Source of the DNA: a virus
Lineage: Duplodnaviria > Heunggongvirae > Uroviricota > Caudoviricetes
Direction: 5' to 3' (one strand)
Virus record (IMG/VR): IMGVR_UViG_2648501797_000004
Length of the DNA: 18,074 bases
Shown here: positions 1 through 18,074 of the stretch, one piece after another
How the letters are laid out: each line of letters begins with the position of its first letter
Position numbering within the stretch: position 1 is the first letter of the stretch
The notes under the pieces: generated by a model
Told to the model about the DNA's origin: nothing
Database searches by the model: none
Seen by the model: only the letters and a program-made list of their open reading frames with translations
Program-made: the position numbers and the translations under genes

Positions 1-19
1 CTATTTGATAAATATTAAA

Positions 20-1300
20 TTAATTTTTCATTGCTTCGTTATGGGGCATGGTTGGGGCAAACTCGCTTAACTGTGTATTTAACAAAGCTACCTGTGCATT
101 ATTGTTTTCAGACATCCATTTTCCGTATACCTGAAATACCATTTGCGCATCTGCATGGCCCATCTGGTTTGCTATAAATGCCGGGTTAGCACCAGCTGTC
201 AGCGACCAGCAGGCATAAGTATGTCTCGACTGATATGATTTTCGATGGCGGAGTCCGGCACGTTTTATCGCTGCGTCCCACATCTGCCTTATTGAGTCAA
301 CGGTAAAATGGTCACCATAATTTTTTACTCTCGCTGACACTTCAGGTTGAAAAACAAAGGTGCATTTTTGTTTTTCTGTTCTGCCATACTCTCTGAGGTG
401 AACATCAATGATATGCTCTTTGCTCAGTCTCGTTAATGTCATCTGACTCCGGAGAGCGTCGATTGCTGGCTTAATAAGATGAATGACCCGATTGGTTCCC
501 GCCTGTGTTTTTGGTACCGTGAAACGGTCTTTTGCTAAATTTCTCCTGATCATCATTGTTCCATTTTTCAGATCTATGTCCTCCCATCCAAGTGCACACA
601 GCTCACCAGGGCGAACGCCAGTATAAACAGAAACACACCATAAATTTTTTGCTTGCTGATTTCTGCACGCATCGATAAGACGGATAAATTCCTCCCGCGA
701 AAGAGGATCCGGAATGGTTCTTGATTCCTTTAATGGCGAGATCCCCTTAAACGGATTATCTGCCAGGTAACCGTTATCAACACCAAACTGGAACACGGCG
801 TTAAGATTTGTCATGTAATTATTTACAGTTACAGCCGATCTCCCTGGTTGTGTAACAATATAGTTACTTTTGGGGATCTGGTATCCAGTCAGTAGCTCTT
901 TACGAACCTCCAGTAATTTTTCTTTATTAATCGATGAGGCAAGATTTTTTTCACCGATTATGCTCAGGATATTTTTGATGACGGCACGGTATGTGTTGAG
1001 TGATGTTTTGGCGACTTCAGTTTCTTTCAGTGCCAGAAATTTTTCAGCCAGTTCTTTTATGGTTAAATCTTGTCGGGCCTCACCAAATTTTTCCAGATTG
1101 CGTGAGGAGGGAAACTGTTTTGCATAGTCGAAAACACCAGTTTTTATTGCGTAACAAACAGAGGAGCGTAGTTCACCTGCAACGCGCCTGTTTTTTGCTG
1201 TGTCAGGAACCCCCAGATTTTCCCTGACTCTTACGCCTTTATAAACAAACCAGATACGTAATTTCCCTCCATGGTTTTCCACGCCTGTCGGATATTTCAT
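20..1300 (-). CDS. Tyrosine recombinase / phage integrase (lambda Int-like); ORF is open to 1315 but the ATG at 1300 (MKYPTGV...) has the better SD
   Basis: 431-aa ORF with a C-terminal catalytic region of tyrosine-recombinase type (TGVRPGEL, SRHTYACW, VFQVYGKW matching the R, H-x-x-R and Y positions) and an N-terminal arm-type domain; sits next to an excisionase-like gene. Confidence 0.85.
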   Translation of the reverse strand: MKYPTGVENHGGKLRIWFVYKGVRVRENLGVPDTAKNRRVAGELRSSVCYAIKTGVFDYAKQFPSSRNLEKFGEARQDLTIKELAEKFLALKETEVAKTSLNTYRAVIKNILSIIGEKNLASSINKEKLLEVRKELLTGYQIPKSNYIVTQPGRSAVTVNNYMTNLNAVFQFGVDNGYLADNPFKGISPLKESRTIPDPLSREEFIRLIDACRNQQAKNLWCVSVYTGVRPGELCALGWEDIDLKNGTMMIRRNLAKDRFTVPKTQAGTNRVIHLIKPAIDALRSQMTLTRLSKEHIIDVHLREYGRTEKQKCTFVFQPEVSARVKNYGDHFTVDSIRQMWDAAIKRAGLRHRKSYQSRHTYACWSLTAGANPAFIANQMGHADAQMVFQVYGKWMSENNNAQVALLNTQLSEFAPTMPHNEAMKN

Positions 1301-1334
1301 TTCAACTTCTCTCATTAGTTAGTGTGGCTTTTAG

Positions 1335-1586
1335 TCAAGTAAGATGACGTCTTGGTCTCGCTGATGCCTGGCGCTCAATCCAGCGATCAATTTCTTCCAG
1401 GTTGTAAAAGCATGGACTGTTATCCCATGGCATACCGTCATGAGCGACATGCTTATATTCCCTTCCTTCCATAAACGATTTTTCCCGGGCCTTTTTTAAC
1501 GTACCTTTTTTTATTCCTTTCAGCGCAATTAACTGCTCTTCGGATACCCATTTGCCGGGAGAGACAATCATGATTACTTCGCTCAT
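1335..1586 (-). CDS. Excisionase-like small DNA-binding protein (Xis)
   Basis: 83-aa ORF immediately upstream of int on the same strand; basic; contains a GREY motif like the lambda Xis DGREYLF region. Start codon uncertain (MSEV at 1586 or MIV at 1571). Confidence 0.55.
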   Translation of the reverse strand: MSEVIMIVSPGKWVSEEQLIALKGIKKGTLKKAREKSFMEGREYKHVAHDGMPWDNSPCFYNLEEIDRWIERQASARPRRHLT

Positions 1587-1658
1587 CGATTTCTTTATCT
1601 CTTACATCAGACGAGCGCCGGTTGCAGAATACCAGTCACAACCGGCGACAGTTGAACA

Positions 1659-4130
1659 TTAAGAATCAGCCTGACTCGGGATCAGTTTTTGCCAGATAAC
1701 TGAAACGTATTTTGCCTGGTAACGGGCGTCATCAAGTGCATTATGGCGCTCACCTTCGAATGGAATAGCCGTTCTGGCATCGAAGTCTATGGCTTTCCCC
1801 AGCTCAACGATTGTGCGTACATCGCGATCGTTGTAGTAACGCCACGGGCAGGGGATCCCCTGCCGTTCGTATGAACGGCGCAAAATCGTGTTGTCGAAGT
1901 TGGCTCCATTTCCCCAAACCTGAACAAAAAATTCACCGGAGTTTTCGTCGATAAATTCCCGCAATTGTAACAGTGCATCATCTAACGGGATTTCATCGGT
2001 CATAATGGCAGATTGCGCTTCGCGTGATTGCTTAAGCCACCATTTAATGGTGTCCCGATCAATGACTCCGCCAGCAGTTTCCAGATCGATAGTCTTACTA
2101 AATTCCGGTCCCATATCTCCGGTTTGCGGATCGAAAAATATTGCACCTATTGAGATGATCGGGGCATCAGGATTTTTTCCCATGGTTTCAAGGTCGATCA
2201 TTAGATGGTCACACGTCCTGCTGGTGGATGTGATTTCGTGATGACCGTTCACCTTAATTGGGTGATCTGCCGTCTCGCCAGTTTCATTATCGCTATTGTG
2301 ATGCTGATTGCCGCCAGTGTTCTCCTTGTGTGGATGTTCAGCGCCTTCCATTTCCTCCGGATCATCTTCCTGAACTTCAACCTGATACTCTTCATCGAAT
2401 GTTTCTTGGTATGTTGCGTCGCCCATCACCGCGCCACAATCAGGGCAGTTGCCGCCGCCGGTCTGACCGCAGGCGGTGCAGGCTTTTTCCACTTCCTGTT
2501 GCGCCACTGGTTCAGGCTGTTTCGTTTCTGGCTCGTTTTGTAACGCATTTGGACTGTTTTGTTCCGCTTTTTGGTAGTTCCGTTCCGATTCATGCTGGTT
2601 CTGGTTCACAGAATCGCGGGTCTGGATCCCCTTAACCCATTTCGGATCATTCGGGTCACTAATCCCTTCAACAAATTCACCACGTGATGCAGCAAGCAAC
2701 TTATCGGCGTCAGGCTGGCTGATATTGGCTGCCTGCATAATTTTGTTTACTTCGTCAGCGGTAACTTTTATCGGCTCTGGTTGTTCTGAATCTTCAGCGG
2801 TATCTACATTTTGCGGTAAGCCCGTGTATGTGCCATTTTTTCGGGCAAAATATTCTTCTTTTGTGATTTCAGTGGCGCCAGCAGCCAGTGCCTTATCCAG
2901 ACCAGAAAGTTTGTTTGCGCGACCGTATTTTTCTCCGTCCTTATCTGCGAAGAGGAAATAGAACGGCCCCTCACGCTCTACAGATGGTTCAGCTTCCGGC
3001 GCGGTTTCATTTTTTGGGATATCAGATACCTCAGTTTCCACTGCATCAGTTTGTGTTTCTGATGACTGGAGAACATCAACAGTGCCCAGGTCTGTTTCTT
3101 CATTCTCAAACACGCCCTTTGTCGTCAGGTATTCGCAGATATATTTGTTCAGTGCTACGGGATCTTTGTGAATGTCGATCGGACGCTCACGGACAAGGCC
3201 AAAAATAGTTTGGCGGTCGTAGCGAAGGGCATCAGGCTGTTTGCGCATTGATGCCGAGATACGCTTCCAGTCTTCGCGGTCGTTGTCGATAACTTCTTTT
3301 TTTGCCCAGCGATGGATGCTGCCGTCAATGTTTCCGGCATCCACATCACCAGGCCAGAGAGCGTAGGCCAGTTCGTCATCCAGTGTTTTCCATGTCTGCT
3401 TGTATTCGCGATGAATGGCAGCAATGACCGGGCTGATTTTTCCTGTTGAATTTTCAGTGTACTGTTGATTGGCTCTGGCGCGGGCGAGATCAACAACAGA
3501 CGTGTATTTTCCGGTTTCCTTGCGTTCACCTTCGCGACGTTTTTTCCAGATGCGCATCTCTGCCTGAATTTCGGGCCATTTAGCACCAGGAATACATTTA
3601 TGCTTAACCCACCCAATGGCGTGCAACTTAAGCTCCGGATACATGGCGTTAACTTCTGGCATTTTCATCAACGCTTCAACGATATGTCCGTCGAATGTTG
3701 CCATGTCTTCCTGCAACAATTCCTGTGCGCTAATAACCATATCAACGGTGATGTTTTCACATGTGTCGAACTTAACCATGACAGCGTTCTGTACTTCAGG
3801 GGCCAGCTTGTCAAAAGTGACGTTCATCGGATCGGATTCAGTCTCAACCGGGACAAAAGAAGCAGACTCCTCATCCCAGCGGTTTTCCTGCATATATTCA
3901 GCATCCCATGAATCGAGGGCAGGGCGGGGTATGCCAGGTTTATCCTCGCAGACAATAAATTTATAAGCGCAGTCCTGAGCAGCCGGATAATGTTCCAGGA
4001 ACTGCCAGTGAAATTTTGCTCGAGCACGGCGTTCGTCGCCAGCTTCAATGGCTGTGGCTACAGCCACAGCGCCTTCTTCCCTTGTTGCCAGTTCGTCAGG
4101 AATAGCGGCGCAAATAAAGACTTTACTCAT
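1659..4130 (-). CDS. Large modular accessory protein with C-terminal DnaQ-like DEDDh 3'-5' exonuclease domain (domain about nt 1662..2216); N-terminal ~300 aa of unknown function, acidic low-complexity linker, CxxC...CxxC zinc ribbon
   Basis: 823-aa ORF with an SD (GAGG) before the ATG at 4130. The C-terminal ~185 aa carry Exo I (MIDLETMG), Exo II (WGNGANFD) and Exo III (H-NALD-D) motifs. A CTACGQTGGGNCPDCG zinc-ribbon motif lies mid-protein, followed by a long D/E/Q-rich region. Confidence 0.75.
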   Translation of the reverse strand: MSKVFICAAIPDELATREEGAVAVATAIEAGDERRARAKFHWQFLEHYPAAQDCAYKFIVCEDKPGIPRPALDSWDAEYMQENRWDEESASFVPVETESDPMNVTFDKLAPEVQNAVMVKFDTCENITVDMVISAQELLQEDMATFDGHIVEALMKMPEVNAMYPELKLHAIGWVKHKCIPGAKWPEIQAEMRIWKKRREGERKETGKYTSVVDLARARANQQYTENSTGKISPVIAAIHREYKQTWKTLDDELAYALWPGDVDAGNIDGSIHRWAKKEVIDNDREDWKRISASMRKQPDALRYDRQTIFGLVRERPIDIHKDPVALNKYICEYLTTKGVFENEETDLGTVDVLQSSETQTDAVETEVSDIPKNETAPEAEPSVEREGPFYFLFADKDGEKYGRANKLSGLDKALAAGATEITKEEYFARKNGTYTGLPQNVDTAEDSEQPEPIKVTADEVNKIMQAANISQPDADKLLAASRGEFVEGISDPNDPKWVKGIQTRDSVNQNQHESERNYQKAEQNSPNALQNEPETKQPEPVAQQEVEKACTACGQTGGGNCPDCGAVMGDATYQETFDEEYQVEVQEDDPEEMEGAEHPHKENTGGNQHHNSDNETGETADHPIKVNGHHEITSTSRTCDHLMIDLETMGKNPDAPIISIGAIFFDPQTGDMGPEFSKTIDLETAGGVIDRDTIKWWLKQSREAQSAIMTDEIPLDDALLQLREFIDENSGEFFVQVWGNGANFDNTILRRSYERQGIPCPWRYYNDRDVRTIVELGKAIDFDARTAIPFEGERHNALDDARYQAKYVSVIWQKLIPSQADS

Positions 4131-4223
4131 TTTGTTTTAACCTCATGACAGATTTAAGGATGAACAAATCCCTGCCATTGCTGGCATATAAGAATGAAAC
4201 CGGATATTTATTACGGAACTGTT

Positions 4224-4415
4224 TTAAAGACCTGCCGGGATTTCGATATTATCCTGGTGAATAACTTTATCGACCGGGTAACAGTTACCGGGAATTTTCT
4301 GTTCGGTTGCTGCAGTCATACACTCCTGCATTGTCCTGTGAACACTGACTGCAATATCAACTGGCACTCCGGAAACAAGAAAAACTGTCAGAACAAGCGC
4401 AAATGCTGAATTCAT
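4224..4415 (-). CDS. Small hypothetical membrane/secreted protein (63 aa) with hydrophobic N-terminus
   Basis: ATG with AGGA SD; start overlaps the stop of the upstream small ORF in an ATGA arrangement (translational coupling). N-terminal stretch AFALVLTVFLVSGVPVDIAVSV is signal-peptide or TM-like. An alternative plus-strand ORF, 4194..4409, overlaps it. Confidence 0.4.
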   Translation of the reverse strand: MNSAFALVLTVFLVSGVPVDIAVSVHRTMQECMTAATEQKIPGNCYPVDKVIHQDNIEIPAGL

Positions 4416-4600
4416 TGTGCACATCCTTTTGGCATCAGACGTAAACGAGCCAGCATTGAAACAATGCATATTTTATTTAATAGCTCCCGTTCTTGTTTTC
4501 TCTTGTTAATGGCATCTTCAGTAAATACAGGGTTACTGATAGTGACACCAATTTCAAAACAACCTTCAGACGTATTAACGTTTGGTAATAACGTTTTCAT
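4412..4600 (-). CDS. Small hypothetical protein (62 aa), first gene of a coupled pair
   Basis: ATG at complement of 4598-4600 preceded by a GAGGA SD; its stop overlaps the start of the next ORF (ATGA). No recognisable family. Confidence 0.4.
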   Translation of the reverse strand: MKTLLPNVNTSEGCFEIGVTISNPVFTEDAINKRKQERELLNKICIVSMLARLRLMPKGCAQ

Positions 4601-4652
4601 TATCGCGTCCTCAACAATGAATTTTGTGATGCAGTGCCTGGTGCCTCCAGGT

Positions 4653-4679
4653 GACGTTAACCAGTTAACAATTAACGTC
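4653..4679. promoter_or_regulatory. Perfect 8-bp inverted repeat GACGTTAA-N11-TTAACGTC (operator-like) in the divergent intergenic region
   Basis: Palindrome read directly from the sequence; it also contains three TTAAC repeats, and sits between the minus-strand small-gene operon and the plus-strand Q-side genes. Confidence 0.3.
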
Positions 4680-4743
4680 GGATACACTACCTGAGGCTGT
4701 ATCGCGTCGTTCGCTGGGATTACCAGCGGAAAAAATCTGCTCG

Positions 4744-5202
4744 GTGTACCGCGAAAGCGACATCGTACCGGGAGAGCAGACCGCCACCAGCATATTGAAA
4801 CAACGCACAAAAAATCTTGCACCGTTGCCTTACGCCCACCAGCAACAAAAATCACCACAGGAAAAGACGGTGGTAAGCATCACCGTTGATCCAGAGTCTC
4901 CGGAATCTTTCATGAAGCTGCCTAAACGTCGCCGCTGGGTTAAGGAGAAATACACACGTTGGGTTAAGACACAGCCGTGTGCTTGCTGCGGTATGCCAGC
5001 CGACGATCCGCATCATCTGATTGGTCACGGGCAGGGCGGAATGGGAACAAAAGCACATGATCTCTTTGTGTTGCCTTTGTGCAGAAAGCATCACAACGAG
5101 CTGCATACGGATACAGTGGCATTTGAAGATAAGTATGGCTCCCAACTGGAGCTGATATTTCGTTTTATCGATCGCGCGCTGGCAATTGGCGTACTGGCGT
5201 AA
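4744..5202 (+). CDS. Cys/His-rich zinc-binding nuclease-like protein (YbcO/DUF1364- or DUF968-like fold); probable functional start at the ATG at 4912 (96 aa); may be the C-terminal remnant of a longer ydfU-like gene
   Basis: Motif C-x-C-C-G...HHLIGHG...GMGTKAHD...C-x-x-HH-x-E-L-H resembles small phage nin-region nucleases; lies directly upstream of Q. The ORF track start at 4744 is a GTG. Confidence 0.5.
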   Translation: MYRESDIVPGEQTATSILKQRTKNLAPLPYAHQQQKSPQEKTVVSITVDPESPESFMKLPKRRRWVKEKYTRWVKTQPCACCGMPADDPHHLIGHGQGGMGTKAHDLFVLPLCRKHHNELHTDTVAFEDKYGSQLELIFRFIDRALAIGVLA

Positions 5203-5215
5203 GTGGAGAACGAGC

Positions 5216-5968
5216 ATGAACCTTGAAGCCTTACCAAAATATTACTCCCCAAAATCTCCAAAATTGAGCGATGACGCTCCAGCGACAGGCACCGGTTGTT
5301 TAACAATTACGGATGTAATGGCAGCGCAGGGGATGGTGCAGTCGAAAGCACCACTTGGGTTGGCCTTATTTCTGGCAAAAGTTGGTGTTCAGGACCCTCA
5401 GTTTGCGATTGAAGGCCTGCTAAATTACGCGATGGCACTGGATAACCCGACATTGAACAAATTGAGTGAAGAAATCCGGTTACAGATTATTCCTTACCTC
5501 GTGAGTTTTGCCTTTGCTGATTACTCCAGGTCTGCGGCAAGTAAGGCTCGCTGTGAGCATTGTTCAGGTACGGGATTTTATAATGTATTGCGCGAAGTGG
5601 TGAAACACTACAGACGCGGGGAATCTGTAATCAAGGAAGAATGGGTGAAGGAACTATGTCAGCATTGCCATGGTAAGGGCGAAGCCAGCACAGCGTGCAG
5701 AGGGTGTAAGGGTAAAGGGATTGTTCTGGATGAAAAAAGAACCCGGTTTCATGGCGTACCGGTATATAAGATTTGTGGGCGTTGTAATGGAAACCGGTTT
5801 AGTCGTTTACCGACCACGCTGGCACGACGTCATGTCCAGAAGCTGGTACCAGACCTGACCGATTATCAGTGGTATAAGGGGTATGCGGACGTCATTGGTA
5901 AACTGGTAACAAAGTGCTGGCAGGAAGAAGCATACGCGGAAGCGCAATTGAGGAAGGTGACGAGATAA
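5216..5968 (+). CDS. quuQ: Late-gene antitermination protein Q (phage 21/82-type)
   Basis: 250-aa product from an ATG with a GGAGAA SD; Cys-rich zinc-finger region (CEHCSGTG...CQHCHGKG...CRGCKGKG); position immediately upstream of a strong promoter plus terminator and the lysis genes. Confidence 0.8.
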   Translation: MNLEALPKYYSPKSPKLSDDAPATGTGCLTITDVMAAQGMVQSKAPLGLALFLAKVGVQDPQFAIEGLLNYAMALDNPTLNKLSEEIRLQIIPYLVSFAFADYSRSAASKARCEHCSGTGFYNVLREVVKHYRRGESVIKEEWVKELCQHCHGKGEASTACRGCKGKGIVLDEKRTRFHGVPVYKICGRCNGNRFSRLPTTLARRHVQKLVPDLTDYQWYKGYADVIGKLVTKCWQEEAYAEAQLRKVTR

Positions 5969-5999
5969 ATGATTTTTGCTGAAGATGGCGACATGATGT

Positions 6000-6028
6000 T
6001 TGCATTTTTCAAAAAATATGGATAAAAT
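6000..6028 (+). promoter_or_regulatory. Near-consensus sigma70 promoter, candidate late promoter PR' (-35 TTGCAT 6000..6005, 17-bp spacer, -10 TAAAAT 6023..6028)
   Basis: Hexamers and spacing read directly; located about 30 bp downstream of the Q stop and about 45 bp upstream of an intrinsic terminator, as expected for a Q-modified late promoter. Confidence 0.55.
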
Positions 6029-6073
6029 TTTTTCAACGATGGGCTTTGTATACCCGACGTTAAGAAAAAGTAG

Positions 6074-6105
6074 AAAACCCGCTGATGAGCGGGTTTTGTG
6101 CTTTA
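6074..6105 (+). terminator. Intrinsic terminator (tR'-like); also usable on the minus strand
   Basis: 9-bp stem AAAACCCGC / GCGGGTTTT with loop TGATGA, followed by a T-rich tract on the plus strand; the minus strand also has a U-rich tract after the hairpin. Confidence 0.6.
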
Positions 6106-6389
6106 AATGGGGCAATGGTAATGTTGAATCTCATCCCGGGACTCATGTCTGTTAACTTATTATTTAGCTGGTGACTTGGTTATTTGCCTGATGTTTAAAA
6201 TGTTTTCTTCCAGTACAATGTCCCTAAACACAATGAGTCTGCTTATTATATTATTAGCAGAGCTATTACGGCCAAAGTACAGCATAAGCTTTTAAAGCCA
6301 ATCAACCAGTCATCAAGACAGACGGGGTTATTCATAAAAACTCTCCATGTGTGATCCGATGGGGCCTGAAATTAAAGCTTTAATATAGC

Positions 6390-6602
6390 TCATGAAAGGT
6401 AAACATTGGCAGCTGAAGGGCCACGCAGACCATTTATCCGGCAAAATTCCACGCGTAATCCGGTGGTAATTTCTTCTGCATCGCGGAGATTGAGCGCTGA
6501 AACATGAAGCTGGACATCGATACGACCATCGGATGGGGTGATAAGACCCTTGCCGCTTTTGCCGTCAAAGGTTTTGACAATTCCTGTCATTTTACGGGAC
6601 AA
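6390..6602 (-). CDS. cspF: Cold-shock-domain protein, CspF/CspH subfamily
   Basis: 70-aa CspA-family ORF ([12 protein letters not shown]...[10 protein letters not shown]); apparent TTG start with an AAGGAA SD; Qin-like context next to cspB and Q. Confidence 0.8.
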
Positions 6603-6902
6603 AAAAATTCCTTAATACTGATAACTTGGCGCACTATACACACGTTCCTGAAGAAAGCTATAGTTTTTTGATGGGGTTGAAGACGGCTGGATGTCTAAAA
6701 TAAACATTGCTTCATATGTTCAACTATGCGTTAATGATTGCGTCGGTTTGAAGAACAGACGATATACGAAGTAGTTTACTAAAGCAGTTCTCATTTCAGG
6801 TGTTATTCACTTATTCCTTCTTTGAGTCTCTCCAATTAAGTACGAAGTCGTTTCTGTTATGCAAACCATTTATGCCGAAAGGCTCAAGTTAAGGAATGTA
6901 GA

Positions 6903-7118
6903 ATGTCAAATAAAATGACTGGTTTAGTAAAATGGTTTAACGCTGATAAAGGTTTCGGCTTTATTTCTCCTGTTGATGGTAGTAAAGATGTGTTTGTGCA
7001 TTTTTCTGCGATTCAGAATGATAATTATCGAACCTTATTTGAAGGTCAAAAGGTTACCTTCTCTATAGAGAGTGGTGCTAAAGGTCCTGCAGCAGCAAAT
7101 GTCATCATTACTGATTAA
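6903..7118 (+). CDS. cspB: Cold-shock protein CspB
   Basis: 71-aa CspA-family ORF with RNP1/RNP2-like motifs (KGFGFI, VFVHF); long AT-rich leader upstream. Confidence 0.85.
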
Positions 7119-7399
7119 AATTCATCGCTCGTCTGTATACGATAACGAAGAAGGCTGATGCCTGAGTAGAGATACGGACAGAGTAGTGAATATTGGATCT
7201 CTTTAATAAAAAGTAAGGAGGTCCAATACATGAAACAATGGCTAGCATATTTGGCAAAATCTTAATCAGGAAAAGTATGCTAACCATTGTGGTGAAGTGC
7301 AGGTTTGCTGCATGAATAGTTTTACAGCAGAAGCTAACTGCTGGCATGGCAAAACAAAGTGCGTAAGTGGATGACTCCCACAAAAAGCACCACAATCTC

Positions 7400-7426
7400 A
7401 AACCCGCTCAGGCGGGTTTTTTATTA
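7400..7426 (+). terminator. Intrinsic terminator about 290 nt downstream of cspB
   Basis: 8-bp stem AAACCCGC / GCGGGTTT with loop TCAG followed by TTTTATTAT; the stem sequence is nearly identical to the terminator at 6074..6105. Confidence 0.6.
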
Positions 7427-7481
7427 TCTGCTTTAAATATATTATTAAAATATAAAAAATACTTGTTACTAATAAAATCAA

Positions 7482-7652
7482 TCAGGCTACAGCTTTAAGA
7501 TTTGTCTGGAATACTTTGTTGCAATGAGGGCAGATCAAAAGGGCACCTTTTTGTACTCTTGAAAAACTGTGTTCTGACTCTTGGGTGCAGTTTGGGCAGG
7601 AACATTTAACGAGATAATTACGGCGTGATTTTGAGTTTTTACGTTCTGACAT
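7482..7652 (-). CDS. ynfU: Small zinc-ribbon protein (56 aa; CPNC...CPHC), YnfU-like
   Basis: ATG preceded by an AGGAAAA SD; two CxxC pairs; basic N-terminus. The gene symbol is tentative, from recall of Qin small proteins. Confidence 0.5.
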   Translation of the reverse strand: MSERKNSKSRRNYLVKCSCPNCTQESEHSFSRVQKGALLICPHCNKVFQTNLKAVA

Positions 7653-7871
7653 AGGCTTTTCCTGTATAAATGGCCGTATACAGTACACTAAATATGAAAA
7701 CATTTCTCGTATTATTATTTTATATATGACTTTCTTTCAAAATAATTACCCACATTTTTAATGTGTATGTTTTTTTAGCGCCGTTGAGAACAACGTGTGC
7801 TGTCAAAACTACCCCGTAGACTCCGATCTTTTCAAACATATTGCACCATCCGTGTACATCGGGGTGAGGAT

Positions 7872-8087
7872 ATGAAATCAATGGATAAGTTAACAACAGG
7901 TGTTGCCTATGGCACATCGGCGGGTAATGCTGGTTTCTGGGCATTGCAGTTACTCGATAAAGTAACTCCGTCACAGTGGGCTGCAATCGGTGTGCTGGGT
8001 AGCCTGGTTTTTGGCCTGCTGACGTATCTGACAAATCTTTATTTCAAGATTAAAGAAGACAGGCGTAAGGCTGCGAGAGGAGAGTAA
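7872..8087 (+). CDS. essQ: Pinholin, phage 21 S-type with dual start (MKSMDK...)
   Basis: GAGGA SD; dual-start motif M-K-S-M; two TM segments; C-terminus [15 protein letters not shown] like S21. The ORF track begins earlier, at 7797. Confidence 0.85.
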
Positions 8088-8091
8088 TCCA

Positions 8092-8406
8092 ATGACTCAA
8101 GACTATGAACTGGTTGTGAAAGGAGTCCGTAATTTTGAGAATAAAGTTACGGTAACTGTAGCCTTACAGGACAAAGAACGCTTTGACGGTGAAATTTTTG
8201 ACCTGGACATCTCGCTGGACCATGTTGAAGGTGCCGCGCTGGAGTTTTATGAGGCAGCAGCCAGAAGGAGCATCAGACAGGTCTTCCTGGATGTTGCTGC
8301 CGGGTTATGTGAAGGGGACGAGCTGTTGCCAGAAACGCGACCCTGTTCAGAGGCTCGGTATACCATAAAAATTAACAGTTCAGATAACTCGATTACGGGT
8401 TGTTAG
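8092..8406 (+). CDS. ydfR: Prophage protein YdfR (unknown function) inserted between holin and endolysin
   Basis: 104-aa ORF starting 4 nt after the holin stop; identity recalled as Qin YdfR. Confidence 0.6.
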   Translation: MTQDYELVVKGVRNFENKVTVTVALQDKERFDGEIFDLDISLDHVEGAALEFYEAAARRSIRQVFLDVAAGLCEGDELLPETRPCSEARYTIKINSSDNSITGC

Positions 8407-8461
8407 CTTTTTGCAGTTGGCTTTCCAGTATCTTTCATTGGTAGCATCCTGATAAATATCC

Positions 8462-9489
<1,028 letters not shown>

Positions 9490-9852
9490 ATTAATATTAA
9501 ATCGGATTATTTTTAGCGCTGAATGTGAAATTTAAATAAAAAGGACTCTTCCATGAGTCAAAATCCTTGAAATCTTAAGGGTAAGATAAAAGGTCATTAG
9601 ACAGAATGACACGTTTTATTAATAAATAAAGCTATTGTTTCATTCGTGTGTTTTTCTTTACAAAAGTAATCCTTGCTATGGTTGGTTAATCATGCGTTAA
9701 TGGTGTTCTGGTTTGTTACAAAATTATCTGAAGCAGTCATTGTTATAATTTTATTATTTGTACCTCTTGAGATTTCCTTGTTGGTTTTTCTCTCTGATAT
9801 TTTTTTTCGGACCATTCTGCCCAAGGGCTAACTTCTTCAAAAGGTAATAATA

Positions 9853-10065
9853 ATGTCTAACAAAATGACTGGTTTAGTGAAATGGTTTAACCCTGAAAAA
9901 GGTTTTGGTTTCATCACGCCGAAAGATGGTAGCAAAGATGTGTTTGTGCATTTCTCAGCTATTCAGAGCAACGATTTCAAAACGTTAACTGAGAATCAGG
10001 AAGTCGAATTTGGTATTGAGAACGGACCTAAAGGCCCTGCAGCTGTTCATGTAGTGGCACTTTGA
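9853..10065 (+). CDS. cspI: Cold-shock protein CspI
   Basis: 70-aa CspA-family ORF ([34 protein letters not shown]...); long AT-rich leader of about 360 bp upstream. Confidence 0.85.
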
Positions 10066-10267
10066 GGTAGAAAATATTACAAACCATATTCACTTTAGAT
10101 GCCCGTGTTGCCATGGTTCTCAGTATAGAACATCATCTTTTGATGTTTCTGACAGAAATCCTTTCGGGGCAAAATGTATCTTTTGTAAATCAATGATGAT
10201 TACATTTGATAATATTTCACAATACTTAAATGTTAGCCATCTGTCGTTAGATTTAAGAAAGTGAAAA

Positions 10268-10293
10268 TGAAGGCTCCTTCGGGAGCTTTTTTG
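10268..10293 (+). terminator. Intrinsic terminator (GGCTCC-TTCG-GGAGC followed by TTTTTT) about 205 nt downstream of cspI
   Basis: Hairpin with a UUCG tetraloop and a 6-T tract read directly from the sequence. Confidence 0.5.
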
Positions 10294-10335
10294 CTTAGTG
10301 TCTAGTCGATGGATACTCACATATTACGGTAACAT

Positions 10336-10566
10336 ATGAAAAAAATAATAGTTTTTTTTAACTCTGAACCAGCAATGGTAGTGCCAGTGATGACCGGAGT
10401 TAACACCATCATGCGTGAATACCCAAATGGCGAAACAACACACCTCACTGTAATGGCTGCAGGGTTTCCATCTCTGACCGGAGATCATAAAGTCATTTAT
10501 GTAGCAGCGGATCGACATGTAACTTCAGAAGAAATTCTGGAAGCAGCAATGAGACTCTTGAATTGA
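10336..10566 (+). CDS. ynfN: Small hypothetical protein, possibly YnfN-like; an internal ATG at 10411 would give a 51-aa product
   Basis: ORF between cspI and gnsB; weak SD at both candidate starts; the assignment is by position and recalled length only. Confidence 0.4.
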   Translation: MKKIIVFFNSEPAMVVPVMTGVNTIMREYPNGETTHLTVMAAGFPSLTGDHKVIYVAADRHVTSEEILEAAMRLLN

Positions 10567-10735
10567 TTTGATTCTAATGCATTGATAATAAATGATAATC
10601 ATCTTTATCTGTTTGTGTGAAATTTAGACCGTCGTATGTTGATTATTGCGATGTTTCATCTTATCTTTTATACGTTTGCTCCATATAATTGACACTACTG
10701 TGTACCAAGAAAGTCATAACAGACTAAAAGAGGAA

Positions 10736-10912
10736 ATGATGAACATTGAAGAGTTAAAAACAAAAACAGAAGCAGATATTTCTGAATATATAACAAAAAA
10801 AATCATTGAGCTTAAGAAAAAGACCGGGAAAGAAGTTACCAGTATCCAGTTTACTGCACGGGAAAAAATGACTGGTCTTGAAAGCTATGATATCAAGATT
10901 GATTTAATCTAG
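10736..10912 (+). CDS. gnsB: GnsA/GnsB-family small protein
   Basis: 58-aa product MMNIEELKTKTEADISEYITKK... after an AAAAGAGGAAA SD; TATAAT and TTGACA hexamers lie upstream at 10684..10695. Confidence 0.7.
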   Translation: MMNIEELKTKTEADISEYITKKIIELKKKTGKEVTSIQFTAREKMTGLESYDIKIDLI

Positions 10913-11207
10913 TATGTTTATAGTATTAGCATCAATTTCTCATCAGATGCTATTCAACAATACAAATTACCCATAAACCTCGTTTTTACGGGGTTTTGTT
11001 ATATTTAAACATTACCGAATAGATATAAATCTCGATTGTCGATGGTATTGGTTGTGTGACAATACCTAGTCTTTCCGGTATGCCTGAAGAGAATACAAAC
11101 GACAGATTATGTAAGGGAAACGCGCTGAAACTTTCACTCTTTCATGCTGAGTGATTTGACGTTATATTTTTAGCCGCAAGTGAAGAGCAAACGAATGGAG
11201 CGACAAA

Positions 11208-11414
11208 ATGCATAAAGATCAATACATTGATGCCCCCTCCCAGGAGCAGGTTCGTGTAAAAACTATGCTTAATAGCACCATTTCGATGGGTTACCCGGAT
11301 GTTGTAATTGCATGTATAGAACATCAAGTATCTCTGGAAGCATTCAGGGCAATTGAGGCCGCGTTAGTAAAGCACGATAAGAATACGAAGGATTATTCCC
11401 TGGTGGTTGACTGA
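11208..11414 (+). CDS. Hypothetical small prophage protein (68 aa)
   Basis: ATG with GGAG SD 8 nt upstream; no recognisable motif. By position it could correspond to the small genes found between lysis genes and cos in lambdoid prophages. Confidence 0.4.
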
Positions 11415-11664
11415 TCACCATAACTGCTAACCATTCTGACCATTTCACAAGTGACAGAGTCAATATCGTATTCTGTCACTGTCAGGCTAATACAGTACTG
11501 CAATTCAACTACAGCAATGCCTCGTATTTAGGTGAATTTACAATATCGTTCTATTCGGATACCAACTACATTTCTGAAGATAAGGCATTTATGGCTCACA
11601 TATTGGTCCCTCACGCTCGCCAGTTCTGTGCGGGGAGGGAGGGAAGGTCAAGAAACCGGGATGT

Positions 11665-11859
11665 TCATCCATCATCACTCTGGATTGATGTATATGCTCT
11701 CTTTTCTGACGTTAGTCTCCGGCGGCAGGCTTCAATGACCCAGGCTGAGAAATTCCCGGACCCTTTTTGATCAAGAGCGATGTTAATTTGTTCAATCATT
11801 TGGTTAGGAAAGCGGATGTTGCGGGTTGTTGTTCTGCGGGTTCTGTTCTTCGTTGACAT
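11665..11859 (-). CDS. Small basic DNA-binding protein, YlcI/YnfO-like (DUF3950-type, possible ribbon-helix-helix)
   Basis: 64-aa ORF with an Arg/Thr-rich N-terminus followed by IRFPNQMIEQINIALDQKGSGNFSAWVIEACRRRL; AGGG SD; located just upstream of cos, as ylcI is in DLP12. Confidence 0.55.
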   Translation of the reverse strand: MSTKNRTRRTTTRNIRFPNQMIEQINIALDQKGSGNFSAWVIEACRRRLTSEKRAYTSIQSDDG

Positions 11860-12029
11860 GAGGTTGCCCTGTATTCAGTGTCGCTGATTTGTATTGTCTG
11901 AAGTTGTTTTTACGTTAAGTTGATGCAGATCAATTAATACGATACCTGCGTCATAATTGATTATTTGACGTGGTTTGATGGCGTAGATGCACGTTGTGAC
12001 ATGTAGATGATAATTATTATCATTTTGCG

Positions 12030-12240
12030 GGTCCTTTCCGGCGATCCGACAGGTTACGGGGCGGCGACCTCGCGGGTTTTCGCTATTTATGAAAATTTTC
12101 CGGTTTAAGGCATTTCCGTTCTTCTTCGTCGTAACTTAATGTTTTTATTTAAAATACCCCCTGAAAAGAAAGGAAACGACAGGTGCTGAAAACGAGCTTT
12201 TGGGCCTCTGTCGTTTCCTTTCTCTGTTTTTGGCCGTGGA
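12030..12240 (+). other. Lambda-type cohesive end site cos (cosQ-cosN-cosB); cosN 12-nt overhang GGGCGGCGACCT at 12058..12069
   Basis: Recognised by near-identity to the lambda genome ends (...GATCCGACAGGTTACG / GGGCGGCGACCTCGCGGGTTTTCGCTATTTATGAAAATTTTCCGGTTTAAGG...), followed by the Nu1 leader. Confidence 0.8.
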
Positions 12241-12247
12241 ATGAACA

Positions 12248-12793
12248 ATGGAAGTCAACAAAAAGCAGCTGGCTGACATTTTCGGTGCGAGTATCCGTAC
12301 CATTCAGAACTGGCAGGAACAGGGAATGCCCGTTCTGCGAGGCGGTGGCAAGGGTAATGAGGTGCTTTATGACTCTGCCGCCGTTATAAGATGGTATGCC
12401 GAAAGGGATGCTGAAATTGAGAACGAAAAGCTGCGCCGGGAAGTTGAAGAACTGCGGCAGGCCAGCGAGACAGATCTCCAGCCAGGGACTATTGAGTACG
12501 AACGCCATCGACTTACGCGTGCGCAGGCCGACGCACAGGAGCTGAAAAATGCCAGAGACTCCACTGAAGTGGTGGAAACCGCATTCTGTACTTTCGTGCT
12601 GTCGCGGATCGCAGGTGAAATTGCCAGTATTCTCGACGGGATCCCCCTGTCGGTGCAGCGGCGTTTTCCGGAACTGGAAAACCGACATGTTGATTTCCTG
12701 AAACGGGATATCATCAAAGCCATGAACAAAGCAGCCGCGCTGGATGAACTGATACCGGGGTTGCTGAGTGAATATATCGAACAGTCAGGTTAA
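12248..12793 (+). CDS. nohA: Terminase small subunit Nu1
   Basis: 181-aa product near-identical (from recall) to lambda gpNu1 (MEVNKKQLADIFGASIRTIQNWQEQGMPVLRGGGKGNEVLYDSAAV...); overlaps the downstream A ORF by 26 nt as in lambda. Confidence 0.9.
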   Translation: MEVNKKQLADIFGASIRTIQNWQEQGMPVLRGGGKGNEVLYDSAAVIRWYAERDAEIENEKLRREVEELRQASETDLQPGTIEYERHRLTRAQADAQELKNARDSTEVVETAFCTFVLSRIAGEIASILDGIPLSVQRRFPELENRHVDFLKRDIIKAMNKAAALDELIPGLLSEYIEQSG

Positions 12794-14192
12794 CAGGCTG
12801 CGGCATTTTGTCCGCGCCGGGCTTCGCTCACTGTTCAGGCCGGAGCCACAGACCGCCGTTGAATGGGCGGATGCTAATTACTATCTCCCGAAAGAATCCG
12901 CATACCAGGAAGGGCGCTGGGAAACACTGCCCTTTCAGCGGGCCATCATGAATGCGATGGGCAGCGACTACATCCGTGAGGTGAATGTGGTGAAGTCTGC
13001 CCGTGTCGGTTATTCCAAAATGCTGCTGGGTGTTTATGCCTACTTCATAGAGCATAAGCAGCGCAACACCCTTATCTGGTTGCCGACGGATGGTGATGCC
13101 GAGAACTTTATGAAAACCCACGTTGAGCCGACTATTCGTGATATTCCGTCGCTGCTGGCGCTGGCCCCGTGGTATGGCAAAAAGCACCGGGATAACACGC
13201 TCACCATGAAGCGTTTCACTAATGGGCGTGGCTTCTGGTGCCTGGGCGGTAAAGCGGCAAAAAACTACCGTGAAAAGTCGGTGGATGTGGCGGGTTATGA
13301 TGAACTTGCTGCTTTTGATGATGATATTGAACAGGAAGGCTCTCCGACGTTCCTGGGTGACAAGCGTATTGAAGGCTCGGTCTGGCCAAAGTCCATCCGT
13401 GGCTCCACGCCCAAAGTGAGAGGCACCTGTCAGATTGAGCGTGCAGCCAGTGAATCCCCGCATTTTATGCGTTTTCATGTTGCCTGCCCGCACTGCGGGG
13501 AGGAGCAGTACCTTAAATTTGGCGATAAAGAGACGCCGTTTGGCCTCAAATGGACGCCGGATGATCCCTCCAGCGTGTTTTATCTCTGCGAACATAATGC
13601 CTGCGTCATCCGCCAGCAGGAGCTGGACTTCACTGATGCCCGTTATATCTGCGAAAAGACCGGGATCTGGACCCGTGATGGCATTCTCTGGTTTTCGTCA
13701 TCCGGTGAAGAGATTGAACCGCCTGACAGCGTGACCTTTCACATCTGGACGGCGTACAGCCCGTTCACCACCTGGGTGCAGATTGTCAAAGACTGGATGA
13801 AAACGAAAGGGGATACCCATAGTTTAAGTGGCAGCACGAATGCAGCTGGTAATCACAGCCATAGAGATGGCCGTCGATTTAACCCCAGTGTTTTTAAAGA
13901 TACTTATCAATATGGTTATACAAGCTCAGGTCAAAATACCTGGGGTGTACAAGGCTCAGTAGGTATGTCTACGGGGTGGTTAGCTAATACCAGTACAGAT
14001 GGTAATCATAGCCACTCACTGTCCGGCACAGCAGCATCTGCAGGTGCACACGCGCATACTGTCGGTATTGGTGCTCATACGCACTCCGTTGCGATTGGTT
14101 CACATGGACACACCATCACCGTTAACGCTGCTGGTAACGCGGAAAACACCGTCAAAAACATCGCATTTAACTATATTGTGAGGCTTGCATAA
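12768..14192 (+). pseudogene. stfQ: In-frame deletion fusion: terminase large subunit gpA N-terminal ~350 aa (12768..13817) joined to the C-terminal ~124 aa of a side tail fibre protein (13818..14192)
   Basis: Lambda gpA-like sequence runs through ...WVQIVKDWMKTKGDT, then switches abruptly to a His-rich tail-fibre C-terminus (GNHSH, HSHSLSG, HAHTVGIGAHTHSVAIGSHGHTITV ... [11 protein letters not shown]); all head and tail genes are absent. Confidence 0.8.
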
Positions 14193-14767
14193 TGGCATTC
14201 AGAATGAGTGAACAACCACGGACCATAAAAATTTATAATCTGCTGGCCGGAACTAATGAATTTATTGGTGAAGGTGATGCATATATTCCGCCTCATACAG
14301 GTCTGCCAGCAAACAGTACCGATATTGCACCGCCAGATATTCCGGCAGGCTTCGTGGCTGTTTTCAACAGTGATGAGTCATCGTGGCATCTCGTTGAAGA
14401 TCATCGGGGTAAAACGGTTTATGACGTGGCTTCCGGCGACGCGTTATTTATTTCTGAACTCGGTCCGTTACCGGAAAATGTTACCTGGTTATCGCCGGAA
14501 GGAGAGTTTCAGAAGTGGAACGGCACAGCCTGGGTGAAGGATACGGAAGCAGAAAAACTGTTCCGGATCCGGGAGGCGGAAGAAATAAAAAACAACCTGA
14601 TGCAGGTAGCCAGTGAGCATATTGCGCCGCTTCAGGATGCTGCAGATCTGGAAATTGCAACGGAGGAAGAAATCTCGTTGCTGGAAGCATGGAAAAAGTA
14701 TCGGGTATTGCTGAACCGTGTTGATACGTCAACTTCACAGGATATTGAATGGCCAGCACTGCCGTAG
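14192..14767 (+). CDS. tfaQ: Tail fibre assembly protein (Tfa)
   Basis: 191-aa ORF whose start overlaps the stop of the fibre fragment (TAATG); Tfa-like sequence and position after stf. Confidence 0.8.
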
Positions 14768-14864
14768 GGTAAAACATATAAATTCTATAATTAGATGTAT
14801 CTTTCCATTTACGGCAAGGAAGGGGGCTTGGAAGACGTAAAGCATCTCACACCGAGATTATTTT

Positions 14865-15455
14865 TTATATGTCAGGTGTCTGAAGTTTTGCTTTGGCTCT
14901 TAAAATGGTTTGCCGCGAGGTTTTGAATTCCCGGGCAATGGCACTTATACTTACACCTGACTTAATTCGTTCGAATACCACCTGTTTCTGTTCTTCATTT
15001 AACACAGGTGGTCGACCAAAACGTTTCCCTGCGCCGCGGGCTCTTACTATCCCGGAATGAGTGCGTTCAAGTAAAAGGTCTCGTTCAAATTCAGCGACTG
15101 CTGAAATTACTTGCATCATCATTTTTCCTGTTGGACTGGTCAGGTCAATGCCCCCCAATGCTAAGCAATGCACTCTGATACCTGTTTCGGTCAGTTGTTC
15201 CACTGTTTTCCTGATATCCATTGCATTACAACCAAGGCGATCCAGTTTTGTCACAATCAATTGATCACCACATTTCAGGCGAGCAAGCAACCGGTTAAAA
15301 CCAGGACGCTCACTGGTTGCTGCTGAGCCGCTAATGTGTTCTTCGATTATTTGCTGAGGTTTGATTTTAAAACCTGCACTTTCGATTTCCCGGCGTTGAT
15401 TTTCGGTGGTCTGATCCAGCGTTGATATCCGACAGTAAGCAAAAATTTGAGACAT
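14865..15455 (-). CDS. pinQ: Serine recombinase / DNA invertase of the Pin/Gin/Hin family
   Basis: 196-aa product with the N-terminal resolvase catalytic motif ([10 protein letters not shown]) and a C-terminal HTH ([17 protein letters not shown]). Confidence 0.9.
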
Positions 15456-15771
15456 AGTGAGACTCTATACGAAATTGGTGTTCATATCATAATGCATCTC
15501 AGAAAATAATTATGATTATTTTTGTGCATATTTGTATGTACACGTTCGAAAATAAACGAATGCGTATGCAACCCCGTAATTTTGGTGAGACCCAAAATCG
15601 ATTTTGTGAAAAATGGCTTTAACTCGGTTTGTTTTTCGAGTTCCGGGCGGACTCAAGGAAGAAGAATAGTGTTGCGTGTTATTTTAACCAGATTTCAAGT
15701 TGTTTGGTCGTGGAAAAGAGGAGCAAAATGTTGTTAAAGTGGAAAAATGATAAAAAAGTAAGTTTATTATA

Positions 15772-16005
15772 TTACATTTTACCATTTAAATTTTGGTTGT
15801 CTTTAAGAACTGATATCGCTGTTTGTAATAATTCTTTGTTATCCAGCCATGATTTTTTCTTTATGTTTCCTTCAATGTAATCAAGCAATGTTCTGGTATT
15901 GATAGGTCTTCCCTGTTTTGCTACTTCCACTACAGCATCCCCTAGGATAATTCTTACTTCAGGAAGCTGCGCAGGGAACCACTTTAGGGTGTCTTTTGAT
16001 TTCAT
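15772..16005 (-). CDS. ydfK: Small prophage protein YdfK (YnaE paralogue, described as cold-shock inducible)
   Basis: 77-aa product MKSKDTLKWFPAQLPEVRIILGDAVVEVAKQG... from an ATG with an AAGGAA SD; the ORF track extends 11 codons further upstream. Confidence 0.75.
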   Translation of the reverse strand: MKSKDTLKWFPAQLPEVRIILGDAVVEVAKQGRPINTRTLLDYIEGNIKKKSWLDNKELLQTAISVLKDNQNLNGKM

Positions 16006-16790
16006 GAAGATATTCCTTAAAATATTATTGATTTTCATTGCGATATTGTATGTCTGATTCAGGATATGTTGACTTATACATCGGTTTTGTCTGGGTTATT
16101 GGATATGCCAATCCCTAATTTTATTAGGGCATGACTAAAAATGCTGAATATGATAAGGAGAGATGTGATTATCAGTATGCTGTTCATATAGCCTCGAATT
16201 AGTAATGTGTTATATATGATATAGTTGACAATTTTTATCTTGGGTGTTCTTAAAGTTCGTAGATAAACATTGTCGTTTCAGGTATACAGGAATGCTAACA
16301 GGTGGCAGCAAAAATCAGGCGGTTTATGGCGCAAGCTGAAGCGGCAACTGCAAACTATCTTATGCAGAGACTCTACACGGATTGGGTTTAAAAGTATACA
16401 TAGATAACAGTTTTTATCTGAAAAAGAAAAATATCAAGGTGATATAGCCTATATGCCTTTGATGCGGAGGAATGAATGTGATGGGAGTGATGTATCTGAA
16501 TAGTTGAAAAACCGCAGACACGCCTTATGCAAGAAGGTGCTGCGGTTGGCTGGTAAATTTTTCGATAGTGTGAGTATTGAATGATTTCCAGCCGTTCTTG
16601 ATTTTACGCATAAATCCATGAAAAAACTACTTATCTGTTGGGGAGTTTTTTTGGGGCATATATGGGACAGAAATAGGCCCCAGATAGACACAGAGATCGA
16701 ACTTAGGATGCTTTTTAAAAAATGCAACTATCTGAAAAAACCTAGAAAACGCCAAGGAAACCACAGGATGGGAAAAAACACCTGTGAATT

Positions 16791-18074
16791 ATGGATTTCC
16801 AGTTATATTCGCTCGGCGCAGCGTTAGTGTTTCATGAAATATTTTTTCCTGAATCATCAACGGCAATGGCGTTAATTCTGGCAATGGGAACCTACGGTGC
16901 AGGTTATGTGGCGCGTATTGTCGGAGCATTTATTTTCGGCAAAATGGGCGACAGAATAGGGCGTAAAAAAGTGCTCTTTATTACCATCACCATGATGGGG
17001 ATCTGTACCACCTTAATTGGTGTGTTACCGACCTATGCACAGATTGGTGTTTTTGCCCCCATCTTGCTGGTGACGCTGCGTATTATTCAGGGATTGGGTG
17101 CAGGTGCGGAAATTTCCGGTGCCGGTACGATGCTGGCGGAATATGCGCCAAAAGGTAAGCGCGGAATTATCTCCTCATTTGTGGCTATGGGAACTAACTG
17201 CGGAACTTTAAGCGCAACGGCAATCTGGGCCTTTATGTTCTTCATTCTCAGTAAAGAGGAACTGCTGGCGTGGGGATGGCGTATACCGTTCCTGGCGAGC
17301 GTTGTCGTGATGGTCTTTGCTATCTGGTTGCGTATGAATCTGAAAGAAAGCCCGGTTTTTGAGAAGGTTAACGACAGCAACCAACCGACAGCAAAACCTG
17401 CACCTGCTGGTAGCATGTTCCAGAGCAAATCCTTCTGGCTGGCAACAGGGCTGCGTTTTGGTCAGGCGGGTAACTCAGGTTTAATTCAGACTTTCCTTGC
17501 GGGCTATTTAGTGCAGACGTTATTGTTTAACAAAGCAATTCCAACAGATGCATTGATGATCAGTTCGATTCTCGGCTTTATGACCATTCCGTTCCTTGGT
17601 TGGTTATCCGATAAAATTGGTCGCCGGATCCCGTATATTATTATGAATACCTCCGCGATTGTGCTGGCATGGCCAATGCTTTCTATCATCGTAGATAAAA
17701 GCTATGCCCCGAGCACCATTATGGTTGCACTGATTGTGATTCATAACTGTGCGGTGCTGGGATTATTTGCTCTGGAAAATATTACCATGGCAGAAATGTT
17801 CGGCTGTAAAAACCGCTTTACCCGGATGGCTATTTCTAAAGAAATTGGTGGTCTTATCGCTTCCGGTTTTGGTCCTATCCTGGCGGGTATTTTCTGCACC
17901 ATGACGGAATCCTGGTATCCGATCGCCATTATGATCATGGCATATTCAGTGATTGGTTTAATCTCTGCGCTGAAAATGCCAGAAGTGAAAGACCGTGATT
18001 TAAGTGCGCTGGAAGACGCCGCGGAAGATCAACCGCGTGTTGTAAGAGCTGCGCAACCTTCCAGAAGTCTGTAA
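16791..18074 (+). CDS. ydfJ: MFS metabolite:H+ symporter-family transporter (ProP/ShiA-like), 5'-truncated by the prophage insertion
   Basis: 12-TM-type hydrophobic ORF with MFS motif A (GKMGDRIGRKKVL). The ORF begins inside the conserved EWFDF-type motif of TM1 (MDFQLYSLG...), with a stop codon 2 codons upstream, so the N-terminus is missing. Confidence 0.8.
   Translation: MDFQLYSLGAALVFHEIFFPESSTAMALILAMGTYGAGYVARIVGAFIFGKMGDRIGRKKVLFITITMMGICTTLIGVLPTYAQIGVFAPILLVTLRIIQGLGAGAEISGAGTMLAEYAPKGKRGIISSFVAMGTNCGTLSATAIWAFMFFILSKEELLAWGWRIPFLASVVVMVFAIWLRMNLKESPVFEKVNDSNQPTAKPAPAGSMFQSKSFWLATGLRFGQAGNSGLIQTFLAGYLVQTLLFNKAIPTDALMISSILGFMTIPFLGWLSDKIGRRIPYIIMNTSAIVLAWPMLSIIVDKSYAPSTIMVALIVIHNCAVLGLFALENITMAEMFGCKNRFTRMAISKEIGGLIASGFGPILAGIFCTMTESWYPIAIMIMAYSVIGLISALKMPEVKDRDLSALEDAAEDQPRVVRAAQPSRSL

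Follow-up and report, generated by a model that had tools for sequence, protein, structure and literature searches.

A single large open reading frame (ORF) next to the integrase of a prophage raises the question of whether it is cargo, carried for defence or anti-defence as an earlier note on this DNA had proposed, or belongs to the recombination machinery of the phage itself. The window (the whole stretch of DNA analysed, 18,074 nucleotides) is the remnant of a Qin-type prophage of E. coli. The ORF starts with ATG and encodes 823 amino acids (aa) followed by a stop codon, and the DEDDh domain, the CxxC pair, and the acidic linker attributed to it are all present [Table 1]. Its RefSeq entry is WP_000048324.1, named ‘exonuclease’, from E. 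coli ST540, the chromosome of which matches the window at 100%. The product of the K-12 pseudogene ydfE, a copy broken by IS2, is 100% identical to aa 1-256 of the ORF, which by this match is the intact form of ydfE. The gene had also been proposed as a candidate for an undescribed system; as a sequence, it is already represented in RefSeq, in Pfam, and in PHROG 2082 (matching the full length of the product). Of the complete E. coli genomes, 65% contain intact-form copies, counting those that are full-length or near full-length (at least 80% of the gene); these are often several per genome and often in defective prophages. Common mislabels of the gene are ‘exodeoxyribonuclease VIII’ and ‘exoribonuclease’, and the literature on ydfE and Rv2179c yielded no study of the function of the protein or of its fused relatives.

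The genes exo, xis, and int follow one another on one strand in the window, and the int-proximal position given in the earlier note is correct, the ORF being directly upstream of xis and int. Likewise, neither the annotation nor our searches of the window showed a bet, gam, or exo (or a recT), and the intact sister phage Tritos has none of them either. The position of ydfD immediately upstream is conserved for DEDDh-headed and RecE-headed relatives alike. The order of the intact early-left operon is ydfABC-dicF-dicB-ydfD-exo-xis-int; the ORF is a distal gene of a repressor-controlled operon, downstream of dicB-ydfD. Compared with the intact arrangement of Tritos, the remnant has suffered a deletion beyond dicB which removed dicF together with the promoter and the immunity region, and it also lacks the replication region and most morphogenesis genes. 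DicF was not found in the window by Rfam. No promoter of its own was found for the ORF, positions 1300-5400 showing one weak promoter-like site on the opposite strand. Because the promoter region of the operon is deleted, the ORF may not be expressed in this remnant.

Table 1. Features of the ydfE-type gene, its product and its neighbours in the window (positions are those of the window; aa, residues of the ORF product).
Feature	Position	Strand	Remarks
Tyrosine integrase	20..1315	-	RefSeq start at 1300
xis, excisionase (DUF1233)	1335..1586	-	immediately downstream of the ORF, same operon
Whole ORF, ydfE-type ‘exonuclease’	1659..4130	-	WP_000048324.1, PHROG 2082
Predicted DEDDh 3'-5' exonuclease head, aa 641-823	1662..2210	-	PF16473, DexA/Rv2179c-like
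Acidic low-complexity linker, aa 581-640	2211..2390	-	pLDDT <50
Chi octamer GCTGGTGG, intragenic, where linker and head join	2220..2227	+	also in Tritos at 27079
Putative zinc ribbon, aa 549-580	2391..2486	-	common to Rac RecE 518-546; dN/dS 0.06-0.24
Conserved helical segment, aa 471-500 (DADKLLAASRGEFVEGISDPNDPKWVKG)	2631..2720	-	dN/dS 0.06-0.19
Small beta-hairpin/helix domain, aa 388-435 (FYFLFADKDG...)	2826..2969	-	pLDDT ~88-96
Acidic linker, aa 346-387, predicted disordered	2970..3095	-	pLDDT <50; dN/dS 0.35-0.67
Body domain C (‘N2’), aa 236-345, helical bundle	3096..3425	-	pLDDT 95-98; dN/dS 0.11-0.17
Body domain B, aa 101-235, helical	3426..3830	-	AF2 models; dN/dS 0.10-0.38
Body domain A, aa 1-100, Pfam YdfE_N, small alpha/beta fold	3831..4130	-	
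Shine-Dalgarno-like GAGG	4141..4144	-	10 nt before ATG, read from sequence
ydfD (DUF1482)	4224..4415	-	immediately upstream of the ORF
dicB, cell-division inhibitor	4412..4600	-	upstream of the ORF, same operon

From its sequence and its modelled structure, the C-terminal head is a DEDDh exonuclease of the T4 DexA/Rv2179c type with a predicted 3'-5' polarity. Residues 642-813 match PF16473 (Rv2179c-like) with E 2.4e-67 and 226.5 bits, exceeding the Pfam gathering cut-off of 27 bits, and residues D646, E648, D746, H796, and D801 occupy the invariant alignment columns of the catalytic D7, E9, D119, H186, and D191 of T4 DexA; the Exo I DxE, Exo II D, and Exo III H-x4-D motifs are all present. The AlphaFold2 (AF2) model of aa 641-819 is a confident fold with high pLDDT, for which the best match among solved structures is T4 DexA 8kel (Foldseek, E 1e-8), and the Foldseek probability of 1.00 against 8kel, RNase T, and oligoribonuclease is indicative of an RNase H-like DEDDh fold. 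ERI1 and Cap18 are further structural neighbours, and DexA was the sole match in a sequence search of the PDB. The suggestion of a complete DnaQ-like 3'-5' exonuclease is borne out by the family match, the five catalytic residues, and the modelled fold; that the C-terminus is not of the PD-(D/E)XK fold is equally clear, as nothing in the ORF matches RecE 600-866. T4 DexA (8kel, 8ken), a phage-encoded 3'-5' DNA exonuclease, shares the DEDDh fold and the five catalytic residues with the head; however, it is a free-standing protein of 227 aa with extra loops and is ~26% identical to the head. Its 5hmC-recognition residues Trp152 and Asp169 align, in a gapped stretch, with Y766 (also aromatic) and A780 (with D782/D784 near). 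Free-standing DnaQ-type relatives from lambdoid phages (epsilon34 gp34, mEp460 gp26, and 720R4) are 56-60% identical to aa 641-821 and are also encoded in early-left operons, but they are only 183-190 aa long and lack the RecE-like body.

The remainder of the protein places it in the RecE/YdfE family, whose members are encoded in the early-left operons of lambdoid phages. Sequence comparisons show homology of aa 15-627 (~75% of the protein) to the body of Rac RecE, the part outside its catalytic domain. The NCBIfam RecE equivalog NF007259 matches aa 246-623 with E 1.5e-83, at a score of 281.3 bits, well short of the 1269 bits that the curated equivalog requires. BLASTP pairs aa 262-627 with residues 278-592 of Rac RecE (E 3e-62), at an identity near 80% over the zinc-ribbon and linker part, and the segment aa 471-500 is nearly identical to Rac RecE 452-481. 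Domains A and B together are remotely homologous to residues 12-222 of Rac RecE, aa 15-205 aligning in hhalign over 182 columns with a probability of 95.7% and E 9.8e-9. The N-terminal 300 aa, which had been described as free of any recognisable motif, are therefore covered, both by this remote homology to the RecE N-terminus and by Pfam YdfE_N/YdfE_C (PF27430, PF27432). No module is shared more widely among the RecE/YdfE proteins than domain C (‘N2’), which is present in nearly all members with any head, although phmmer did not recover N2 in Rac RecE itself. Fold searches with the body gave nothing informative.

On the N-terminal side of the head, a zinc-ribbon-type CxxC...CxxC motif and an acidic linker were correctly noticed before. 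The Cys4 motif, CxxC-x7-CxxC, consists of CTAC 551-554 and CPDC 562-565; since AF2 confidence is low there, the ribbon fold is suggested by the motif and its constraint alone. Residues 576-640 contain 18 D+E against 3 K+R. Estimates of dN/dS indicate purifying selection on the folded domains and on the head (0.18-0.37), the most constrained segment being aa 388-435 (0.03-0.08), and near neutrality in the linkers, aa 581-640 reaching 0.8-1.3. The homology to RecE stops at aa 627, and the junction at which heads are swapped lies at about aa 623-627, inside the acidic linker. Rac RecE (exonuclease VIII) is thus comparable with the ORF product in its body with Cys4 motif and acidic linker, in its length (866 vs 823 aa), and in its place in an early-left operon near xis-int. 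The two differ in the head, which in RecE is a PD-(D/E)XK 5'-3' nuclease (~564-866) and in the ORF a predicted DEDDh 3'-5' nuclease, and in that Rac RecE has an adjoining recT whereas the ORF has none. The view that the protein is unlikely to be a classical recombination exonuclease therefore stands for the head, the fold of which differs and which has no Red/RecT partner, but not for the body, which is homologous to RecE.

We then compared related loci, gathered with alignments of the N2 module. In sister proteins the head on this body is either the PD-(D/E)XK nuclease of RecE or an annealase of the Rad52 family, and one member of the family is fused to RecT. While recT lies directly downstream in 60/60 RecE-headed loci (29/29 clusters at 90% identity), it is absent near the DEDDh-headed genes in 79/79 loci (13 clusters); the association of recT with head type is significant (Fisher's exact test on clusters, p = 4e-11). 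Proteins of PHROG 2489 resemble the ORF in the YdfE_N/YdfE_C body and mid domain but end in the Rad52-family annealase instead of a nuclease, and they probably correspond to what Zheng et al. (2025) named ‘RecE-2’. We assign this tail to the Rad52 family because free-standing homologues 40% identical to it are named Rad52/Rad22, one precomputed PF04098 match exists, and a Pfam match is sub-threshold; a PDB sequence search and hhalign comparisons with RecT and epsilon34 gp36 were not significant. Since sister bodies carry either the RecE nuclease with recT or a fused Rad52-type annealase, the context of the family is recombination. We read the ORF product as a putative variant of a recombination protein already known from phages rather than as a new defence system.

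Near-identical proteins are encoded by live phages, namely Tritos (99.1% identity), HannyBb (99.9%), and PhiR42_1 (99.6%). In the Tritos genome, which was checked whole, this gene is the sole recombination-type gene and no annealase was found; Pfam and PHROG scans of the unassigned ORFs showed no hidden annealase in Tritos or HannyBb. Chi sites number 9 on the top strand and 2 on the bottom strand of Tritos against 0.9 and 0.4 expected. ‘Tritos’ is listed as the nuclease-only, Chi-rich type of Rec module (Zheng et al., 2025; PMC12315714 Table 1), and Tritos itself conforms to this type, having an early-left nuclease, no annealase, SSB, or anti-RecBCD gene, and a Chi-rich genome. We infer that the gene analysed here, in its Tritos copy, is the nuclease scored for that type by Zheng et al. 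(2025).

The processing of phage DNA ends, or recombination, by means of host enzymes is in our judgement the most likely role of the protein, one to which we give about an even chance. The gene would be expressed from the PL-type early-left operon during lytic growth or on induction, and the RecE-like body would bring or tether the enzyme to the ends of phage DNA. In RecE itself the body is not needed for catalysis, yet it improves end-to-end, linear-linear recombination. The DEDDh head would then take nucleotides off DNA 3' ends, trimming 3' tails or flaps or blunting the ends, which might be passed to host RecBCD-Chi-RecA or to RecA-independent annealing of 5' tails. As the carrier phages lack an annealase, an SSB, and an anti-RecBCD protein and Tritos is Chi-rich, the enzyme probably feeds host pathways and is not one half of an exonuclease-plus-annealase pair. 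In favour of such a role, the free-standing orthologue gp34 of epsilon34 (55.6% identity) lies between SSB and Abc2, beside an annealase, in a P22-type Rec module (also in PMC12315714); Tritos-type phages lack all three of these partners. In addition, T4 DexA works in intron homing, a double-strand-break repair process, according to PMC12153337. Against it, 3'-5' exonucleases usually oppose RecA-dependent recombination by destroying 3' tails, and Zheng et al. explicitly exclude int-proximal DnaQ-type genes from the members of Rec modules (PMC12315714), while EcD, a free-standing homologue from E. coli, is reported as an anti-T4 nuclease (PMC12153337). The absence of an annealing partner, the int-proximal slot, which is also typical for accessory genes, and, in this strain, the deleted promoter region likewise count against a recombination role.

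EcD is also the starting point for reading the protein as a superinfection-exclusion or defence nuclease, unlikely as we consider it, in which the head would degrade incoming modified (e.g., 5hmC) phage DNA and the body would be a sensor or regulator. Kang et al. (2025; PMC12153337) reported that EcD (‘HREX’), supplied on a plasmid, gave protection against T4, and that the enzyme degraded T4 DNA while leaving unmodified dsDNA uncut. Like the ORF head, it is a DexA-family DEDDh exonuclease of E. coli, and it is almost certainly of prophage origin. All the E. coli DexA-like proteins found fall in one PF16473 prophage clade with the ORF head, and free-standing and fused forms swap segments, one protein (P0320) being a chimera of both. 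The retention of intact copies in most E. coli genomes, often in defective prophages, would also speak for this reading, and the neighbouring dicB/dicF operon is known to confer phage resistance when expressed. However, EcD is free-standing, with ~185 aa, whereas 75% of the ORF product is a recombination-family body, and the ORF keeps Asp (D718) at the DexA-D90 position, a tetramerisation residue, at which EcD has Ala, EcD being set against the ORF by its published description. Compared in this way, EcD (HAK9828821.1), which was sought and not found among the clusters of E. coli DexA-like proteins, appears to resemble free-standing proteins of the P0361/P0350 type starting MIDLET, because of the A78/D90 numbering. 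In PADLOC-DB 2.0 the ORF had two matches, one to the generic DEDDh model for Cas-associated proteins (weak, E 1.8e-5) and one to an ‘Effector’ model (E 0.024); the neighbouring genes had none, and there was no system-level hit. Furthermore, the gene is distal in a repressed early-left operon and has no promoter-like site of its own. The defence reading, which draws solely on a distant free-standing homologue, is not supported by PADLOC, and the generic DEDDh match, the operon, and the differences from EcD lend no direct support to the proposal of defence or anti-defence cargo. The case is a reason not to take all int-proximal nuclease fusions for defence cargo.

Rather improbable is a nuclease for host takeover or anti-defence, which would scavenge host or competitor DNA or destroy 3'-ended immune nucleic acids. 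The gene is early, its carrier phages have no anti-RecBCD protein, and DEDDh exonucleases do occur in immune contexts, as in the structural match to Cap18 and the weak match to the Cas-associated DEDDh model. T4 DexA is moreover the closest solved relative, and host-DNA scavenging is one of its two roles (PMC12153337). Nevertheless, no known anti-defence family matches, and the RecE body as a mount, which elsewhere bears annealases and recombination nucleases, would be left unexplained. Degradation of the host chromosome is not known from temperate lambdoid phages.

Very improbable is an RNA-directed exoribonuclease with a part in the processing or breakdown of RNAs of the phage or the host (e.g., the dicF/dicB transcript). 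The Pfam and RefSeq name ‘3'-5' exoribonuclease’, the presence of RNase T, oligoribonuclease, and ERI1 among the structural neighbours, and co-transcription with the sRNA DicF in intact phages fit this, but the solved relative that comes closest in sequence and also in structure, DexA, is a DNA exonuclease, orthologues lie in DNA recombination modules, and the body is common to DNA recombination proteins. Most improbable of all, and bearing on expression in this strain rather than on the function of the protein, is that this copy is a silent relic, a promoterless intact ORF in a decayed prophage doing nothing for the host, for which the losses from the prophage, the sole weak promoter-like site on the other strand, and the IS2-disrupted K-12 copy would speak, but the ORF has remained intact and shares 99-100% identity with the copies in live phages, and read-through transcription or weak promoters may serve it.

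Returning to recombination, a bolder extension, which we hold to be speculative and rather doubtful, is that the RecE/YdfE body is a general recombination platform with swappable heads, namely a 5'-3' nuclease that acts with RecT, an annealase of the Rad52 type fused to the body, or a DEDDh nuclease of 3'-5' polarity. The DEDDh form would then be an annealase-independent, reverse-polarity route of end processing that serves Chi-rich lambdoid phages without a Rec module of their own, with its outlet in host RecBCD-Chi-RecA or in RecA-independent joining of 5'-tailed ends; if true, this would be a new mode of phage-host recombination cooperation. A RecE relative that lacks an annealase and has a head of predicted reverse polarity offers a testable handle on the role of the 600-aa RecE body, which bears on RecET recombineering, in which linear-linear cloning needs the full-length protein. 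It offers a second handle on how Chi-rich lambdoid phages without Rec modules, a large class, achieve recombination-dependent growth. The window, itself a remnant, has 2 and 2 Chi sites on its two strands within 18 kb.

From our comparison of the 823-aa protein encoded in the window with known recombination enzymes, we found that the non-catalytic 75% is homologous to RecE; a reading of the protein as unrelated to recombination is not supported. The NCBI RecE equivalog model matched aa 246-623 (E 1.5e-83), far under its full-length cut-off, and BLASTP aligned aa 262-627 with residues 278-592 of Rac RecE (E 3e-62), with identity near 80% over the conserved helix, the Cys4 motif, and the acidic linker; the homology ends exactly at the start of the RecE nuclease domain. 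The first 235 aa consist of Pfam YdfE_N and YdfE_C, which profile-profile comparison identified as a remote homologue of RecE 12-222 (95.7% probability, E 9.8e-9). By these three matches, the protein corresponds to RecE over its whole length apart from the catalytic head: it shares the body of Rac RecE, whereas the PD-(D/E)XK 5'-3' nuclease of the latter is replaced by a predicted DEDDh 3'-5' exonuclease. Judged by homology, it is a head-swapped variant of RecE from an already catalogued sequence family. Fold searches with the body returned no informative relative.

The window is a 100% match to the chromosome of E. coli ST540, in which it is a Qin-type cryptic prophage between rspB and ydfJ. 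The ORF (1659-4130, minus strand) is real, with an ATG start, a GAGG upstream at 10-nt spacing, and 823 encoded residues, and its RefSeq name is 'exonuclease' (WP_000048324.1). Over its first 256 aa the protein does not differ from what the K-12 pseudogene ydfE (b1577) encodes, and as ydfE is interrupted by IS2 in K-12 (locus L003:18079-18999), the gene in the window is the intact ydfE. The gene order in the window is dicB-ydfD-exo-xis-int. A deletion junction lies directly upstream of dicB (window 4600-5220), where DicF, dicA/dicC, relBE, and hokD are absent and a 5'-truncated ydfU (DUF968) pseudogene on the opposite strand abuts dicB; an Rfam scan of the window found no DicF. At 12768-14767, a 474-aa terminase large-subunit ORF runs straight into tfaQ, and the entire head and tail morphogenesis block that the isolated phage Tritos carries is deleted from the window.

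The earlier description of the C-terminal head as a DEDDh 3'-5' exonuclease was right, as Pfam PF16473 (Rv2179c-like DEDDh) spans aa 642-813 (E 2.4e-67) and D646, E648, D746, H796, and D801 occupy the alignment columns of the T4 DexA catalytic residues. The CxxC pair (CTAC at 551-554, CPDC at 562-565) and the acidic linker (aa 576-640; 18 D+E vs 3 K+R) were likewise located. The DNA exonuclease T4 DexA is the nearest solved relative of the head by both sequence and predicted structure, and the head is predicted to be an intact DexA-type DEDDh 3'-5' exonuclease. A free-standing counterpart, epsilon34 gp34, is 55.6% identical to the head and lies between SSB and Abc2, adjoining the annealase. 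In a 185-aa E. coli chimera (P0320), the N-terminal half resembles the free-standing mEp460 gp26 and the C-terminal half is identical to the head of the window protein, which shows that recombination occurs between DEDDh genes of the free-standing and the fused kind.

AlphaFold2 models of aa 1-345 (pLDDT 92) and of the full-length protein gave the domains listed in the table. A codon-level comparison with diverged alleles fits the predicted domains: purifying selection acts on the folded parts, the Cys4 segment, and the head (dN/dS 0.03-0.37), and the three linkers evolve nearly neutrally (0.35-1.3). Synonymous divergence varies many-fold among segments within one allele pair, which is a signature of mosaic recombination.

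Predicted domains of the window protein and RNA features of the window
Feature	Position	Source
Alpha/beta domain	aa 1-97	AlphaFold2
Helical domain	about aa 129-228	AlphaFold2
Helical bundle, very confident	aa 245-340	AlphaFold2
Small beta-hairpin/helix domain	aa 388-432	AlphaFold2
Two helices	aa 458-482	AlphaFold2
Long low-confidence stretch holding the Cys4 motif	aa 500-634	AlphaFold2
DEDDh domain	aa 641-819	AlphaFold2
cspA-type thermoregulator leaders (two), upstream of cspB and cspI	window 6742-7134, 9706-10111	Rfam
IS009 RNA match within tfaQ	window 14535-14733	Rfam

Searching exhaustively with a profile of aa 1-345 recovered only 168 representative clusters. Mapping of modules onto the long members of the RecE/YdfE family showed that it is combinatorial, with an N-terminus of YdfE or Rac type, a common helical bundle, optional mid and Cys4 modules, and a C-terminal head that is a RecE-type nuclease, a DEDDh exonuclease, or neither. 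In 18 of the 27 members with neither head we found a conserved tail of ~260 aa. Free-standing Pseudomonas proteins that bear the name Rad52/Rad22 family share 40% identity with this tail (E about 1e-65); a PF04098 match is precomputed for one of these, and Pfam matched the tail to Rad52_Rad22 below threshold. Of the three heads that can be identified on this body, two are thus bona fide recombination enzymes, namely the RecE nuclease and the Rad52-family tail.

Many proteins with this body that are annotated 'exonuclease' (PHROG 2489) carry no nuclease but a C-terminal Rad52-family annealase domain (motif KKSLTDAxKKALSxLGFSADV; e.g., P0130, P0132, P0139, and P0148). In an Erwinia locus (L014:5347-7620), the gene after the Rad52-type fusion is a Sipho_Gp157 gene. 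One ORF (L167:5959-7932) is an apparent fusion of the RecE nuclease head to RecT, and a Pfam RecT domain is also present on one member of the family alignment (A1). A further tail type on the same body (P0126, P0215, P0238, P0259, and P0208) matches PHROG 26058 and contains the segments ...LSGRTDVM...CTGHL...LCANPA..., with no recognisable domain.

We then fetched 171 loci of relatives and scored the neighbouring genes. Where enough downstream DNA was available, RecE-headed genes were followed by an overlapping recT in 60/60 loci (29/29 clusters at 90% identity); around DEDDh-headed genes no recT was found within about 5-6 kb in any of 79 loci (13 clusters), giving p = 4e-11 by Fisher's exact test on clusters. 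Where a RecE head is joined to a body of YdfE type (P0128, locus L011), recT is also present, so recT coupling tracks the head and not the body.

Near-identical proteins occur in the isolated phages HannyBb (99.9%), PhiR42_1 (99.6%), and Tritos (99.1%), and variants of 84-89% identity in mEp460_ev081, Evi, PPompW, and Stx2a phages. The Tritos genome amounts to an intact Qin, with the early-left operon CI <- ydfA-ydfB-ydfC-DicF-dicB-ydfD-exo-xis-int, and we found no annealase, SSB, or anti-RecBCD gene in its whole genome. Functional, annealase-less lambdoid phages carry in their early-left operon a RecE-family body joined to an intact DexA-type DEDDh head. Zheng et al. (2025, PMC12315714) list 'Tritos' as the prototype of a nuclease-only, Chi-rich type of Rec module, and note DnaQ-type nucleases of unassigned function both near int and, as in epsilon34, within Rec modules. 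In Tritos, Chi occurs at 9 sites on the top strand and 2 on the bottom strand vs 0.9 and 0.4 expected. The octamer (GCTGGTGG) is enriched about tenfold on the top strand, and the sites cluster at 31.8-42.9 kb; where linker and head meet, the exonuclease gene itself holds one Chi, which is kept in the window (2220-2227).

In the reading that we favour, the DEDDh head would act, during lytic growth, on 3' ends at the termini of phage DNA, the body may provide end-tethering or recruitment, and the products would be passed to host pathways, either RecBCD-Chi-RecA or 5'-tail annealing. We give phage DNA-end processing of this kind, as a class of function, about an even chance, and any specific sub-mechanism a far smaller one. 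There are precedents: host 3'-5' exonucleases blunt ends for RecBCD loading, and XthA drives a RecA-independent pathway that joins linear fragments in vivo. A further precedent is T4 DexA, which is described as participating in intron homing (PMC12153337). A host-takeover or anti-defence activity, or one directed at RNA, is possible, but each accounts less well for the RecE body than DNA-end processing does. The window copy may itself be silent because it has lost the promoter region upstream, along with dicF and the immunity region. The proposal of defence cargo is not supported: although EcD, a free-standing E. coli DexA homologue, protects against T4 (Kang et al., 2025, PMC12153337), the head of the window protein retains Asp at the DexA-D90 position, PADLOC was negative, and the gene sits within a repressed operon with no promoter-like site of its own. 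In a gapped stretch of the alignment, the head has Tyr instead of Trp at W152 and no acidic residue in the D169 column, with D782 and D784 close by. Study of the protein could shed light on the RecE body and on how Chi-rich phages without a Rec module of their own recombine.

Of 5426 complete E. coli genomes, 3537 contain a copy of at least 80% of the gene length, with a median of two and a maximum of ten matching places per genome. Frameshifts disrupt the gene in the PPompW (L183:6001-8468) and Stx2a phage records, as IS2 does in K-12, so its loss is tolerated in at least some lineages; despite these disruptions, intact copies predominate. Among replication-proximal accessory genes, Tritos carries a 444-aa FRG-domain protein and an ImmA/IrrE-HTH protein (L181:33876-35210, 36334-38090), and HannyBb a homologue of the epoxyqueuosine reductase QueH beside a small DNA methyltransferase ORF (L004:3544-4230).

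Follow-up and report, generated by a model that had tools for sequence, protein, structure and literature searches.

The closest described counterpart of the two small genes analyzed here is the dicBF operon in the Qin prophage of E. coli K-12, and its last two genes, dicB and ydfD, are already known and have been studied experimentally. In K-12 the operon is read as one polycistronic transcript from dicBp, a promoter upstream of ydfA that is repressed by the cI-like protein DicA and derepressed by Rem (PMC10448788). Primer extension and Northern blots published in 2023 detected dicBp as the only promoter and found none inside the operon (PMC10448788).

DicB binds MinC, ZipA recruits the complex to midcell, and the Z ring is depolymerized, which gives filaments (PMC6832061). 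Through the same MinC interaction, DicB inhibits ManYZ and confers approximately 100-fold resistance to lambda and other ManYZ-dependent phages, a resistance on which deletion of ydfD has a minimal effect (PMC6832061). Over-production of YdfD causes almost complete lysis, which requires ongoing division, and this was shown for the K-12 allele only (PMC8835842). According to the same paper, which cites Masuda 2016 on this point, co-expression of either DicB or SulA prevents the lysis. YdfD, handled in vitro as a soluble IspG-binding protein, binds IspG both in vitro and in vivo, and excess IspG or its product rescues the cells; the IspG mechanism comes from a single study without enzyme kinetics (PMC8835842).

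Kil-type modules offer a further comparison. The kilR-ydaE pair of Rac and of Stx phages and the kil gene of lambda lie in the same slot as dicB-ydfD, flanked by the immunity region on one side and the exonuclease/recombination genes on the other, and kilR-ydaE likewise begins with a small FtsZ-ring inhibitor that is followed by an overlapping small ORF. Kil proteins are reported to act on FtsZ/ZipA directly, not through MinC. Directly in front of kilR stands a leader of approximately 55-70 nt that is 94% identical to that of dicB. However, the proteins show no similarity, since DicB matches PF05358 only and YdfD does not align with YdaE of Rac, which was rejected as a relative of YdfD for this reason. 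K-12 YdfB, tried as a DUF1482 paralogue, was also rejected on testing. YdfD further resembles the single-gene lysis proteins phiX174 E, Qbeta A2, and Lys-M in being a small lysis protein that blocks the supply of envelope precursors and does not degrade murein (PMC8835842). It differs from them in sitting in a dsDNA lambdoid prophage with a holin/endolysin cassette (essQ-rrrQ-rzpQ) and in its proposed target, IspG, and it has no sequence relation to them.

Identity of the gene pair

The window, by which we mean the whole 18,074-nt stretch of DNA analyzed (IMG/VR record IMGVR_UViG_2648501797_000004), is a whole Qin-type cryptic prophage that runs from int to ydfJ at the rspB/ynfC locus. Its genes follow in the order int, xis, exonuclease, ydfD, dicB, ydfU', ydfT, cspF/cspB, essQ-ydfR-rrrQ-rzpQ, cspI, gnsB, nohA, truncated terminase, tfaQ, pinQ, and ydfJ. 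We hold with high confidence that the two small minus-strand ORFs of this prophage are dicB-ydfD, the distal dicBF-operon genes of a Qin-type lambdoid cryptic E. coli prophage, here probably orphaned from their promoter by a deletion (Table 1).

Table 1. Features of the dicB-ydfD region of the window. Positions are those of the window.
Feature	Position	Strand	Description
Exonuclease	1659..4130	-	823 aa; intact form of the K-12 ydfE pseudogene remnant
Hairpin with T-rich tail after ydfD	4163..4186	-	Terminator-like; identical in K-12
ydfD	4224-4415	-	63 aa, MNSAFALV...IPAGL; lysis protein YdfD, DUF1482 / YebW family
ATGA stop/start overlap dicB/ydfD	4412..4415	-	Read from the sequence; candidate site of translational coupling
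dicB	4412-4600	-	62 aa, MKTLLPNV...KGCAQ; cell-division inhibitor DicB
Shine-Dalgarno AAGGA of ydfD	4424..4428	-	8-nt spacer; inside the end of dicB
Shine-Dalgarno GAGGA of dicB	4608..4612	-	7-nt spacer to the ATG; identical in K-12
Retained dicB leader	4601..4686	-	86 nt, 3' half of a conserved structured element; hairpins 4653-4679 and 4637-4651
Deletion junction	4680..4686		Imperfect 7-bp microhomology GGAT(A/G)CA; dicB leader on the left, ydfU interior on the right
Truncated ydfU (DUF968)	4680..5202	+	C-terminal part only; divergent from dicB

DicB matched Pfam PF05358 over residues 1-62 of 62 (E=1.9e-40, 136.8 bits against a cut-off of 27) and NCBIfam NF049927 (132.8 bits against a cut-off of 100), and all 62 of its 62 residues are those of K-12 MG1655 b1575 (100% amino acid identity). 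Similarly, YdfD matched Pfam PF07358 (DUF1482; E=2.2e-25, 88.7 bits against a gathering score of 25) and PHROG 1092 (E=2.3e-35), and is identical to K-12 b1576 at 61 of 63 residues, the differences being V6A and E17V. Sequence searches of the PDB with DicB and YdfD gave no match. The dicB TGA overlaps the ydfD ATG in the context ...CAATGAATT, as read from the sequence. Longer versions of both frames open upstream (81 aa from the ATG at 4469 for ydfD, 148 aa from the GTG at 4858 for dicB); the 62- and 63-residue starts are those that fit the family profiles end to end and agree with the K-12 annotation.

The segment 4100-4760 (661 bp) was found by megablast in 4,562 of 5,426 complete E. coli genomes, and in 3,973 of the 5,426 at a coverage of at least 80%. 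RefSeq names the genes under these matches in near-identical genomes "dicB: cell division inhibition protein DicB" and "ydfD: lysis protein YdfD". Farther away, the order dicB then ydfD and the 4-nt overlap are kept in L094, whose YdfD is 70% identical, and in PPompW phages, whose YdfD homologue is 48% identical and retains both cysteines. Taken at the level of sequence, the profile matches and the spread among E. coli genomes place the pair far beyond chance. Two broader searches added little: a scan of genome contigs with YdfD gave 6 loci, too few for use, and a search of IMG/VR with DicB gave 80 loci, nearly all at least 97% identical and hence with little information on divergence.

The initial annotation of this DNA had described two small minus-strand ORFs of 62 and 63 aa with an ATGA overlap and a Shine-Dalgarno sequence before each, all of which was borne out. 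It had also placed them as small host-interaction genes in a kil-like slot and seen no resemblance to lambda Kil or cIII. The slot is confirmed, as the pair lies in the early-left operon upstream of the exonuclease, and Pfam gives DicB and DUF1482 only. Its view of the pair as an uncharacterized module fails, since these are RefSeq-annotated genes with published experiments.

Compared with K-12 Qin, the window has an identical DicB, a YdfD with 61 of 63 residues in common, and the same overlap, Shine-Dalgarno sequences, 86-nt leader, and downstream hairpin, and it occupies the same chromosomal site beside rspB. However, dicA/dicC, dicBp, ydfABC, and dicF, which stand upstream of dicB in K-12, are all deleted here, and the leader abuts the truncated ydfU; conversely, the downstream exonuclease and integrase genes are intact in the window, whereas they are IS2-disrupted pseudogenes in K-12. 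The complete temperate phages Tritos and HannyBb are 99.6-99.8% identical in DNA to the window over the leader, dicB, and ydfD. Tritos is annotated with the order cI-ydfABC-dicF-dicB-ydfD-exonuclease(823 aa)-xis-int, and its order of exonuclease, xis, and int is shared with the window, whereas DicF and the repressor region, absent from the window, are kept in these phages.

Downstream, the dicBF order of dicB, overlapping ydfD, and exonuclease is present. The exonuclease carries a Pfam Rv2179c-like 3'-5' exoribonuclease domain (E=2.4e-67), matches PHROG 2082 "exonuclease" over its full length, and has partial similarity, below the NCBIfam cut-off, to exodeoxyribonuclease VIII; phage Tritos carries the same 823-aa gene. 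The hairpin that follows ydfD is a candidate 3' end of the dicB-ydfD transcript. In K-12, Northern blots revealed ydfABC-dicFB-ydfD as the longest transcript and none that reaches ydfE (PMC10448788).

A deletion upstream of dicB

Aligned with K-12 Qin by blastn, window positions 3364-4686 correspond to 10845-9524 of the K-12 locus (L002) and 4680-8297 to 3778-161, and 5,745 bp (approximately 5.7 kb) of the K-12 sequence is absent at the junction. Homology to K-12 upstream of dicB reaches no farther than 86 nt from the ATG. The N-terminal half of ydfU, rem, hokD, relBE, ydfV, flxA, ydfW/X, dicC, dicA, dicBp, ydfABC, and dicF are missing. The upstream part of a dicBF operon, namely the DicA-repressed dicBp, ydfABC, and dicF, is thus wholly lacking. 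DicF was not found in the window by Rfam, whereas K-12 gives 76.7 bits. The remaining ydfU' matches Pfam DUF968 (E=4.5e-63) at profile positions 40-171 only. An illegitimate deletion brought the dicB leader, cut 86 nt ahead of the ATG, up against the interior of ydfU.

Of the 5,426 complete E. coli genomes, only 1 has the exact junction, that of strain AZ147, in which ydfU is annotated as a pseudogene "missing N-terminus". The dicB gene of AZ147 is in addition frameshifted by a perfect tandem duplication of 103 bp. A count of this duplication junction across E. coli genomes was uninformative, as BLAST joined two half-matches in normal dicB.

Independent dicB lesions were also observed elsewhere. 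Besides the 103-bp duplication of AZ147, L093 carries a perfect 77-bp tandem duplication, and in FCI56 a deletion runs from inside dicB to ydfU.

The conserved RNA leader

The retained leader folds at -31.8 kcal/mol (z = -2.66). In the window, STnc100 (Rfam RF02076) scores 15.9 bits at model positions 92-140 only, against a gathering score of 47, and the full element remains below 47 as well, with 34.4 bits in K-12 and 43.8 bits in Rac-SA53. The leader counts as a relative outside STnc100 proper, and only a truncated form of it remains in the window. A near-invariant block of approximately 55 nt, TCCGrCGTTAATTGTTAACTGGTTAACGTCACCTGGAGGCACCAGGCACyGCATC, precedes dicB in Qin-type prophages, kilR in Rac-SA53, Stx phage 75/02, and phage pPE4, and terB in P7. 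In full-length copies the 3' end, CACCGCATC, is the exact reverse complement of GATGCGGTG, which lies approximately 95 nt upstream. P7 shows a compensatory T-A to G-C change in the CCTGG/CCAGG hairpin, and in Rac-SA53 the full element is preceded by a DicF-like RNA.

By analogy in slot, leader, and phenotype class, dicB-ydfD may work like the lambda and Rac kil modules. The pair falls outside the Kil family itself, as Pfam gives DicB only, and the RNA leader alone is shared.

Expression of the probably orphaned pair

On its own strand, dicB now has antisense sequence of ydfU' and ydfT upstream, and the dicB-ydfD region is separated from cspF by a strong bidirectional terminator at 6074-6097. 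A scan of the minus strand found no sigma-70-like site of at least 8/12 in 4590-5300, and a single 9/12 site farther upstream, a count that equals chance. The scan was given little weight because it is insensitive, failing to flag the known dicBp in K-12. From the missing operon head we infer that dicB-ydfD is probably transcriptionally orphaned and largely silent cargo. Orphaning of the pair would explain the tolerated loss of the DicA repressor, and the pair may have been kept intact because its promoter and repressor went together.

It is possible, though doubtful, that a weak promoter within the leader or farther upstream still drives the pair, and low-level phage exclusion or stress-induced filamentation would then arise without regard to DicA. 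RegulonDB, as quoted in PMC11430063, lists a promoter upstream of dicB, one was also proposed by Cam et al. in 1988, as cited in PMC10448788, and the listed promoter might fall within the 86 nt that remain. Neither coding sequence is disrupted, and effects have been reported even from leaky operon expression (PMC6832061). Moreover, AZ147, the closest relative with the same junction, has inactivated dicB, as expected if DicA-free expression is costly, and its lesion could reflect selection against residual expression. However, the primer extension and Northern blot results described above place no promoter inside the operon, there is no consensus-like minus-strand site within 700 nt, the conserved leader structure has lost its 5' half, and unrepressed dicB is normally deleterious. 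Silent cargo is the reading that we prefer.

A further, quite improbable proposal is that the leader drives DicA-independent basal expression, and that once the immunity region is lost the pair becomes a liability, which lineages would silence time after time. The window would then be an intermediate, with its promoter deleted and its genes intact, and AZ147, L093, and FCI56 would be resolved states. If this is true, perfect tandem duplications might act as reversible on/off switches of a toxic exclusion gene.

The N terminus and allele of YdfD

The hydrophobic N terminus of the second product, which had been read as a signal peptide or single transmembrane helix, was only partly upheld. The hydrophobic run is real, as residues 5-23 have a mean Kyte-Doolittle value of 2.28 in a 19-residue window, but its reading as a transmembrane helix or signal peptide is not secure in view of the conserved G-E-P motif of the family and a predicted beta-hairpin. 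AlphaFold, run with a 23-sequence alignment, returned one YdfD model with a pLDDT of 78 and four others at 55-63. The pLDDT-78 model is a beta-hairpin (strands 4-12 and 18-26, with a turn at G16-x-P18) packed on a helix formed by residues 29-38, and a Foldseek search of the PDB with the YdfD model returned nothing below E=2.

We consider it unlikely that YdfD is a membrane-inserted or exported peptide, either holin-like or with a cleavable signal peptide, that kills from the envelope and not via cytoplasmic IspG. The hydrophobic stretch itself, a nearly invariant pair of cysteines toward the C terminus, and a PHROG without an assigned function are consistent with such a peptide. However, the MNS start lacks a positively charged n-region, the nearly invariant G-E-P breaks the hydrophobic run, and the best model is the beta-hairpin on a helix. 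In addition, purified YdfD bound IspG in solution, Cys mutants of YdfD still bind IspG, and either ispG over-expression or the IspG product HMBPP rescues YdfD-expressing cells (PMC8835842).

The copy in the window is a distinct allele, with A6 and V17 in place of the V6 and E17 of K-12. The Gly16-Glu17-Pro18 motif conserved in the family is replaced at its center by Val17, whereas residue 17 is Glu in 16/17 and Lys in 1/17 of the 17 other aligned YdfD sequences. Val17 recurs in several IMG/VR contigs. Both C32 and C45, which are nearly invariant in the family alignment, are present. With Val17 in place of the nearly invariant Glu, the lytic activity of this allele is not guaranteed.

Predicted activities of the two products

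With 100% identity to K-12 DicB, DicB of the window is predicted to be a MinC/ManYZ-active protein. If expressed, the DicB-MinC complex would reach the septal ring through ZipA, MinC would depolymerize FtsZ, and the cells would filament. MinC-dependent activity of DicB would also inhibit the inner-membrane ManYZ and exclude lambda-like phages that inject their DNA via ManYZ. YdfD would be translated by ribosomes that terminate at the overlapping dicB TGA and, when over-produced, would lyse dividing cells; the reported route is binding to IspG, which deprives the envelope of isoprenoid carrier lipid. Host killing and superinfection exclusion, two of the functions proposed for the pair by the initial annotation, are documented for these proteins through the division block at MinC and the entry block at ManYZ by DicB (PMC6832061) and through YdfD lysis (PMC8835842).

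Lysis by YdfD is absent when DicB or SulA blocks division; gene order and coupling would therefore let the first product restrain the second. Through the ATGA overlap, YdfD would be made only where DicB has just been made, which fits the reported antagonism. Restraint based on coupling is a hypothetical, if plausible, design logic.

The third proposed function, a toxin-antitoxin module, did not stand. That YdfD is a toxin and DicB its dedicated antitoxin is very unlikely, even though co-expression of DicB stops YdfD-induced lysis (PMC8835842, PMC11430063) and the overlapping genes stay paired down to 48% YdfD identity. Over-production of either product is toxic, and DicB itself is highly toxic (PMC5069750). 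SulA reproduces the protection, according to PMC8835842, which points to division arrest and not to neutralization of YdfD, so that the rescue by DicB is indirect. No autoregulation or labile antitoxin is known, and the operon is controlled by the cI-like repressor DicA (PMC10448788). PADLOC gave no match for the pair, and no toxin-antitoxin Pfam family was found among its matches that would place it in type II.

The coding strand

Two ATG-started ORFs are present on the plus strand opposite the pair, 4194..4409 (71 aa) and 4464..4694 (76 aa), and the coding strand had been flagged as uncertain. Neither plus-strand ORF matches any Pfam family. Nei-Gojobori dN/dS was computed between the window and the most divergent homologous DNA retrieved (E. 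albertii L007, L094, L006, L039, and L049). While ydfD gave a dN/dS of 0.12-0.23 and dicB a dN/dS of 0-0.56, the latter from few substitutions, 4194..4409 gave a near-neutral 0.55-0.96. Purifying selection was thus seen for the minus-strand frames only. Both minus-strand frames are open in the compared homologues, whereas 4194..4409 has lost its ATG in L007 and gained a stop in L094. The dN/dS of 4464..4694 is inseparable from that of dicB, as the third codon positions of the two frames coincide and the ORF is a shadow frame. It has gained stops in L007, L094, L037, and L082, and DicB and YdfD remain open in the homologues that interrupt the plus-strand frames. Codon-position counts of variable sites were uninformative for dicB because 4464..4694 shares its third positions, and these weak counts were replaced by the dN/dS and ORF-integrity tests.

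That either plus-strand ORF, or both, is the true gene and the minus-strand pair its shadow has next to no chance of being right, since the ATG starts and the third positions shared with dicB stand against plus-strand frames without a family match, minus-strand frames with family matches at E=1e-40 and E=1e-25, the interruptions listed above, and decades of genetics on dicB. Families, dN/dS, and interruption of ORFs in homologues together indicate that the minus strand codes, and the strand question is closed.

Implications

The pair is textbook toxic cryptic-prophage cargo; its identification corrects the flag of an unknown module and offers little that is new. Of some modest use are the promoter-less natural variant, the shared leader, and the V17 allele. 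As a natural deletion variant, the window separates dicB-ydfD from DicA, DicF, and dicBp, and it bears on the disputed promoter directly upstream of dicB, for which RegulonDB and Cam 1988, as quoted in the papers named above, stand against Ragunathan 2023. The beta-hairpin model and the Glu17Val allele are relevant to the question of whether YdfD has a membrane anchor at its N terminus at all. Moreover, the same structured leader stands before the unrelated division inhibitors dicB and kilR and before P7 terB, which suggests a portable regulatory cassette.

Loss of the Qin immunity region upstream of dicB

The window and the K-12 Qin locus (L002) differ by a deletion of ~5.7 kb, for which the junction lies at window positions 4680-4686 and the absent stretch corresponds to L002 3779-9523. 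The deletion, which is microhomology-mediated, took out the entire Qin immunity region together with DicF, relBE, hokD, and rem. Because of this deletion, the dicB frame is open upstream, through the junction, as far as a GTG codon at 4858, creating a predicted chimeric frame. Besides the window, the exact junction was found in only one of 5,426 complete Escherichia coli genomes, that of strain AZ147.

Coordinates of features in the window and in related loci
Feature	Locus	Coordinates	Strand	Description
Leader upstream of dicB	window	4601-4686	-	conserved, structured; STnc100-like (sub-threshold)
Same leader	L002	9433-9642
Same leader	L091 (full leader element)	1408-1597
Chimeric ORF (predicted)	window	4412-4858	-	148 aa; antisense to truncated ydfU
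ydfD codon 17	window	4365-4367	-	Val17
Exonuclease	window	1659-4130	-	823 aa, intact; C-terminal Rv2179c-like 3'-5' exoribonuclease domain
cspA-thermoregulator match	window	6742-7134	+
cspA-thermoregulator match	window	9706-10111	+
Terminase large-subunit gene	window	12768-14192	+	cut off within nuclease domain; abuts tail-fibre-assembly gene
IS009 "sRNA" match (Rfam)	window	14535-14733	+	219 bits; wholly within tail-fibre-assembly (tfaQ-like) CDS 14192-14767
dicB duplication	L001 (AZ147)	9372-9577		103 bp, perfect tandem, frameshifting
dicB duplication	L093 (dicB-bearing locus)	2279-2432		77 bp, perfect tandem, frameshifting
dicB N-terminal deletion	L095 (FCI56)	1533-1631		lost along with immunity region

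A conserved leader and recurrent lesions in dicB

The STnc100-like leader immediately precedes dicB, the kilR gene of Rac/Stx-type phages, and P7 terB. Its long-range helix is formed by pairing of GATGCGGTG with CACCGCATC, and a compensatory change is present in the P7 leader. In the window, the 3' half alone is retained. Separately, the Aeromonas phage AP1 record (MT713136.1) has a 96-nt stretch (250057-250152) that matches the leader and start codon region of dicB at 99% identity, a match in an odd host that may reflect contamination or recent transfer.

The dicB gene of the window itself is intact, and three independent lesions were identified in the copies of AZ147, L093, and FCI56.

YdfD and the downstream exonuclease

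YdfD of the window carries Val17 in place of the almost invariant glutamate of the DUF1482 family, inside the G-E-P motif, and this allele was also found in several IMG/VR contigs. In the top AlphaFold model (m0aec39cf5bc7, pLDDT 78), the hydrophobic N terminus is predicted to fold not into a transmembrane helix but into a beta-hairpin; the remaining four models of YdfD (4224-4415, minus strand) were poor, and no structural neighbor of the model was found in the PDB. The exonuclease shows only partial similarity, under the cut-off, to exodeoxyribonuclease VIII. Whereas the window gene is complete, its K-12 counterpart is reduced to the IS2-interrupted pseudogene fragment ydfE.

Remainder of the prophage

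The two cspA-thermoregulator matches correspond to cspB and cspI, cold-shock genes of the prophage, with their leaders. The IS009 family may model coding sequence. The truncated terminase junction marks a second large internal deletion, by which all head and tail genes are gone; K-12 Qin likewise has a large internal deletion of head and tail genes.

Follow-up and report, generated by a model that had tools for sequence, protein, structure and literature searches.

The closest described system is the Qin (Kim) prophage of E. coli K-12, which lies in the rspB neighbourhood and carries a dicA-dicC immunity region together with a dicBp-ydfABC-dicF-dicB-ydfDE operon. The sole experimentally documented promoter of this operon is dicBp, upstream of ydfA, and RNase III is known to process the transcript at the 5' end of a 190-nt DicF species (PMC10448788); surveys of RNase III targets mention DicF by citation only (PMC6212723, PMC5371410). 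Three intact Qin-like temperate phages, Tritos (OV696610), HannyBb (PP925841) and PhiR42_1 (PV340562), complete the comparison. They share with the DNA described here the ydfD-dicB-leader and ydfU-Q flanks, but they differ from it in having 9.5-10.6 kb between these flanks and full structural modules.

The stretch that we analysed (the window, 18,074 nucleotides) is a Qin-family lambdoid cryptic prophage of E. coli integrated beside rspB. It is 100% identical to the locus adjoining rspB in Ecol_AZ147 (L001) and collinear with K-12 Qin, and its two strands carry int-xis-exo-ydfD-dicB and ydfU-quuQ-csp/lysis genes, respectively. Both prophages have dicB, ydfD, ydfU, quuQ, the csp genes and the lysis genes, at 99.5-99.8% identity on either side of the junction. 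The minus-strand set starts with dicB (4412..4600), which encodes an intact 62-aa cell-division inhibitor (Pfam DicB, 136.8 bits, profile 1-62/62) and is named dicB in the Ecol_AZ147 locus and in K-12. Downstream of it, ydfD (DUF1482, 4224-4415), an 823-aa exonuclease gene (1659-4130), xis (1335-1586) and int (20-1300), assigned by Pfam and the RefSeq annotation of L001, form the remainder of the former dicB operon (20..4415). The exonuclease gene, xis and int are intact in the window and broken by IS2 in K-12. On the plus strand, a ydfU remnant (DUF968/HNH, 4687..5202, profile 18-171/171) is followed by an intact gene for a Q-type antiterminator, quuQ (RefSeq ydfT; 5216..5968; Pfam Antiterm, 181 bits). 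The dicA/dicC switch, dicBp and the dicF gene upstream of dicB are all missing, and their absence is the deletion itself: the alignment gap spans them. In Ecol_AZ147, the closest relative, dicB is broken by a 103-bp tandem duplication.

Pfam and the RefSeq gene order place the meeting point of the two gene sets in 4601-4911. We consider it highly likely that this interval combines the scar of a microhomology-mediated deletion with a palindrome that is a hairpin of a leader RNA, rather than an operator, and with a site at the hairpin's foot where deletions recurrently end. The preliminary description had proposed that a deletion junction lies here and that the immunity and replication modules were lost with it, and it suggested alignment with intact lambdoid phages to place the end points. 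Such alignments with Tritos, HannyBb, PhiR42_1 and K-12 Qin agree with the proposal and put the end points at 4680-4686. The left flank (window left of 4686) and the right flank (right of 4680) are collinear with K-12 Qin and with the three phages at 99.5-99.9% identity; taken flank by flank, the phages give 99.2-99.8% on the left and 92-99.9% on the right. The BLAST blocks overlap over 4680-4686, and three-way alignments place the cross-over in the CA at 4685-4686. The join is a 7-bp imperfect microhomology between GGATACA in the dicB leader and GGATGCA in the interior of ydfU.

In the relatives the flanks are 5,752 bp (K-12), 9,465 bp (Tritos) or 10,553 bp (PhiR42_1) apart, and the DNA between them encodes the DicF RNA, homologues of ydfCBA, cI, cro, cII/Rha, replication genes, hokD and relBE. 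The interval is best read as the scar of a 6-11 kb deletion that took the Qin-type immunity and early-regulatory region. Compared with K-12 Qin, the 5,752 missing base pairs run from dicF through the 5' half of ydfU. The losses include dicF, ydfABC, dicBp, dicA/cI, dicC/cro, the replication genes, flxA, relBE-hokD, rem (which encodes an antirepressor) and the first 175 codons of ydfU. The replication genes are already missing from K-12 Qin, so that their loss counts relative to intact phages. The DicF model, which scores 76.7 bits in K-12, has no match in the window. In agreement with the preliminary description, no HTH, repressor or replication domain was found by Pfam in the ORFs overlapping 4601-4911. 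A cryptic repressor ORF in this interval was thus discarded.

An illegitimate deletion leaves behind collinear flanks, a short sequence common to the two ends that were joined, and truncated features to either side. On the right, ydfU has lost its N-terminal half: the remnant comprises the last 174 codons of a 349-codon gene that is full-length in K-12, Tritos and PhiR42_1, its own start is gone (GTG at 4744 and ATG at 4911 are candidate internal starts), and RefSeq annotates it in the identical Ecol_AZ147 locus as an N-terminally truncated pseudogene. On the left, the leader of dicB has lost the 5' strand of its outer stem. A single microhomology-mediated event would have joined the leader, 80-86 nt ahead of the dicB start codon, to the middle of ydfU, with a cut 1-7 nt from the foot of the palindrome hairpin that spared only the 3' third of the leader. 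One might argue instead that the direct passage from int to Q is ancestral, the mark of a naturally minimal element that never suffered a deletion, and K-12 Qin, which already lacks replication genes, is the sole point in its favour. The truncation of both the ydfU pseudogene and the leader structure speaks against it, and so do the near-identical flanks that intact phages carry 9.5-10.6 kb apart. Among 5,426 complete E. coli genomes, a single one has the exact junction, whereas undeleted K-12-type sequence spans the junction point in 3,892. We regard the probability of an ancestral architecture as practically nil. The scar itself is ordinary prophage decay and matters for annotation only, where it signals an intact dicB and an intact Q gene stripped of all their known control elements (DicA, DicC, Rem, DicF, dicBp). 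Of moderate interest are the leader RNA and the end point that recurs.

Between dicB and the truncated ydfU lies a perfect palindrome, GACGTTAA (4653-4660) and TTAACGTC (4672-4679) separated by an 11-nt spacer, exactly as had been described. It had been put forward as a possible orphan operator for a regulator encoded elsewhere in the genome, controlling one or both divergent gene sets, or else as a relic. Two perfectly inverted 8-bp arms around an 11-bp spacer, in non-coding DNA between divergent genes, might well suggest an operator. Yet an inverted repeat of this kind (8 bp, perfect, spacer of at most 20) arises in 7% of dinucleotide shuffles of the 311-bp interval. The palindrome alone is not significant, and its significance comes from conservation and covariation in relatives. 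The two arms covary among 33 distinct homologues, with 97.3% of cells paired against at most 45% in slid controls, and two-sided compensatory changes affect five of the 11 pairs in these sequences. The counts come from a fixed-length subfamily alignment (A2); the MAFFT alignment of the wider family (A1), in which 63 distinct hairpins occupy the position of the palindrome, was left out of them because its 5' arm is out of register. At the second stem position a G·U on the dicB-sense strand is the most frequent pair, and the opposite strand has an A·C mismatch there. As DNA, the majority allele lacks perfect symmetry, but in dicB-sense RNA its arms stay paired through the G·U. Since the commonest variant pairs only in this way, the palindrome is best explained as an RNA helix, and RNAalifold independently predicts the same hairpin.

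These patterns are hard to reconcile with an operator, whose half-sites would not be expected to change freely provided that pairing persists. Lambdoid operators also occur as several related copies overlapping a promoter, whereas no second copy was found with up to three mismatches in the window or in intact K-12 Qin, the dicA-dicC operator region lacks the palindrome, and no promoter-like site that it could control was found in 4300-5400. Its place in intact relatives, moreover, is inside the transcript, over 1 kb past the operon promoter, and it is embedded in a larger covarying RNA fold. We rejected the operator, orphan or otherwise, as very improbable, and with it this part of the preliminary description; relic is a fair word for a helix whose leader has lost its 5' half. 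An intrinsic terminator was also rejected, as the palindrome is not in the list of the terminator scan and no T-run (U-run in the RNA) follows it. The comparisons point to a surviving stem-loop (4653..4679, minus strand) of a conserved structured leader RNA ahead of dicB; the stem-loop is a native part of that leader and not a product of the deletion. We call it hairpin 1, GACGUUAA(UUG)-loop-(UGG)UUAACGUC.

The segment between DicF and dicB, which the dicBF literature that we covered treats as plain intergenic DNA, is a strongly covarying RNA structure of about 185 nt. The intact leader extends from the DicF terminator to the dicB ribosome-binding site and folds into a four-way junction, made of an outer stem of about 21 bp around an inner hairpin, a 3-bp junction stem, the palindrome hairpin and a CCNGG-AGGCA-CCNGG hairpin. 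In the RNAalifold consensus of 20 intact leaders, 21 of the 44 pairs are compensated, and the K-12 and Rac leaders have fold z-scores of -5.1 and -3.8. The same leader stands ahead of dicB, of kilR (in Rac), of terB in P7 and of other small ORFs, and it is also present in Stx and P1-like phages. In the window just its 3' third survives, with both of the 3' hairpins and, from the outer stem, the 3' strand alone. Hairpin 2 (CCUGG-AGGCA-CCAGG; 4637..4651, minus strand) aligns to positions 126-140 of the STnc100 model and is the most conserved element of STnc100-type RNAs; a U-A pair in it is replaced by G-C in nine of 33 distinct sequences. The outer-stem strand (4614..4636, minus strand) corresponds to RNAalifold columns 198-221, paired with columns 37-57 through many two-sided changes and in the K-12 and Rac folds. 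It is orphaned here because its 5' partner was deleted.

The STnc100 model (RF02076) matches the intact K-12 leader over its full length with 34.4 bits (E = 1e-5), and membership is not established because this score is below the gathering threshold of 47; the window remnant matches model positions 92-140 only (15.9 bits, E = 0.42). STnc100 is an uncharacterised, prophage-associated sRNA family of Gammaproteobacteria (PMC12370729; bioRxiv 10.64898/2026.05.13.724894). Both it and the leader have an outer stem enclosing hairpins, a variable centre, a covarying hairpin at the position of the palindrome and, 3' of the latter, a near-invariant CCGGGAGGCACCCGG hairpin followed by CACC. Intact homologues of the leader have the outer stem, the conserved hairpin and the covarying hairpin 5' of it, and the remnant has them in part. 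Bona fide STnc100 RNAs end in an intrinsic terminator and stand alone or in tandem arrays near tRNA genes, whereas the dicB/kilR version runs into the ribosome-binding site of an ORF, and the terminator scan showed no terminator-like site after its hairpins. In the window these are followed by the dicB ribosome-binding site, with the ATG 36 nt downstream.

A similar layout is found in P1 and P7, where the structured RNA c4 (Rfam C4, RF01695) lies about 50 nt upstream of icd, a small cell-division inhibitor gene, in a repressor-controlled operon. Its fold is different, with a long stem holding two internal hairpins and without the CCNGG-AGGCA-CCNGG hairpin. The C4 model scores 69.6 bits on P7 c4 itself, but it has no match in 4400-4950 at E up to 10, nor in the K-12 leader at E up to 1. 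Membership of the C4 antisense RNAs was rejected on both counts. Leaders processed by RNase III, such as that of the lambda N gene, offer another comparison: they carry duplexes of about 20 bp or more by a translation start, and their cleavage affects translation. The covarying outer stem of intact leaders, about 21 bp long, may be a duplex of this kind.

Judging from its position and structure, the leader most likely acts in cis in intact phages, through processing, stability or translational control of the toxic ORF downstream, and the long outer duplex beside the ribosome-binding site would be a plausible target of RNase III. This makes the leader a concrete and testable candidate for a post-transcriptional control on the cell-division inhibitors of prophages. 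The truncated version still folds (z = -2.7), into hairpins 1 and 2 and a predicted local hairpin that includes the dicB start codon and adjoins the GAGGA ribosome-binding site (4596..4621, minus strand; RNA fold of 4595-4700, minus strand). In the intact K-12 leader the 5' arm of this start-codon hairpin (UUCAUUGU) sits in the long outer stem. The hairpin can form in the truncated leader because this arm lost its usual partner, and it might alter dicB translation. One may go further and suppose that the surviving fragment is still functional, either because its hairpins bind some factor or because the start-codon hairpin silences dicB translation, and that it persists for this reason. The remaining fold, the intact dicB of the window and the presence of a truncated-leader allele in 181 complete genomes would fit this. 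Nevertheless, persistence may be mere clonal descent, and the disruption of dicB in Ecol_AZ147 by its 103-bp duplication argues against selection to keep the gene. We think it unlikely that the fragment is kept for a function.

The interval had also been presumed to control the expression of both divergent gene sets. This does not fit what it contains, namely a truncated 5' leader fused into an ORF. A simple-consensus scan of 4300-5400, which weak or non-sigma-70 promoters could escape, gave no sigma-70-like match on either strand of the interval, and dicBp falls inside the deleted segment. For want of a promoter-like site in the interval, both sets are probably transcriptionally orphaned, and they are probably silent or reliant on fortuitous transcription. 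The dicB-ydfD-exo-xis-int set would have lost its only documented promoter along with the repressors, and the ydfU remnant and Q would be cut off from the early rightward transcription by which intact phages reach Q.

The deletion end point in the leader is not peculiar to the window. Other genomes show at least six independent deletions that stop at this TGTATCC (window 4680-4686) or a few bases from it, with their other ends in cII, O, lygF or ydfU. The evidence for a hot spot is partly biased, because one junction scan was designed to find junctions at TGTATCC. A scan not aimed at the site found that the three truncated classes among 120 loci all end at TGTATCC and none elsewhere in the leader, so that the untargeted evidence consists of these three classes and the window. 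Two of the TGTATCC junctions are present in 181 and four of the 5,426 complete E. coli genomes. Such recurrence points to a structure- or site-associated fragile point, and it suggests a non-random course of prophage domestication at this locus. Stalling at a hairpin is not a compelling mechanism, because as DNA the hairpins reach only moderate stability (-8 to -11 kcal/mol, z -1.3 to -2.9). Which deletions persist may also depend on selection for losing immunity and the control of toxins.

A bolder proposal, which we hold to be doubtful, is that the TGTATCC foot is a true fragile or recombinogenic site that strips immunity, dicF and replication while keeping dicB, and that the leader belongs to an unrecognised class of cis-acting RNAs (STnc100-like four-way junctions, possibly processed by RNase III or RNase P) gating small toxic genes such as dicB, kilR and others in lambdoid early-left operons. 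If this were true, TGTATCC would offer prophages a sequence- or structure-directed route to domestication.

The recurrence might also reflect a site-specific enzyme acting at or near TGTATCC, such as a phage or host nuclease, a topoisomerase or an invertase of the Pin/Cin type at a quasi-site, rather than replication slippage induced by structure or random microhomology. One end of the deletions is fixed and the other variable, events are known in both directions, and every cross-over interval contains or borders one and the same TA. PinQ is also encoded in the prophage (by annotation; ORF 14865-15455), and TTCTCTGTATCC presumably resembles an invertase half-site. Against this, the cross-overs (-7 to -2 relative to CC|GG) miss the dinucleotide of the invertase core, the window has no pix-like site with AAACCNNGGTTT, and the partner sites share just 2-12 nt of microhomology. 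Deletions in the opposite direction are rare: one, at the same TA, among complete genomes and none in the viral contigs scanned. A Pin/Cin quasi-site is unsupported as the cause, given that the cross-overs do not fit a fixed 2-bp core and that no pix-like motif is present, and we see little likelihood in the enzymatic explanation as a whole. Cleavage of an extruded junction by RusA or RuvC was set aside as improbable too, for the junctions that keep the hairpin-side T at -3 misfit a cut just 5' of CC.

The TGTATCC locus provides a simple system in which to study structure-associated deletion formation. Palindrome-associated, microhomology-mediated deletions are known from classical work on lacI and phage T7. 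The deletions described here resemble them in the 2-12 nt of homology at their junctions and in ending at the foot of a potential hairpin. They differ in that the deleted segment does not include the palindrome, which leaves the two repeats apart, and in that a single end point is reused by many events whose partners are kilobases apart.

The interval 4601-4911 separates the minus-strand dicB gene (4412-4600, a full-length Pfam DicB match), beyond which ydfD, an 823-aa exonuclease gene, xis and int lie on the same strand to the left of the palindrome, from a plus-strand DUF968 fragment ending at 5202 (the ydfU remnant) and an intact Q-type antiterminator gene (5216-5968), both identified with Pfam. 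The ORFs crossing it carry no Pfam repressor, Cro or replication domain, in agreement with the preliminary description, according to which such genes were missing between the int and Q sides, and provide no candidate for a cryptic repressor gene. Window 1-4573 is 100% identical to the region adjoining rspB in E. coli Ecol_AZ147, and window 4471-11300 matches this rspB-side region at 99.97% identity. There, RefSeq annotates integrase, excisionase, exonuclease, ydfD, dicB, an N-terminally truncated DUF968 pseudogene, ydfT, cspF/B and lysis genes, among others. The K-12 Qin cryptic prophage is also collinear with the window. The dicB of Ecol_AZ147 is disrupted by a 103-bp tandem duplication (L001 6171-6376, equivalent to window 4471-4573); that of the window is intact, with a single copy of this segment.

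Alignments with K-12, Tritos and PhiR42_1 confirm the proposed deletion and map the join to the base. Window 3364-4686 aligned to 4934-6255 of the K-12 (C600) Qin locus (L003), and window 4680-8291 to 12001-15612; 5,752 bp of K-12 Qin are absent from the window, comprising dicF, ydfC/B/A, dicA, dicC, ydfX/W, flxA, ydfV, relBE, hokD, rem, a small ORF and the first 527 nt of ydfU. Intact temperate relatives are now in GenBank. The two flanks lie 9,465 bp apart in phage Tritos, with DicF, ydfCBA homologues, cI, cro, a Rha-type regulator, a replication protein and hokD in between, and 10,553 bp apart in PhiR42_1, with cI, cro, cII, O, relBE and rem. The two alignment blocks overlap at window 4680-4686, where the sequence is GGATACA in the parental leader (the segment between DicF and dicB in intact relatives) and GGATGCA in the known ydfU alleles. 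Since the junction bears the leader-type A, the cross-over can be placed in the CA at 4685-4686. The alternative, that this architecture is ancestral, does not fit the sequences: ydfU is truncated and a conserved RNA structure is cut in half, and the direction of change is thus clear. The ydfU remnant (4687-5202) lacks the N-terminal 175 codons and keeps nearly the whole DUF968/HNH domain (positions 18-171 of 171 in the Pfam profile). A shortened product is conceivable despite the RefSeq pseudogene label, because there are in-frame internal starts at 4744 (GTG) and 4911 (ATG).

The exact junction of the window was found in only one of 5,426 complete E. coli genomes, that of Ecol_AZ147, whereas 3,892 have undeleted K-12-type sequence across this point. 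Strain FCI56 has a separate deletion joining the interior of dicB to ydfU (L002 6199-6606), with the dicB end at the equivalent of window 4510 and the ydfU end 395 bp further upstream than in the window. This strain lost the same immunity region independently, with other end points. As a scar, the junction of the window is ordinary prophage decay, and two points are of wider interest: an unrecognised leader of dicB/kilR and a site at the foot of the palindrome where deletions repeatedly end. As for the operon itself, a 2016 paper reported no DicB or DicF matches in phage databases (PMC5069750). The whole dicB operon, including dicB and DicF, is present in the complete temperate phage genomes of Tritos (L004), PhiR42_1 (L128) and HannyBb, so defective prophages are not its only carriers.

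The first description of the palindrome holds exactly, with the arms GACGTTAA (4653-4660) and TTAACGTC (4672-4679) separated by 11 nt. Taken alone it is statistically unremarkable: perfect 8-bp inverted repeats spaced by at most 20 nt occur in 7% of dinucleotide shuffles of the 311-bp interval. It lies wholly within the left flank, and is thus native to the region upstream of dicB and no product of the join. The K-12 right arm is TTAACGCC, a variant giving a G·U pair on the dicB-sense strand. The ~70 bp holding the palindrome are dispersed in about 4,460 of 5,426 E. coli genomes, at up to 12 places each, and also in plasmids; the same element lies ~20 nt upstream of kilR in Rac-SA53 and Shigella Stx phage 75/02, and upstream of terB in P7. 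Scanning viral contigs with the adjacent conserved hairpin as query returned more than 120 loci, with 63 different sequences at the position of the palindrome. Nearly all of these form hairpins, with a mean uninterrupted stem of 7.9 bp (3.6 bp in shuffled controls). Within the homologous subfamily sharing the loop GUUAACUGG (33 distinct fixed-register sequences from viral contigs and one genome per species), 97.3% of cells are paired, against 16-45% with slid partners, and two-sided compensatory changes affect 5 of the 11 pairs in the palindrome helix. At its second position G·U is the most frequent pair (22/33), and the A-U that makes the palindrome of the window perfect is a minority allele. 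The preliminary description had suggested an orphan operator. Yet, half-sites vary freely while pairing is kept, the motif has no second copy in the window or in intact Qin, and the G·U allele pairs only as dicB-sense RNA, being A·C on the other strand. The strand-specific pairing and the variable half-sites argue for an RNA helix rather than a protein operator. No U-run follows the palindrome.

This helix is a surviving part of a previously unrecognised, STnc100-like structured leader ahead of dicB/kilR. Rfam has no gathering-level match in 4601-4911; once thresholds are relaxed, positions 92-140 of STnc100 (RF02076) align with the remnant (minus strand, 4637-4686) at 15.9 bits. In K-12, where the segment from DicF (itself 76.7 bits at L003 6344-6395) to dicB is intact, the match covers all 206 positions of the model with 34.4 bits (E = 1e-5), still below the 47-bit threshold. 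Bona fide STnc100 genes in the fetched viral contigs differ in scoring 57-165 bits, in ending at terminators and in often lying in tandem beside tRNA genes. From 20 intact dicB/kilR-type leaders, RNAalifold independently predicted a consensus structure in which 21 of 44 pairs are compensated. Its outer stem of ~21 bp begins, on the 5' side, directly behind the DicF terminator and ends, on the 3' side, shortly ahead of the ribosome-binding site; the other four of its five elements are an inner hairpin, a junction stem of 3 bp, the hairpin of the palindrome and a CCNGG-AGGCA-CCNGG hairpin. Single-sequence folds concur (K-12, -64.7 kcal/mol, z = -5.1; Rac, z = -3.8). At some loci this leader is followed by DicB, at others by KilR-type proteins of 72 to 77 aa, hydrophobic peptides of 36 aa or further small ORFs. 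Kinship with the P1/P7 c4-icd system was tested and rejected, c4 having another fold and belonging to another family.

Of this structure the window retains just the hairpin of the palindrome, the second hairpin and, bereft of its partner, the outer stem's 3' strand, which is predicted to pair locally over the dicB start codon instead. The incoming GUAGUG (4685-4690) is predicted to pair with CACUGC (4631-4636, minus strand), which in the intact leader belongs to the same 3' strand and has GUGGUG as partner; the remnant would thus regain a 6-bp closing stem by chance.

Further leaders lacking the 5' half were found, each a simple deletion collinear with intact PhiR42_1 by BLAST, with one end at the same TGTATCC to within ~4 nt. 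Six or more independent deletions of several kb each, all in other E. coli proviruses or genomes, end there, at the foot of the palindrome hairpin (window 4680-4686). The other end lies in cII (L308; L218 and L247), O (L096), lygF or its neighbour (L382, L240) or ydfU (the window, L001, L238). Junction homologies span 2-12 nt (TATC, TA-n-CC, TG-n-ATCC, CGTATCCGGC), and every cross-over interval includes or abuts the TA at 4683-4684. The scan yielding most truncated leaders targeted TGTATCC itself and is thus biased. Another scan, for which the 68-nt 3' module alone served as anchor, gave 120 loci with three truncated classes, all ending at TGTATCC and none elsewhere in the ~175-nt leader; under a uniform model, the chance of three such coincidences is ~(7/175)^3. 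Two junctions occur in 181 and 4 of the 5,426 complete genomes, respectively, and are therefore no assembly artefacts. Strain O15_8X has a deletion in the opposite direction, with the leader kept to TGTA and joined to the exonuclease gene via a 2-bp TA; no such deletion was found in viral contigs. Selection probably favours the survival of upstream-directed deletions, because all remove dicBp, dicF and the cI/cro pair, but it does not explain the nucleotide-level coincidence of end points. TGTATCC forms the 5' edge of a stacked helix block (the junction stem and two hairpins), and the leading idea is that a stall or break tied to this structure would be followed by microhomology repair. The hairpins of the block are only moderately stable as DNA, and a site-specific enzyme acting at the end point is a less favoured rival. 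The loci listed for this end point are L096, L218, L240, L247, L308, L382, L238, L242, L234 and L414.

The interval had also been presumed to control both divergent gene sets, which our results do not support. According to experiments on K-12, transcription of the dicB operon comes from dicBp, a promoter upstream of ydfA that DicA represses and Rem derepresses, with no sign of an internal promoter (PMC10448788). The promoter and both regulators are within the deleted segment, a consensus scan of both strands of 4300-5400 found no sigma-70-like site (1.5 expected by chance), and a strong bidirectional terminator-like hairpin (AAAACCCGC...GCGGGTTTT, 6074-6097) stands between cspF and the Q gene. 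Both gene sets are thus likely orphaned, dicB-to-int and ydfU'-Q being most likely silent or reliant on fortuitous transcription. A promoter-like site at 5999-6028, just past the Q stop codon, precedes this hairpin, a layout similar to a lambdoid pR'-tR' late control region.

The leader also stands ahead of unrelated small ORFs in Klebsiella, Raoultella, Scandinavium, Pseudescherichia and other hosts (L112, L211, L046, L053, L023, L197, L198), encoding 36-aa hydrophobic peptides or 93- to 96-aa acidic proteins, and this suggests a portable cassette serving small early-left genes that may be toxic. In viral contigs, bona fide STnc100 genes form tandem arrays of 2-4 copies directly adjoining tRNA clusters (L104 6983-7660, L020 2265-3380, L037 342-1038, L118 4349-5513), with a period of ~250 nt in L037 and L061. 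In the array RNAs the outer stem is acceptor-like and a CACC(A) tail follows the conserved hairpin, which hints at tRNA-like processing. Elsewhere in the window, Rfam matches at gathering level are a cspA-type thermoregulator leader on each of the cspB and cspI homologues (6742-7134 and 9706-10111) and an IS009 RNA (14535-14733) within the tail-fibre assembly gene region.

Follow-up and report, generated by a model that had tools for sequence, protein, structure and literature searches.

Two look-alike terminators around a cold-shock gene block at the Q-to-lysis junction of a Qin-type prophage

Anatomy of the Q-to-lysis region

The window (the whole stretch of 18,074 bases analyzed here) is identical to E. 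coli K-12 Qin wherever the two were compared and is the late-control region of a Qin-type lambdoid prophage. From the Q gene to the first lysis gene, it holds the following features, given in window coordinates.

5216 to 5968, plus strand: Q antiterminator gene (quuQ/ydfT type, 250 aa), lambda-Q family with a DnaJ-type zinc finger inserted
6000 to 6028, plus strand: late promoter (PR' equivalent), −35 TTGCAT at 6000 to 6005, 17-nt spacer, −10 TAAAAT at 6023 to 6028
6035 to 6043, plus strand: AACGATGGG, a −10-like sigma70 pause element plus GGG, placed by alignment to lambda
6074 to 6097, no strand assigned: hairpin 1, tR'-type intrinsic terminator, 10-bp stem AAAACCCGCT/AGCGGGTTTT, loop GATG
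6099 to 6108, plus strand: first copy of TGCTTTAAAT
6246 to 6335, minus strand: ynfS, small ORF (29 aa) downstream of cspF
6390 to 6602, minus strand: cspF, cold-shock domain protein
6742 to 7134, plus strand: core of the cspB transcription unit, with a cspA-type 5'UTR thermoregulator and the cspB coding sequence (6903 to 7118)
7192 to 7233, plus strand: 14-bp stem-loop, found by folding, that sequesters TAAGGAGGT; the dominant 3' end in the cspB direction follows
7286 to 7396, plus strand: conserved structured RNA element, closing helix ATTGTGGTG/CACCACAAT and three hairpins, adjoining hairpin 2 on its upstream side
7400 to 7428, no strand assigned: hairpin 2, intrinsic terminator, 8-bp stem, loop TCAG, T-rich tail TTTTTTATTATC
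7429 to 7438, plus strand: second copy of TGCTTTAAAT, opening an AT-rich spacer with no conservation among relatives
7482 to 7652, minus strand: ynfU, 56-aa zinc-ribbon protein
7872 to 8087, plus strand: holin (essD/essQ type), first lysis gene

The Q protein matches Pfam PF03589 (E = 3.6e-54), as well as PF00684, and the lambda Q of PDB 7UBM (E = 4.6e-36); RefSeq names the gene ydfT. In the literature, we found no specific report on QuuQ/ydfT function or on QuuQ-dependent antitermination at the late promoter. The −35 and −10 hexamers of this promoter were assigned by reading the sequence, and our scan also gives a promoter-like site there. The promoter aligns with lambda PR', and AACGATGGG is identical to lambda pR' +1 to +9, with the same spacing to the promoter; the pause element itself was defined in lambda (PMC4005639), and late transcription would be expected to start at 6035. 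Hairpin 1 lies 40 to 63 nt downstream of this promoter with its AACGATGGG. SfV, Ayreon, mEp460, and Stx2c phages keep Q, promoter, and hairpin 1 together, the arrangement of promoter with AACGATGGG is conserved in five phages, and a terminator is annotated at the hairpin 1 position in SfV and Ayreon; similarity to these relatives stops no more than about 5 nt past the hairpin (about 6097 to 6104). The initial annotation had taken the left hairpin for a tR'-type terminator, and the lambda-family Q, the lambda-like promoter with AACGATGGG, the conservation of the unit, and a K-12 RNA 3' end at 6101 (see below) all bear this out: in this lambda-family Q module, hairpin 1 corresponds to tR'.

The DNA that follows has a different character, with a GC content of 35 to 40% from about 6000 to about 7800 versus 47 to 51% in Q and the lysis genes, and homology to other lambdoid phages restarts only at about 7846 to 7868. 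YnfS (Pfam PF23697, E = 4.7e-23) is listed in RefSeq as a hypothetical protein and is missing in a Tritos-type deletion variant; CspF is identified by its Pfam CSD match and its RefSeq annotation, CspB by its Pfam CSD match, and YnfU by Pfam PF23499 (E = 3.5e-31). The cspB 5'UTR matches Rfam RF01766 (158.8 bits, E = 4.9e-42), and a K-12 RNA 3' end falls inside it at 6823, which together imply that cspB has its own promoter. The unit cspF-cspB-RNA element-ynfU recurs across genera: the block is found in Kluyvera, Kosakonia, Enterobacter, Phytobacter, and phage PHB10, in which it is placed between an SOS-peptidase gene and umuC, and no lambda-type Q was detected in the flanks retrieved. Conversely, the Q module is common to SfV, mEp460, Ayreon, Stx2c, and SKA5, all of which lack the csp block and have other cargo instead, a methylase gene behind the same terminator in the case of SfV, mEp460, and Ayreon. 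Stx phages carry their stx genes at this same Q-to-lysis site. The csp block is thus low-GC cargo of the moron type at the Q-to-lysis junction, found elsewhere in other contexts. The suggestion of a moron cassette between Q and the lysis genes therefore stands as far as low-GC cargo with regulatory signals of its own is concerned, but its limits were drawn wrongly; the cassette does not end at hairpin 2, as ynfU belongs to the recurrent unit and the low GC content extends to about 7800. A search of the literature returned nothing specific on csp genes as morons.

RNA 3' ends in K-12 and a structured element downstream of cspB

Published Term-seq data for E. coli K-12 list a strong plus-strand 3' end at window position 6101 in all three conditions, and the 61-mer around it is identical in K-12 and the window. 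This end falls within the TGCTTTAAAT motif, at ...UUUUGUGC, and the span from 6035 to 6101 corresponds to a 67-nt RNA. It had been proposed that late transcription is blocked ahead of the csp genes, and in the uninduced K-12 lysogen transcripts from the late promoter do stop at hairpin 1. An otherwise "orphan" 3' end in the K-12 Term-seq atlas thereby gains a function, as the tR' of a Qin-type late operon with a 67-nt leader RNA. One condition also has a plus-strand 3' end at 6269, which suggests that some transcripts pass hairpin 1 or start elsewhere. At hairpin 2, the 3' end listed is on the minus strand, beside the hairpin at 7397; no 3' end in the cspB direction is listed there under the conditions sampled at 37°C, and none in the cspF direction is listed at hairpin 1, so that each hairpin has documented 3' ends for one strand only. 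The dominant 3' end in the cspB direction is upstream, at 7231 to 7233 (Term-seq 1641224/1641226 on the minus strand of K-12, scores of 0.6 to 2.5 million). Predicted folding energies are −23.9 kcal/mol on the plus strand and −15.1 on the minus strand for hairpin 1, and −12.8 and −15.3, respectively, for hairpin 2. Hairpin 1 is flanked by an A-tract and a T-tract and is therefore potentially bidirectional, serving the late promoter on the plus strand and the cspF-ynfS unit on the minus strand.

Between the dominant cspB 3' end and hairpin 2 lies the structured element (roughly 111 nt), with homologs in Kluyvera, Kosakonia, Enterobacter, Phytobacter, Superficieibacter, and phages, where it is coinherited with prophage and plasmid-phage cspB genes across the Enterobacteriaceae. 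RNAalifold gave 25 pairs, 9 of them compensatory; in the controls, 97.6% were paired, and the observed value was reached in 0 of 500 shuffles. Two loops, AAGCUAA and AAAGUGCGUAAG, are invariant. When the region was searched against Rfam at gathering and permissive thresholds, only the cspA thermoregulator was significant, and no family was returned for the element. Matches to Trp_leader, isrK, and P9 (18 to 22 bits, E = 0.2 to 0.5) were rejected as weak and overlapping the hairpin 2 terminator, and derivation of the cloverleaf-like element from a tRNA or tmRNA was rejected because ARAGORN finds none. In a 15-mer scan of genome contigs, chance matches dominated, and only the enterobacterial ones are real. 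We tentatively suggest, at somewhat less than even odds, that 7286 to 7396 is an undescribed RNA family which, together with hairpin 2, could act as a 3'UTR-derived regulatory RNA or as a cis-acting element for stability or processing within the cold-shock cassette. If so, hairpin 2 would terminate the element RNA rather than the cspB mRNA, whose main 3' end is upstream. The element, which is not in Rfam, could bear on posttranscriptional control of prophage cold-shock genes, and it is the sole item here with potential for discovery.

Origin of the two hairpins

The initial annotation described two near-identical hairpins, each with a downstream motif, and the resemblance is real. The window has exactly two matches to the pattern AAACCCGC-N(3-8)-GCGGGTTT, at 6075 to 6096 and 7400 to 7419, with 0 occurrences expected from 200 shuffles, and exact copies of TGCTTTAAAT likewise number only two; the positions given for hairpins and motifs hold, although the hairpin limits were slightly loose (stem halves at 6074 to 6083/6088 to 6097 and at 7400 to 7407/7412 to 7419, the T-rich tail of hairpin 2 ending at 7428). 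The pairwise alignment proposed as a check cuts both ways. The downstream 10-mer is common to both hairpins, but identity is otherwise limited to the stem halves and the first Ts; the loops are unlike (GATG versus TCAG), the flanks are unrelated, and stem and motif are separated by a single G at hairpin 1 versus the 9 nt TTTATTATC at hairpin 2. The stem itself is generic: AAACCCGC/GCGGGTTT is found at at least 120 loci in IMG/VR, on very diverse contigs, and the identical 8 bp are a commonplace A-tract/CCCGC terminator design.

The relatives of hairpin 2 are tied to cspB. In the nonlambdoid phage Cyrano, homology to window positions 6725 to 7426 takes in the promoter region of cspB, continues to the end of the hairpin, and is lost before TGCTTTAAAT, and cspB with its hairpin is located between hicAB and a DNA polymerase gene. 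A Superficieibacter prophage (L286) has the order Q, hairpin, cspF, cspB, RNA element, AACCCGCC...GCGGGTT hairpin, ynfU, and holin, and its Q is of another family (DUF1133/PF06530). No surroundings of hairpin 2 without cspB were found in the phage collection; the region is always accompanied by cspB. The scan returned hairpin 2, which sits between the convergent genes cspB (plus) and ynfU (minus), as a canonical plus-strand terminator, and on sequence comparison it is the ortholog of the hairpins that follow cspB in Cyrano and Superficieibacter. Since these orthologs are linked to cspB outside any Q context, hairpin 2 was not made by duplication of tR', contrary to what had been proposed; the generic stem and the unlike loops and flanks agree. 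Another locus, L379, was considered as a second mosaic junction at hairpin 2 and rejected, as an IS200-family transposase gene lies immediately downstream and the junction is therefore most likely an IS insertion.

What is left to account for is the 10-mer. The window contains 312 repeated 10-mers, so a repeated 10-mer is by itself unremarkable; the oddity of TGCTTTAAAT is its position right after both hairpins, which is rare by chance. It was found within 30 nt downstream in 0 of 232 unrelated AAACCCGC hairpin orientations, and only 0.4 to 0.7% of unrelated hairpin pairs of the same type share any 10-mer at that position. Both copies are peculiar to the Qin-type lineage of E. coli: the first is absent from relatives with the same Q module, its TGC lying within the conserved module end (TTTTGTGC) and its remainder being the start of lineage-specific DNA, and the second is absent from relatives with the orthologous hairpin 2. 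A third type of locus (L044) has an SfV-like hairpin followed directly by TGCTTTAAAT behind an unrelated Q gene, which hints that the motif is perhaps more than noise. SKA5, sal3, and MIN14 were rejected as bearers of the motif after hairpin 1 because their terminator hairpin differs.

Three explanations would make the shared motif meaningful. The least probable, and a very unlikely one, is that the csp cassette was inserted in tR' and duplicated it, or, in a variant, that a staggered-cut insertion adjoining tR' left TGCTTTAAAT as a 10-bp target-site duplication around a 1,320-bp insert (6109 to 7428). The motif would then be a short direct repeat flanking the insert, and its copies do stand at the exact ends of external homology, with the Q module on the left (about 6097 to 6104) and Cyrano on the right (about 7426); the rarity of its position and the contiguous hairpin and TGCTTTAAAT of the L044-type loci point the same way. 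Against this, besides the differing loops and spacing and the cspB-linked orthologs of hairpin 2, many genera have cspF-cspB linked to ynfU, a gene that lies right of the supposed insert, and the low GC content continues to about 7800, no transposase or integrase ORF is present within 6109 to 7428, and the ends of the insert (GGGGCAATGG... and ...TTTTATTATC, read by eye) lack complementarity, with no terminal inverted repeats. The precise empty site would read Q-promoter-hairpin-TGCTTTAAAT-ATATTATT...-ynfU without csp genes; when a chimera of Q-promoter-hairpin 1 joined to the DNA past hairpin 2 was used as a query, 0 of 5,426 complete E. coli genomes matched at 80% coverage or more. The initial annotation had also looked to csp-less lambdoid phages for a single terminator at this site, and what those phages show is the same Q module with other cargo behind the same terminator, not a bare one.

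Short-patch gene conversion or recombination between the nearby, already similar terminators in the E. coli Qin lineage, homogenizing the stem and copying TGCTTTAAAT, would make the similarity historical and secondary. The restriction of both copies to this lineage and the recombinational activity of the junction (in HannyBb and PhiR63_1, the segment with the Q 3' end and promoter is tandemly duplicated) speak for it, but with unlike loops and stem-to-motif sequences no single continuous conversion tract is seen, and no intermediate haplotypes are seen among about 90 Qin-type viral contigs, which were selected by the motif itself; we consider this improbable, if the least so of the three. Slightly more doubtful is independent selection of TGCTTTAAAT as a functional element at both terminators, for instance as a distal U-rich tract (UGCUUU) aiding termination or as a site bound by a protein or an RNA. 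Pairing of UGCUUU with the upstream AAAGUA lengthens the stem of hairpin 1, giving the −23.9 kcal/mol, and the RNA 3' end lies inside the motif; TTTTTGCTTTT occurs downstream of SKA5-type tR' hairpins and TTTTTGCTTTAAAT downstream of L044-type ones. However, the distance from stem to motif differs (1 versus 9 nt), the motif at hairpin 2 comes only after the T-run, too late for a transcript that would by then have been terminated, and orthologous terminators lack it.

We therefore consider it probable that the hairpins are two different, independently derived, ordinary intrinsic terminators: tR' and a cargo terminator that travels with cspB. Two unrelated terminators make this a standard prophage moron arrangement and not a duplicated tR'. 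The positional coincidence of TGCTTTAAAT falls outside this account and is left unexplained by it; the pair may be coincidental, with an a priori chance of roughly 0.5%, or else a small patch specific to the lineage, and it does not count as evidence of duplication. The locus corrects a tempting but wrong step, that from look-alike terminators to duplication.

Proposed working of the locus and comparison with known systems

On this reading, RNA polymerase starts at the constitutive late promoter (about 6035) and pauses at AACGATGGG. Without Q, it terminates at hairpin 1 and releases the 67-nt RNA; with Q, it would be expected to pass hairpin 1, then the cargo and hairpin 2, and so reach the holin and lysis genes. 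On the opposite strand, the first terminator-like structure past cspF-ynfS is again hairpin 1, at which cspF transcripts may end, and hairpin 2 would close the cspB unit, comprising the cspA-type 5'UTR, cspB, and the structured 3' region, facing the convergent ynfU. The terminators would thus bar late-promoter transcription from the cargo and lysis genes pending Q, and cold-induced csp transcription from Q (in antisense) and the lysis genes, so that phage and cargo are most likely insulated from each other. This makes the locus a clear example of a phage and its cargo sharing terminators at the Q-to-lysis junction, a hotspot which also holds methylase genes in SfV, mEp460, and Ayreon.

Like the morons of lambdoid phages (Juhala et al. 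2000; reviewed in PMC3594210), the csp block is extra DNA relative to related phages, has a deviating GC content and predicted promoter and terminator signals of its own, and would be expressible from a repressed prophage; unlike them, it is a composite of two divergent csp genes, ynfS, a structured RNA, and the convergent ynfU rather than one gene, and one of its flanking terminators is the phage tR', not cargo. In the PeSL cassettes of T4-type phages, repeated stem-loop terminators around nonessential genes in a plastic region mediate modular shuffling (PMC2839356). Repeated stem-loop terminators flank nonessential genes in a plastic region here too, but there are only two copies, with separate hairpin ancestries, no associated promoter, and no recombinant or deletion product in 5,426 genomes. 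Bidirectional intrinsic terminators between convergent genes have been described by SEnd-seq (bioRxiv 10.1101/2022.10.23.513370); both hairpins similarly lie between converging units, and hairpin 1 has a GC stem with an A-tract and a T-tract, whereas 3' ends are seen on one strand per hairpin and hairpin 2 is followed on the minus strand by only UUUGAG. The closest parallel in layout is the lambda PR'-qut-6S RNA-tR' region: both have a lambda-family Q, a promoter just downstream of Q, the identical AACGATGGG at the same position, a short constitutive RNA that stops at an intrinsic terminator, and lysis genes downstream. The present region differs in its leader of about 67 nt versus the 194-nt 6S RNA of lambda, in its 250-aa Q with the DnaJ-type zinc-finger insertion versus the 207-aa lambda Q, and in the about 1.7 kb of cargo that lies between the terminator and the holin gene.

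Two look-alike hairpins in a Qin-type late region

The locus consists of a lambda-type tR' and a cargo terminator placed around a composite cold-shock moron; the initial annotation was correct in what it observed and correct in part only in how it read it. Escherichia phage PhiR42_1 and many E. coli chromosomes contain the 5186-8100 segment unchanged (100% identity), and 1,605 of 5,426 complete E. coli genomes have 80% or more of it. The 61-nt strings taken from the K-12 Term-seq (RNA 3'-end mapping) tables, six in all, match the window exactly, MG1655 is 100% identical to the first 409 bases of our test query, and the gene order is that of a Qin-type lambdoid late region; the prophage is very common and of the K-12 type. 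An 823-aa ORF (1659-4130, minus strand) upstream of the ydfU-like gene is not annotated in the K-12-like locus L007, which has an IS1 element and rspA upstream instead.

Features of the late region
5216-5968, lambda-family Q protein (PF03589, E=3.6e-54; PDB 7UBM, E=4.6e-36)
6000-6028, late promoter (TTGCAT-17 nt-TAAAAT), 31 bases past the Q stop codon
6035-6043, AACGATGGG, six bases beyond the TAAAAT of the late promoter
6074-6097, stem of hairpin 1
7286-7396, plus strand, conserved structured RNA, downstream of cspB and directly ahead of hairpin 2
7400-7419, stem of hairpin 2, with a T-rich tail to 7428
RefSeq gene order: ydfU, ydfT (Q), small ORF, cspF, cspB, ynfU, essD (holin), ydfR, rrrQ, rzpQ, cspI

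Two terminator-like hairpins with a common stem and a downstream TGCTTTAAAT had been noted, and this was borne out: the pattern AAACCCGC-N(3-8)-GCGGGTTT matches the window only at 6075-6096 and 7400-7419 (shuffled sequences are expected to give none), and exact copies of TGCTTTAAAT occur only at 6099-6108 (copy 1) and 7429-7438 (copy 2). Pairwise alignment upheld their near-identity for the stem halves, a few Ts, and the 10-mer, but not for the loops (GATG versus TCAG), the spacing from stem to motif (1 nt versus 9 nt), or the flanks, which are all dissimilar. Both hairpins fold stably on either strand; a terminator scan returned hairpin 1 on the minus strand, as a canonical terminator downstream of cspF-ynfS, and hairpin 2 on the plus strand, as one downstream of cspB.

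Hairpin 1 as tR' and transcription of the locus

Hairpin 1 is the tR' of a lambda-family Q module, in which the Q protein carries an inserted DnaJ-type zinc finger. When aligned with lambda, the late promoter reproduces pR' down to its spacing, and the TCAACGATGGG block is the same in both; the sigma70-dependent pause that Q needs in lambda is specified by AACGAT at +1 to +6 and the GGG after it (PMC4005639). On the basis of this alignment and the match to the pause element, we place the transcription start at 6035, which puts hairpin 1 at +40 to +63. SfV, Ayreon, mEp460, and Stx2c phages retain the whole set of Q, promoter, leader, and hairpin; the resemblance to them ends a few bases past the T-run of hairpin 1, and a terminator is annotated at this position in SfV and Ayreon. 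The K-12 Term-seq data contain an "orphan" 3' end, 1642356(-), in all three conditions (Adams et al. 2021, PMC7815308, Supplementary file 1), which maps to 6101 (...GCGGGUUUUGUGC) and therefore points to a 67-nt leader RNA ending at hairpin 1 in uninduced cells, much as the lambda 6S RNA ends at tR'. A separate 3' end at 6269 on the plus strand (1642188-, one condition), preceded by a small AT-rich hairpin, lies 168 nt past hairpin 1 and antisense to ynfS, which implies that some transcripts read through hairpin 1 or that a different start is used.

Without Q, constitutive transcription from the late promoter ends at hairpin 1, as the 3' end at 6101 shows, and to this extent the proposal that the csp genes are insulated from late transcription unless Q is active holds. 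Its other half, Q-dependent read-through, we infer from the lambda paradigm: polymerase would pass hairpin 1, cross ynfS and cspF in antisense and cspB in sense, and continue through hairpin 2 and antisense to ynfU into the lysis genes. The cargo is under cold-shock control of its own, through a cspA thermoregulator (158.8 bits) and the Rho-dependent attenuation reported for cspB (PMC7815308). Given their placement and strand as terminators, the hairpins probably insulate both ways, shielding the cargo from late transcription and Q and the lysis genes from cold-induced cargo transcription. Termination of cspB at hairpin 2 and of cspF at hairpin 1 is predicted; K-12 Term-seq has no cspB-direction end at hairpin 2 at 37°C and no cspF-direction end at hairpin 1. 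The dominant cspB-direction end at 37°C lies at 7231-7233, behind a 14-bp stem-loop, and RNA in the ynfU direction has a weak end at 7397, by hairpin 2.

Ancestry of hairpin 2 and the shared 10-mer

It had been suggested that hairpin 2 duplicates tR', and the evidence goes against this. Phage Cyrano (108 kb) matches 6725-7426 at 71.6%, a match that takes in cspB with its promoter, 5'UTR, and 3' region, then a hairpin (AAACCCGCC-AACA-GGCGGGTTT) and a T-rich tail; there the cspB segment has hicAB on one side and a convergent DNA polymerase gene on the other, and the similarity breaks off just ahead of the TGCTTTAAAT position. In a Superficieibacter prophage (L286), Q is of a different family (DUF1133/PF06530). 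After it come, in order, a CCCGC/GCGGG hairpin and its T-run, cspF(-), cspB(+), the same 3' element, a second hairpin (AACCCGCC-AAAGT-GCGGGTT), also with a T-rich tail, ynfU(-), and a holin; neither of its hairpins has TGCTTTAAAT. Since both counterparts follow cspB, hairpin 2 has a separate, cspB-linked ancestry and is part of the cargo, not of tR'. The stem alone is commonplace (at least 120 IMG/VR contigs), and when Q, promoter, and hairpin 1 were joined to the DNA that follows hairpin 2 as a chimeric empty-site query, none of the 5,426 E. coli genomes gave a match across the join. Lambdoid phages lacking csp genes do have a terminator after the same Q module, but other cargo (methylase, small ORFs) follows it, and none of those compared shows a bare single terminator. 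In HannyBb (L006, 1281-3110) and PhiR63_1, the Q-3'end/late-promoter segment (5911-6051) is duplicated in tandem; the two copies enclose 1.55 kb of additional cargo on the minus strand, and a tR'-like hairpin of another sequence (AAGCCGC...GTGGTTTTTTTGTG) stands behind the first promoter copy; the tR' region thus does duplicate at the Q-lysis junction, but not at hairpin 2. In viral contig L379 (~4795-5420), an IS200-family transposase gene directly follows the hairpin 2 T-run, the usual downstream sequence being replaced from ...GCGGGTTTTTTATT on.

A repeated 10-mer is in itself trivial, as the window contains 312 of them; the position of TGCTTTAAAT behind both hairpins is unusual. It occurred within 30 nt of 0 of 232 unrelated AAACCCGC-type hairpins, and about 0.4-0.7% of pairs of unrelated hairpins share any 10-mer at that position, a figure to be read as an upper limit, since the members of some pairs may have a hidden common origin. 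Both copies are confined to the E. coli Qin lineage. The sole other hairpin-plus-motif context found is in three loci (L044, at 10100-10142, L047, and L063) of another lambdoid lineage, whose Q gene is of the PF06323 family; there the hairpin CCGCCGCTGAGCGGG, as in the SfV tR', is directly followed by TTTTTGCTTTAAAT upstream of holin and endolysin. The shared 10-mer may be a coincidence, a short conversion patch, or the mark of a weak functional constraint, in keeping with which UGCUUU adds to the stem of hairpin 1 and looks like the U-rich tracts that lie distally in related terminators; none of the three favors a duplicated tR'.

Extent of the cargo and its RNA structures

The csp genes do belong to a moron, but the mobile unit exceeds the cspF-cspB pair initially assumed. 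The unit cspF(-)-cspB(+)-element-ynfU(-) is also present in Kluyvera, Kosakonia, Enterobacter, Phytobacter, phage PHB10, and several viral contigs, and the flanks retrieved for these showed no lambda-type Q; in the window, a low-GC tract runs from ~6000 to ~7800 (35-40% GC versus 47-51% in the flanks), and lambdoid-phage homology picks up again only at the holin gene (~7846-7868). A common variant, seen in phage Tritos (L005) and about 17 IMG/VR loci, lacks 6142-6399, which takes out ynfS and the cspF stop codon; the cspF frame should then run on toward hairpin 1 or enter it. A second cold-shock cassette, cspI (9706-10111, plus strand), lies just past the Rz gene in a low-GC tract (28-39% GC from ~9450) with its own cspA-type thermoregulator (110.6 bits); a pattern search of the window found no AAACCCGC-type hairpin there. 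Farther on, 14535-14733 (plus strand) matches the Rfam IS009 RNA (RF02111, 219 bits).

The 7286-7396 element, found across Enterobacteriaceae csp cassettes, has a 9-bp closing helix (ATTGTGGTG/CACCACAAT) and three hairpins, with AAGCTAA and AAAGTGCGTAAG invariant. Covariation supports this structure: compensatory changes occur in 9 of the 25 predicted pairs, and pairing holds in 97.6% of cells, values matched by 0 of 500 shuffles; pairing falls to 23-66% in slid registers, and the G-U pairs work on the plus strand only. Upstream, at 7192-7266 (plus strand), the 14-bp stem-loop is predicted by folding to sequester a perfect Shine-Dalgarno sequence (TAAGGAGGT) ahead of an 11-codon ORF (ATG at 7230, MKQWLAYLAKS); the Term-seq end within its start codon, 113 nt past the cspB stop, is the strongest of the neighborhood (scores 0.6-2.5 million). 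The 7286-7396 structure is uncatalogued, without a match in Rfam, whereas the arrangement of tR' and cargo terminator belongs to a known kind.

Follow-up and report, generated by a model that had tools for sequence, protein, structure and literature searches.

The DNA analysed here, referred to as the window, is a stretch of 18,074 nucleotides that originates from a Qin-type lambdoid prophage of E. coli. Positions 6850-7750 of the window were 100% identical to E. coli K-12 MG1655, and K-12 (NC_000913.3) coordinates were calculated as 1648457 minus the window coordinate, with cspB (1641339-1641554, minus strand) as the anchor. The cspB cassette was situated between a Q antiterminator with a tR'-like terminator (3' end 6101) and the holin gene. 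In the K-12 sequence, the RefSeq annotation has cspB and, convergent to it, ynfU, with no feature in between. The following features were identified in cspB and its 3' region:

6742-7134: match to the cspA thermoregulator (Rfam RF01766, 158.8 bits), spanning the 5' UTR and CDS of cspB only
6903-7118, plus strand: cspB CDS, from the ORF list and the RefSeq annotation of the identical K-12 sequence
7131-7179, plus strand: hairpin A, with an outer 9-bp stem (7131-7139/7171-7179), from RNAalifold on 14 homologues
7191-7228, plus strand: hairpin B, a stem-loop of 15 bp with no U tract (-18.3 kcal/mol, z -6.3, 0/200 shuffles as stable)
7230-7265, plus strand: micro-ORF1, MKQWLAYLAKS, overlapping the linker and the P1 5' strand; judged incidental
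7231 and 7233 (K-12 1641226 and 1641224, minus strand of K-12): dominant K-12 RNA 3' ends, from Term-seq (PMC7815308)
7233-7397, plus strand: core RNA domain of ~165 nt, comprising P1, P2 and three hairpins, from RNAalifold and our own reading
7235-7251/7274-7290, plus strand: P1, the long helix of the core domain
7277-7315, plus strand: micro-ORF2, MLTIVVKCRFAA, spanning the P1 3' strand, the P2 5' strand and the whole of HP1; judged incidental
7291-7294/7388-7391, plus strand: P2, which closes the junction of the core domain
7297-7302/7308-7313, plus strand: HP1, core domain
7325-7330/7338-7343, plus strand: HP2, core domain, with the loop AAGCUAA at 7331-7337
7356-7367, plus strand: near-invariant unpaired motif AAAGUGCGUAAG, core domain
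7367-7370/7378-7381, plus strand: HP3, core domain
7400-7426, no strand assigned: intrinsic terminator, a hairpin at 7400-7419 with a U run on the plus strand, from a terminator scan (-12.8 kcal/mol, z -4.7)

The core domain showed base-pair compensation beyond that attributable to relatedness and composition, as did hairpin A, and compensatory changes were present in all five core-domain helices. In a MAFFT alignment of 21 sequences, 96.5% of cells were paired and 12 of the 37 pairs had changed on both sides, compared with 4.5 in shuffled alignments (0/500) and 0-4 when the partners were slid. When the set was extended to 47 distinct sequences, including metagenomic ones, 13 pairs were compensated versus 6.7 in shuffles (0/500). 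G-U pairs were frequent, and the structure therefore fits the plus (cspB) strand only. A covariance model built for the domain scored 143 bits at 7233-7397, where it found its single copy in the window; there was none behind cspI or at any other place. The four-way junction of the domain has long linkers. GCACCAC (7387-7393) has two alternative partners, GGUG at 7291-7294 (P2) and GUGC at 7359-7362 within AAAGUGCGUAAG (P2a), each of which was 100% paired across the 21 sequences. P2 contained two compensated pairs and P2a one-sided changes only; the two states were predicted to be near-isoenergetic, with the favoured state differing between homologues. GUCU (7319-7322) may form a pseudoknot with the HP3 loop, a pairing noted only tentatively from the alignment (93% paired, nearly all changes one-sided). 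Pairing of the core domain with the cspB 5' UTR was considered and rejected, as RNAduplex returned long, inconsistent duplexes at differing sites in five homologues. ARAGORN found 0 tRNA or tmRNA genes in the window, and no plus-strand promoter-like site that could serve as the domain's own promoter was found in 7100-7400. Against Rfam 15, no family reached its gathering score in 7135-7500; the best sub-threshold hits (at most 22.5 bits) were driven by the terminator.

Upstream of the core domain, 7119-7233 folded as two hairpins (z = -6.9). Hairpin A had pair-preserving changes on both sides at eight of the nine pairs of its outer stem (RNAalifold, 14 homologues), which encloses an internal loop that is purine-rich and invariant (ACGAAGAAGG ... 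CCUGAGUAGA), with a small hairpin (7153-7155/7160-7162) inside. A K-turn or loop-E fold of this internal loop was considered by eye and set aside. Folded as a single sequence it reached -15.4 kcal/mol (z -2.8), and in the fold of 7119-7233 its helix extended to 7120-7191. Short tails of the PHB10 type had no hairpin A.

We evaluated how widely the region occurs and what it travels with. Of 5426 complete E. coli genomes, 1713 contained the cspB 3' region, as did six temperate Escherichia phages; most E. coli copies of the cassette were at least 99% identical. SSU5-like phage-plasmids of Escherichia, Klebsiella and Citrobacter also carried the 3' half of the region, with 77-82% identity, and in phage Cyrano the match was situated downstream of an unannotated cspB-like gene (L004 2630-2845). 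A homologue scan with a pattern derived from two conserved motifs identified at least 120 viral contigs, as well as 28 contigs in a one-genome-per-species collection from the genera Escherichia, Shigella, Enterobacter, Kluyvera, Kosakonia, Phytobacter, Raoultella, Leclercia, Atlantibacter, Superficieibacter and Pseudescherichia. Counting prophages, phage-plasmids and chromosomes, at least 12 enterobacterial genera carry the core domain. The domain is strictly linked to an upstream cspB-type gene: 58 of 70 unique copies had a csp gene upstream on the same strand, its stop codon 153-220 nt before the motif, and the other 12 comprised ten with too little upstream sequence and two disrupted by insertion sequences. 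When alignments of 5, 25 and 21 diverse copies were compared, the part kept throughout was the ~165-nt block corresponding to window 7233-7397, and micro-ORF1 with its Shine-Dalgarno (SD) sequence was found in the Qin type only. Between lineages, identity of the element was 0.72-0.91 versus 0.41-0.54 at third codon positions of the csp genes, and was similar to that at csp first and second codon positions. As a guard against circularity, an independent search of metagenome contigs was anchored in P1/P2/HP1; among its 51 genuine unique hits, the HP2 loop AAGCUAA was kept in 47 and AGUGCGUAAG in 49.

The 3' ends of cspB RNA in K-12 were taken from the curated Term-seq table of Adams et al. 2021 (PMC7815308, Supplementary file 1), the register of which we verified on sgrS and the ynfU end. 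The dominant ends, at 7231 and 7233, follow the stem of hairpin B by 3 and 5 nt, which places them within the micro-ORF1 ATG or directly behind it; most cspB RNA in those cultures therefore lacks this ORF. Average counts at 7231/7233 were 604,404 in sheet LB 0.4 and 1,233,565 and 2,464,295 in later parts of the file, which were taken to be the LB 2.0 and M63 sheets; in the part of the table examined, the lowest minus-strand counts were ~23,000. All expression data come from 37 C cultures, not cold shock. The original prediction placed the end of the mRNA at about 7426. For K-12, whose DNA is identical here, this was contradicted by the Term-seq data, as the minus-strand ends are those at 7231/7233 and none is listed in the terminator region (K-12 16410xx) in any sheet for these 37 C cultures. 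In the Rho table of the same study (PMC7815308), the only region near cspB was 1641537, at the 5' end of its ORF.

Precise ends just past stable stem-loops that lack a U tract were described by Dar & Sorek 2018 (PMC6061677) as the signature of Rho-dependent transcripts that are protected from PNPase and RNase II. Hairpin B resembles these protective stem-loops in being stable, having no U tract and having precise 3' ends 3 and 5 nt downstream. By analogy with this class, hairpin B is likely to be a protective stem-loop that defines the 3' end by blocking exonucleases. It differs from the class of Dar & Sorek (PMC6061677) in that a conserved structured domain follows it, not an unstructured C-rich rut site. 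Qin-type variants of hairpin B retained the stem, and one of them, AAGGAGAU, has a weaker SD and a better stem, with a U.G pair replaced by U-A. The Cyrano and Klebsiella plasmid lineages carried hairpins of unrelated sequence that were equally strong and at the same position. Since a strong hairpin was present at this position in only three lineages (Qin, Cyrano and Klebsiella plasmid), a module that stabilizes the 3' end is not universal.

On this evidence, 7119-7426 is probably a long, structured 3' tail of the cspB mRNA made up of three modules, neither coding nor a leader, in which an element of the tail would control the fate of the message. The first module is hairpin A with its conserved purine-rich internal loop. 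In the second, hairpin B would block 3'-to-5' exonucleases and give rise to the abundant steady-state end at 7231/7233. The third is the ~165-nt domain at 7233-7397, in which the long helix P1, a junction closed by P2 and three hairpins present two near-invariant unpaired motifs, the loop AAGCUAA and AAAGUGCGUAAG. We postulate that the domain is co-transcribed with cspB and that at 37 C it is either separated from the message, by cleavage or by termination downstream of hairpin B, or degraded. The most likely role of the core domain would be cis-acting control of the fate of the csp message, through 3'-end formation, decay or processing, and predicted switching of GCACCAC (7387-7393) between P2 and P2a is a hypothetical means of such control. 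Our best guess is that the core domain is either a cis element controlling mRNA fate or the precursor of a released RNA. A more specific proposal, that the domain represents a new class of bistable RNA switches located 3' of mobile cold-shock genes, in which a P2/P2a toggle driven by temperature, Csp load or a ligand would determine whether the message is cut beside hairpin B and stabilized or is degraded, derives from the predicted alternative pairings and is speculative and rather improbable. In a bolder variant, the core domain itself may catalyse or direct cleavage 2-4 nt upstream of P1.

The main rival to cis control is that the core domain and terminator (~7234-7426, ~190 nt) are cleaved off in the linker 7229-7234 and act in trans as a small RNA (sRNA), with the invariant unpaired motifs as seeds. 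CpxQ and SdhX are Hfq-dependent sRNAs derived from 3' UTRs. The cspB tail resembles them in having a conserved 3'-UTR segment that in some lineages ends at the intrinsic terminator of the mRNA, with a likely cleavage site in a single-stranded, AU-rich linker upstream. In favour of an sRNA are the abundant end at 7231/7233, 2-4 nt before P1, the AU-rich linker with stable structures on either side, the intrinsic terminator and U run found downstream in four lineages, the near-invariant unpaired motifs and the strong conservation. Unlike CpxQ and SdhX, however, the cspB segment is ~190 nt long and multi-branched, far larger and more branched than typical Hfq sRNAs; its terminator is not conserved, being absent from most lineages, and no Term-seq sheet, all from 37 C cultures, contains the minus-strand 3' end at the terminator that a stable species sharing that end would leave. 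No record of an Hfq interaction was found either. In two of the four cspB occurrences in a prediction table based on RIL-seq, the entries were cspF.cspB.IGR and the cspB CDS, with no 3'-UTR entry. We therefore consider release as a trans-acting sRNA unlikely, and free sRNA activity of any part of the cspB tail is unproven. The original suggestion that the region might be an sRNA-like 3' UTR was borne out insofar as it contains a conserved structured RNA supported by covariation, but the conserved part is not the part to which that suggestion pointed.

The terminator itself, apparent from the letters in the original prediction, was recovered by the terminator scan and by folding as a hairpin at 7400-7419 followed by a T run. 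A Term-seq plus-strand end at K-12 1641060 (window 7397) shows that the convergent ynfU uses this hairpin. In serving a gene on the opposite strand (end 7397) it is like the bidirectional terminators of convergent genes, and it is unlike them in that the cspB strand has no detectable end at 7400-7419 in the published data. Only four lineages (Qin, Cyrano, Klebsiella plasmid and Superficieibacter) had the terminator; in the others, the core domain was followed by a U-rich stretch or ran on into a 75-aa ORF. The latter is conserved in Enterobacter, Leclercia, Pseudescherichia and a K. aerogenes plasmid, where it begins ~60 nt past the domain with no terminator between. Such loci raise the alternative that the domain acts, as leader or processing element, on whatever lies downstream, namely the 75-aa ORF in Enterobacter-type loci or, in Qin, the late (lysis) transcript, which runs from pR' across the cspB cassette. 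In its favour are the position of the cassette, between the Q antiterminator with its tR'-like terminator and the holin gene, and the 75-aa ORF that follows the domain without an intervening terminator. The downstream neighbour nevertheless varies by lineage, from convergent ynfU to convergent dnaE in phage-plasmids and to the 75-aa ORF, and the only constant partner is the csp gene upstream, which makes a downstream role improbable.

The original prediction drew attention to two tiny ORFs in this region, the first preceded by a near-perfect SD, and proposed a small protein or a regulatory leader peptide. On reading the sequence, AAGGAGGT was indeed at 7215-7222, 7 nt ahead of the ATG at 7230, and micro-ORF1 was as described (7230-7265, MKQWLAYLAKS). 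The second, 12-codon ORF also exists, one base away from its predicted place (7277-7315, not 7276-7314), and shares its frame with an ATG further upstream, at 7238 (25 aa); the AGGAAA proposed as its SD is present, but only 3 nt from the ATG. That a consensus SD ahead of an ATG would be unlikely by chance did not hold for the window, in which the occurrence is not statistically unusual: AGGAGG-N4-9-ATG was observed once versus 0.56 expected, at least one occurrence was found in 87 of 200 shuffles, and AAGGAGGT with at most one mismatch occurred 7 times versus 10.8 expected (if anything, under-represented).

Translation of one or both ORFs into small proteins or regulatory leader peptides can be argued from the perfect SD and its 7-nt spacing to the ATG of micro-ORF1, from the frame of micro-ORF2, which was open with an ATG, GTG or TTG start in 45 of 47 sequences and stopped at the same place in 44 of 47, and from the only recent discovery of the neighbouring small proteins YnfU, YnfS and YnfR. 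Against this, the SD is part of hairpin B, whose 3' arm (7214-7228) contains AAGGAGGT and has AAGGAGGU as its middle, and it is base-paired in a stem of -18.3 kcal/mol; the main transcript stops within the ATG of micro-ORF1, so the accumulating RNA offers no accessible ribosome binding site and start. Micro-ORF1 was confined to a single lineage. Its alleles within the Qin type were MKQWLAYLAKS, MKQWPAYLAKS, MKQWPAYLAIT, MKQWPAYLAKP and MKQ*, all five substitutions (5/5) being non-synonymous or nonsense, and its L/P difference is one step in a compensatory series in P1 (C-G to C.A to U-A). Micro-ORF2 starts inside helix P1, has no SD in most lineages, and its stop codon begins at the final base of HP1. 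Across the 47 sequences its start column was GTG in 21, TTG in 14, ATG in 10 and another triplet in 2. The stop was lost in 3 of the 47; where the base change was examined it was U-to-C, which converts the closing G.U pair of HP1 into G-C, a loss that strengthens the hairpin. Variable columns in micro-ORF2 fell 8/5/5 by codon position, without the third-position bias of the csp genes of the same loci (18/15/51 and 21/18/65), and linker indels whose lengths are not divisible by three rule out a longer frame. On the minus strand, a 97-aa ORF (7108-7401, hypothetical in phage PhiR42_1) was also considered and rejected; it had no Pfam match and was open in the Qin type only, the longest open stretch at its site being 38-64 aa in most homologues.

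The leader-peptide form of the argument requires a gene to regulate. The next gene, ynfU, is convergent in both the window and K-12, leaving no same-strand gene downstream to attenuate. The tail does resemble trpL-type attenuators in having tiny ORFs over alternative hairpins with a terminator after them, and weak Trp_leader (21.7 bits, 7341-7425) and Leu_leader (12.6 bits) hits were found, versus gathering scores of 41 and 50. Unlike the trpL type, it lacks both regulatory codon runs and a same-strand gene downstream, and the ORFs are not conserved as coding sequence. Conservation of the peptide had been put forward as one of the checks, and it went against both readings: micro-ORF1 and its SD were missing from all non-Qin homologues, and micro-ORF2 had no coding pattern. 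With a paired SD, a transcript ending in the ATG and no coding signature, a small protein or leader peptide is very unlikely, with rare read-through transcripts as a conceivable template, and both micro-ORFs are most likely accidental readings of a sequence constrained by base pairing. The micro-ORF finding is ordinary, and the RNA underneath is moderately interesting.

That the conservation merely reflects recent horizontal spread of the cassette, or a site acting at the DNA level, without any RNA function, would fit its mobility (prophages, phage-plasmids, plasmids, IS insertions) and the near-identity of most E. coli copies, but is scarcely credible given that the domain keeps its identity where csp third positions have diverged to 0.41-0.54, that every helix has compensatory changes and that the G-U pairs are strand-specific.

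The reading that we prefer, a structured 3' tail acting on the fate of its own message, has a parallel on the other side of the gene. The cspA 5'-UTR thermosensor (RF01766) is likewise a cis structured RNA in the same cold-shock gene family; unlike it, the core domain is found downstream of the coding sequence and shares no sequence or structure similarity with it, the RF01766 match ending 16 nt past the cspB stop codon. Sensing of temperature by the 3' domain is hypothetical. In E. coli K-12, cspB ranks with the genes most strongly induced by cold, and studies of how it is regulated have focused on the 5' UTR. A full-text literature search and several supplements yielded no description of a 3'-UTR element or sRNA of cspB; the published cspB work that was found concerns the 5' UTR and premature Rho termination (including PMC7815308). 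Given the lack of an Rfam match and of a literature description, we treat the cspB tail as an undescribed conserved structured bacterial RNA motif. The folded tail as such seems undescribed, and the hairpin B module belongs to a known class.

For the search for small ORFs, the region offers a caution, in that a textbook SD and ATG can be one arm of a hairpin. For cold-shock genes, it provides a 3' tail that is longer than the coding sequence it follows, multi-domain and supported by covariation, and that travels with its gene across many enterobacteria. The tail is thereby a candidate for post-transcriptional control at the 3' end of cold-shock genes in the best-studied bacterium and, if the switch reading were true, would mirror in the 3' UTR what the cspA thermosensor is in the 5' UTR.

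At 37 °C, the Term-seq and Rho tables of Escherichia coli K-12 placed an RNA 3' end within the 5' UTR of cspB (K-12 1641634, window 6823) and, where the cspB ORF begins, a Rho-dependent region (K-12 1641537, window 6920; Adams et al., PMC7815308). Together they indicate that cspB transcription undergoes premature termination at this temperature. Despite premature termination, the end at window 7231/7233, just past hairpin B, was roughly tenfold commoner than that in the 5' UTR (Adams et al., PMC7815308). Further downstream lay a terminator serving the convergent neighbour gene, ynfU:

Window 7397-7426, both strands: intrinsic terminator region, with a plus-strand Term-seq end

The plus-strand 3' end fell at K-12 1641060, window 7397 (Adams et al., PMC7815308). 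The ynfU transcript is ended by the same terminator hairpin that stands behind cspB; on the cspB strand, the Term-seq tables gave no 3' end at this hairpin (Adams et al., PMC7815308).

Within the conserved RNA domain 3' of cspB, one tertiary contact was considered:

Window 7319-7322 with 7372-7375: candidate 4-bp pseudoknot, GUCU of the HP1-HP2 linker with the HP3 loop

Across 21 sequences this pairing was 93% paired, with almost all changes one-sided; GUCU may possibly form a pseudoknot with the HP3 loop. The interval between HP1 and HP2 also held an inserted tandem 8-nt unit, GAAAGCCT or GAAAGCAT, in two to seven copies, in two metagenomic copies of the element (L222 and L190) and in one from Raoultella lignicola:

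L140 about 4423-4625: Raoultella lignicola copy with the tandem 8-nt insert

The AGUGCGUAAG motif was degraded in two of these three. IS elements interrupted the csp coding sequence in L025 and helix P1 of the element in L082 (an IS3-family transposase end).

Rfam matches and an unannotated csp gene were found elsewhere:

Window 9706-10111, 5' of cspI: second cspA thermoregulator (110.6 bits)
Window 14535-14733: IS009 (219 bits)
L004 2630-2845 (phage Cyrano, OV696614): cspB-like gene lacking annotation, preceded by a 5' UTR of the cspA type

No copy of the new RNA domain was present in the cspI 3' region of the window. In Cyrano, an SSU5-like phage-plasmid, hicB and dnaE are separated by an 'intergenic' gap of 850 nt, within which this gene lies, and in related E. 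coli plasmids the match region likewise carries dnaE as its sole listed feature. A conserved 75-aa ORF (MIKVLVFFNAE...SIRQEYPNGEE...), with no Pfam match, accompanies the cassette; at some loci it shares the strand of the RNA domain and starts about 60 nt 3' of it:

L005 2957-3184: 75-aa ORF
L007 1106-1333: 75-aa ORF
L136 4223-4450: 75-aa ORF
L145 2291-2518: 75-aa ORF

Upstream of the Q region (window 1-5200), collinearity with K-12 was absent. Only strain Ecol_AZ147 matched the whole window at 100%, as three pieces; features under the match in records covering the whole window included a site-specific integrase and an exonuclease.

Window 20-1315, minus strand: intact-looking 431-aa ORF
Window 1659-4130, minus strand: 823-aa ORF
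Window 5186-5968: Q antiterminator gene
Window 6076-6101: tR'-like intrinsic terminator, downstream of the Q gene

Term-seq placed a 3' end at the tR'-like terminator (K-12 1642356, window 6101; Adams et al., PMC7815308). With this terminator behind the Q gene, the cspF-cspB-ynfU cassette thus lies, as a moron, between tR' and the holin gene.

Follow-up and report, generated by a model that had tools for sequence, protein, structure and literature searches.

A Qin-type lambdoid prophage remnant with intact cos and nohA, most probably a young product of two deletions

Cryptic prophages of the Qin type that carry nohA and cos have long been catalogued in E. coli. In the founding Qin paper, Espion and colleagues (1983, on lambda qin111) reportedly found that the Q-S-R-cos region of Qin functions in lambda hybrids. 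Our own full-text literature search on Qin, nohA, and cos returned nothing relevant. Helper mobilization of defective lambdoid prophages is also documented, and those of O157 Sakai were excised, packaged via a co-resident terminase, and transferred (Asadulghani et al. 2009, PMC2669165). Satellites typically lack holin, endolysin, spanin, and tail-fiber-assembly genes, and the PICI criteria applied below were taken from the same source (PMC10085698). EcCICFT073 and other E. coli cos-type PICIs carry their own cosB, and their Rpp forms a heterocomplex with the helper TerS and thereby retargets it; the cosB of EcCICFT073 is unlike that of the helper and depends on Rpp (Fillol-Salom et al. 2019, PMC6739421). 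The PICMI of Vibrio have a core of int, alpA, and primase, rolling-circle replication, and headful packaging (PMC10803314).

The DNA analyzed here, referred to as the window, is a stretch of 18,074 nucleotides with 100% identity to the locus from rspB to ydfJ in strain Ecol_AZ147 (AZ147). It most probably represents a lambdoid prophage of the Qin/PhiR42_1 type that inserted into ydfJ at its 5′ end and, not long ago, suffered two deletions. When the RefSeq annotation of AZ147 (dicB, ydfD, ydfT, cspF/B/I, essQ, rrrQ, rzpQ, gnsB, nohA, tfaQ, pinQ, and ydfK) was compared with the "cryptic prophage Qin" of K-12, gene content and gene order were those of the Qin family, and each window gene matched an annotated gene at 98% identity or more. 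The element also occupies the Qin site, where it lies between rspB and ydfJ and interrupts the 5′ end of ydfJ: the N-terminal 28 codons of that gene adjoin rspB, while the remainder begins at the attR core. The attR core TTATGGATTTCCAG (positions 16789–16802, plus strand) overlaps the start codon of the present ydfJ ORF (16791–18074), and the attL core TTATGGATTTCAAG lies 16–29 nt to the left of window base 1; both were located by direct repeat and flank alignment. The distance from core to core is 16,817 bp, in agreement with the roughly 17 kb of the initial annotation, which had rightly considered a 17-kb monomer too small for a lambda head. Joining the P arm of attR to the P′ arm of attL gives the attP of PhiR42_1, with the arms matching at 396/400 and 399/400, and the reconstructed empty attB was uninterrupted in 2010 of 5426 complete genomes (37%). 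No tRNA genes were found in the window when a tRNA attachment site was sought, and an Rfam scan recovered two cspA thermoregulators and IS009, with no further families.

The int and xis genes, described at the outset as retained, are both intact, as indicated by their Pfam domains and near-identity to PhiR42_1. The tyrosine integrase (20–1315, minus strand; a 431-aa ORF, 426 aa in RefSeq; Pfam Arm-DNA-bind_2 and Phage_integrase) is 99.3–99.8% identical at the amino acid level to those of phages HannyBb, PhiR42_1, mEp460, and Tritos, and its identity to that of a deposited phage suggests that Int is active. The excisionase gene xis (1335–1586, minus strand; Pfam DUF1233 putative excisionase, E = 1.6e-31) has the same nucleotide sequence as PhiR42_1 xis. 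It is followed by a full-length exonuclease of 823 aa (1659–4130, minus strand; Pfam Rv2179c-like 3′-5′ exonuclease domain and annotation), whose counterpart in K-12 Qin is the pseudogene ydfE. The nonsynonymous differences from PhiR42_1 amount to one in int (next to three synonymous ones), zero in xis, and three in the exonuclease gene. Next come ydfD (4224–4415) and dicB (4412–4600), both on the minus strand and assigned from the RefSeq annotation of the 100%-identical AZ147 locus and from PHROG matches, and a truncated ydfU (4681–5202) directly before the late antiterminator Q (ydfT/quuQ; 5216–5968, plus strand; Pfam Antiterm and DUF968, annotation). The lysis cassette (7872–9489, plus strand) comprises the holin essQ, ydfR, the endolysin rrrQ, and the spanin rzpQ (PHROG holin, endolysin, and Rz-like spanin; annotation). 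The tail fiber assembly protein gene tfaQ (14192–14767, plus strand; Pfam Caudo_TAP) and the serine invertase gene pinQ (14865–15455, minus strand; Pfam Resolvase and HTH_7) are likewise present. A promoter scan of the window stayed at background (18 found, 19.6 expected), and terminator-like sites were enriched (17 found, 7.0 expected).

The full-length phage PhiR42_1 (PV340562; 48.7 kb) contains the same modules plus cI/cro/cII/O, A through J, stf, and tfa. Its GenBank record, a complete phage genome with a propagation host, suggests that it is viable; a full-text literature search on the PhiR phage names retrieved no paper describing PhiR42_1. The identity between window and phage was, in order, 99.7% (int to exo), 99.5% (Q to holin), 91% (lysis to gnsB), 98.3% (cos to A), and 98.6% (stf to att). 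The window was colinear with the phage save for two clean gaps, one of 10.5 kb with a junction overlap of 7 nt and one of 20.7 kb with a junction overlap of 4 nt. In the BLAST comparison, window positions 1–4686 corresponded to phage positions 1046–5730 and window positions 4680–8297 to phage positions 16277–19894, which places the 7-nt overlap of the first junction at 4680–4686. This first deletion took PhiR42_1 bases 5731–16276 (10.5 kb) with the immunity and replication genes, namely dicF, ydfABC, dicA/cI, dicC/cro, cII, O, relBE, hokD, rem, and the 5′ part of ydfU, and the leftward early promoter/regulatory region was deleted as well. No replication, regulator, or capsid genes were found among the annotated or predicted ORFs of the window (RefSeq, Pfam, PHROG). 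Since the element has no origin, replicase, repressor/derepression switch, or capsid-size determinant, and since its leftward early promoter region is deleted, it could not have a satellite life cycle on its own.

The description of the element as carrying a complete lambda-type cos site and a full Nu1 was confirmed, at positions 12029–12793. All parts of such a site lie upstream of Nu1: cosQ, cosN with its 12-nt cohesive end, and cosB with R3, an IHF site, R2, and R1. The cosQ sequence GGGTCCT (12029–12035, plus strand), read directly from the sequence, is identical in lambda and PhiR42_1; the heptamer is presumably cosQ, corresponding to lambda bp 48473–48479. The 12-nt cohesive-end sequence of cosN, GGGCGGCGACCT (12059–12070, plus strand), is an exact match with a single occurrence in the window, and it aligns with the "cos site" annotated in phage DE3. 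By alignment, cosB extends over about 12109–12223 (plus strand), with R3 at 12109–12124, the IHF-site region, R2 at 12167–12182, and R1 at 12208–12223, with R2 and R1 in the expected inverted-repeat arrangement. Across the interval from cosQ up to the start codon of Nu1, about nine positions differ from lambda and none from PhiR42_1, and the six differences from lambda within the cosB stretch are all common to PhiR42_1 and K-12 Qin. The nohA gene (12248–12793, plus strand) encodes the full-length small terminase subunit Nu1 of 181 aa (Pfam Phage_Nu1, E = 4.9e-101), with four substitutions relative to lambda and one relative to PhiR42_1 (A106T; 99.4% identity). Both cos and Nu1 are sequence-equivalent to those of the deposited phage PhiR42_1. 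As judged from identities of 98–100%, this similarity is homology and no chance motif match, and cos and Nu1 would almost certainly still be recognizable and cleavable by a lambda-type terminase.

The large terminase subunit is truncated, as the initial annotation had noted. An in-frame fusion ORF (12768–14192, plus strand) joins gpA residues 1–350 to Stf residues 901–1025: it is amino-acid identical to lambda gpA over residues 1–350 and then continues as the C-terminus of the side tail fiber. The Nu1-binding N-terminus and the ATPase domain are kept, with only about 40 of 294 nuclease-domain profile positions. The gpA part showed no nonsynonymous differences and 13 synonymous ones relative to lambda or 10 relative to PhiR11_1. 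The second deletion, whose junction at 13813–13816 is the 4-nt microhomology ATAC, took PhiR42_1 bases 25257–45925 (20.7 kb), comprising the rest of A through W, B, C/Nu3, D, E, FI, FII, Z-J, lom, and most of stf. The element had been said to lack all head and tail genes; this is true of the head and tail shaft genes, but tfaQ and 124 stf codons are present. A Pin-mediated inversion or deletion was rejected as the origin of the A::stf junction, since no inverted crossover sites flank it and both junctions show plain 4–7-nt microhomology; the tfaQ-pinQ gap of only 98 nt was also counted against it. The breakpoint in A is common to two Qin alleles, and both fusions are in frame, a coincidence that pure chance explains only moderately well.

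Among the 5426 complete genomes, the A::stf junction was found in five, plus one partial match, whereas the deletion 1 junction and the exact element were each found in only one. The exact architecture is almost strain-specific. The three inspected among the four other A::stf carriers had the same locus and the same flanking host alleles; they had lost int-xis-exo-Q to IS1 composites and had further IS3/IS1 hits, with cos-nohA kept. This distribution, an indirect population signal, points to vertical descent of the element with no sign of horizontal spread. Lambda-type cos/Nu1/A sequences were present in 5125 of the 5426 genomes. The AZ147 genome has a lambda-type terminase locus in one place only and, with no second one, has no resident helper.

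The simple decay of a lambda-like prophage, which the initial annotation had named as an alternative, is the reading that the data bear out, with a Qin-family element colinear with PhiR42_1 apart from two illegitimate deletions. An illegitimate, microhomology-mediated deletion would have removed the immunity and replication region, and a second such deletion, from A codon 351 to Stf codon 900, would have removed all head and tail genes at once. On the prophage map, cos and Nu1 lie immediately upstream of A; they would have survived because the second deletion has its left endpoint within A, and would have stayed intact because the time since then has been too short for point mutations to build up. 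Other lambdoid remnants (K-12 Qin, ABW_A32, L009, and L010) are independent precedents, in which different microhomology deletions likewise happen to have spared cos-Nu1. The intactness of cos and Nu1 thus very probably reflects youth and a deletion endpoint, not selection. That int, xis, att, cos, and Nu1 are all intact in a remnant can be accounted for by youth alone, and consequently their intactness, without a regulator and a replicase, is not evidence for a satellite lifestyle. The element may erode further, as in the sister strains, may give segments to superinfecting lambdoid phages by homologous recombination along the classical lambda-qin route, or may, at most, undergo rare helper-complemented excision and packaging.

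Together, int, xis, both att arms, cos, and Nu1 are exactly what helper-assisted mobilization would need, and transfer is possible. A helper-dependent, satellite-like mobilizable element would rely on a superinfecting phage of the PhiR42_1/mEp460 type for Int/Xis of matching specificity, for the same Q, and for a lambda-type terminase; it would be excised, multimerized by recombination, packaged via its own cos, either as a trimer or joined to the helper in a cointegrate, and delivered to a strain with an empty ydfJ site. We consider this unlikely as an account of the element. Its int, xis, and att arms are 99–100% identical to those of the deposited phage and its cos is the same, and three copies (3 × 16,817 = 50,451 bp, or 1.04 lambda lengths) would fit a lambda head, but with no origin or replicase, concatemers could arise only via rare recombination, and the element has lost its early leftward promoter and regulatory sequences. 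The frequency of empty attB sites (37% of complete genomes) and of lambda-type cos/Nu1/A, and thus of potential helpers, would favor spread, yet the exact element was seen in a single genome, always with one locus and one host background, and that genome has no helper of its own. The three inspected carriers that had lost int and xis but kept cos-nohA indicate that cos retention is not coupled to mobility. Precedents exist in the O157 Sakai prophages, transferred with co-resident help (PMC2669165), and in PICMI satellites, packaged as concatemers in full-size heads (PMC10803314). However, given several kilobases at 99.5% identity to the likely helper, recombinational marker rescue would be far likelier than intact transfer.

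The remnant could instead be a domesticated anti-phage or packaging-interference module, with a late operon turned on by the Q of a superinfecting lambdoid phage, a proposal to which we give very little credence. The gpA(1–350)::Stf fusion, which would bind Nu1 but has neither the nuclease part nor the portal-binding part, could poison the helper terminase; the chromosomal cos could serve as a decoy, and its cleavage could lead to abortive chromosome cutting. The domains kept in the fusion (the Nu1-binding N-terminus and the complete ATPase domain, with only the first approximately 40 of 294 nuclease profile positions) fit such a role, as does its position in the late operon behind Q with intervening terminator-like sites, by which its expression would be Q-conditional. 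The comparisons gave no evidence of selection: the absence of nonsynonymous changes in gpA was scored against functional phages and reflects the history before the deletion. Two independent allele types carry the fusion in frame and without interruption, but an in-frame fusion would arise twice by chance in about 1 of 9 cases, the A::stf junction is very rare (5/5426 genomes), and A is deleted entirely in K-12 Qin and other remnants. Several independent lambdoid remnants, named above, keep cos-Nu1, although this sample was chosen by the presence of cos-Nu1 and, being so conditioned, cannot show its enrichment. That the cos-nohA-A′ block of Qin-type remnants was kept for function of either kind, as a helper-mobility handle or as a Q-triggered interference module, seems to us quite improbable. 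If it were true, selection would have left its signatures in the recurrent survival of cos-Nu1 beside independent deletions and in the in-frame breakpoint that two alleles share at A codon 350, and E. coli would have an inexpensive and common means by which chromosomal islands could be moved or defended. The remnant could then be moved into the 37% of strains with an empty ydfJ site, or the fusion and the decoy cos would protect the host from lambda-type phages.

The proposal that the element is a PICI-like cos satellite was not supported, as it has only two of the five PICI core components, keeps a lysis cassette, and carries the cosB and TerS of the phage itself. The two components (criteria of PMC10085698) are the integrase, identified by Pfam and by near-identical phage integrases, and the small terminase, which is a bona fide phage Nu1 one residue off that of PhiR42_1. 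A regulation module (AlpA, MerR, or Stl homologue) was absent from the RefSeq annotation and the Pfam/PHROG matches of the window, as were, by annotation, Pfam, and PHROG, a primase-replicase module, the phage O-gene region lying inside the first deletion, and genes for capsid morphogenesis or packaging redirection (cpm, ppi, and Rpp). Structural and lysis genes other than those expected of a PICI were found, namely holin, endolysin, spanin, Tfa, and the Stf fragment.

The element resembles cos-type PICIs such as EcCICFT073 in being chromosomal, in having an integrase, and in a lambda-like cosQ/cosN packageable by a lambda/phi80-type terminase. While EcCICFT073-type PICIs have their own cosB and Rpp, the window has the phage's own cosB and TerS and no Rpp-like gene, and while PICIs have a regulator, a primase-replicase, and a capsid-morphogenesis gene but no lysis genes, the window shows the reverse. 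Like PICMI (PMC10803314), the element is small, lacks capsid-remodelling genes, and could fill a full-size head only as a multimer, but alpA, primase, rolling-circle replication, and headful packaging are absent from it. From the int/alpA/primase core, only int is present, and the integration site is ydfJ rather than next to fis. A TerS-based analogy with PICMI was dropped because TerS is not part of that core (PMC10803314). The Sakai prophages (PMC2669165) are similar in that they have head and packaging defects, keep int and cos, and have a near-identical cos used by a co-resident terminase. The mobile ones, however, either carry out their own replication or owe their amplification to regional replication from a neighboring prophage, whereas this 16.8-kb element has lost its replication region, and the Sakai pool has co-resident helpers, whereas AZ147, the sole matching complete genome, has no helper with a lambda-type terminase.

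K-12 Qin (Kim) shares the chromosomal site in the rspB/ydfJ interval and the gene order dicB, ydfD, ydfU, ydfT, cspF, cspB, essQ, ydfR, rrrQ, rzpQ, cspI, ynfN, gnsB, ynfO, cos, nohA, stf′, tfaQ, pinQ, ydfK, and ynfT. It has the same cosB variant, it matches the window at 99.4% identity from cos through the whole of nohA, and DNA identity was 97.9–99.4% across the common cos-nohA and stf′-tfaQ segments. In K-12 Qin, intQ is truncated, an IS2 remnant is present, and ydfE is a pseudogene, whereas int, xis, and exo are intact in the window; conversely, dicA/dicC/relBE/hokD/rem are present in K-12 Qin and deleted in the window. The morphogenesis deletion of K-12 Qin runs from the last five Nu1 codons into stf, leaving a 320-aa StfQ, while that of the window runs from about A codon 350 to about Stf codon 901. 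PhiR42_1 and its relatives with the same integrase (mEp460, HannyBb, and Tritos) are full-length "live Qin" phages. Relative to PhiR42_1, the window lacks 31 kb (immunity/replication and about A codon 351 to about Stf codon 900) and differs in a small segment at 11050–11696, but the two have an identical cos, Nu1 and Int that are each one amino acid apart, and the same attP core and arms. PhiR42_1 is an almost exact "before" picture of Qin, against which both deletions can be mapped to the nucleotide.

The flagged region was confirmed to be what the initial annotation had described, namely a complete lambda-type cos site and a retained Nu1 small subunit next to a truncated large subunit. The heptamer GGGTCCT, which we take to be cosQ from its identity in lambda, was read from the sequence at 12029-12035, and was followed by cosN with the 12-nt cohesive-end sequence GGGCGGCGACCT (12059-12070) and three Nu1-binding R elements (12109-12124, 12167-12182, and 12208-12223), of which R2 and R1 form an inverted repeat as expected for lambda-type cosB. 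Over the stretch running from cosQ up to the Nu1 start codon, the window equals PhiR42_1, a deposited phage used as the full-length reference, at each base, and the six differences from lambda in cosB are all common to PhiR42_1 and the K-12 prophage Qin. The full-length Nu1 (nohA) ORF at 12248-12793 (Pfam Phage_Nu1, E 5e-101) has four residue differences from lambda Nu1 and a single one, A106T, from PhiR42_1 Nu1. The large-terminase ORF (12768-14192) is identical in amino acids to lambda gpA at residues 1-350, with 13 synonymous and 0 nonsynonymous codon differences from lambda and 10 and 0 from PhiR11_1, and then continues in a different sequence; it contains the complete ATPase domain but covers the nuclease-domain profile over only about 40 of its 294 positions (Pfam). 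Within this block, cos-Nu1 is closer to PhiR42_1, and A is closer to lambda and PhiR11_1. The genes int and xis were both found intact (Pfam), as had been claimed. Annotation, ORF, and PHROG searches found no head or tail-shaft genes in the window, and to that extent the claimed loss of head and tail genes stands, but tfaQ and 124 stf codons remain.

A whole-window megablast against 5426 complete E. coli genomes gave a 100% match in strain Ecol_AZ147, at the locus between rspB and ydfJ. Comparison with this locus located a 103-bp tandem duplication disrupting dicB (window 4471-4573), an IS3 insertion in ydfJ (17909-17914), three point differences, and nothing else. AZ147 is the sole complete-genome match, and the window source is a very close relative of it from outside the genome collection. 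Since the annotation of the AZ147 locus is the Qin gene list (ydfD, dicB, ydfU', ydfT, cspF, cspB, essQ, ydfR, rrrQ, rzpQ, cspI, ynfN, gnsB, ynfO-like, nohA, tfaQ, pinQ, ydfK, and ynfT), and the corresponding interval in the K-12 MG1655 record is labelled 'cryptic prophage Qin', the window is a Qin variant, Qin being a defective lambdoid prophage reportedly on record since 1983. Neither the type of feature nor its naming is new; the Nu1 homologue has the existing gene name nohA.

The 16,817-bp element is bounded by a 14-bp direct repeat, with the attL core TTATGGATTTCAAG lying 16-29 nt left of window base 1 and the attR core TTATGGATTTCCAG at 16789-16802; the att arms are identical to PhiR42_1 attP at 396/400 and 399/400 positions. 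Integration split ydfJ after codon 28, so that the N-terminal 28 codons adjoin rspB (in the 90 nt preceding window base 1; 5890-5985 of the AZ147 locus) and the remainder begins at the attR core (window 16791-18074). When the flanks were joined in silico, the empty-site sequence was uninterrupted in 2010 of the 5426 genomes (37%), which validates the att prediction and shows that the ydfJ site is polymorphic. The remaining ydfJ ORF comprises 427 codons with its start ATG inside the att core, and a truncated YdfJ transporter may therefore still be produced.

Four deposited phages, HannyBb, PhiR42_1, mEp460, and Tritos, have integrases that match the window integrase at 99.3-99.8% identity. In gene content, PhiR42_1 (PV340562, 48.7 kb) is a complete, collinear 'live Qin', containing int, xis, exo, ydfD, ydfCBA, cI(dicA), cro(dicC), cII, O, flxA, relBE, hokD, rem, ydfU, Q, cspF/B, S, ydfR, R, Rz, cspI, ynfN, gnsB, ynfO, cos, Nu1, A, W, B, C, D, E, FI, FII, Z-J, lom, stf, tfa, and pinQ. 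Our literature search found no paper describing this phage. Its 'host-like' cargo (relBE, hokD, rem, flxA, cspB/F/I, gnsB, and ydfK-like genes) means that these K-12 'cryptic prophage' genes are also carried by a deposited phage genome of full length.

The window aligned collinearly to PhiR42_1 with two clean gaps: 1-4686 to 1046-5730 (99.7% identity), 4680-8297 to 16277-19894 (99.5%), 8452-11049 to 19987-22545 (91%), 11697-13816 to 23137-25256 (98.3%), and 13813-16555 to 45926-48668 (98.6%). Window 8298-11696 is mosaic relative to the phage, and 11050-11696 is unrelated to it, with a 68-aa phrog_657/YbcW-like gene (11208-11414) replacing the ydfO/ybcV-type gene. Rfam matched two thermoregulator leaders of the cspA type, one ahead of cspB and extending into it (6742-7134) and one placed likewise at cspI (9706-10111), and the candidate sRNA IS009 in the 3' part of tfaQ (14535-14733). 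Deletion 1 (10.5 kb, 7-nt overlap at the junction) removed the immunity and replication region. It starts 86 nt upstream of dicB, which is intact (4412-4686 region), and takes dicF and the dicA/dicC control region, hence the dicB operon promoter; the cell-division inhibitor DicB is probably silent rather than derepressed. Deletion 2 (20.7 kb) joined ...AAAGGGGATAC in A to CCATAGTTTAAG... in stf via the microhomology ATAC, producing the in-frame fusion gpA(1-350)::Stf(901-1025). A single illegitimate recombination event thus took all head and tail genes, and the survival of cos and Nu1 is sufficiently explained by their position just upstream of the left breakpoint. Relative to PhiR42_1, int, xis, and exo have 1, 0, and 3 nonsynonymous codon differences, respectively. 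Because cos, Nu1, gpA 1-350, int, xis, exo, and the att arms match or nearly match phage sequences, the remnant has acquired practically no mutations that are specific to it after belonging to a working phage. Such intactness is predicted by a young deletion and is uninformative on selection for a satellite lifestyle.

Among the 5426 complete genomes, the deletion-1 junction was present in AZ147 only and the deletion-2 junction in five, with one additional partial match. Of the other four deletion-2 carriers, three (22F46, B18271, and 23CRST022) were inspected. In each of them the remnant occupies the same locus, the flanking host protein alleles and the NohA protein are the same, and IS1 composites stand in place of int-xis-exo-dicB-Q; B18271 had additional IS3 and IS1 insertions. 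The inspected carriers represent vertical inheritance with ongoing erosion, and since cos-nohA persists where the mobility genes are lost, its persistence is uncoupled from mobility. The IS1-bounded block replacing int-to-Q in the sister strains (L006 6634-14048, L012 6634-14048, and L011 11257-11954) contains genes for a BCCT transporter and a DUF2254 protein together with a copy of corA, and is an example of IS1-mediated cargo exchange inside a prophage remnant.

The Qin allele of strain ABW_A32 has a left breakpoint identical to that of the window, after gpA codon 350 (...GGGGATAC; window 13790-13830, ABW_A32 locus 22464-24269). The right partner of this breakpoint is Stf codon 901 in the window and codon 775 in ABW_A32, with both fusions in frame, and the A' alleles differ at 24 codons (20 synonymous, 4 nonsynonymous). 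This breakpoint could be a hot spot, or could go back to a single event that a second deletion and gene conversion later modified. In K-12 Qin (L003) and two remnants at other loci (L009 4701-4760 and L010 4701-4760), the morphogenesis deletions have their left endpoints in the last ~40 nt of Nu1 (window-equivalent 12754-12776); the endpoints of these three independent remnants lie at most ~25 nt apart, in the final Nu1 codons, with cos and nearly all of Nu1 kept. On the other side of the junctions stand stf, J, and another tail-fibre gene, and microhomology of 2-4 nt was seen wherever the partner was identified; the junction partner sequence of the L010 breakpoint was looked for and not found. 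The shared A and Nu1 breakpoints may hint at hot spots or selection, a question beyond the reach of this sample, which was conditioned on cos-Nu1 presence.

Occasional helper-assisted transfer of the remnant is possible; a superinfecting phage of the PhiR42_1/mEp460 type would provide matching Int/Xis, Q, and terminase. Lambda-type cos/Nu1/A sequences were matched in 5125 of 5426 genomes, and the ydfJ site is empty in 37%. Recombinational rescue of segments into the helper, favoured by kilobases at 99.5% identity, is likelier. A search of the AZ147 genome matched one place, giving no second lambda-type terminase locus as a potential resident helper. Asadulghani et al. described defective lambdoid prophages without head or packaging functions that were excised, packaged, and transferred, with packaging through near-identical cos by another prophage's terminase (PMC2669165), and transfer of the remnant, if true, would be an instance of this known phenomenon.

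The leftward early promoter region falls within deletion 1, so Int/Xis would need to be supplied by a helper with matching specificity. The excised 16.8-kb circle, lacking both an origin and a replicase, has no means of forming the concatemers needed for cos packaging. Lambda packages roughly 75-105% of its genome length, and the monomer, dimer, and trimer correspond to 0.35, 0.69, and 1.04 lambda lengths, so that of these only the trimer would fit; the remark that a monomer of ~17 kb is too small for a lambda head was correct (16,817 bp). With its two deletions relative to PhiR42_1, the element is very probably best explained by decay of a lambda-like prophage, which had been offered as the fallback. 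The PICI-like cos satellite initially suggested as a speculation is not supported, given three absent PICI core components, the presence of lysis genes, and a cosB and TerS that are the phage's own. PICIs share an integrase, a regulator (AlpA/MerR/Stl), a primase-replicase, a capsid-morphogenesis gene, and a small terminase, typically without other structural or lysis genes (PMC10085698). The window element encodes the integrase together with a small terminase of the phage type, whereas annotation, Pfam, and PHROG revealed no regulator, primase-replicase, or capsid-morphogenesis gene in it, and it encodes holin, endolysin, spanin, Tfa, and an Stf fragment. Of the int, alpA, and primase required of PICMIs (PMC10803314), it has int only. 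E. coli cos-PICIs such as EcCICFT073 combine lambda-like cosQ/cosN with their own cosB, and Rpp retargets the helper TerS (PMC6739421), whereas both cosB and TerS of the window element are those of the phage itself.

Follow-up and report, generated by a model that had tools for sequence, protein, structure and literature searches.

A Terminase–Tail Fibre Chimeric Gene as a Probable Microhomology Deletion Scar in a Qin-like Cryptic Prophage of Escherichia coli, and Recurrent Breakpoints in Lambda-type Gene A

A single open reading frame of 474 codons in a Qin-like cryptic prophage joins the first part of a lambda-type terminase large subunit gene (A) in frame to the end of a tail fibre gene (stf), and is very probably the scar of a RecA-independent, microhomology-mediated deletion that belongs to ordinary prophage decay. 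The ORF lies at positions 12768..14192 (+) of the window, by which we mean the whole analysed stretch of 18,074 nucleotides (IMG/VR virus record IMGVR_UViG_2648501797_000004), starts with GTG, and encodes a protein consisting of gpA residues 1–350 followed by the C-terminal 124 amino acids of Stf (RefSeq WP_025270021.1). In translation, the junction reads ...KDWMKTKGDT|HSLSGSTNAAGNH....

The gpA-derived segment (12768..13816, +) corresponds to codons 1–350 of lambda gene A (J02459 nt 711–1759), with 98.9% identity, and contains the Nu1-binding N-terminus, the ATPase domain, and the first residues of the nuclease domain. Local BLAST extended the collinearity with lambda upstream, from 12059 to 13816 (lambda nt 1–1759, 98.4%). 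The gpA part differed from lambda at 12 codons, all of them synonymous, with no nonsynonymous difference; residues 1–350 were identical at the protein level, and no inactivating change was present in the A fragment. The Pfam domain GpA_ATPase (PF05876) was detected at residues 47–285 of the chimera (E = 8e-51), and GpA_nuclease (PF20454, approximately 294 positions) was represented only by a 37-aa stub that matched profile positions 2–42 with 21.3 bits, below the Pfam cut-off of 22.5 bits. Residues 351–641 of gpA, including the nuclease domain and the portal (gpB)-binding C-terminus, were missing. Measured against lambda-type terminases, the protein therefore retains the ATPase and the Nu1-interacting N-terminus and lacks a complete endonuclease and the gpB-binding end.

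The Stf-derived segment (13817..14192, +) consists of the last 124 codons of stf and its stop codon and encodes the His-x-His repeats of the fibre tip. The window from 13813 to 15600 was 99.89% identical to the long stf–tfa–pin region of strain XJ34, and residues 344–474 of the chimera matched the T4 gp37 tip (PDB 2XGF, E = 4.8e-22). In this comparison, the last approximately 130 residues aligned with chain residues 126–242, sharing the GxHxH repeats and the C-terminal end, and the gene for the Tfa chaperone follows next, as in lambda; the chimera keeps no more than the distal half of the tip. The tip is truncated on its proximal side, the break falling inside the series of His-x-His repeats, and HTHS motifs continue upstream in the intact XJ34 and TOK-001 sequences. 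Intact Stf relatives measure 676–1132 aa and are annotated as "prophage tail fiber N-terminal domain-containing protein". As a member of the Stf/T4 gp37 family, the chimera thus has the His-x-His tip and the neighbouring tfa chaperone gene, but neither the N-terminal tail-attachment domain nor the shaft.

A megablast search of 50,697 phage records matched only the first 1049 nt of the ORF (99.9% identity in phage ev099), and no record covered at least 80% of it. The original prediction had described this ORF as an in-frame 474-aa chimera that keeps the ATPase-side N-terminal region of the terminase large subunit and ends as a tail fibre C-terminus. Each part of that description agreed with the ORF listing, with the lambda A and GpA_ATPase matches on the left, and with the XJ34 stf and 2XGF matches and the adjacent tfa gene on the right. 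Continuous homology to one natural protein across the junction was sought, and none was found among the phage records; alignment of the ORF with lambda A and with stf yielded two parents that meet at ATAC.

The A and stf alignments overlapped by 4 nt, which places the break at 13813–13817, and the overlap is the 4-bp microhomology ATAC common to both parents (13813..13816, +). A switch of identity had been proposed at 13817/13818, 1–5 nt from the mapped break. At the joint, parent A reads ...GGGGATAC|GGG and parent stf reads ...GCGCATAC|CCATAG; in longer context, A reads ...AAAGGGGATAC|GGGAAAAC, stf reads ...GGTGCGCATAC|CCATAGTTTAAG, and the window reads ...AAAGGGGATACCCATAGTTTAAG. The missing interval extends from lambda nt 1760 to about 21,550–21,571 and takes in the remainder of A and everything beyond it, up to and including most of stf. 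In lambda coordinates this amounts to approximately 19.8 kb, close to the predicted loss of about 20 kb of morphogenesis genes. The joint has the features of a microhomology deletion: both parents are identifiable, they share a short sequence at the joint, and neither a recombinase site nor a mobile element is present.

On the evidence of its gene content and sequence, the element is a Qin-like cryptic lambdoid prophage at the rspB/ydfJ locus of E. coli. The window was near-identical to the Qin-type prophage of strain Ecol_AZ147 at rspB/ydfJ and shared blocks of 99% identity with K-12 Qin. Its genes are arranged in the order int, xis, exo, ydfD, dicB, truncated ydfU, ydfT (Q), csp genes, lysis genes, gnsB, ynfO-like, nohA, chimera, tfaQ, pinQ, ydfK, and ydfJ, and the Qin-type set cspB/F/I, essQ, rrrQ, rzpQ, gnsB, nohA, tfaQ, pinQ, and ydfK was recognized in the AZ147 annotation. 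The window prophage has lost the early region expected to drive ydfT, the Q homologue. Lambda matches delimited an intact cos region with cosQ, cosN, and cosB upstream of nohA (11650..12247, +), in which cosN occupies approximately 12056–12070 and window position 12059 corresponds to lambda nt 1. Positions 11650–12058 were 95% identical to the right end of lambda (48094–48502), the sequence from 12059 on corresponds to lambda nt 1 onward, and the cos sequence is readable as ...gggtcctttccgg...acggggcggcgacctcg. The nohA gene (12248..12793, +), annotated as such in AZ147, encodes an intact 181-aa homologue of the lambda terminase small subunit Nu1 (Pfam Phage_Nu1, 1–164 of 164 profile positions, E = 4.9e-101), and its end is overlapped by the GTG of the chimera at 12768. 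On the other side, the ATG of the tail fibre assembly gene tfaQ (14192..14767, +; Pfam Caudo_TAP, E = 1.3e-41) overlaps the stop codon of the chimera (TAATG), the same arrangement as in lambda stf/tfa, and positions 14043–14757 were approximately 93% identical to the lambda tfa region (nt 21824–22538). The serine invertase gene pinQ (14865..15455, −; Pfam Resolvase and HTH_7) is convergent with tfaQ.

Homology of defective prophages with lambda and recombination among them have been documented (PMC3945230). The fusion in the window is a rare allele of a well-known cryptic prophage and is distinct from the K-12 junction. K-12 Qin (nohA b1548, stfQ b1547, tfaQ, pinQ) occupies the same locus with the same order, cos–nohA–[A/stf remnant]–tfaQ–pinQ–ydfK, and has likewise lost the morphogenesis genes that separate stf from the terminase genes. 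However, its joint lies at lambda nt 719, at the start of A inside the Nu1/A overlap, and approximately 600 bp further upstream in stf, leaving a 320-aa stfQ and no gpA fragment, and neither of the two alleles is derivable from the other by deletion. The window prophage also has intact int, xis, and exo and lacks the dicA–relBE–hokD–flxA region that is present in K-12 Qin. In K-12 DLP12 (nohD, aaaD pseudogene, tfaD), an A fragment similarly stands beside an intact Nu1 homologue and is joined to the tail fibre assembly region; there, A nt 1018 is joined to tfa (lambda nt 22119), no stf is left, and the gene is annotated as a pseudogene.

The rspB/ydfJ locus held at least nine different junctions, with microhomologies of 2–8 bp. 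The overlaps at the joints were GGGATACG in TL-14, GATA in TOK-001, TA/ATA in WP2-S18, an imperfect TA..CC in TUM12355, ATA in K-12, and GTT in CFSAN051542, and GATA-type joints were found in L012. In XJ34, WP2-S18, and K-12, the joint does not preserve the reading frame of gene A. The genes of TL-14 and TUM12355 are annotated as frameshifted; the TL-14 junction itself is in frame, and its frameshift stems from a separate 10-bp gap. TOK-001 (L005) carries, at the same locus, an in-frame fusion of A (nt 2268) to stf that encodes 703 aa. Its sequence was 99.67% identical to window 12001–13816 and rejoined the window at 13813 beyond an additional stretch of exactly 687 bp (229 codons), which is flanked by the ATAC repeat that forms the joint of the window allele. 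The right flank of the window was 98.1% identical to that of TOK-001 and 99.9% identical to that of XJ34, which indicates that the alleles have been shuffled by recombination; no sampled genome was the direct parent of the window allele. Other gpA::Stf chimeras at the Qin locus, including the 703-aa form of TOK-001, the common 601-aa class ("KGDT|TDANW"), and forms of 458 and 517 aa, have the same two parents joined in frame, and several of them share the gpA position at aa 349–351 with the window, whereas their stf breakpoints and microhomologies (GGGATACG, GATA) are unlike those of the window. Among the gpA::Stf fusions compared, the window form keeps the least stf, except for the 458-aa form (Stf tail of 108 aa).

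In the deletion that left this scar, the DNA after lambda nt 1759 in A up to the last 124 codons of stf was lost, with the ends joined within ATAC, a tetranucleotide occurring in both A and stf; since the frame is kept at the joint, translation from the normal A start (GTG 12768) runs through 350 gpA codons and the fibre tip to the normal stf stop. Slippage or microhomology end joining is the probable mechanism, and the loss may have occurred either as a single event of approximately 19.8 kb or in two stages, with a large deletion first and then one of 687 bp between the ATAC repeats. Short (2–8 bp), varied overlaps at joints are the classical signature of RecA-independent illegitimate recombination, and the sister alleles show such microhomologies as well. 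The reading frame of the fusion is adequately explained by chance, since out-of-frame junctions also exist at the locus (XJ34, WP2-S18, and K-12). Of 5426 complete E. coli genomes, 5 carried the exact junction (an identical stretch of 120 bp), a lineage-restricted occurrence such as a neutral scar would predict; a sixth hit, in CFSAN051542, proved to be another joint, connecting A nt 1877 to a site 8–12 nt further into stf. Some observations run counter to a simple scar. The A fragment is 99.9% identical to that of a living phage and differs from lambda only synonymously, which is compatible with recent acquisition or with selection, and many catalogued chimeras are in frame, an excess due at least in part to clustering at 90% identity, by which out-of-frame chimeras are hidden.

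On the two-step route, the joint at 13813–13816 would never have removed 20 kb at once; instead, a pre-existing in-frame A(nt 2268)::stf fusion like that of TOK-001 would have been shortened by slippage of 687 bp between the ATAC of A (lambda nt 1756–1759) and the ATAC of stf. We consider this route a serious possibility that nevertheless falls somewhat short of probable. It is favoured by the near-identity of the TOK-001 left flank (99.67%), the difference of exactly 687 bp, and the shared ATAC, and also by the textbook expectation that slippage between short repeats is far commoner than 20-kb deletions and by the many alleles that share one breakpoint and differ at the other, as serial deletion predicts. 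However, the right flank of TOK-001 (98.1%, against 99.9% for XJ34) excludes it as the parent itself, no allele with both flanks near-identical to those of the window occurred among the 5426 complete genomes, and one event through the same ATAC would give an identical product, so that the sequence fits both routes.

A site-specific origin, in which PinQ or another recombinase would have recombined a crossover site within stf with a pseudo-site within A, is extremely unlikely, even though pinQ lies approximately 1 kb downstream of the joint, Pin-family enzymes recombine inside tail fibre genes (PMC12529663), and the reuse of A and stf breakpoints in other alleles superficially resembles site specificity. 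The e14 pix sequence CCTTCTCCCAAACCAA had no match within 3 mismatches anywhere in the window, and gix-like cores resembling AAACCNNGGTTT occurred in the window at the chance rate, with none near 13800–13830; the joint has neither e14 pix nor the AAACC-NN-GGTTT core of Din invertases. The overlaps of 2–8 bp with varied sequences are also unlike a fixed 2-bp crossover, and with pix and gix-like sites lacking at the joint, an origin through PinQ is largely refuted. PinQ is known to invert the e14 P segment, creating chimeric Stf proteins (PMC12529663). These proteins, StfE2 and StfP2, are likewise chimeric, tail-fibre-derived products of a cryptic prophage, and pinQ neighbours the chimera in the window; however, they result from a reversible inversion in which two stf genes recombine at 16-bp pix sites, whereas the window fusion is an irreversible deletion that involves an unrelated gene. 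Adjacent deletion mediated by an IS was rejected, since no IS was present at this or any other junction examined. An assembly or sequencing artefact in the form of a chimeric contig has a negligible probability, and was rejected because the identical junction occurred in five independently sequenced complete genomes; moreover, 169 contigs drawn from several sources encode the exact protein, which belongs to a sequence cluster with 37 members, and an assembler is not misled by a 4-bp overlap.

Judging from the domains that it retains, the chimera can serve neither as a terminase nor as a tail fibre. A terminase role is precluded because the nuclease domain and the portal-binding end are missing, and a fibre role because the attachment and shaft parts are missing and only half a tip remains. 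Cutting of cos and docking on proheads are established functions of the lambda terminase. The chimera shares with lambda gpA residues 1–350, the GTG start over Nu1, and the upstream cos, and would, without residues 351–641, be able neither to cut cos nor to dock on proheads. No convincing promoter was found for the chimera, and the consensus matches for a promoter or terminator of its own were at chance level only. Most likely, then, the protein is an inert by-product whose frame was preserved by chance. That the chimera, or NohA together with the gpA fragment, has been domesticated and is under selection, as a decoy against the terminase of superinfecting lambdoid phages or as a carrier of a fibre tip, is very unlikely. 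The intact nohA and the absence of nonsynonymous changes from lambda in the gpA fragment would fit such a role, but a synonymous-only pattern is equally expected if functional phages diverged from one another before a recent deletion. Although gpA fragments that break off at this residue abound in E. coli, they run into unrelated partners or early stops, and the fused part is not conserved; the fusion itself occurs in only 5 of the 5426 complete genomes. Blocking of T2 adsorption by chimeric Stf proteins of cryptic prophages has been reported (PMC12529663), whereas the fibre piece here is only part of a tip domain, and no promoter or expression evidence was found.

The inert deletion scar remains the preferred reading, but a picture of purely random slippage is incomplete, because the same position in A recurs as a breakpoint in other strains. 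We compiled a catalogue of gpA N-terminal chimeras by a protein search of E. coli with the chimera, mapping the end of gpA identity for each entry; the catalogue is biased towards in-frame chimeras, since clustering at 90% merges those with short tails, and its alleles are not all independent. Of 61 distinct junctions, 19 ended at gpA aa 349–352 (lambda nt 1756–1766), whereas 0.9 would be expected if breakpoints were uniform over aa 349–620. Further recurrent ends were located at aa 389–391 (lambda nt 1877, eight distinct junctions), aa 489 (nt 2178, four), aa 519 (nt 2268, five), aa 539 (nt 2328, two), and aa 547–551 (nt 2359, three). The partners at aa 349–352 were varied and included the portal gene, capsid gene E, the tape measure gene H, several positions in J, approximately eight positions in stf, tfa, and an internal site of IS1 insA. 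In this A::IS1 chimera (P0108/L014), A nt 1760 is joined through TACG to an internal IS1 position rather than to the IS end; the junction was absent from the complete genomes.

The same positions were used at the DNA level in IMG/VR contigs. There, nt 1758/1759 was joined to J17797, B3886, J16138, and stf, nt 1877 to H11846 and J17636, nt 2179 to Z, nt 2268/2271 to stf and I, and nt 2359/2362 to stf and to non-lambda DNA, and one otherwise intact A gene had a 7-bp deletion at nt 1758/1759; three control positions showed no junction. Partner sites recurred as well. In strain KOr024, the exo gene was joined to the same ATAC(C) as in the window, and a site in stf, ...GAT|ATGCG ("D|MRGWTIKG"), was joined to A at aa 349, 489, and 519 and to gene L; the joints at A aa 451 and 506 lay approximately two codons further into stf. 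In this part of A, each of the four GGATA pentamers serves as a breakpoint, and the sequence (G/C)(G/C)GAT(A/T) is found at many of the partner sites. Some events may be serial re-deletions that keep the repeat at the joint, and slippage between copies of GGATA(C) would turn the leftmost one, at nt 1754, into an absorbing state.

We tentatively suggest that the window junction is one case of site-specific fragility in lambda-type terminase genes, centred on AAAGGGGATACGGG (gpA aa 349–352). It is possible, and we would put it no more firmly, that this fragility also takes in nt 1877, 2178, 2268, 2328, and 2359 as recurrent deletion ends. Several candidate causes were rejected. Breakage driven by hairpins is not indicated, the hairpins at nt 1746–1780, approximately 2250–2270, and 2309–2329 being no more stable than shuffled sequences (z = −1.4 to +0.6); a type I-E repeat–spacer–repeat probe for CRISPR self-targeting of lambda nt 1743–1774 gave repeat matches only; and insertion sequences and Pin sites were dismissed as the cause of the hot spot, with no IS at any junction examined and no pix- or gix-like site found. 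When complete genomes were probed for truncated A genes with a 601-bp sequence, the truncated copy was masked in most of them by an additional intact one. Among the GTDB representative genomes, the flank of the hot spot gave 28 matches, all of them intact and mostly attributable to lambda spike-in contamination in unrelated taxa.

RefSeq labels WP_025270021.1 as a "phage terminase large subunit family protein" and does not indicate its chimeric nature, and full-text literature searches yielded no published account of the window junction or of recurrent gene A breakpoints. That this protein is really a terminase–tail fibre chimera bears on its annotation and on predictors of prophage completeness that count terminase hits. 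The fusion is a textbook case of prophage decay, of little interest by itself, and the recurrent breakpoint in gene A is the broader pattern to which it belongs. The junctions at one locus, at least nine in number, offer a natural series in which the stepwise reduction of cryptic prophages can be studied. If the recurrence at aa 349–352 is mutational, it would suggest an unrecognized sequence-specific step in the illegitimate recombination of E. coli and would explain the wide spread of the same truncated terminase. If the fragility is real, sequence-directed breakage, pausing, or recombinase activity, not random slippage, would shape the decay of lambdoid prophages.

The position at which the gpA part of the chimera ends is a recurrent deletion breakpoint, which lies at gpA codons 349–352 (window 13808–13820, corresponding to lambda nt 1752–1763). 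Among the distinct chimeras of gpA, the lambda terminase large subunit, 19 of 61 terminate their gpA part at these codons, and their partners differ, comprising B, E, H, J, stf, tfa, and IS1. The breakpoint was found at comparison loci L004, L006, L012, L014, L015, and L047–L053, and in catalogue proteins P0019–P0133. Further recurrent breakpoints within A occurred at lambda nt 1877, 2178, 2268, 2328, and 2359, and breakpoints in gpA chimeras were also re-used on the partner side. The breakpoint sequences were mostly GGATA or SSGAT(A/T). Separately, an IMG/VR contig (L048, 7949–7960) contained a 7-bp deletion, CGGGAAA, located exactly at the hot spot in A, which caused a frameshift in a gene whose remainder was intact.

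Re-use of the stf site was observed in strain KOr024 (L010), in which a deletion of approximately 10.8 kb fused the exo gene directly to stf. The joint, at L010 3995–4010, is equivalent to window 3025–3030 joined to 13812–13817, and its stf site is that of the window junction, with the overlap GATACC. Within the window itself, a second deletion joint relative to the Qin prophage of K-12 was present at 4680–4686, where the dicB-proximal region is fused to the interior of ydfU. Approximately 5.7 kb is missing here, comprising the segment that encodes the N terminus of YdfU together with rem, hokD, relBE, flxA, dicC, dicA, ydfABC, and dicF. The parent sequences, ...CGGATACA| and ...GTGGATGCA|, once more share a microhomology of the form GGAT(A/G)CA.

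Compared with lambda A, the gpA fragment (window 12768–13816) carried 12 codon differences, every one of them synonymous, and it was 99.9% identical to gene A of ev099, a free-living phage, indicating that no decay is visible in the fragment after the deletion. At the left end (window 20–4130), int (a 431-aa ORF), xis, and the exonuclease gene (823 aa) were all intact, whereas in K-12 Qin, intQ and ydfE have been destroyed by IS2 and a deletion. The closest complete genome, Ecol_AZ147, and the window are distinguished by a tandem duplication of 103 bp within dicB (window 4471–4573) and an IS3 element inserted into ydfJ (window 17914).

More than 20 GTDB species-representative assemblies from unrelated taxa, such as Chromatium, Kitasatospora, Prevotella, Shewanella, Pseudomonas, and Bradyrhizobium, contained contigs with the exact sequence of lambda gene A (L018–L045), some of them approximately 48.4–48.5 kb in length; these are almost certainly attributable to contamination by a lambda spike-in. 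The G-A-H-T/A-H repeats of the retained fibre tip (window 13997–14110) are encoded by GGTGCGCATAC and GGTGCTCATAC, and this DNA agrees at 10 of 11 positions with the XerC arm of the dif site, GGTGCGCATAA, a similarity that is probably coincidental and due to codon usage. Although the prophage is defective, its cos region, consisting of cosQ, cosN, and cosB (window 11650–12247), was intact, with 95–98% identity to lambda, and cleavage of the chromosome at the prophage cos by the terminase of a helper phage could in principle occur.
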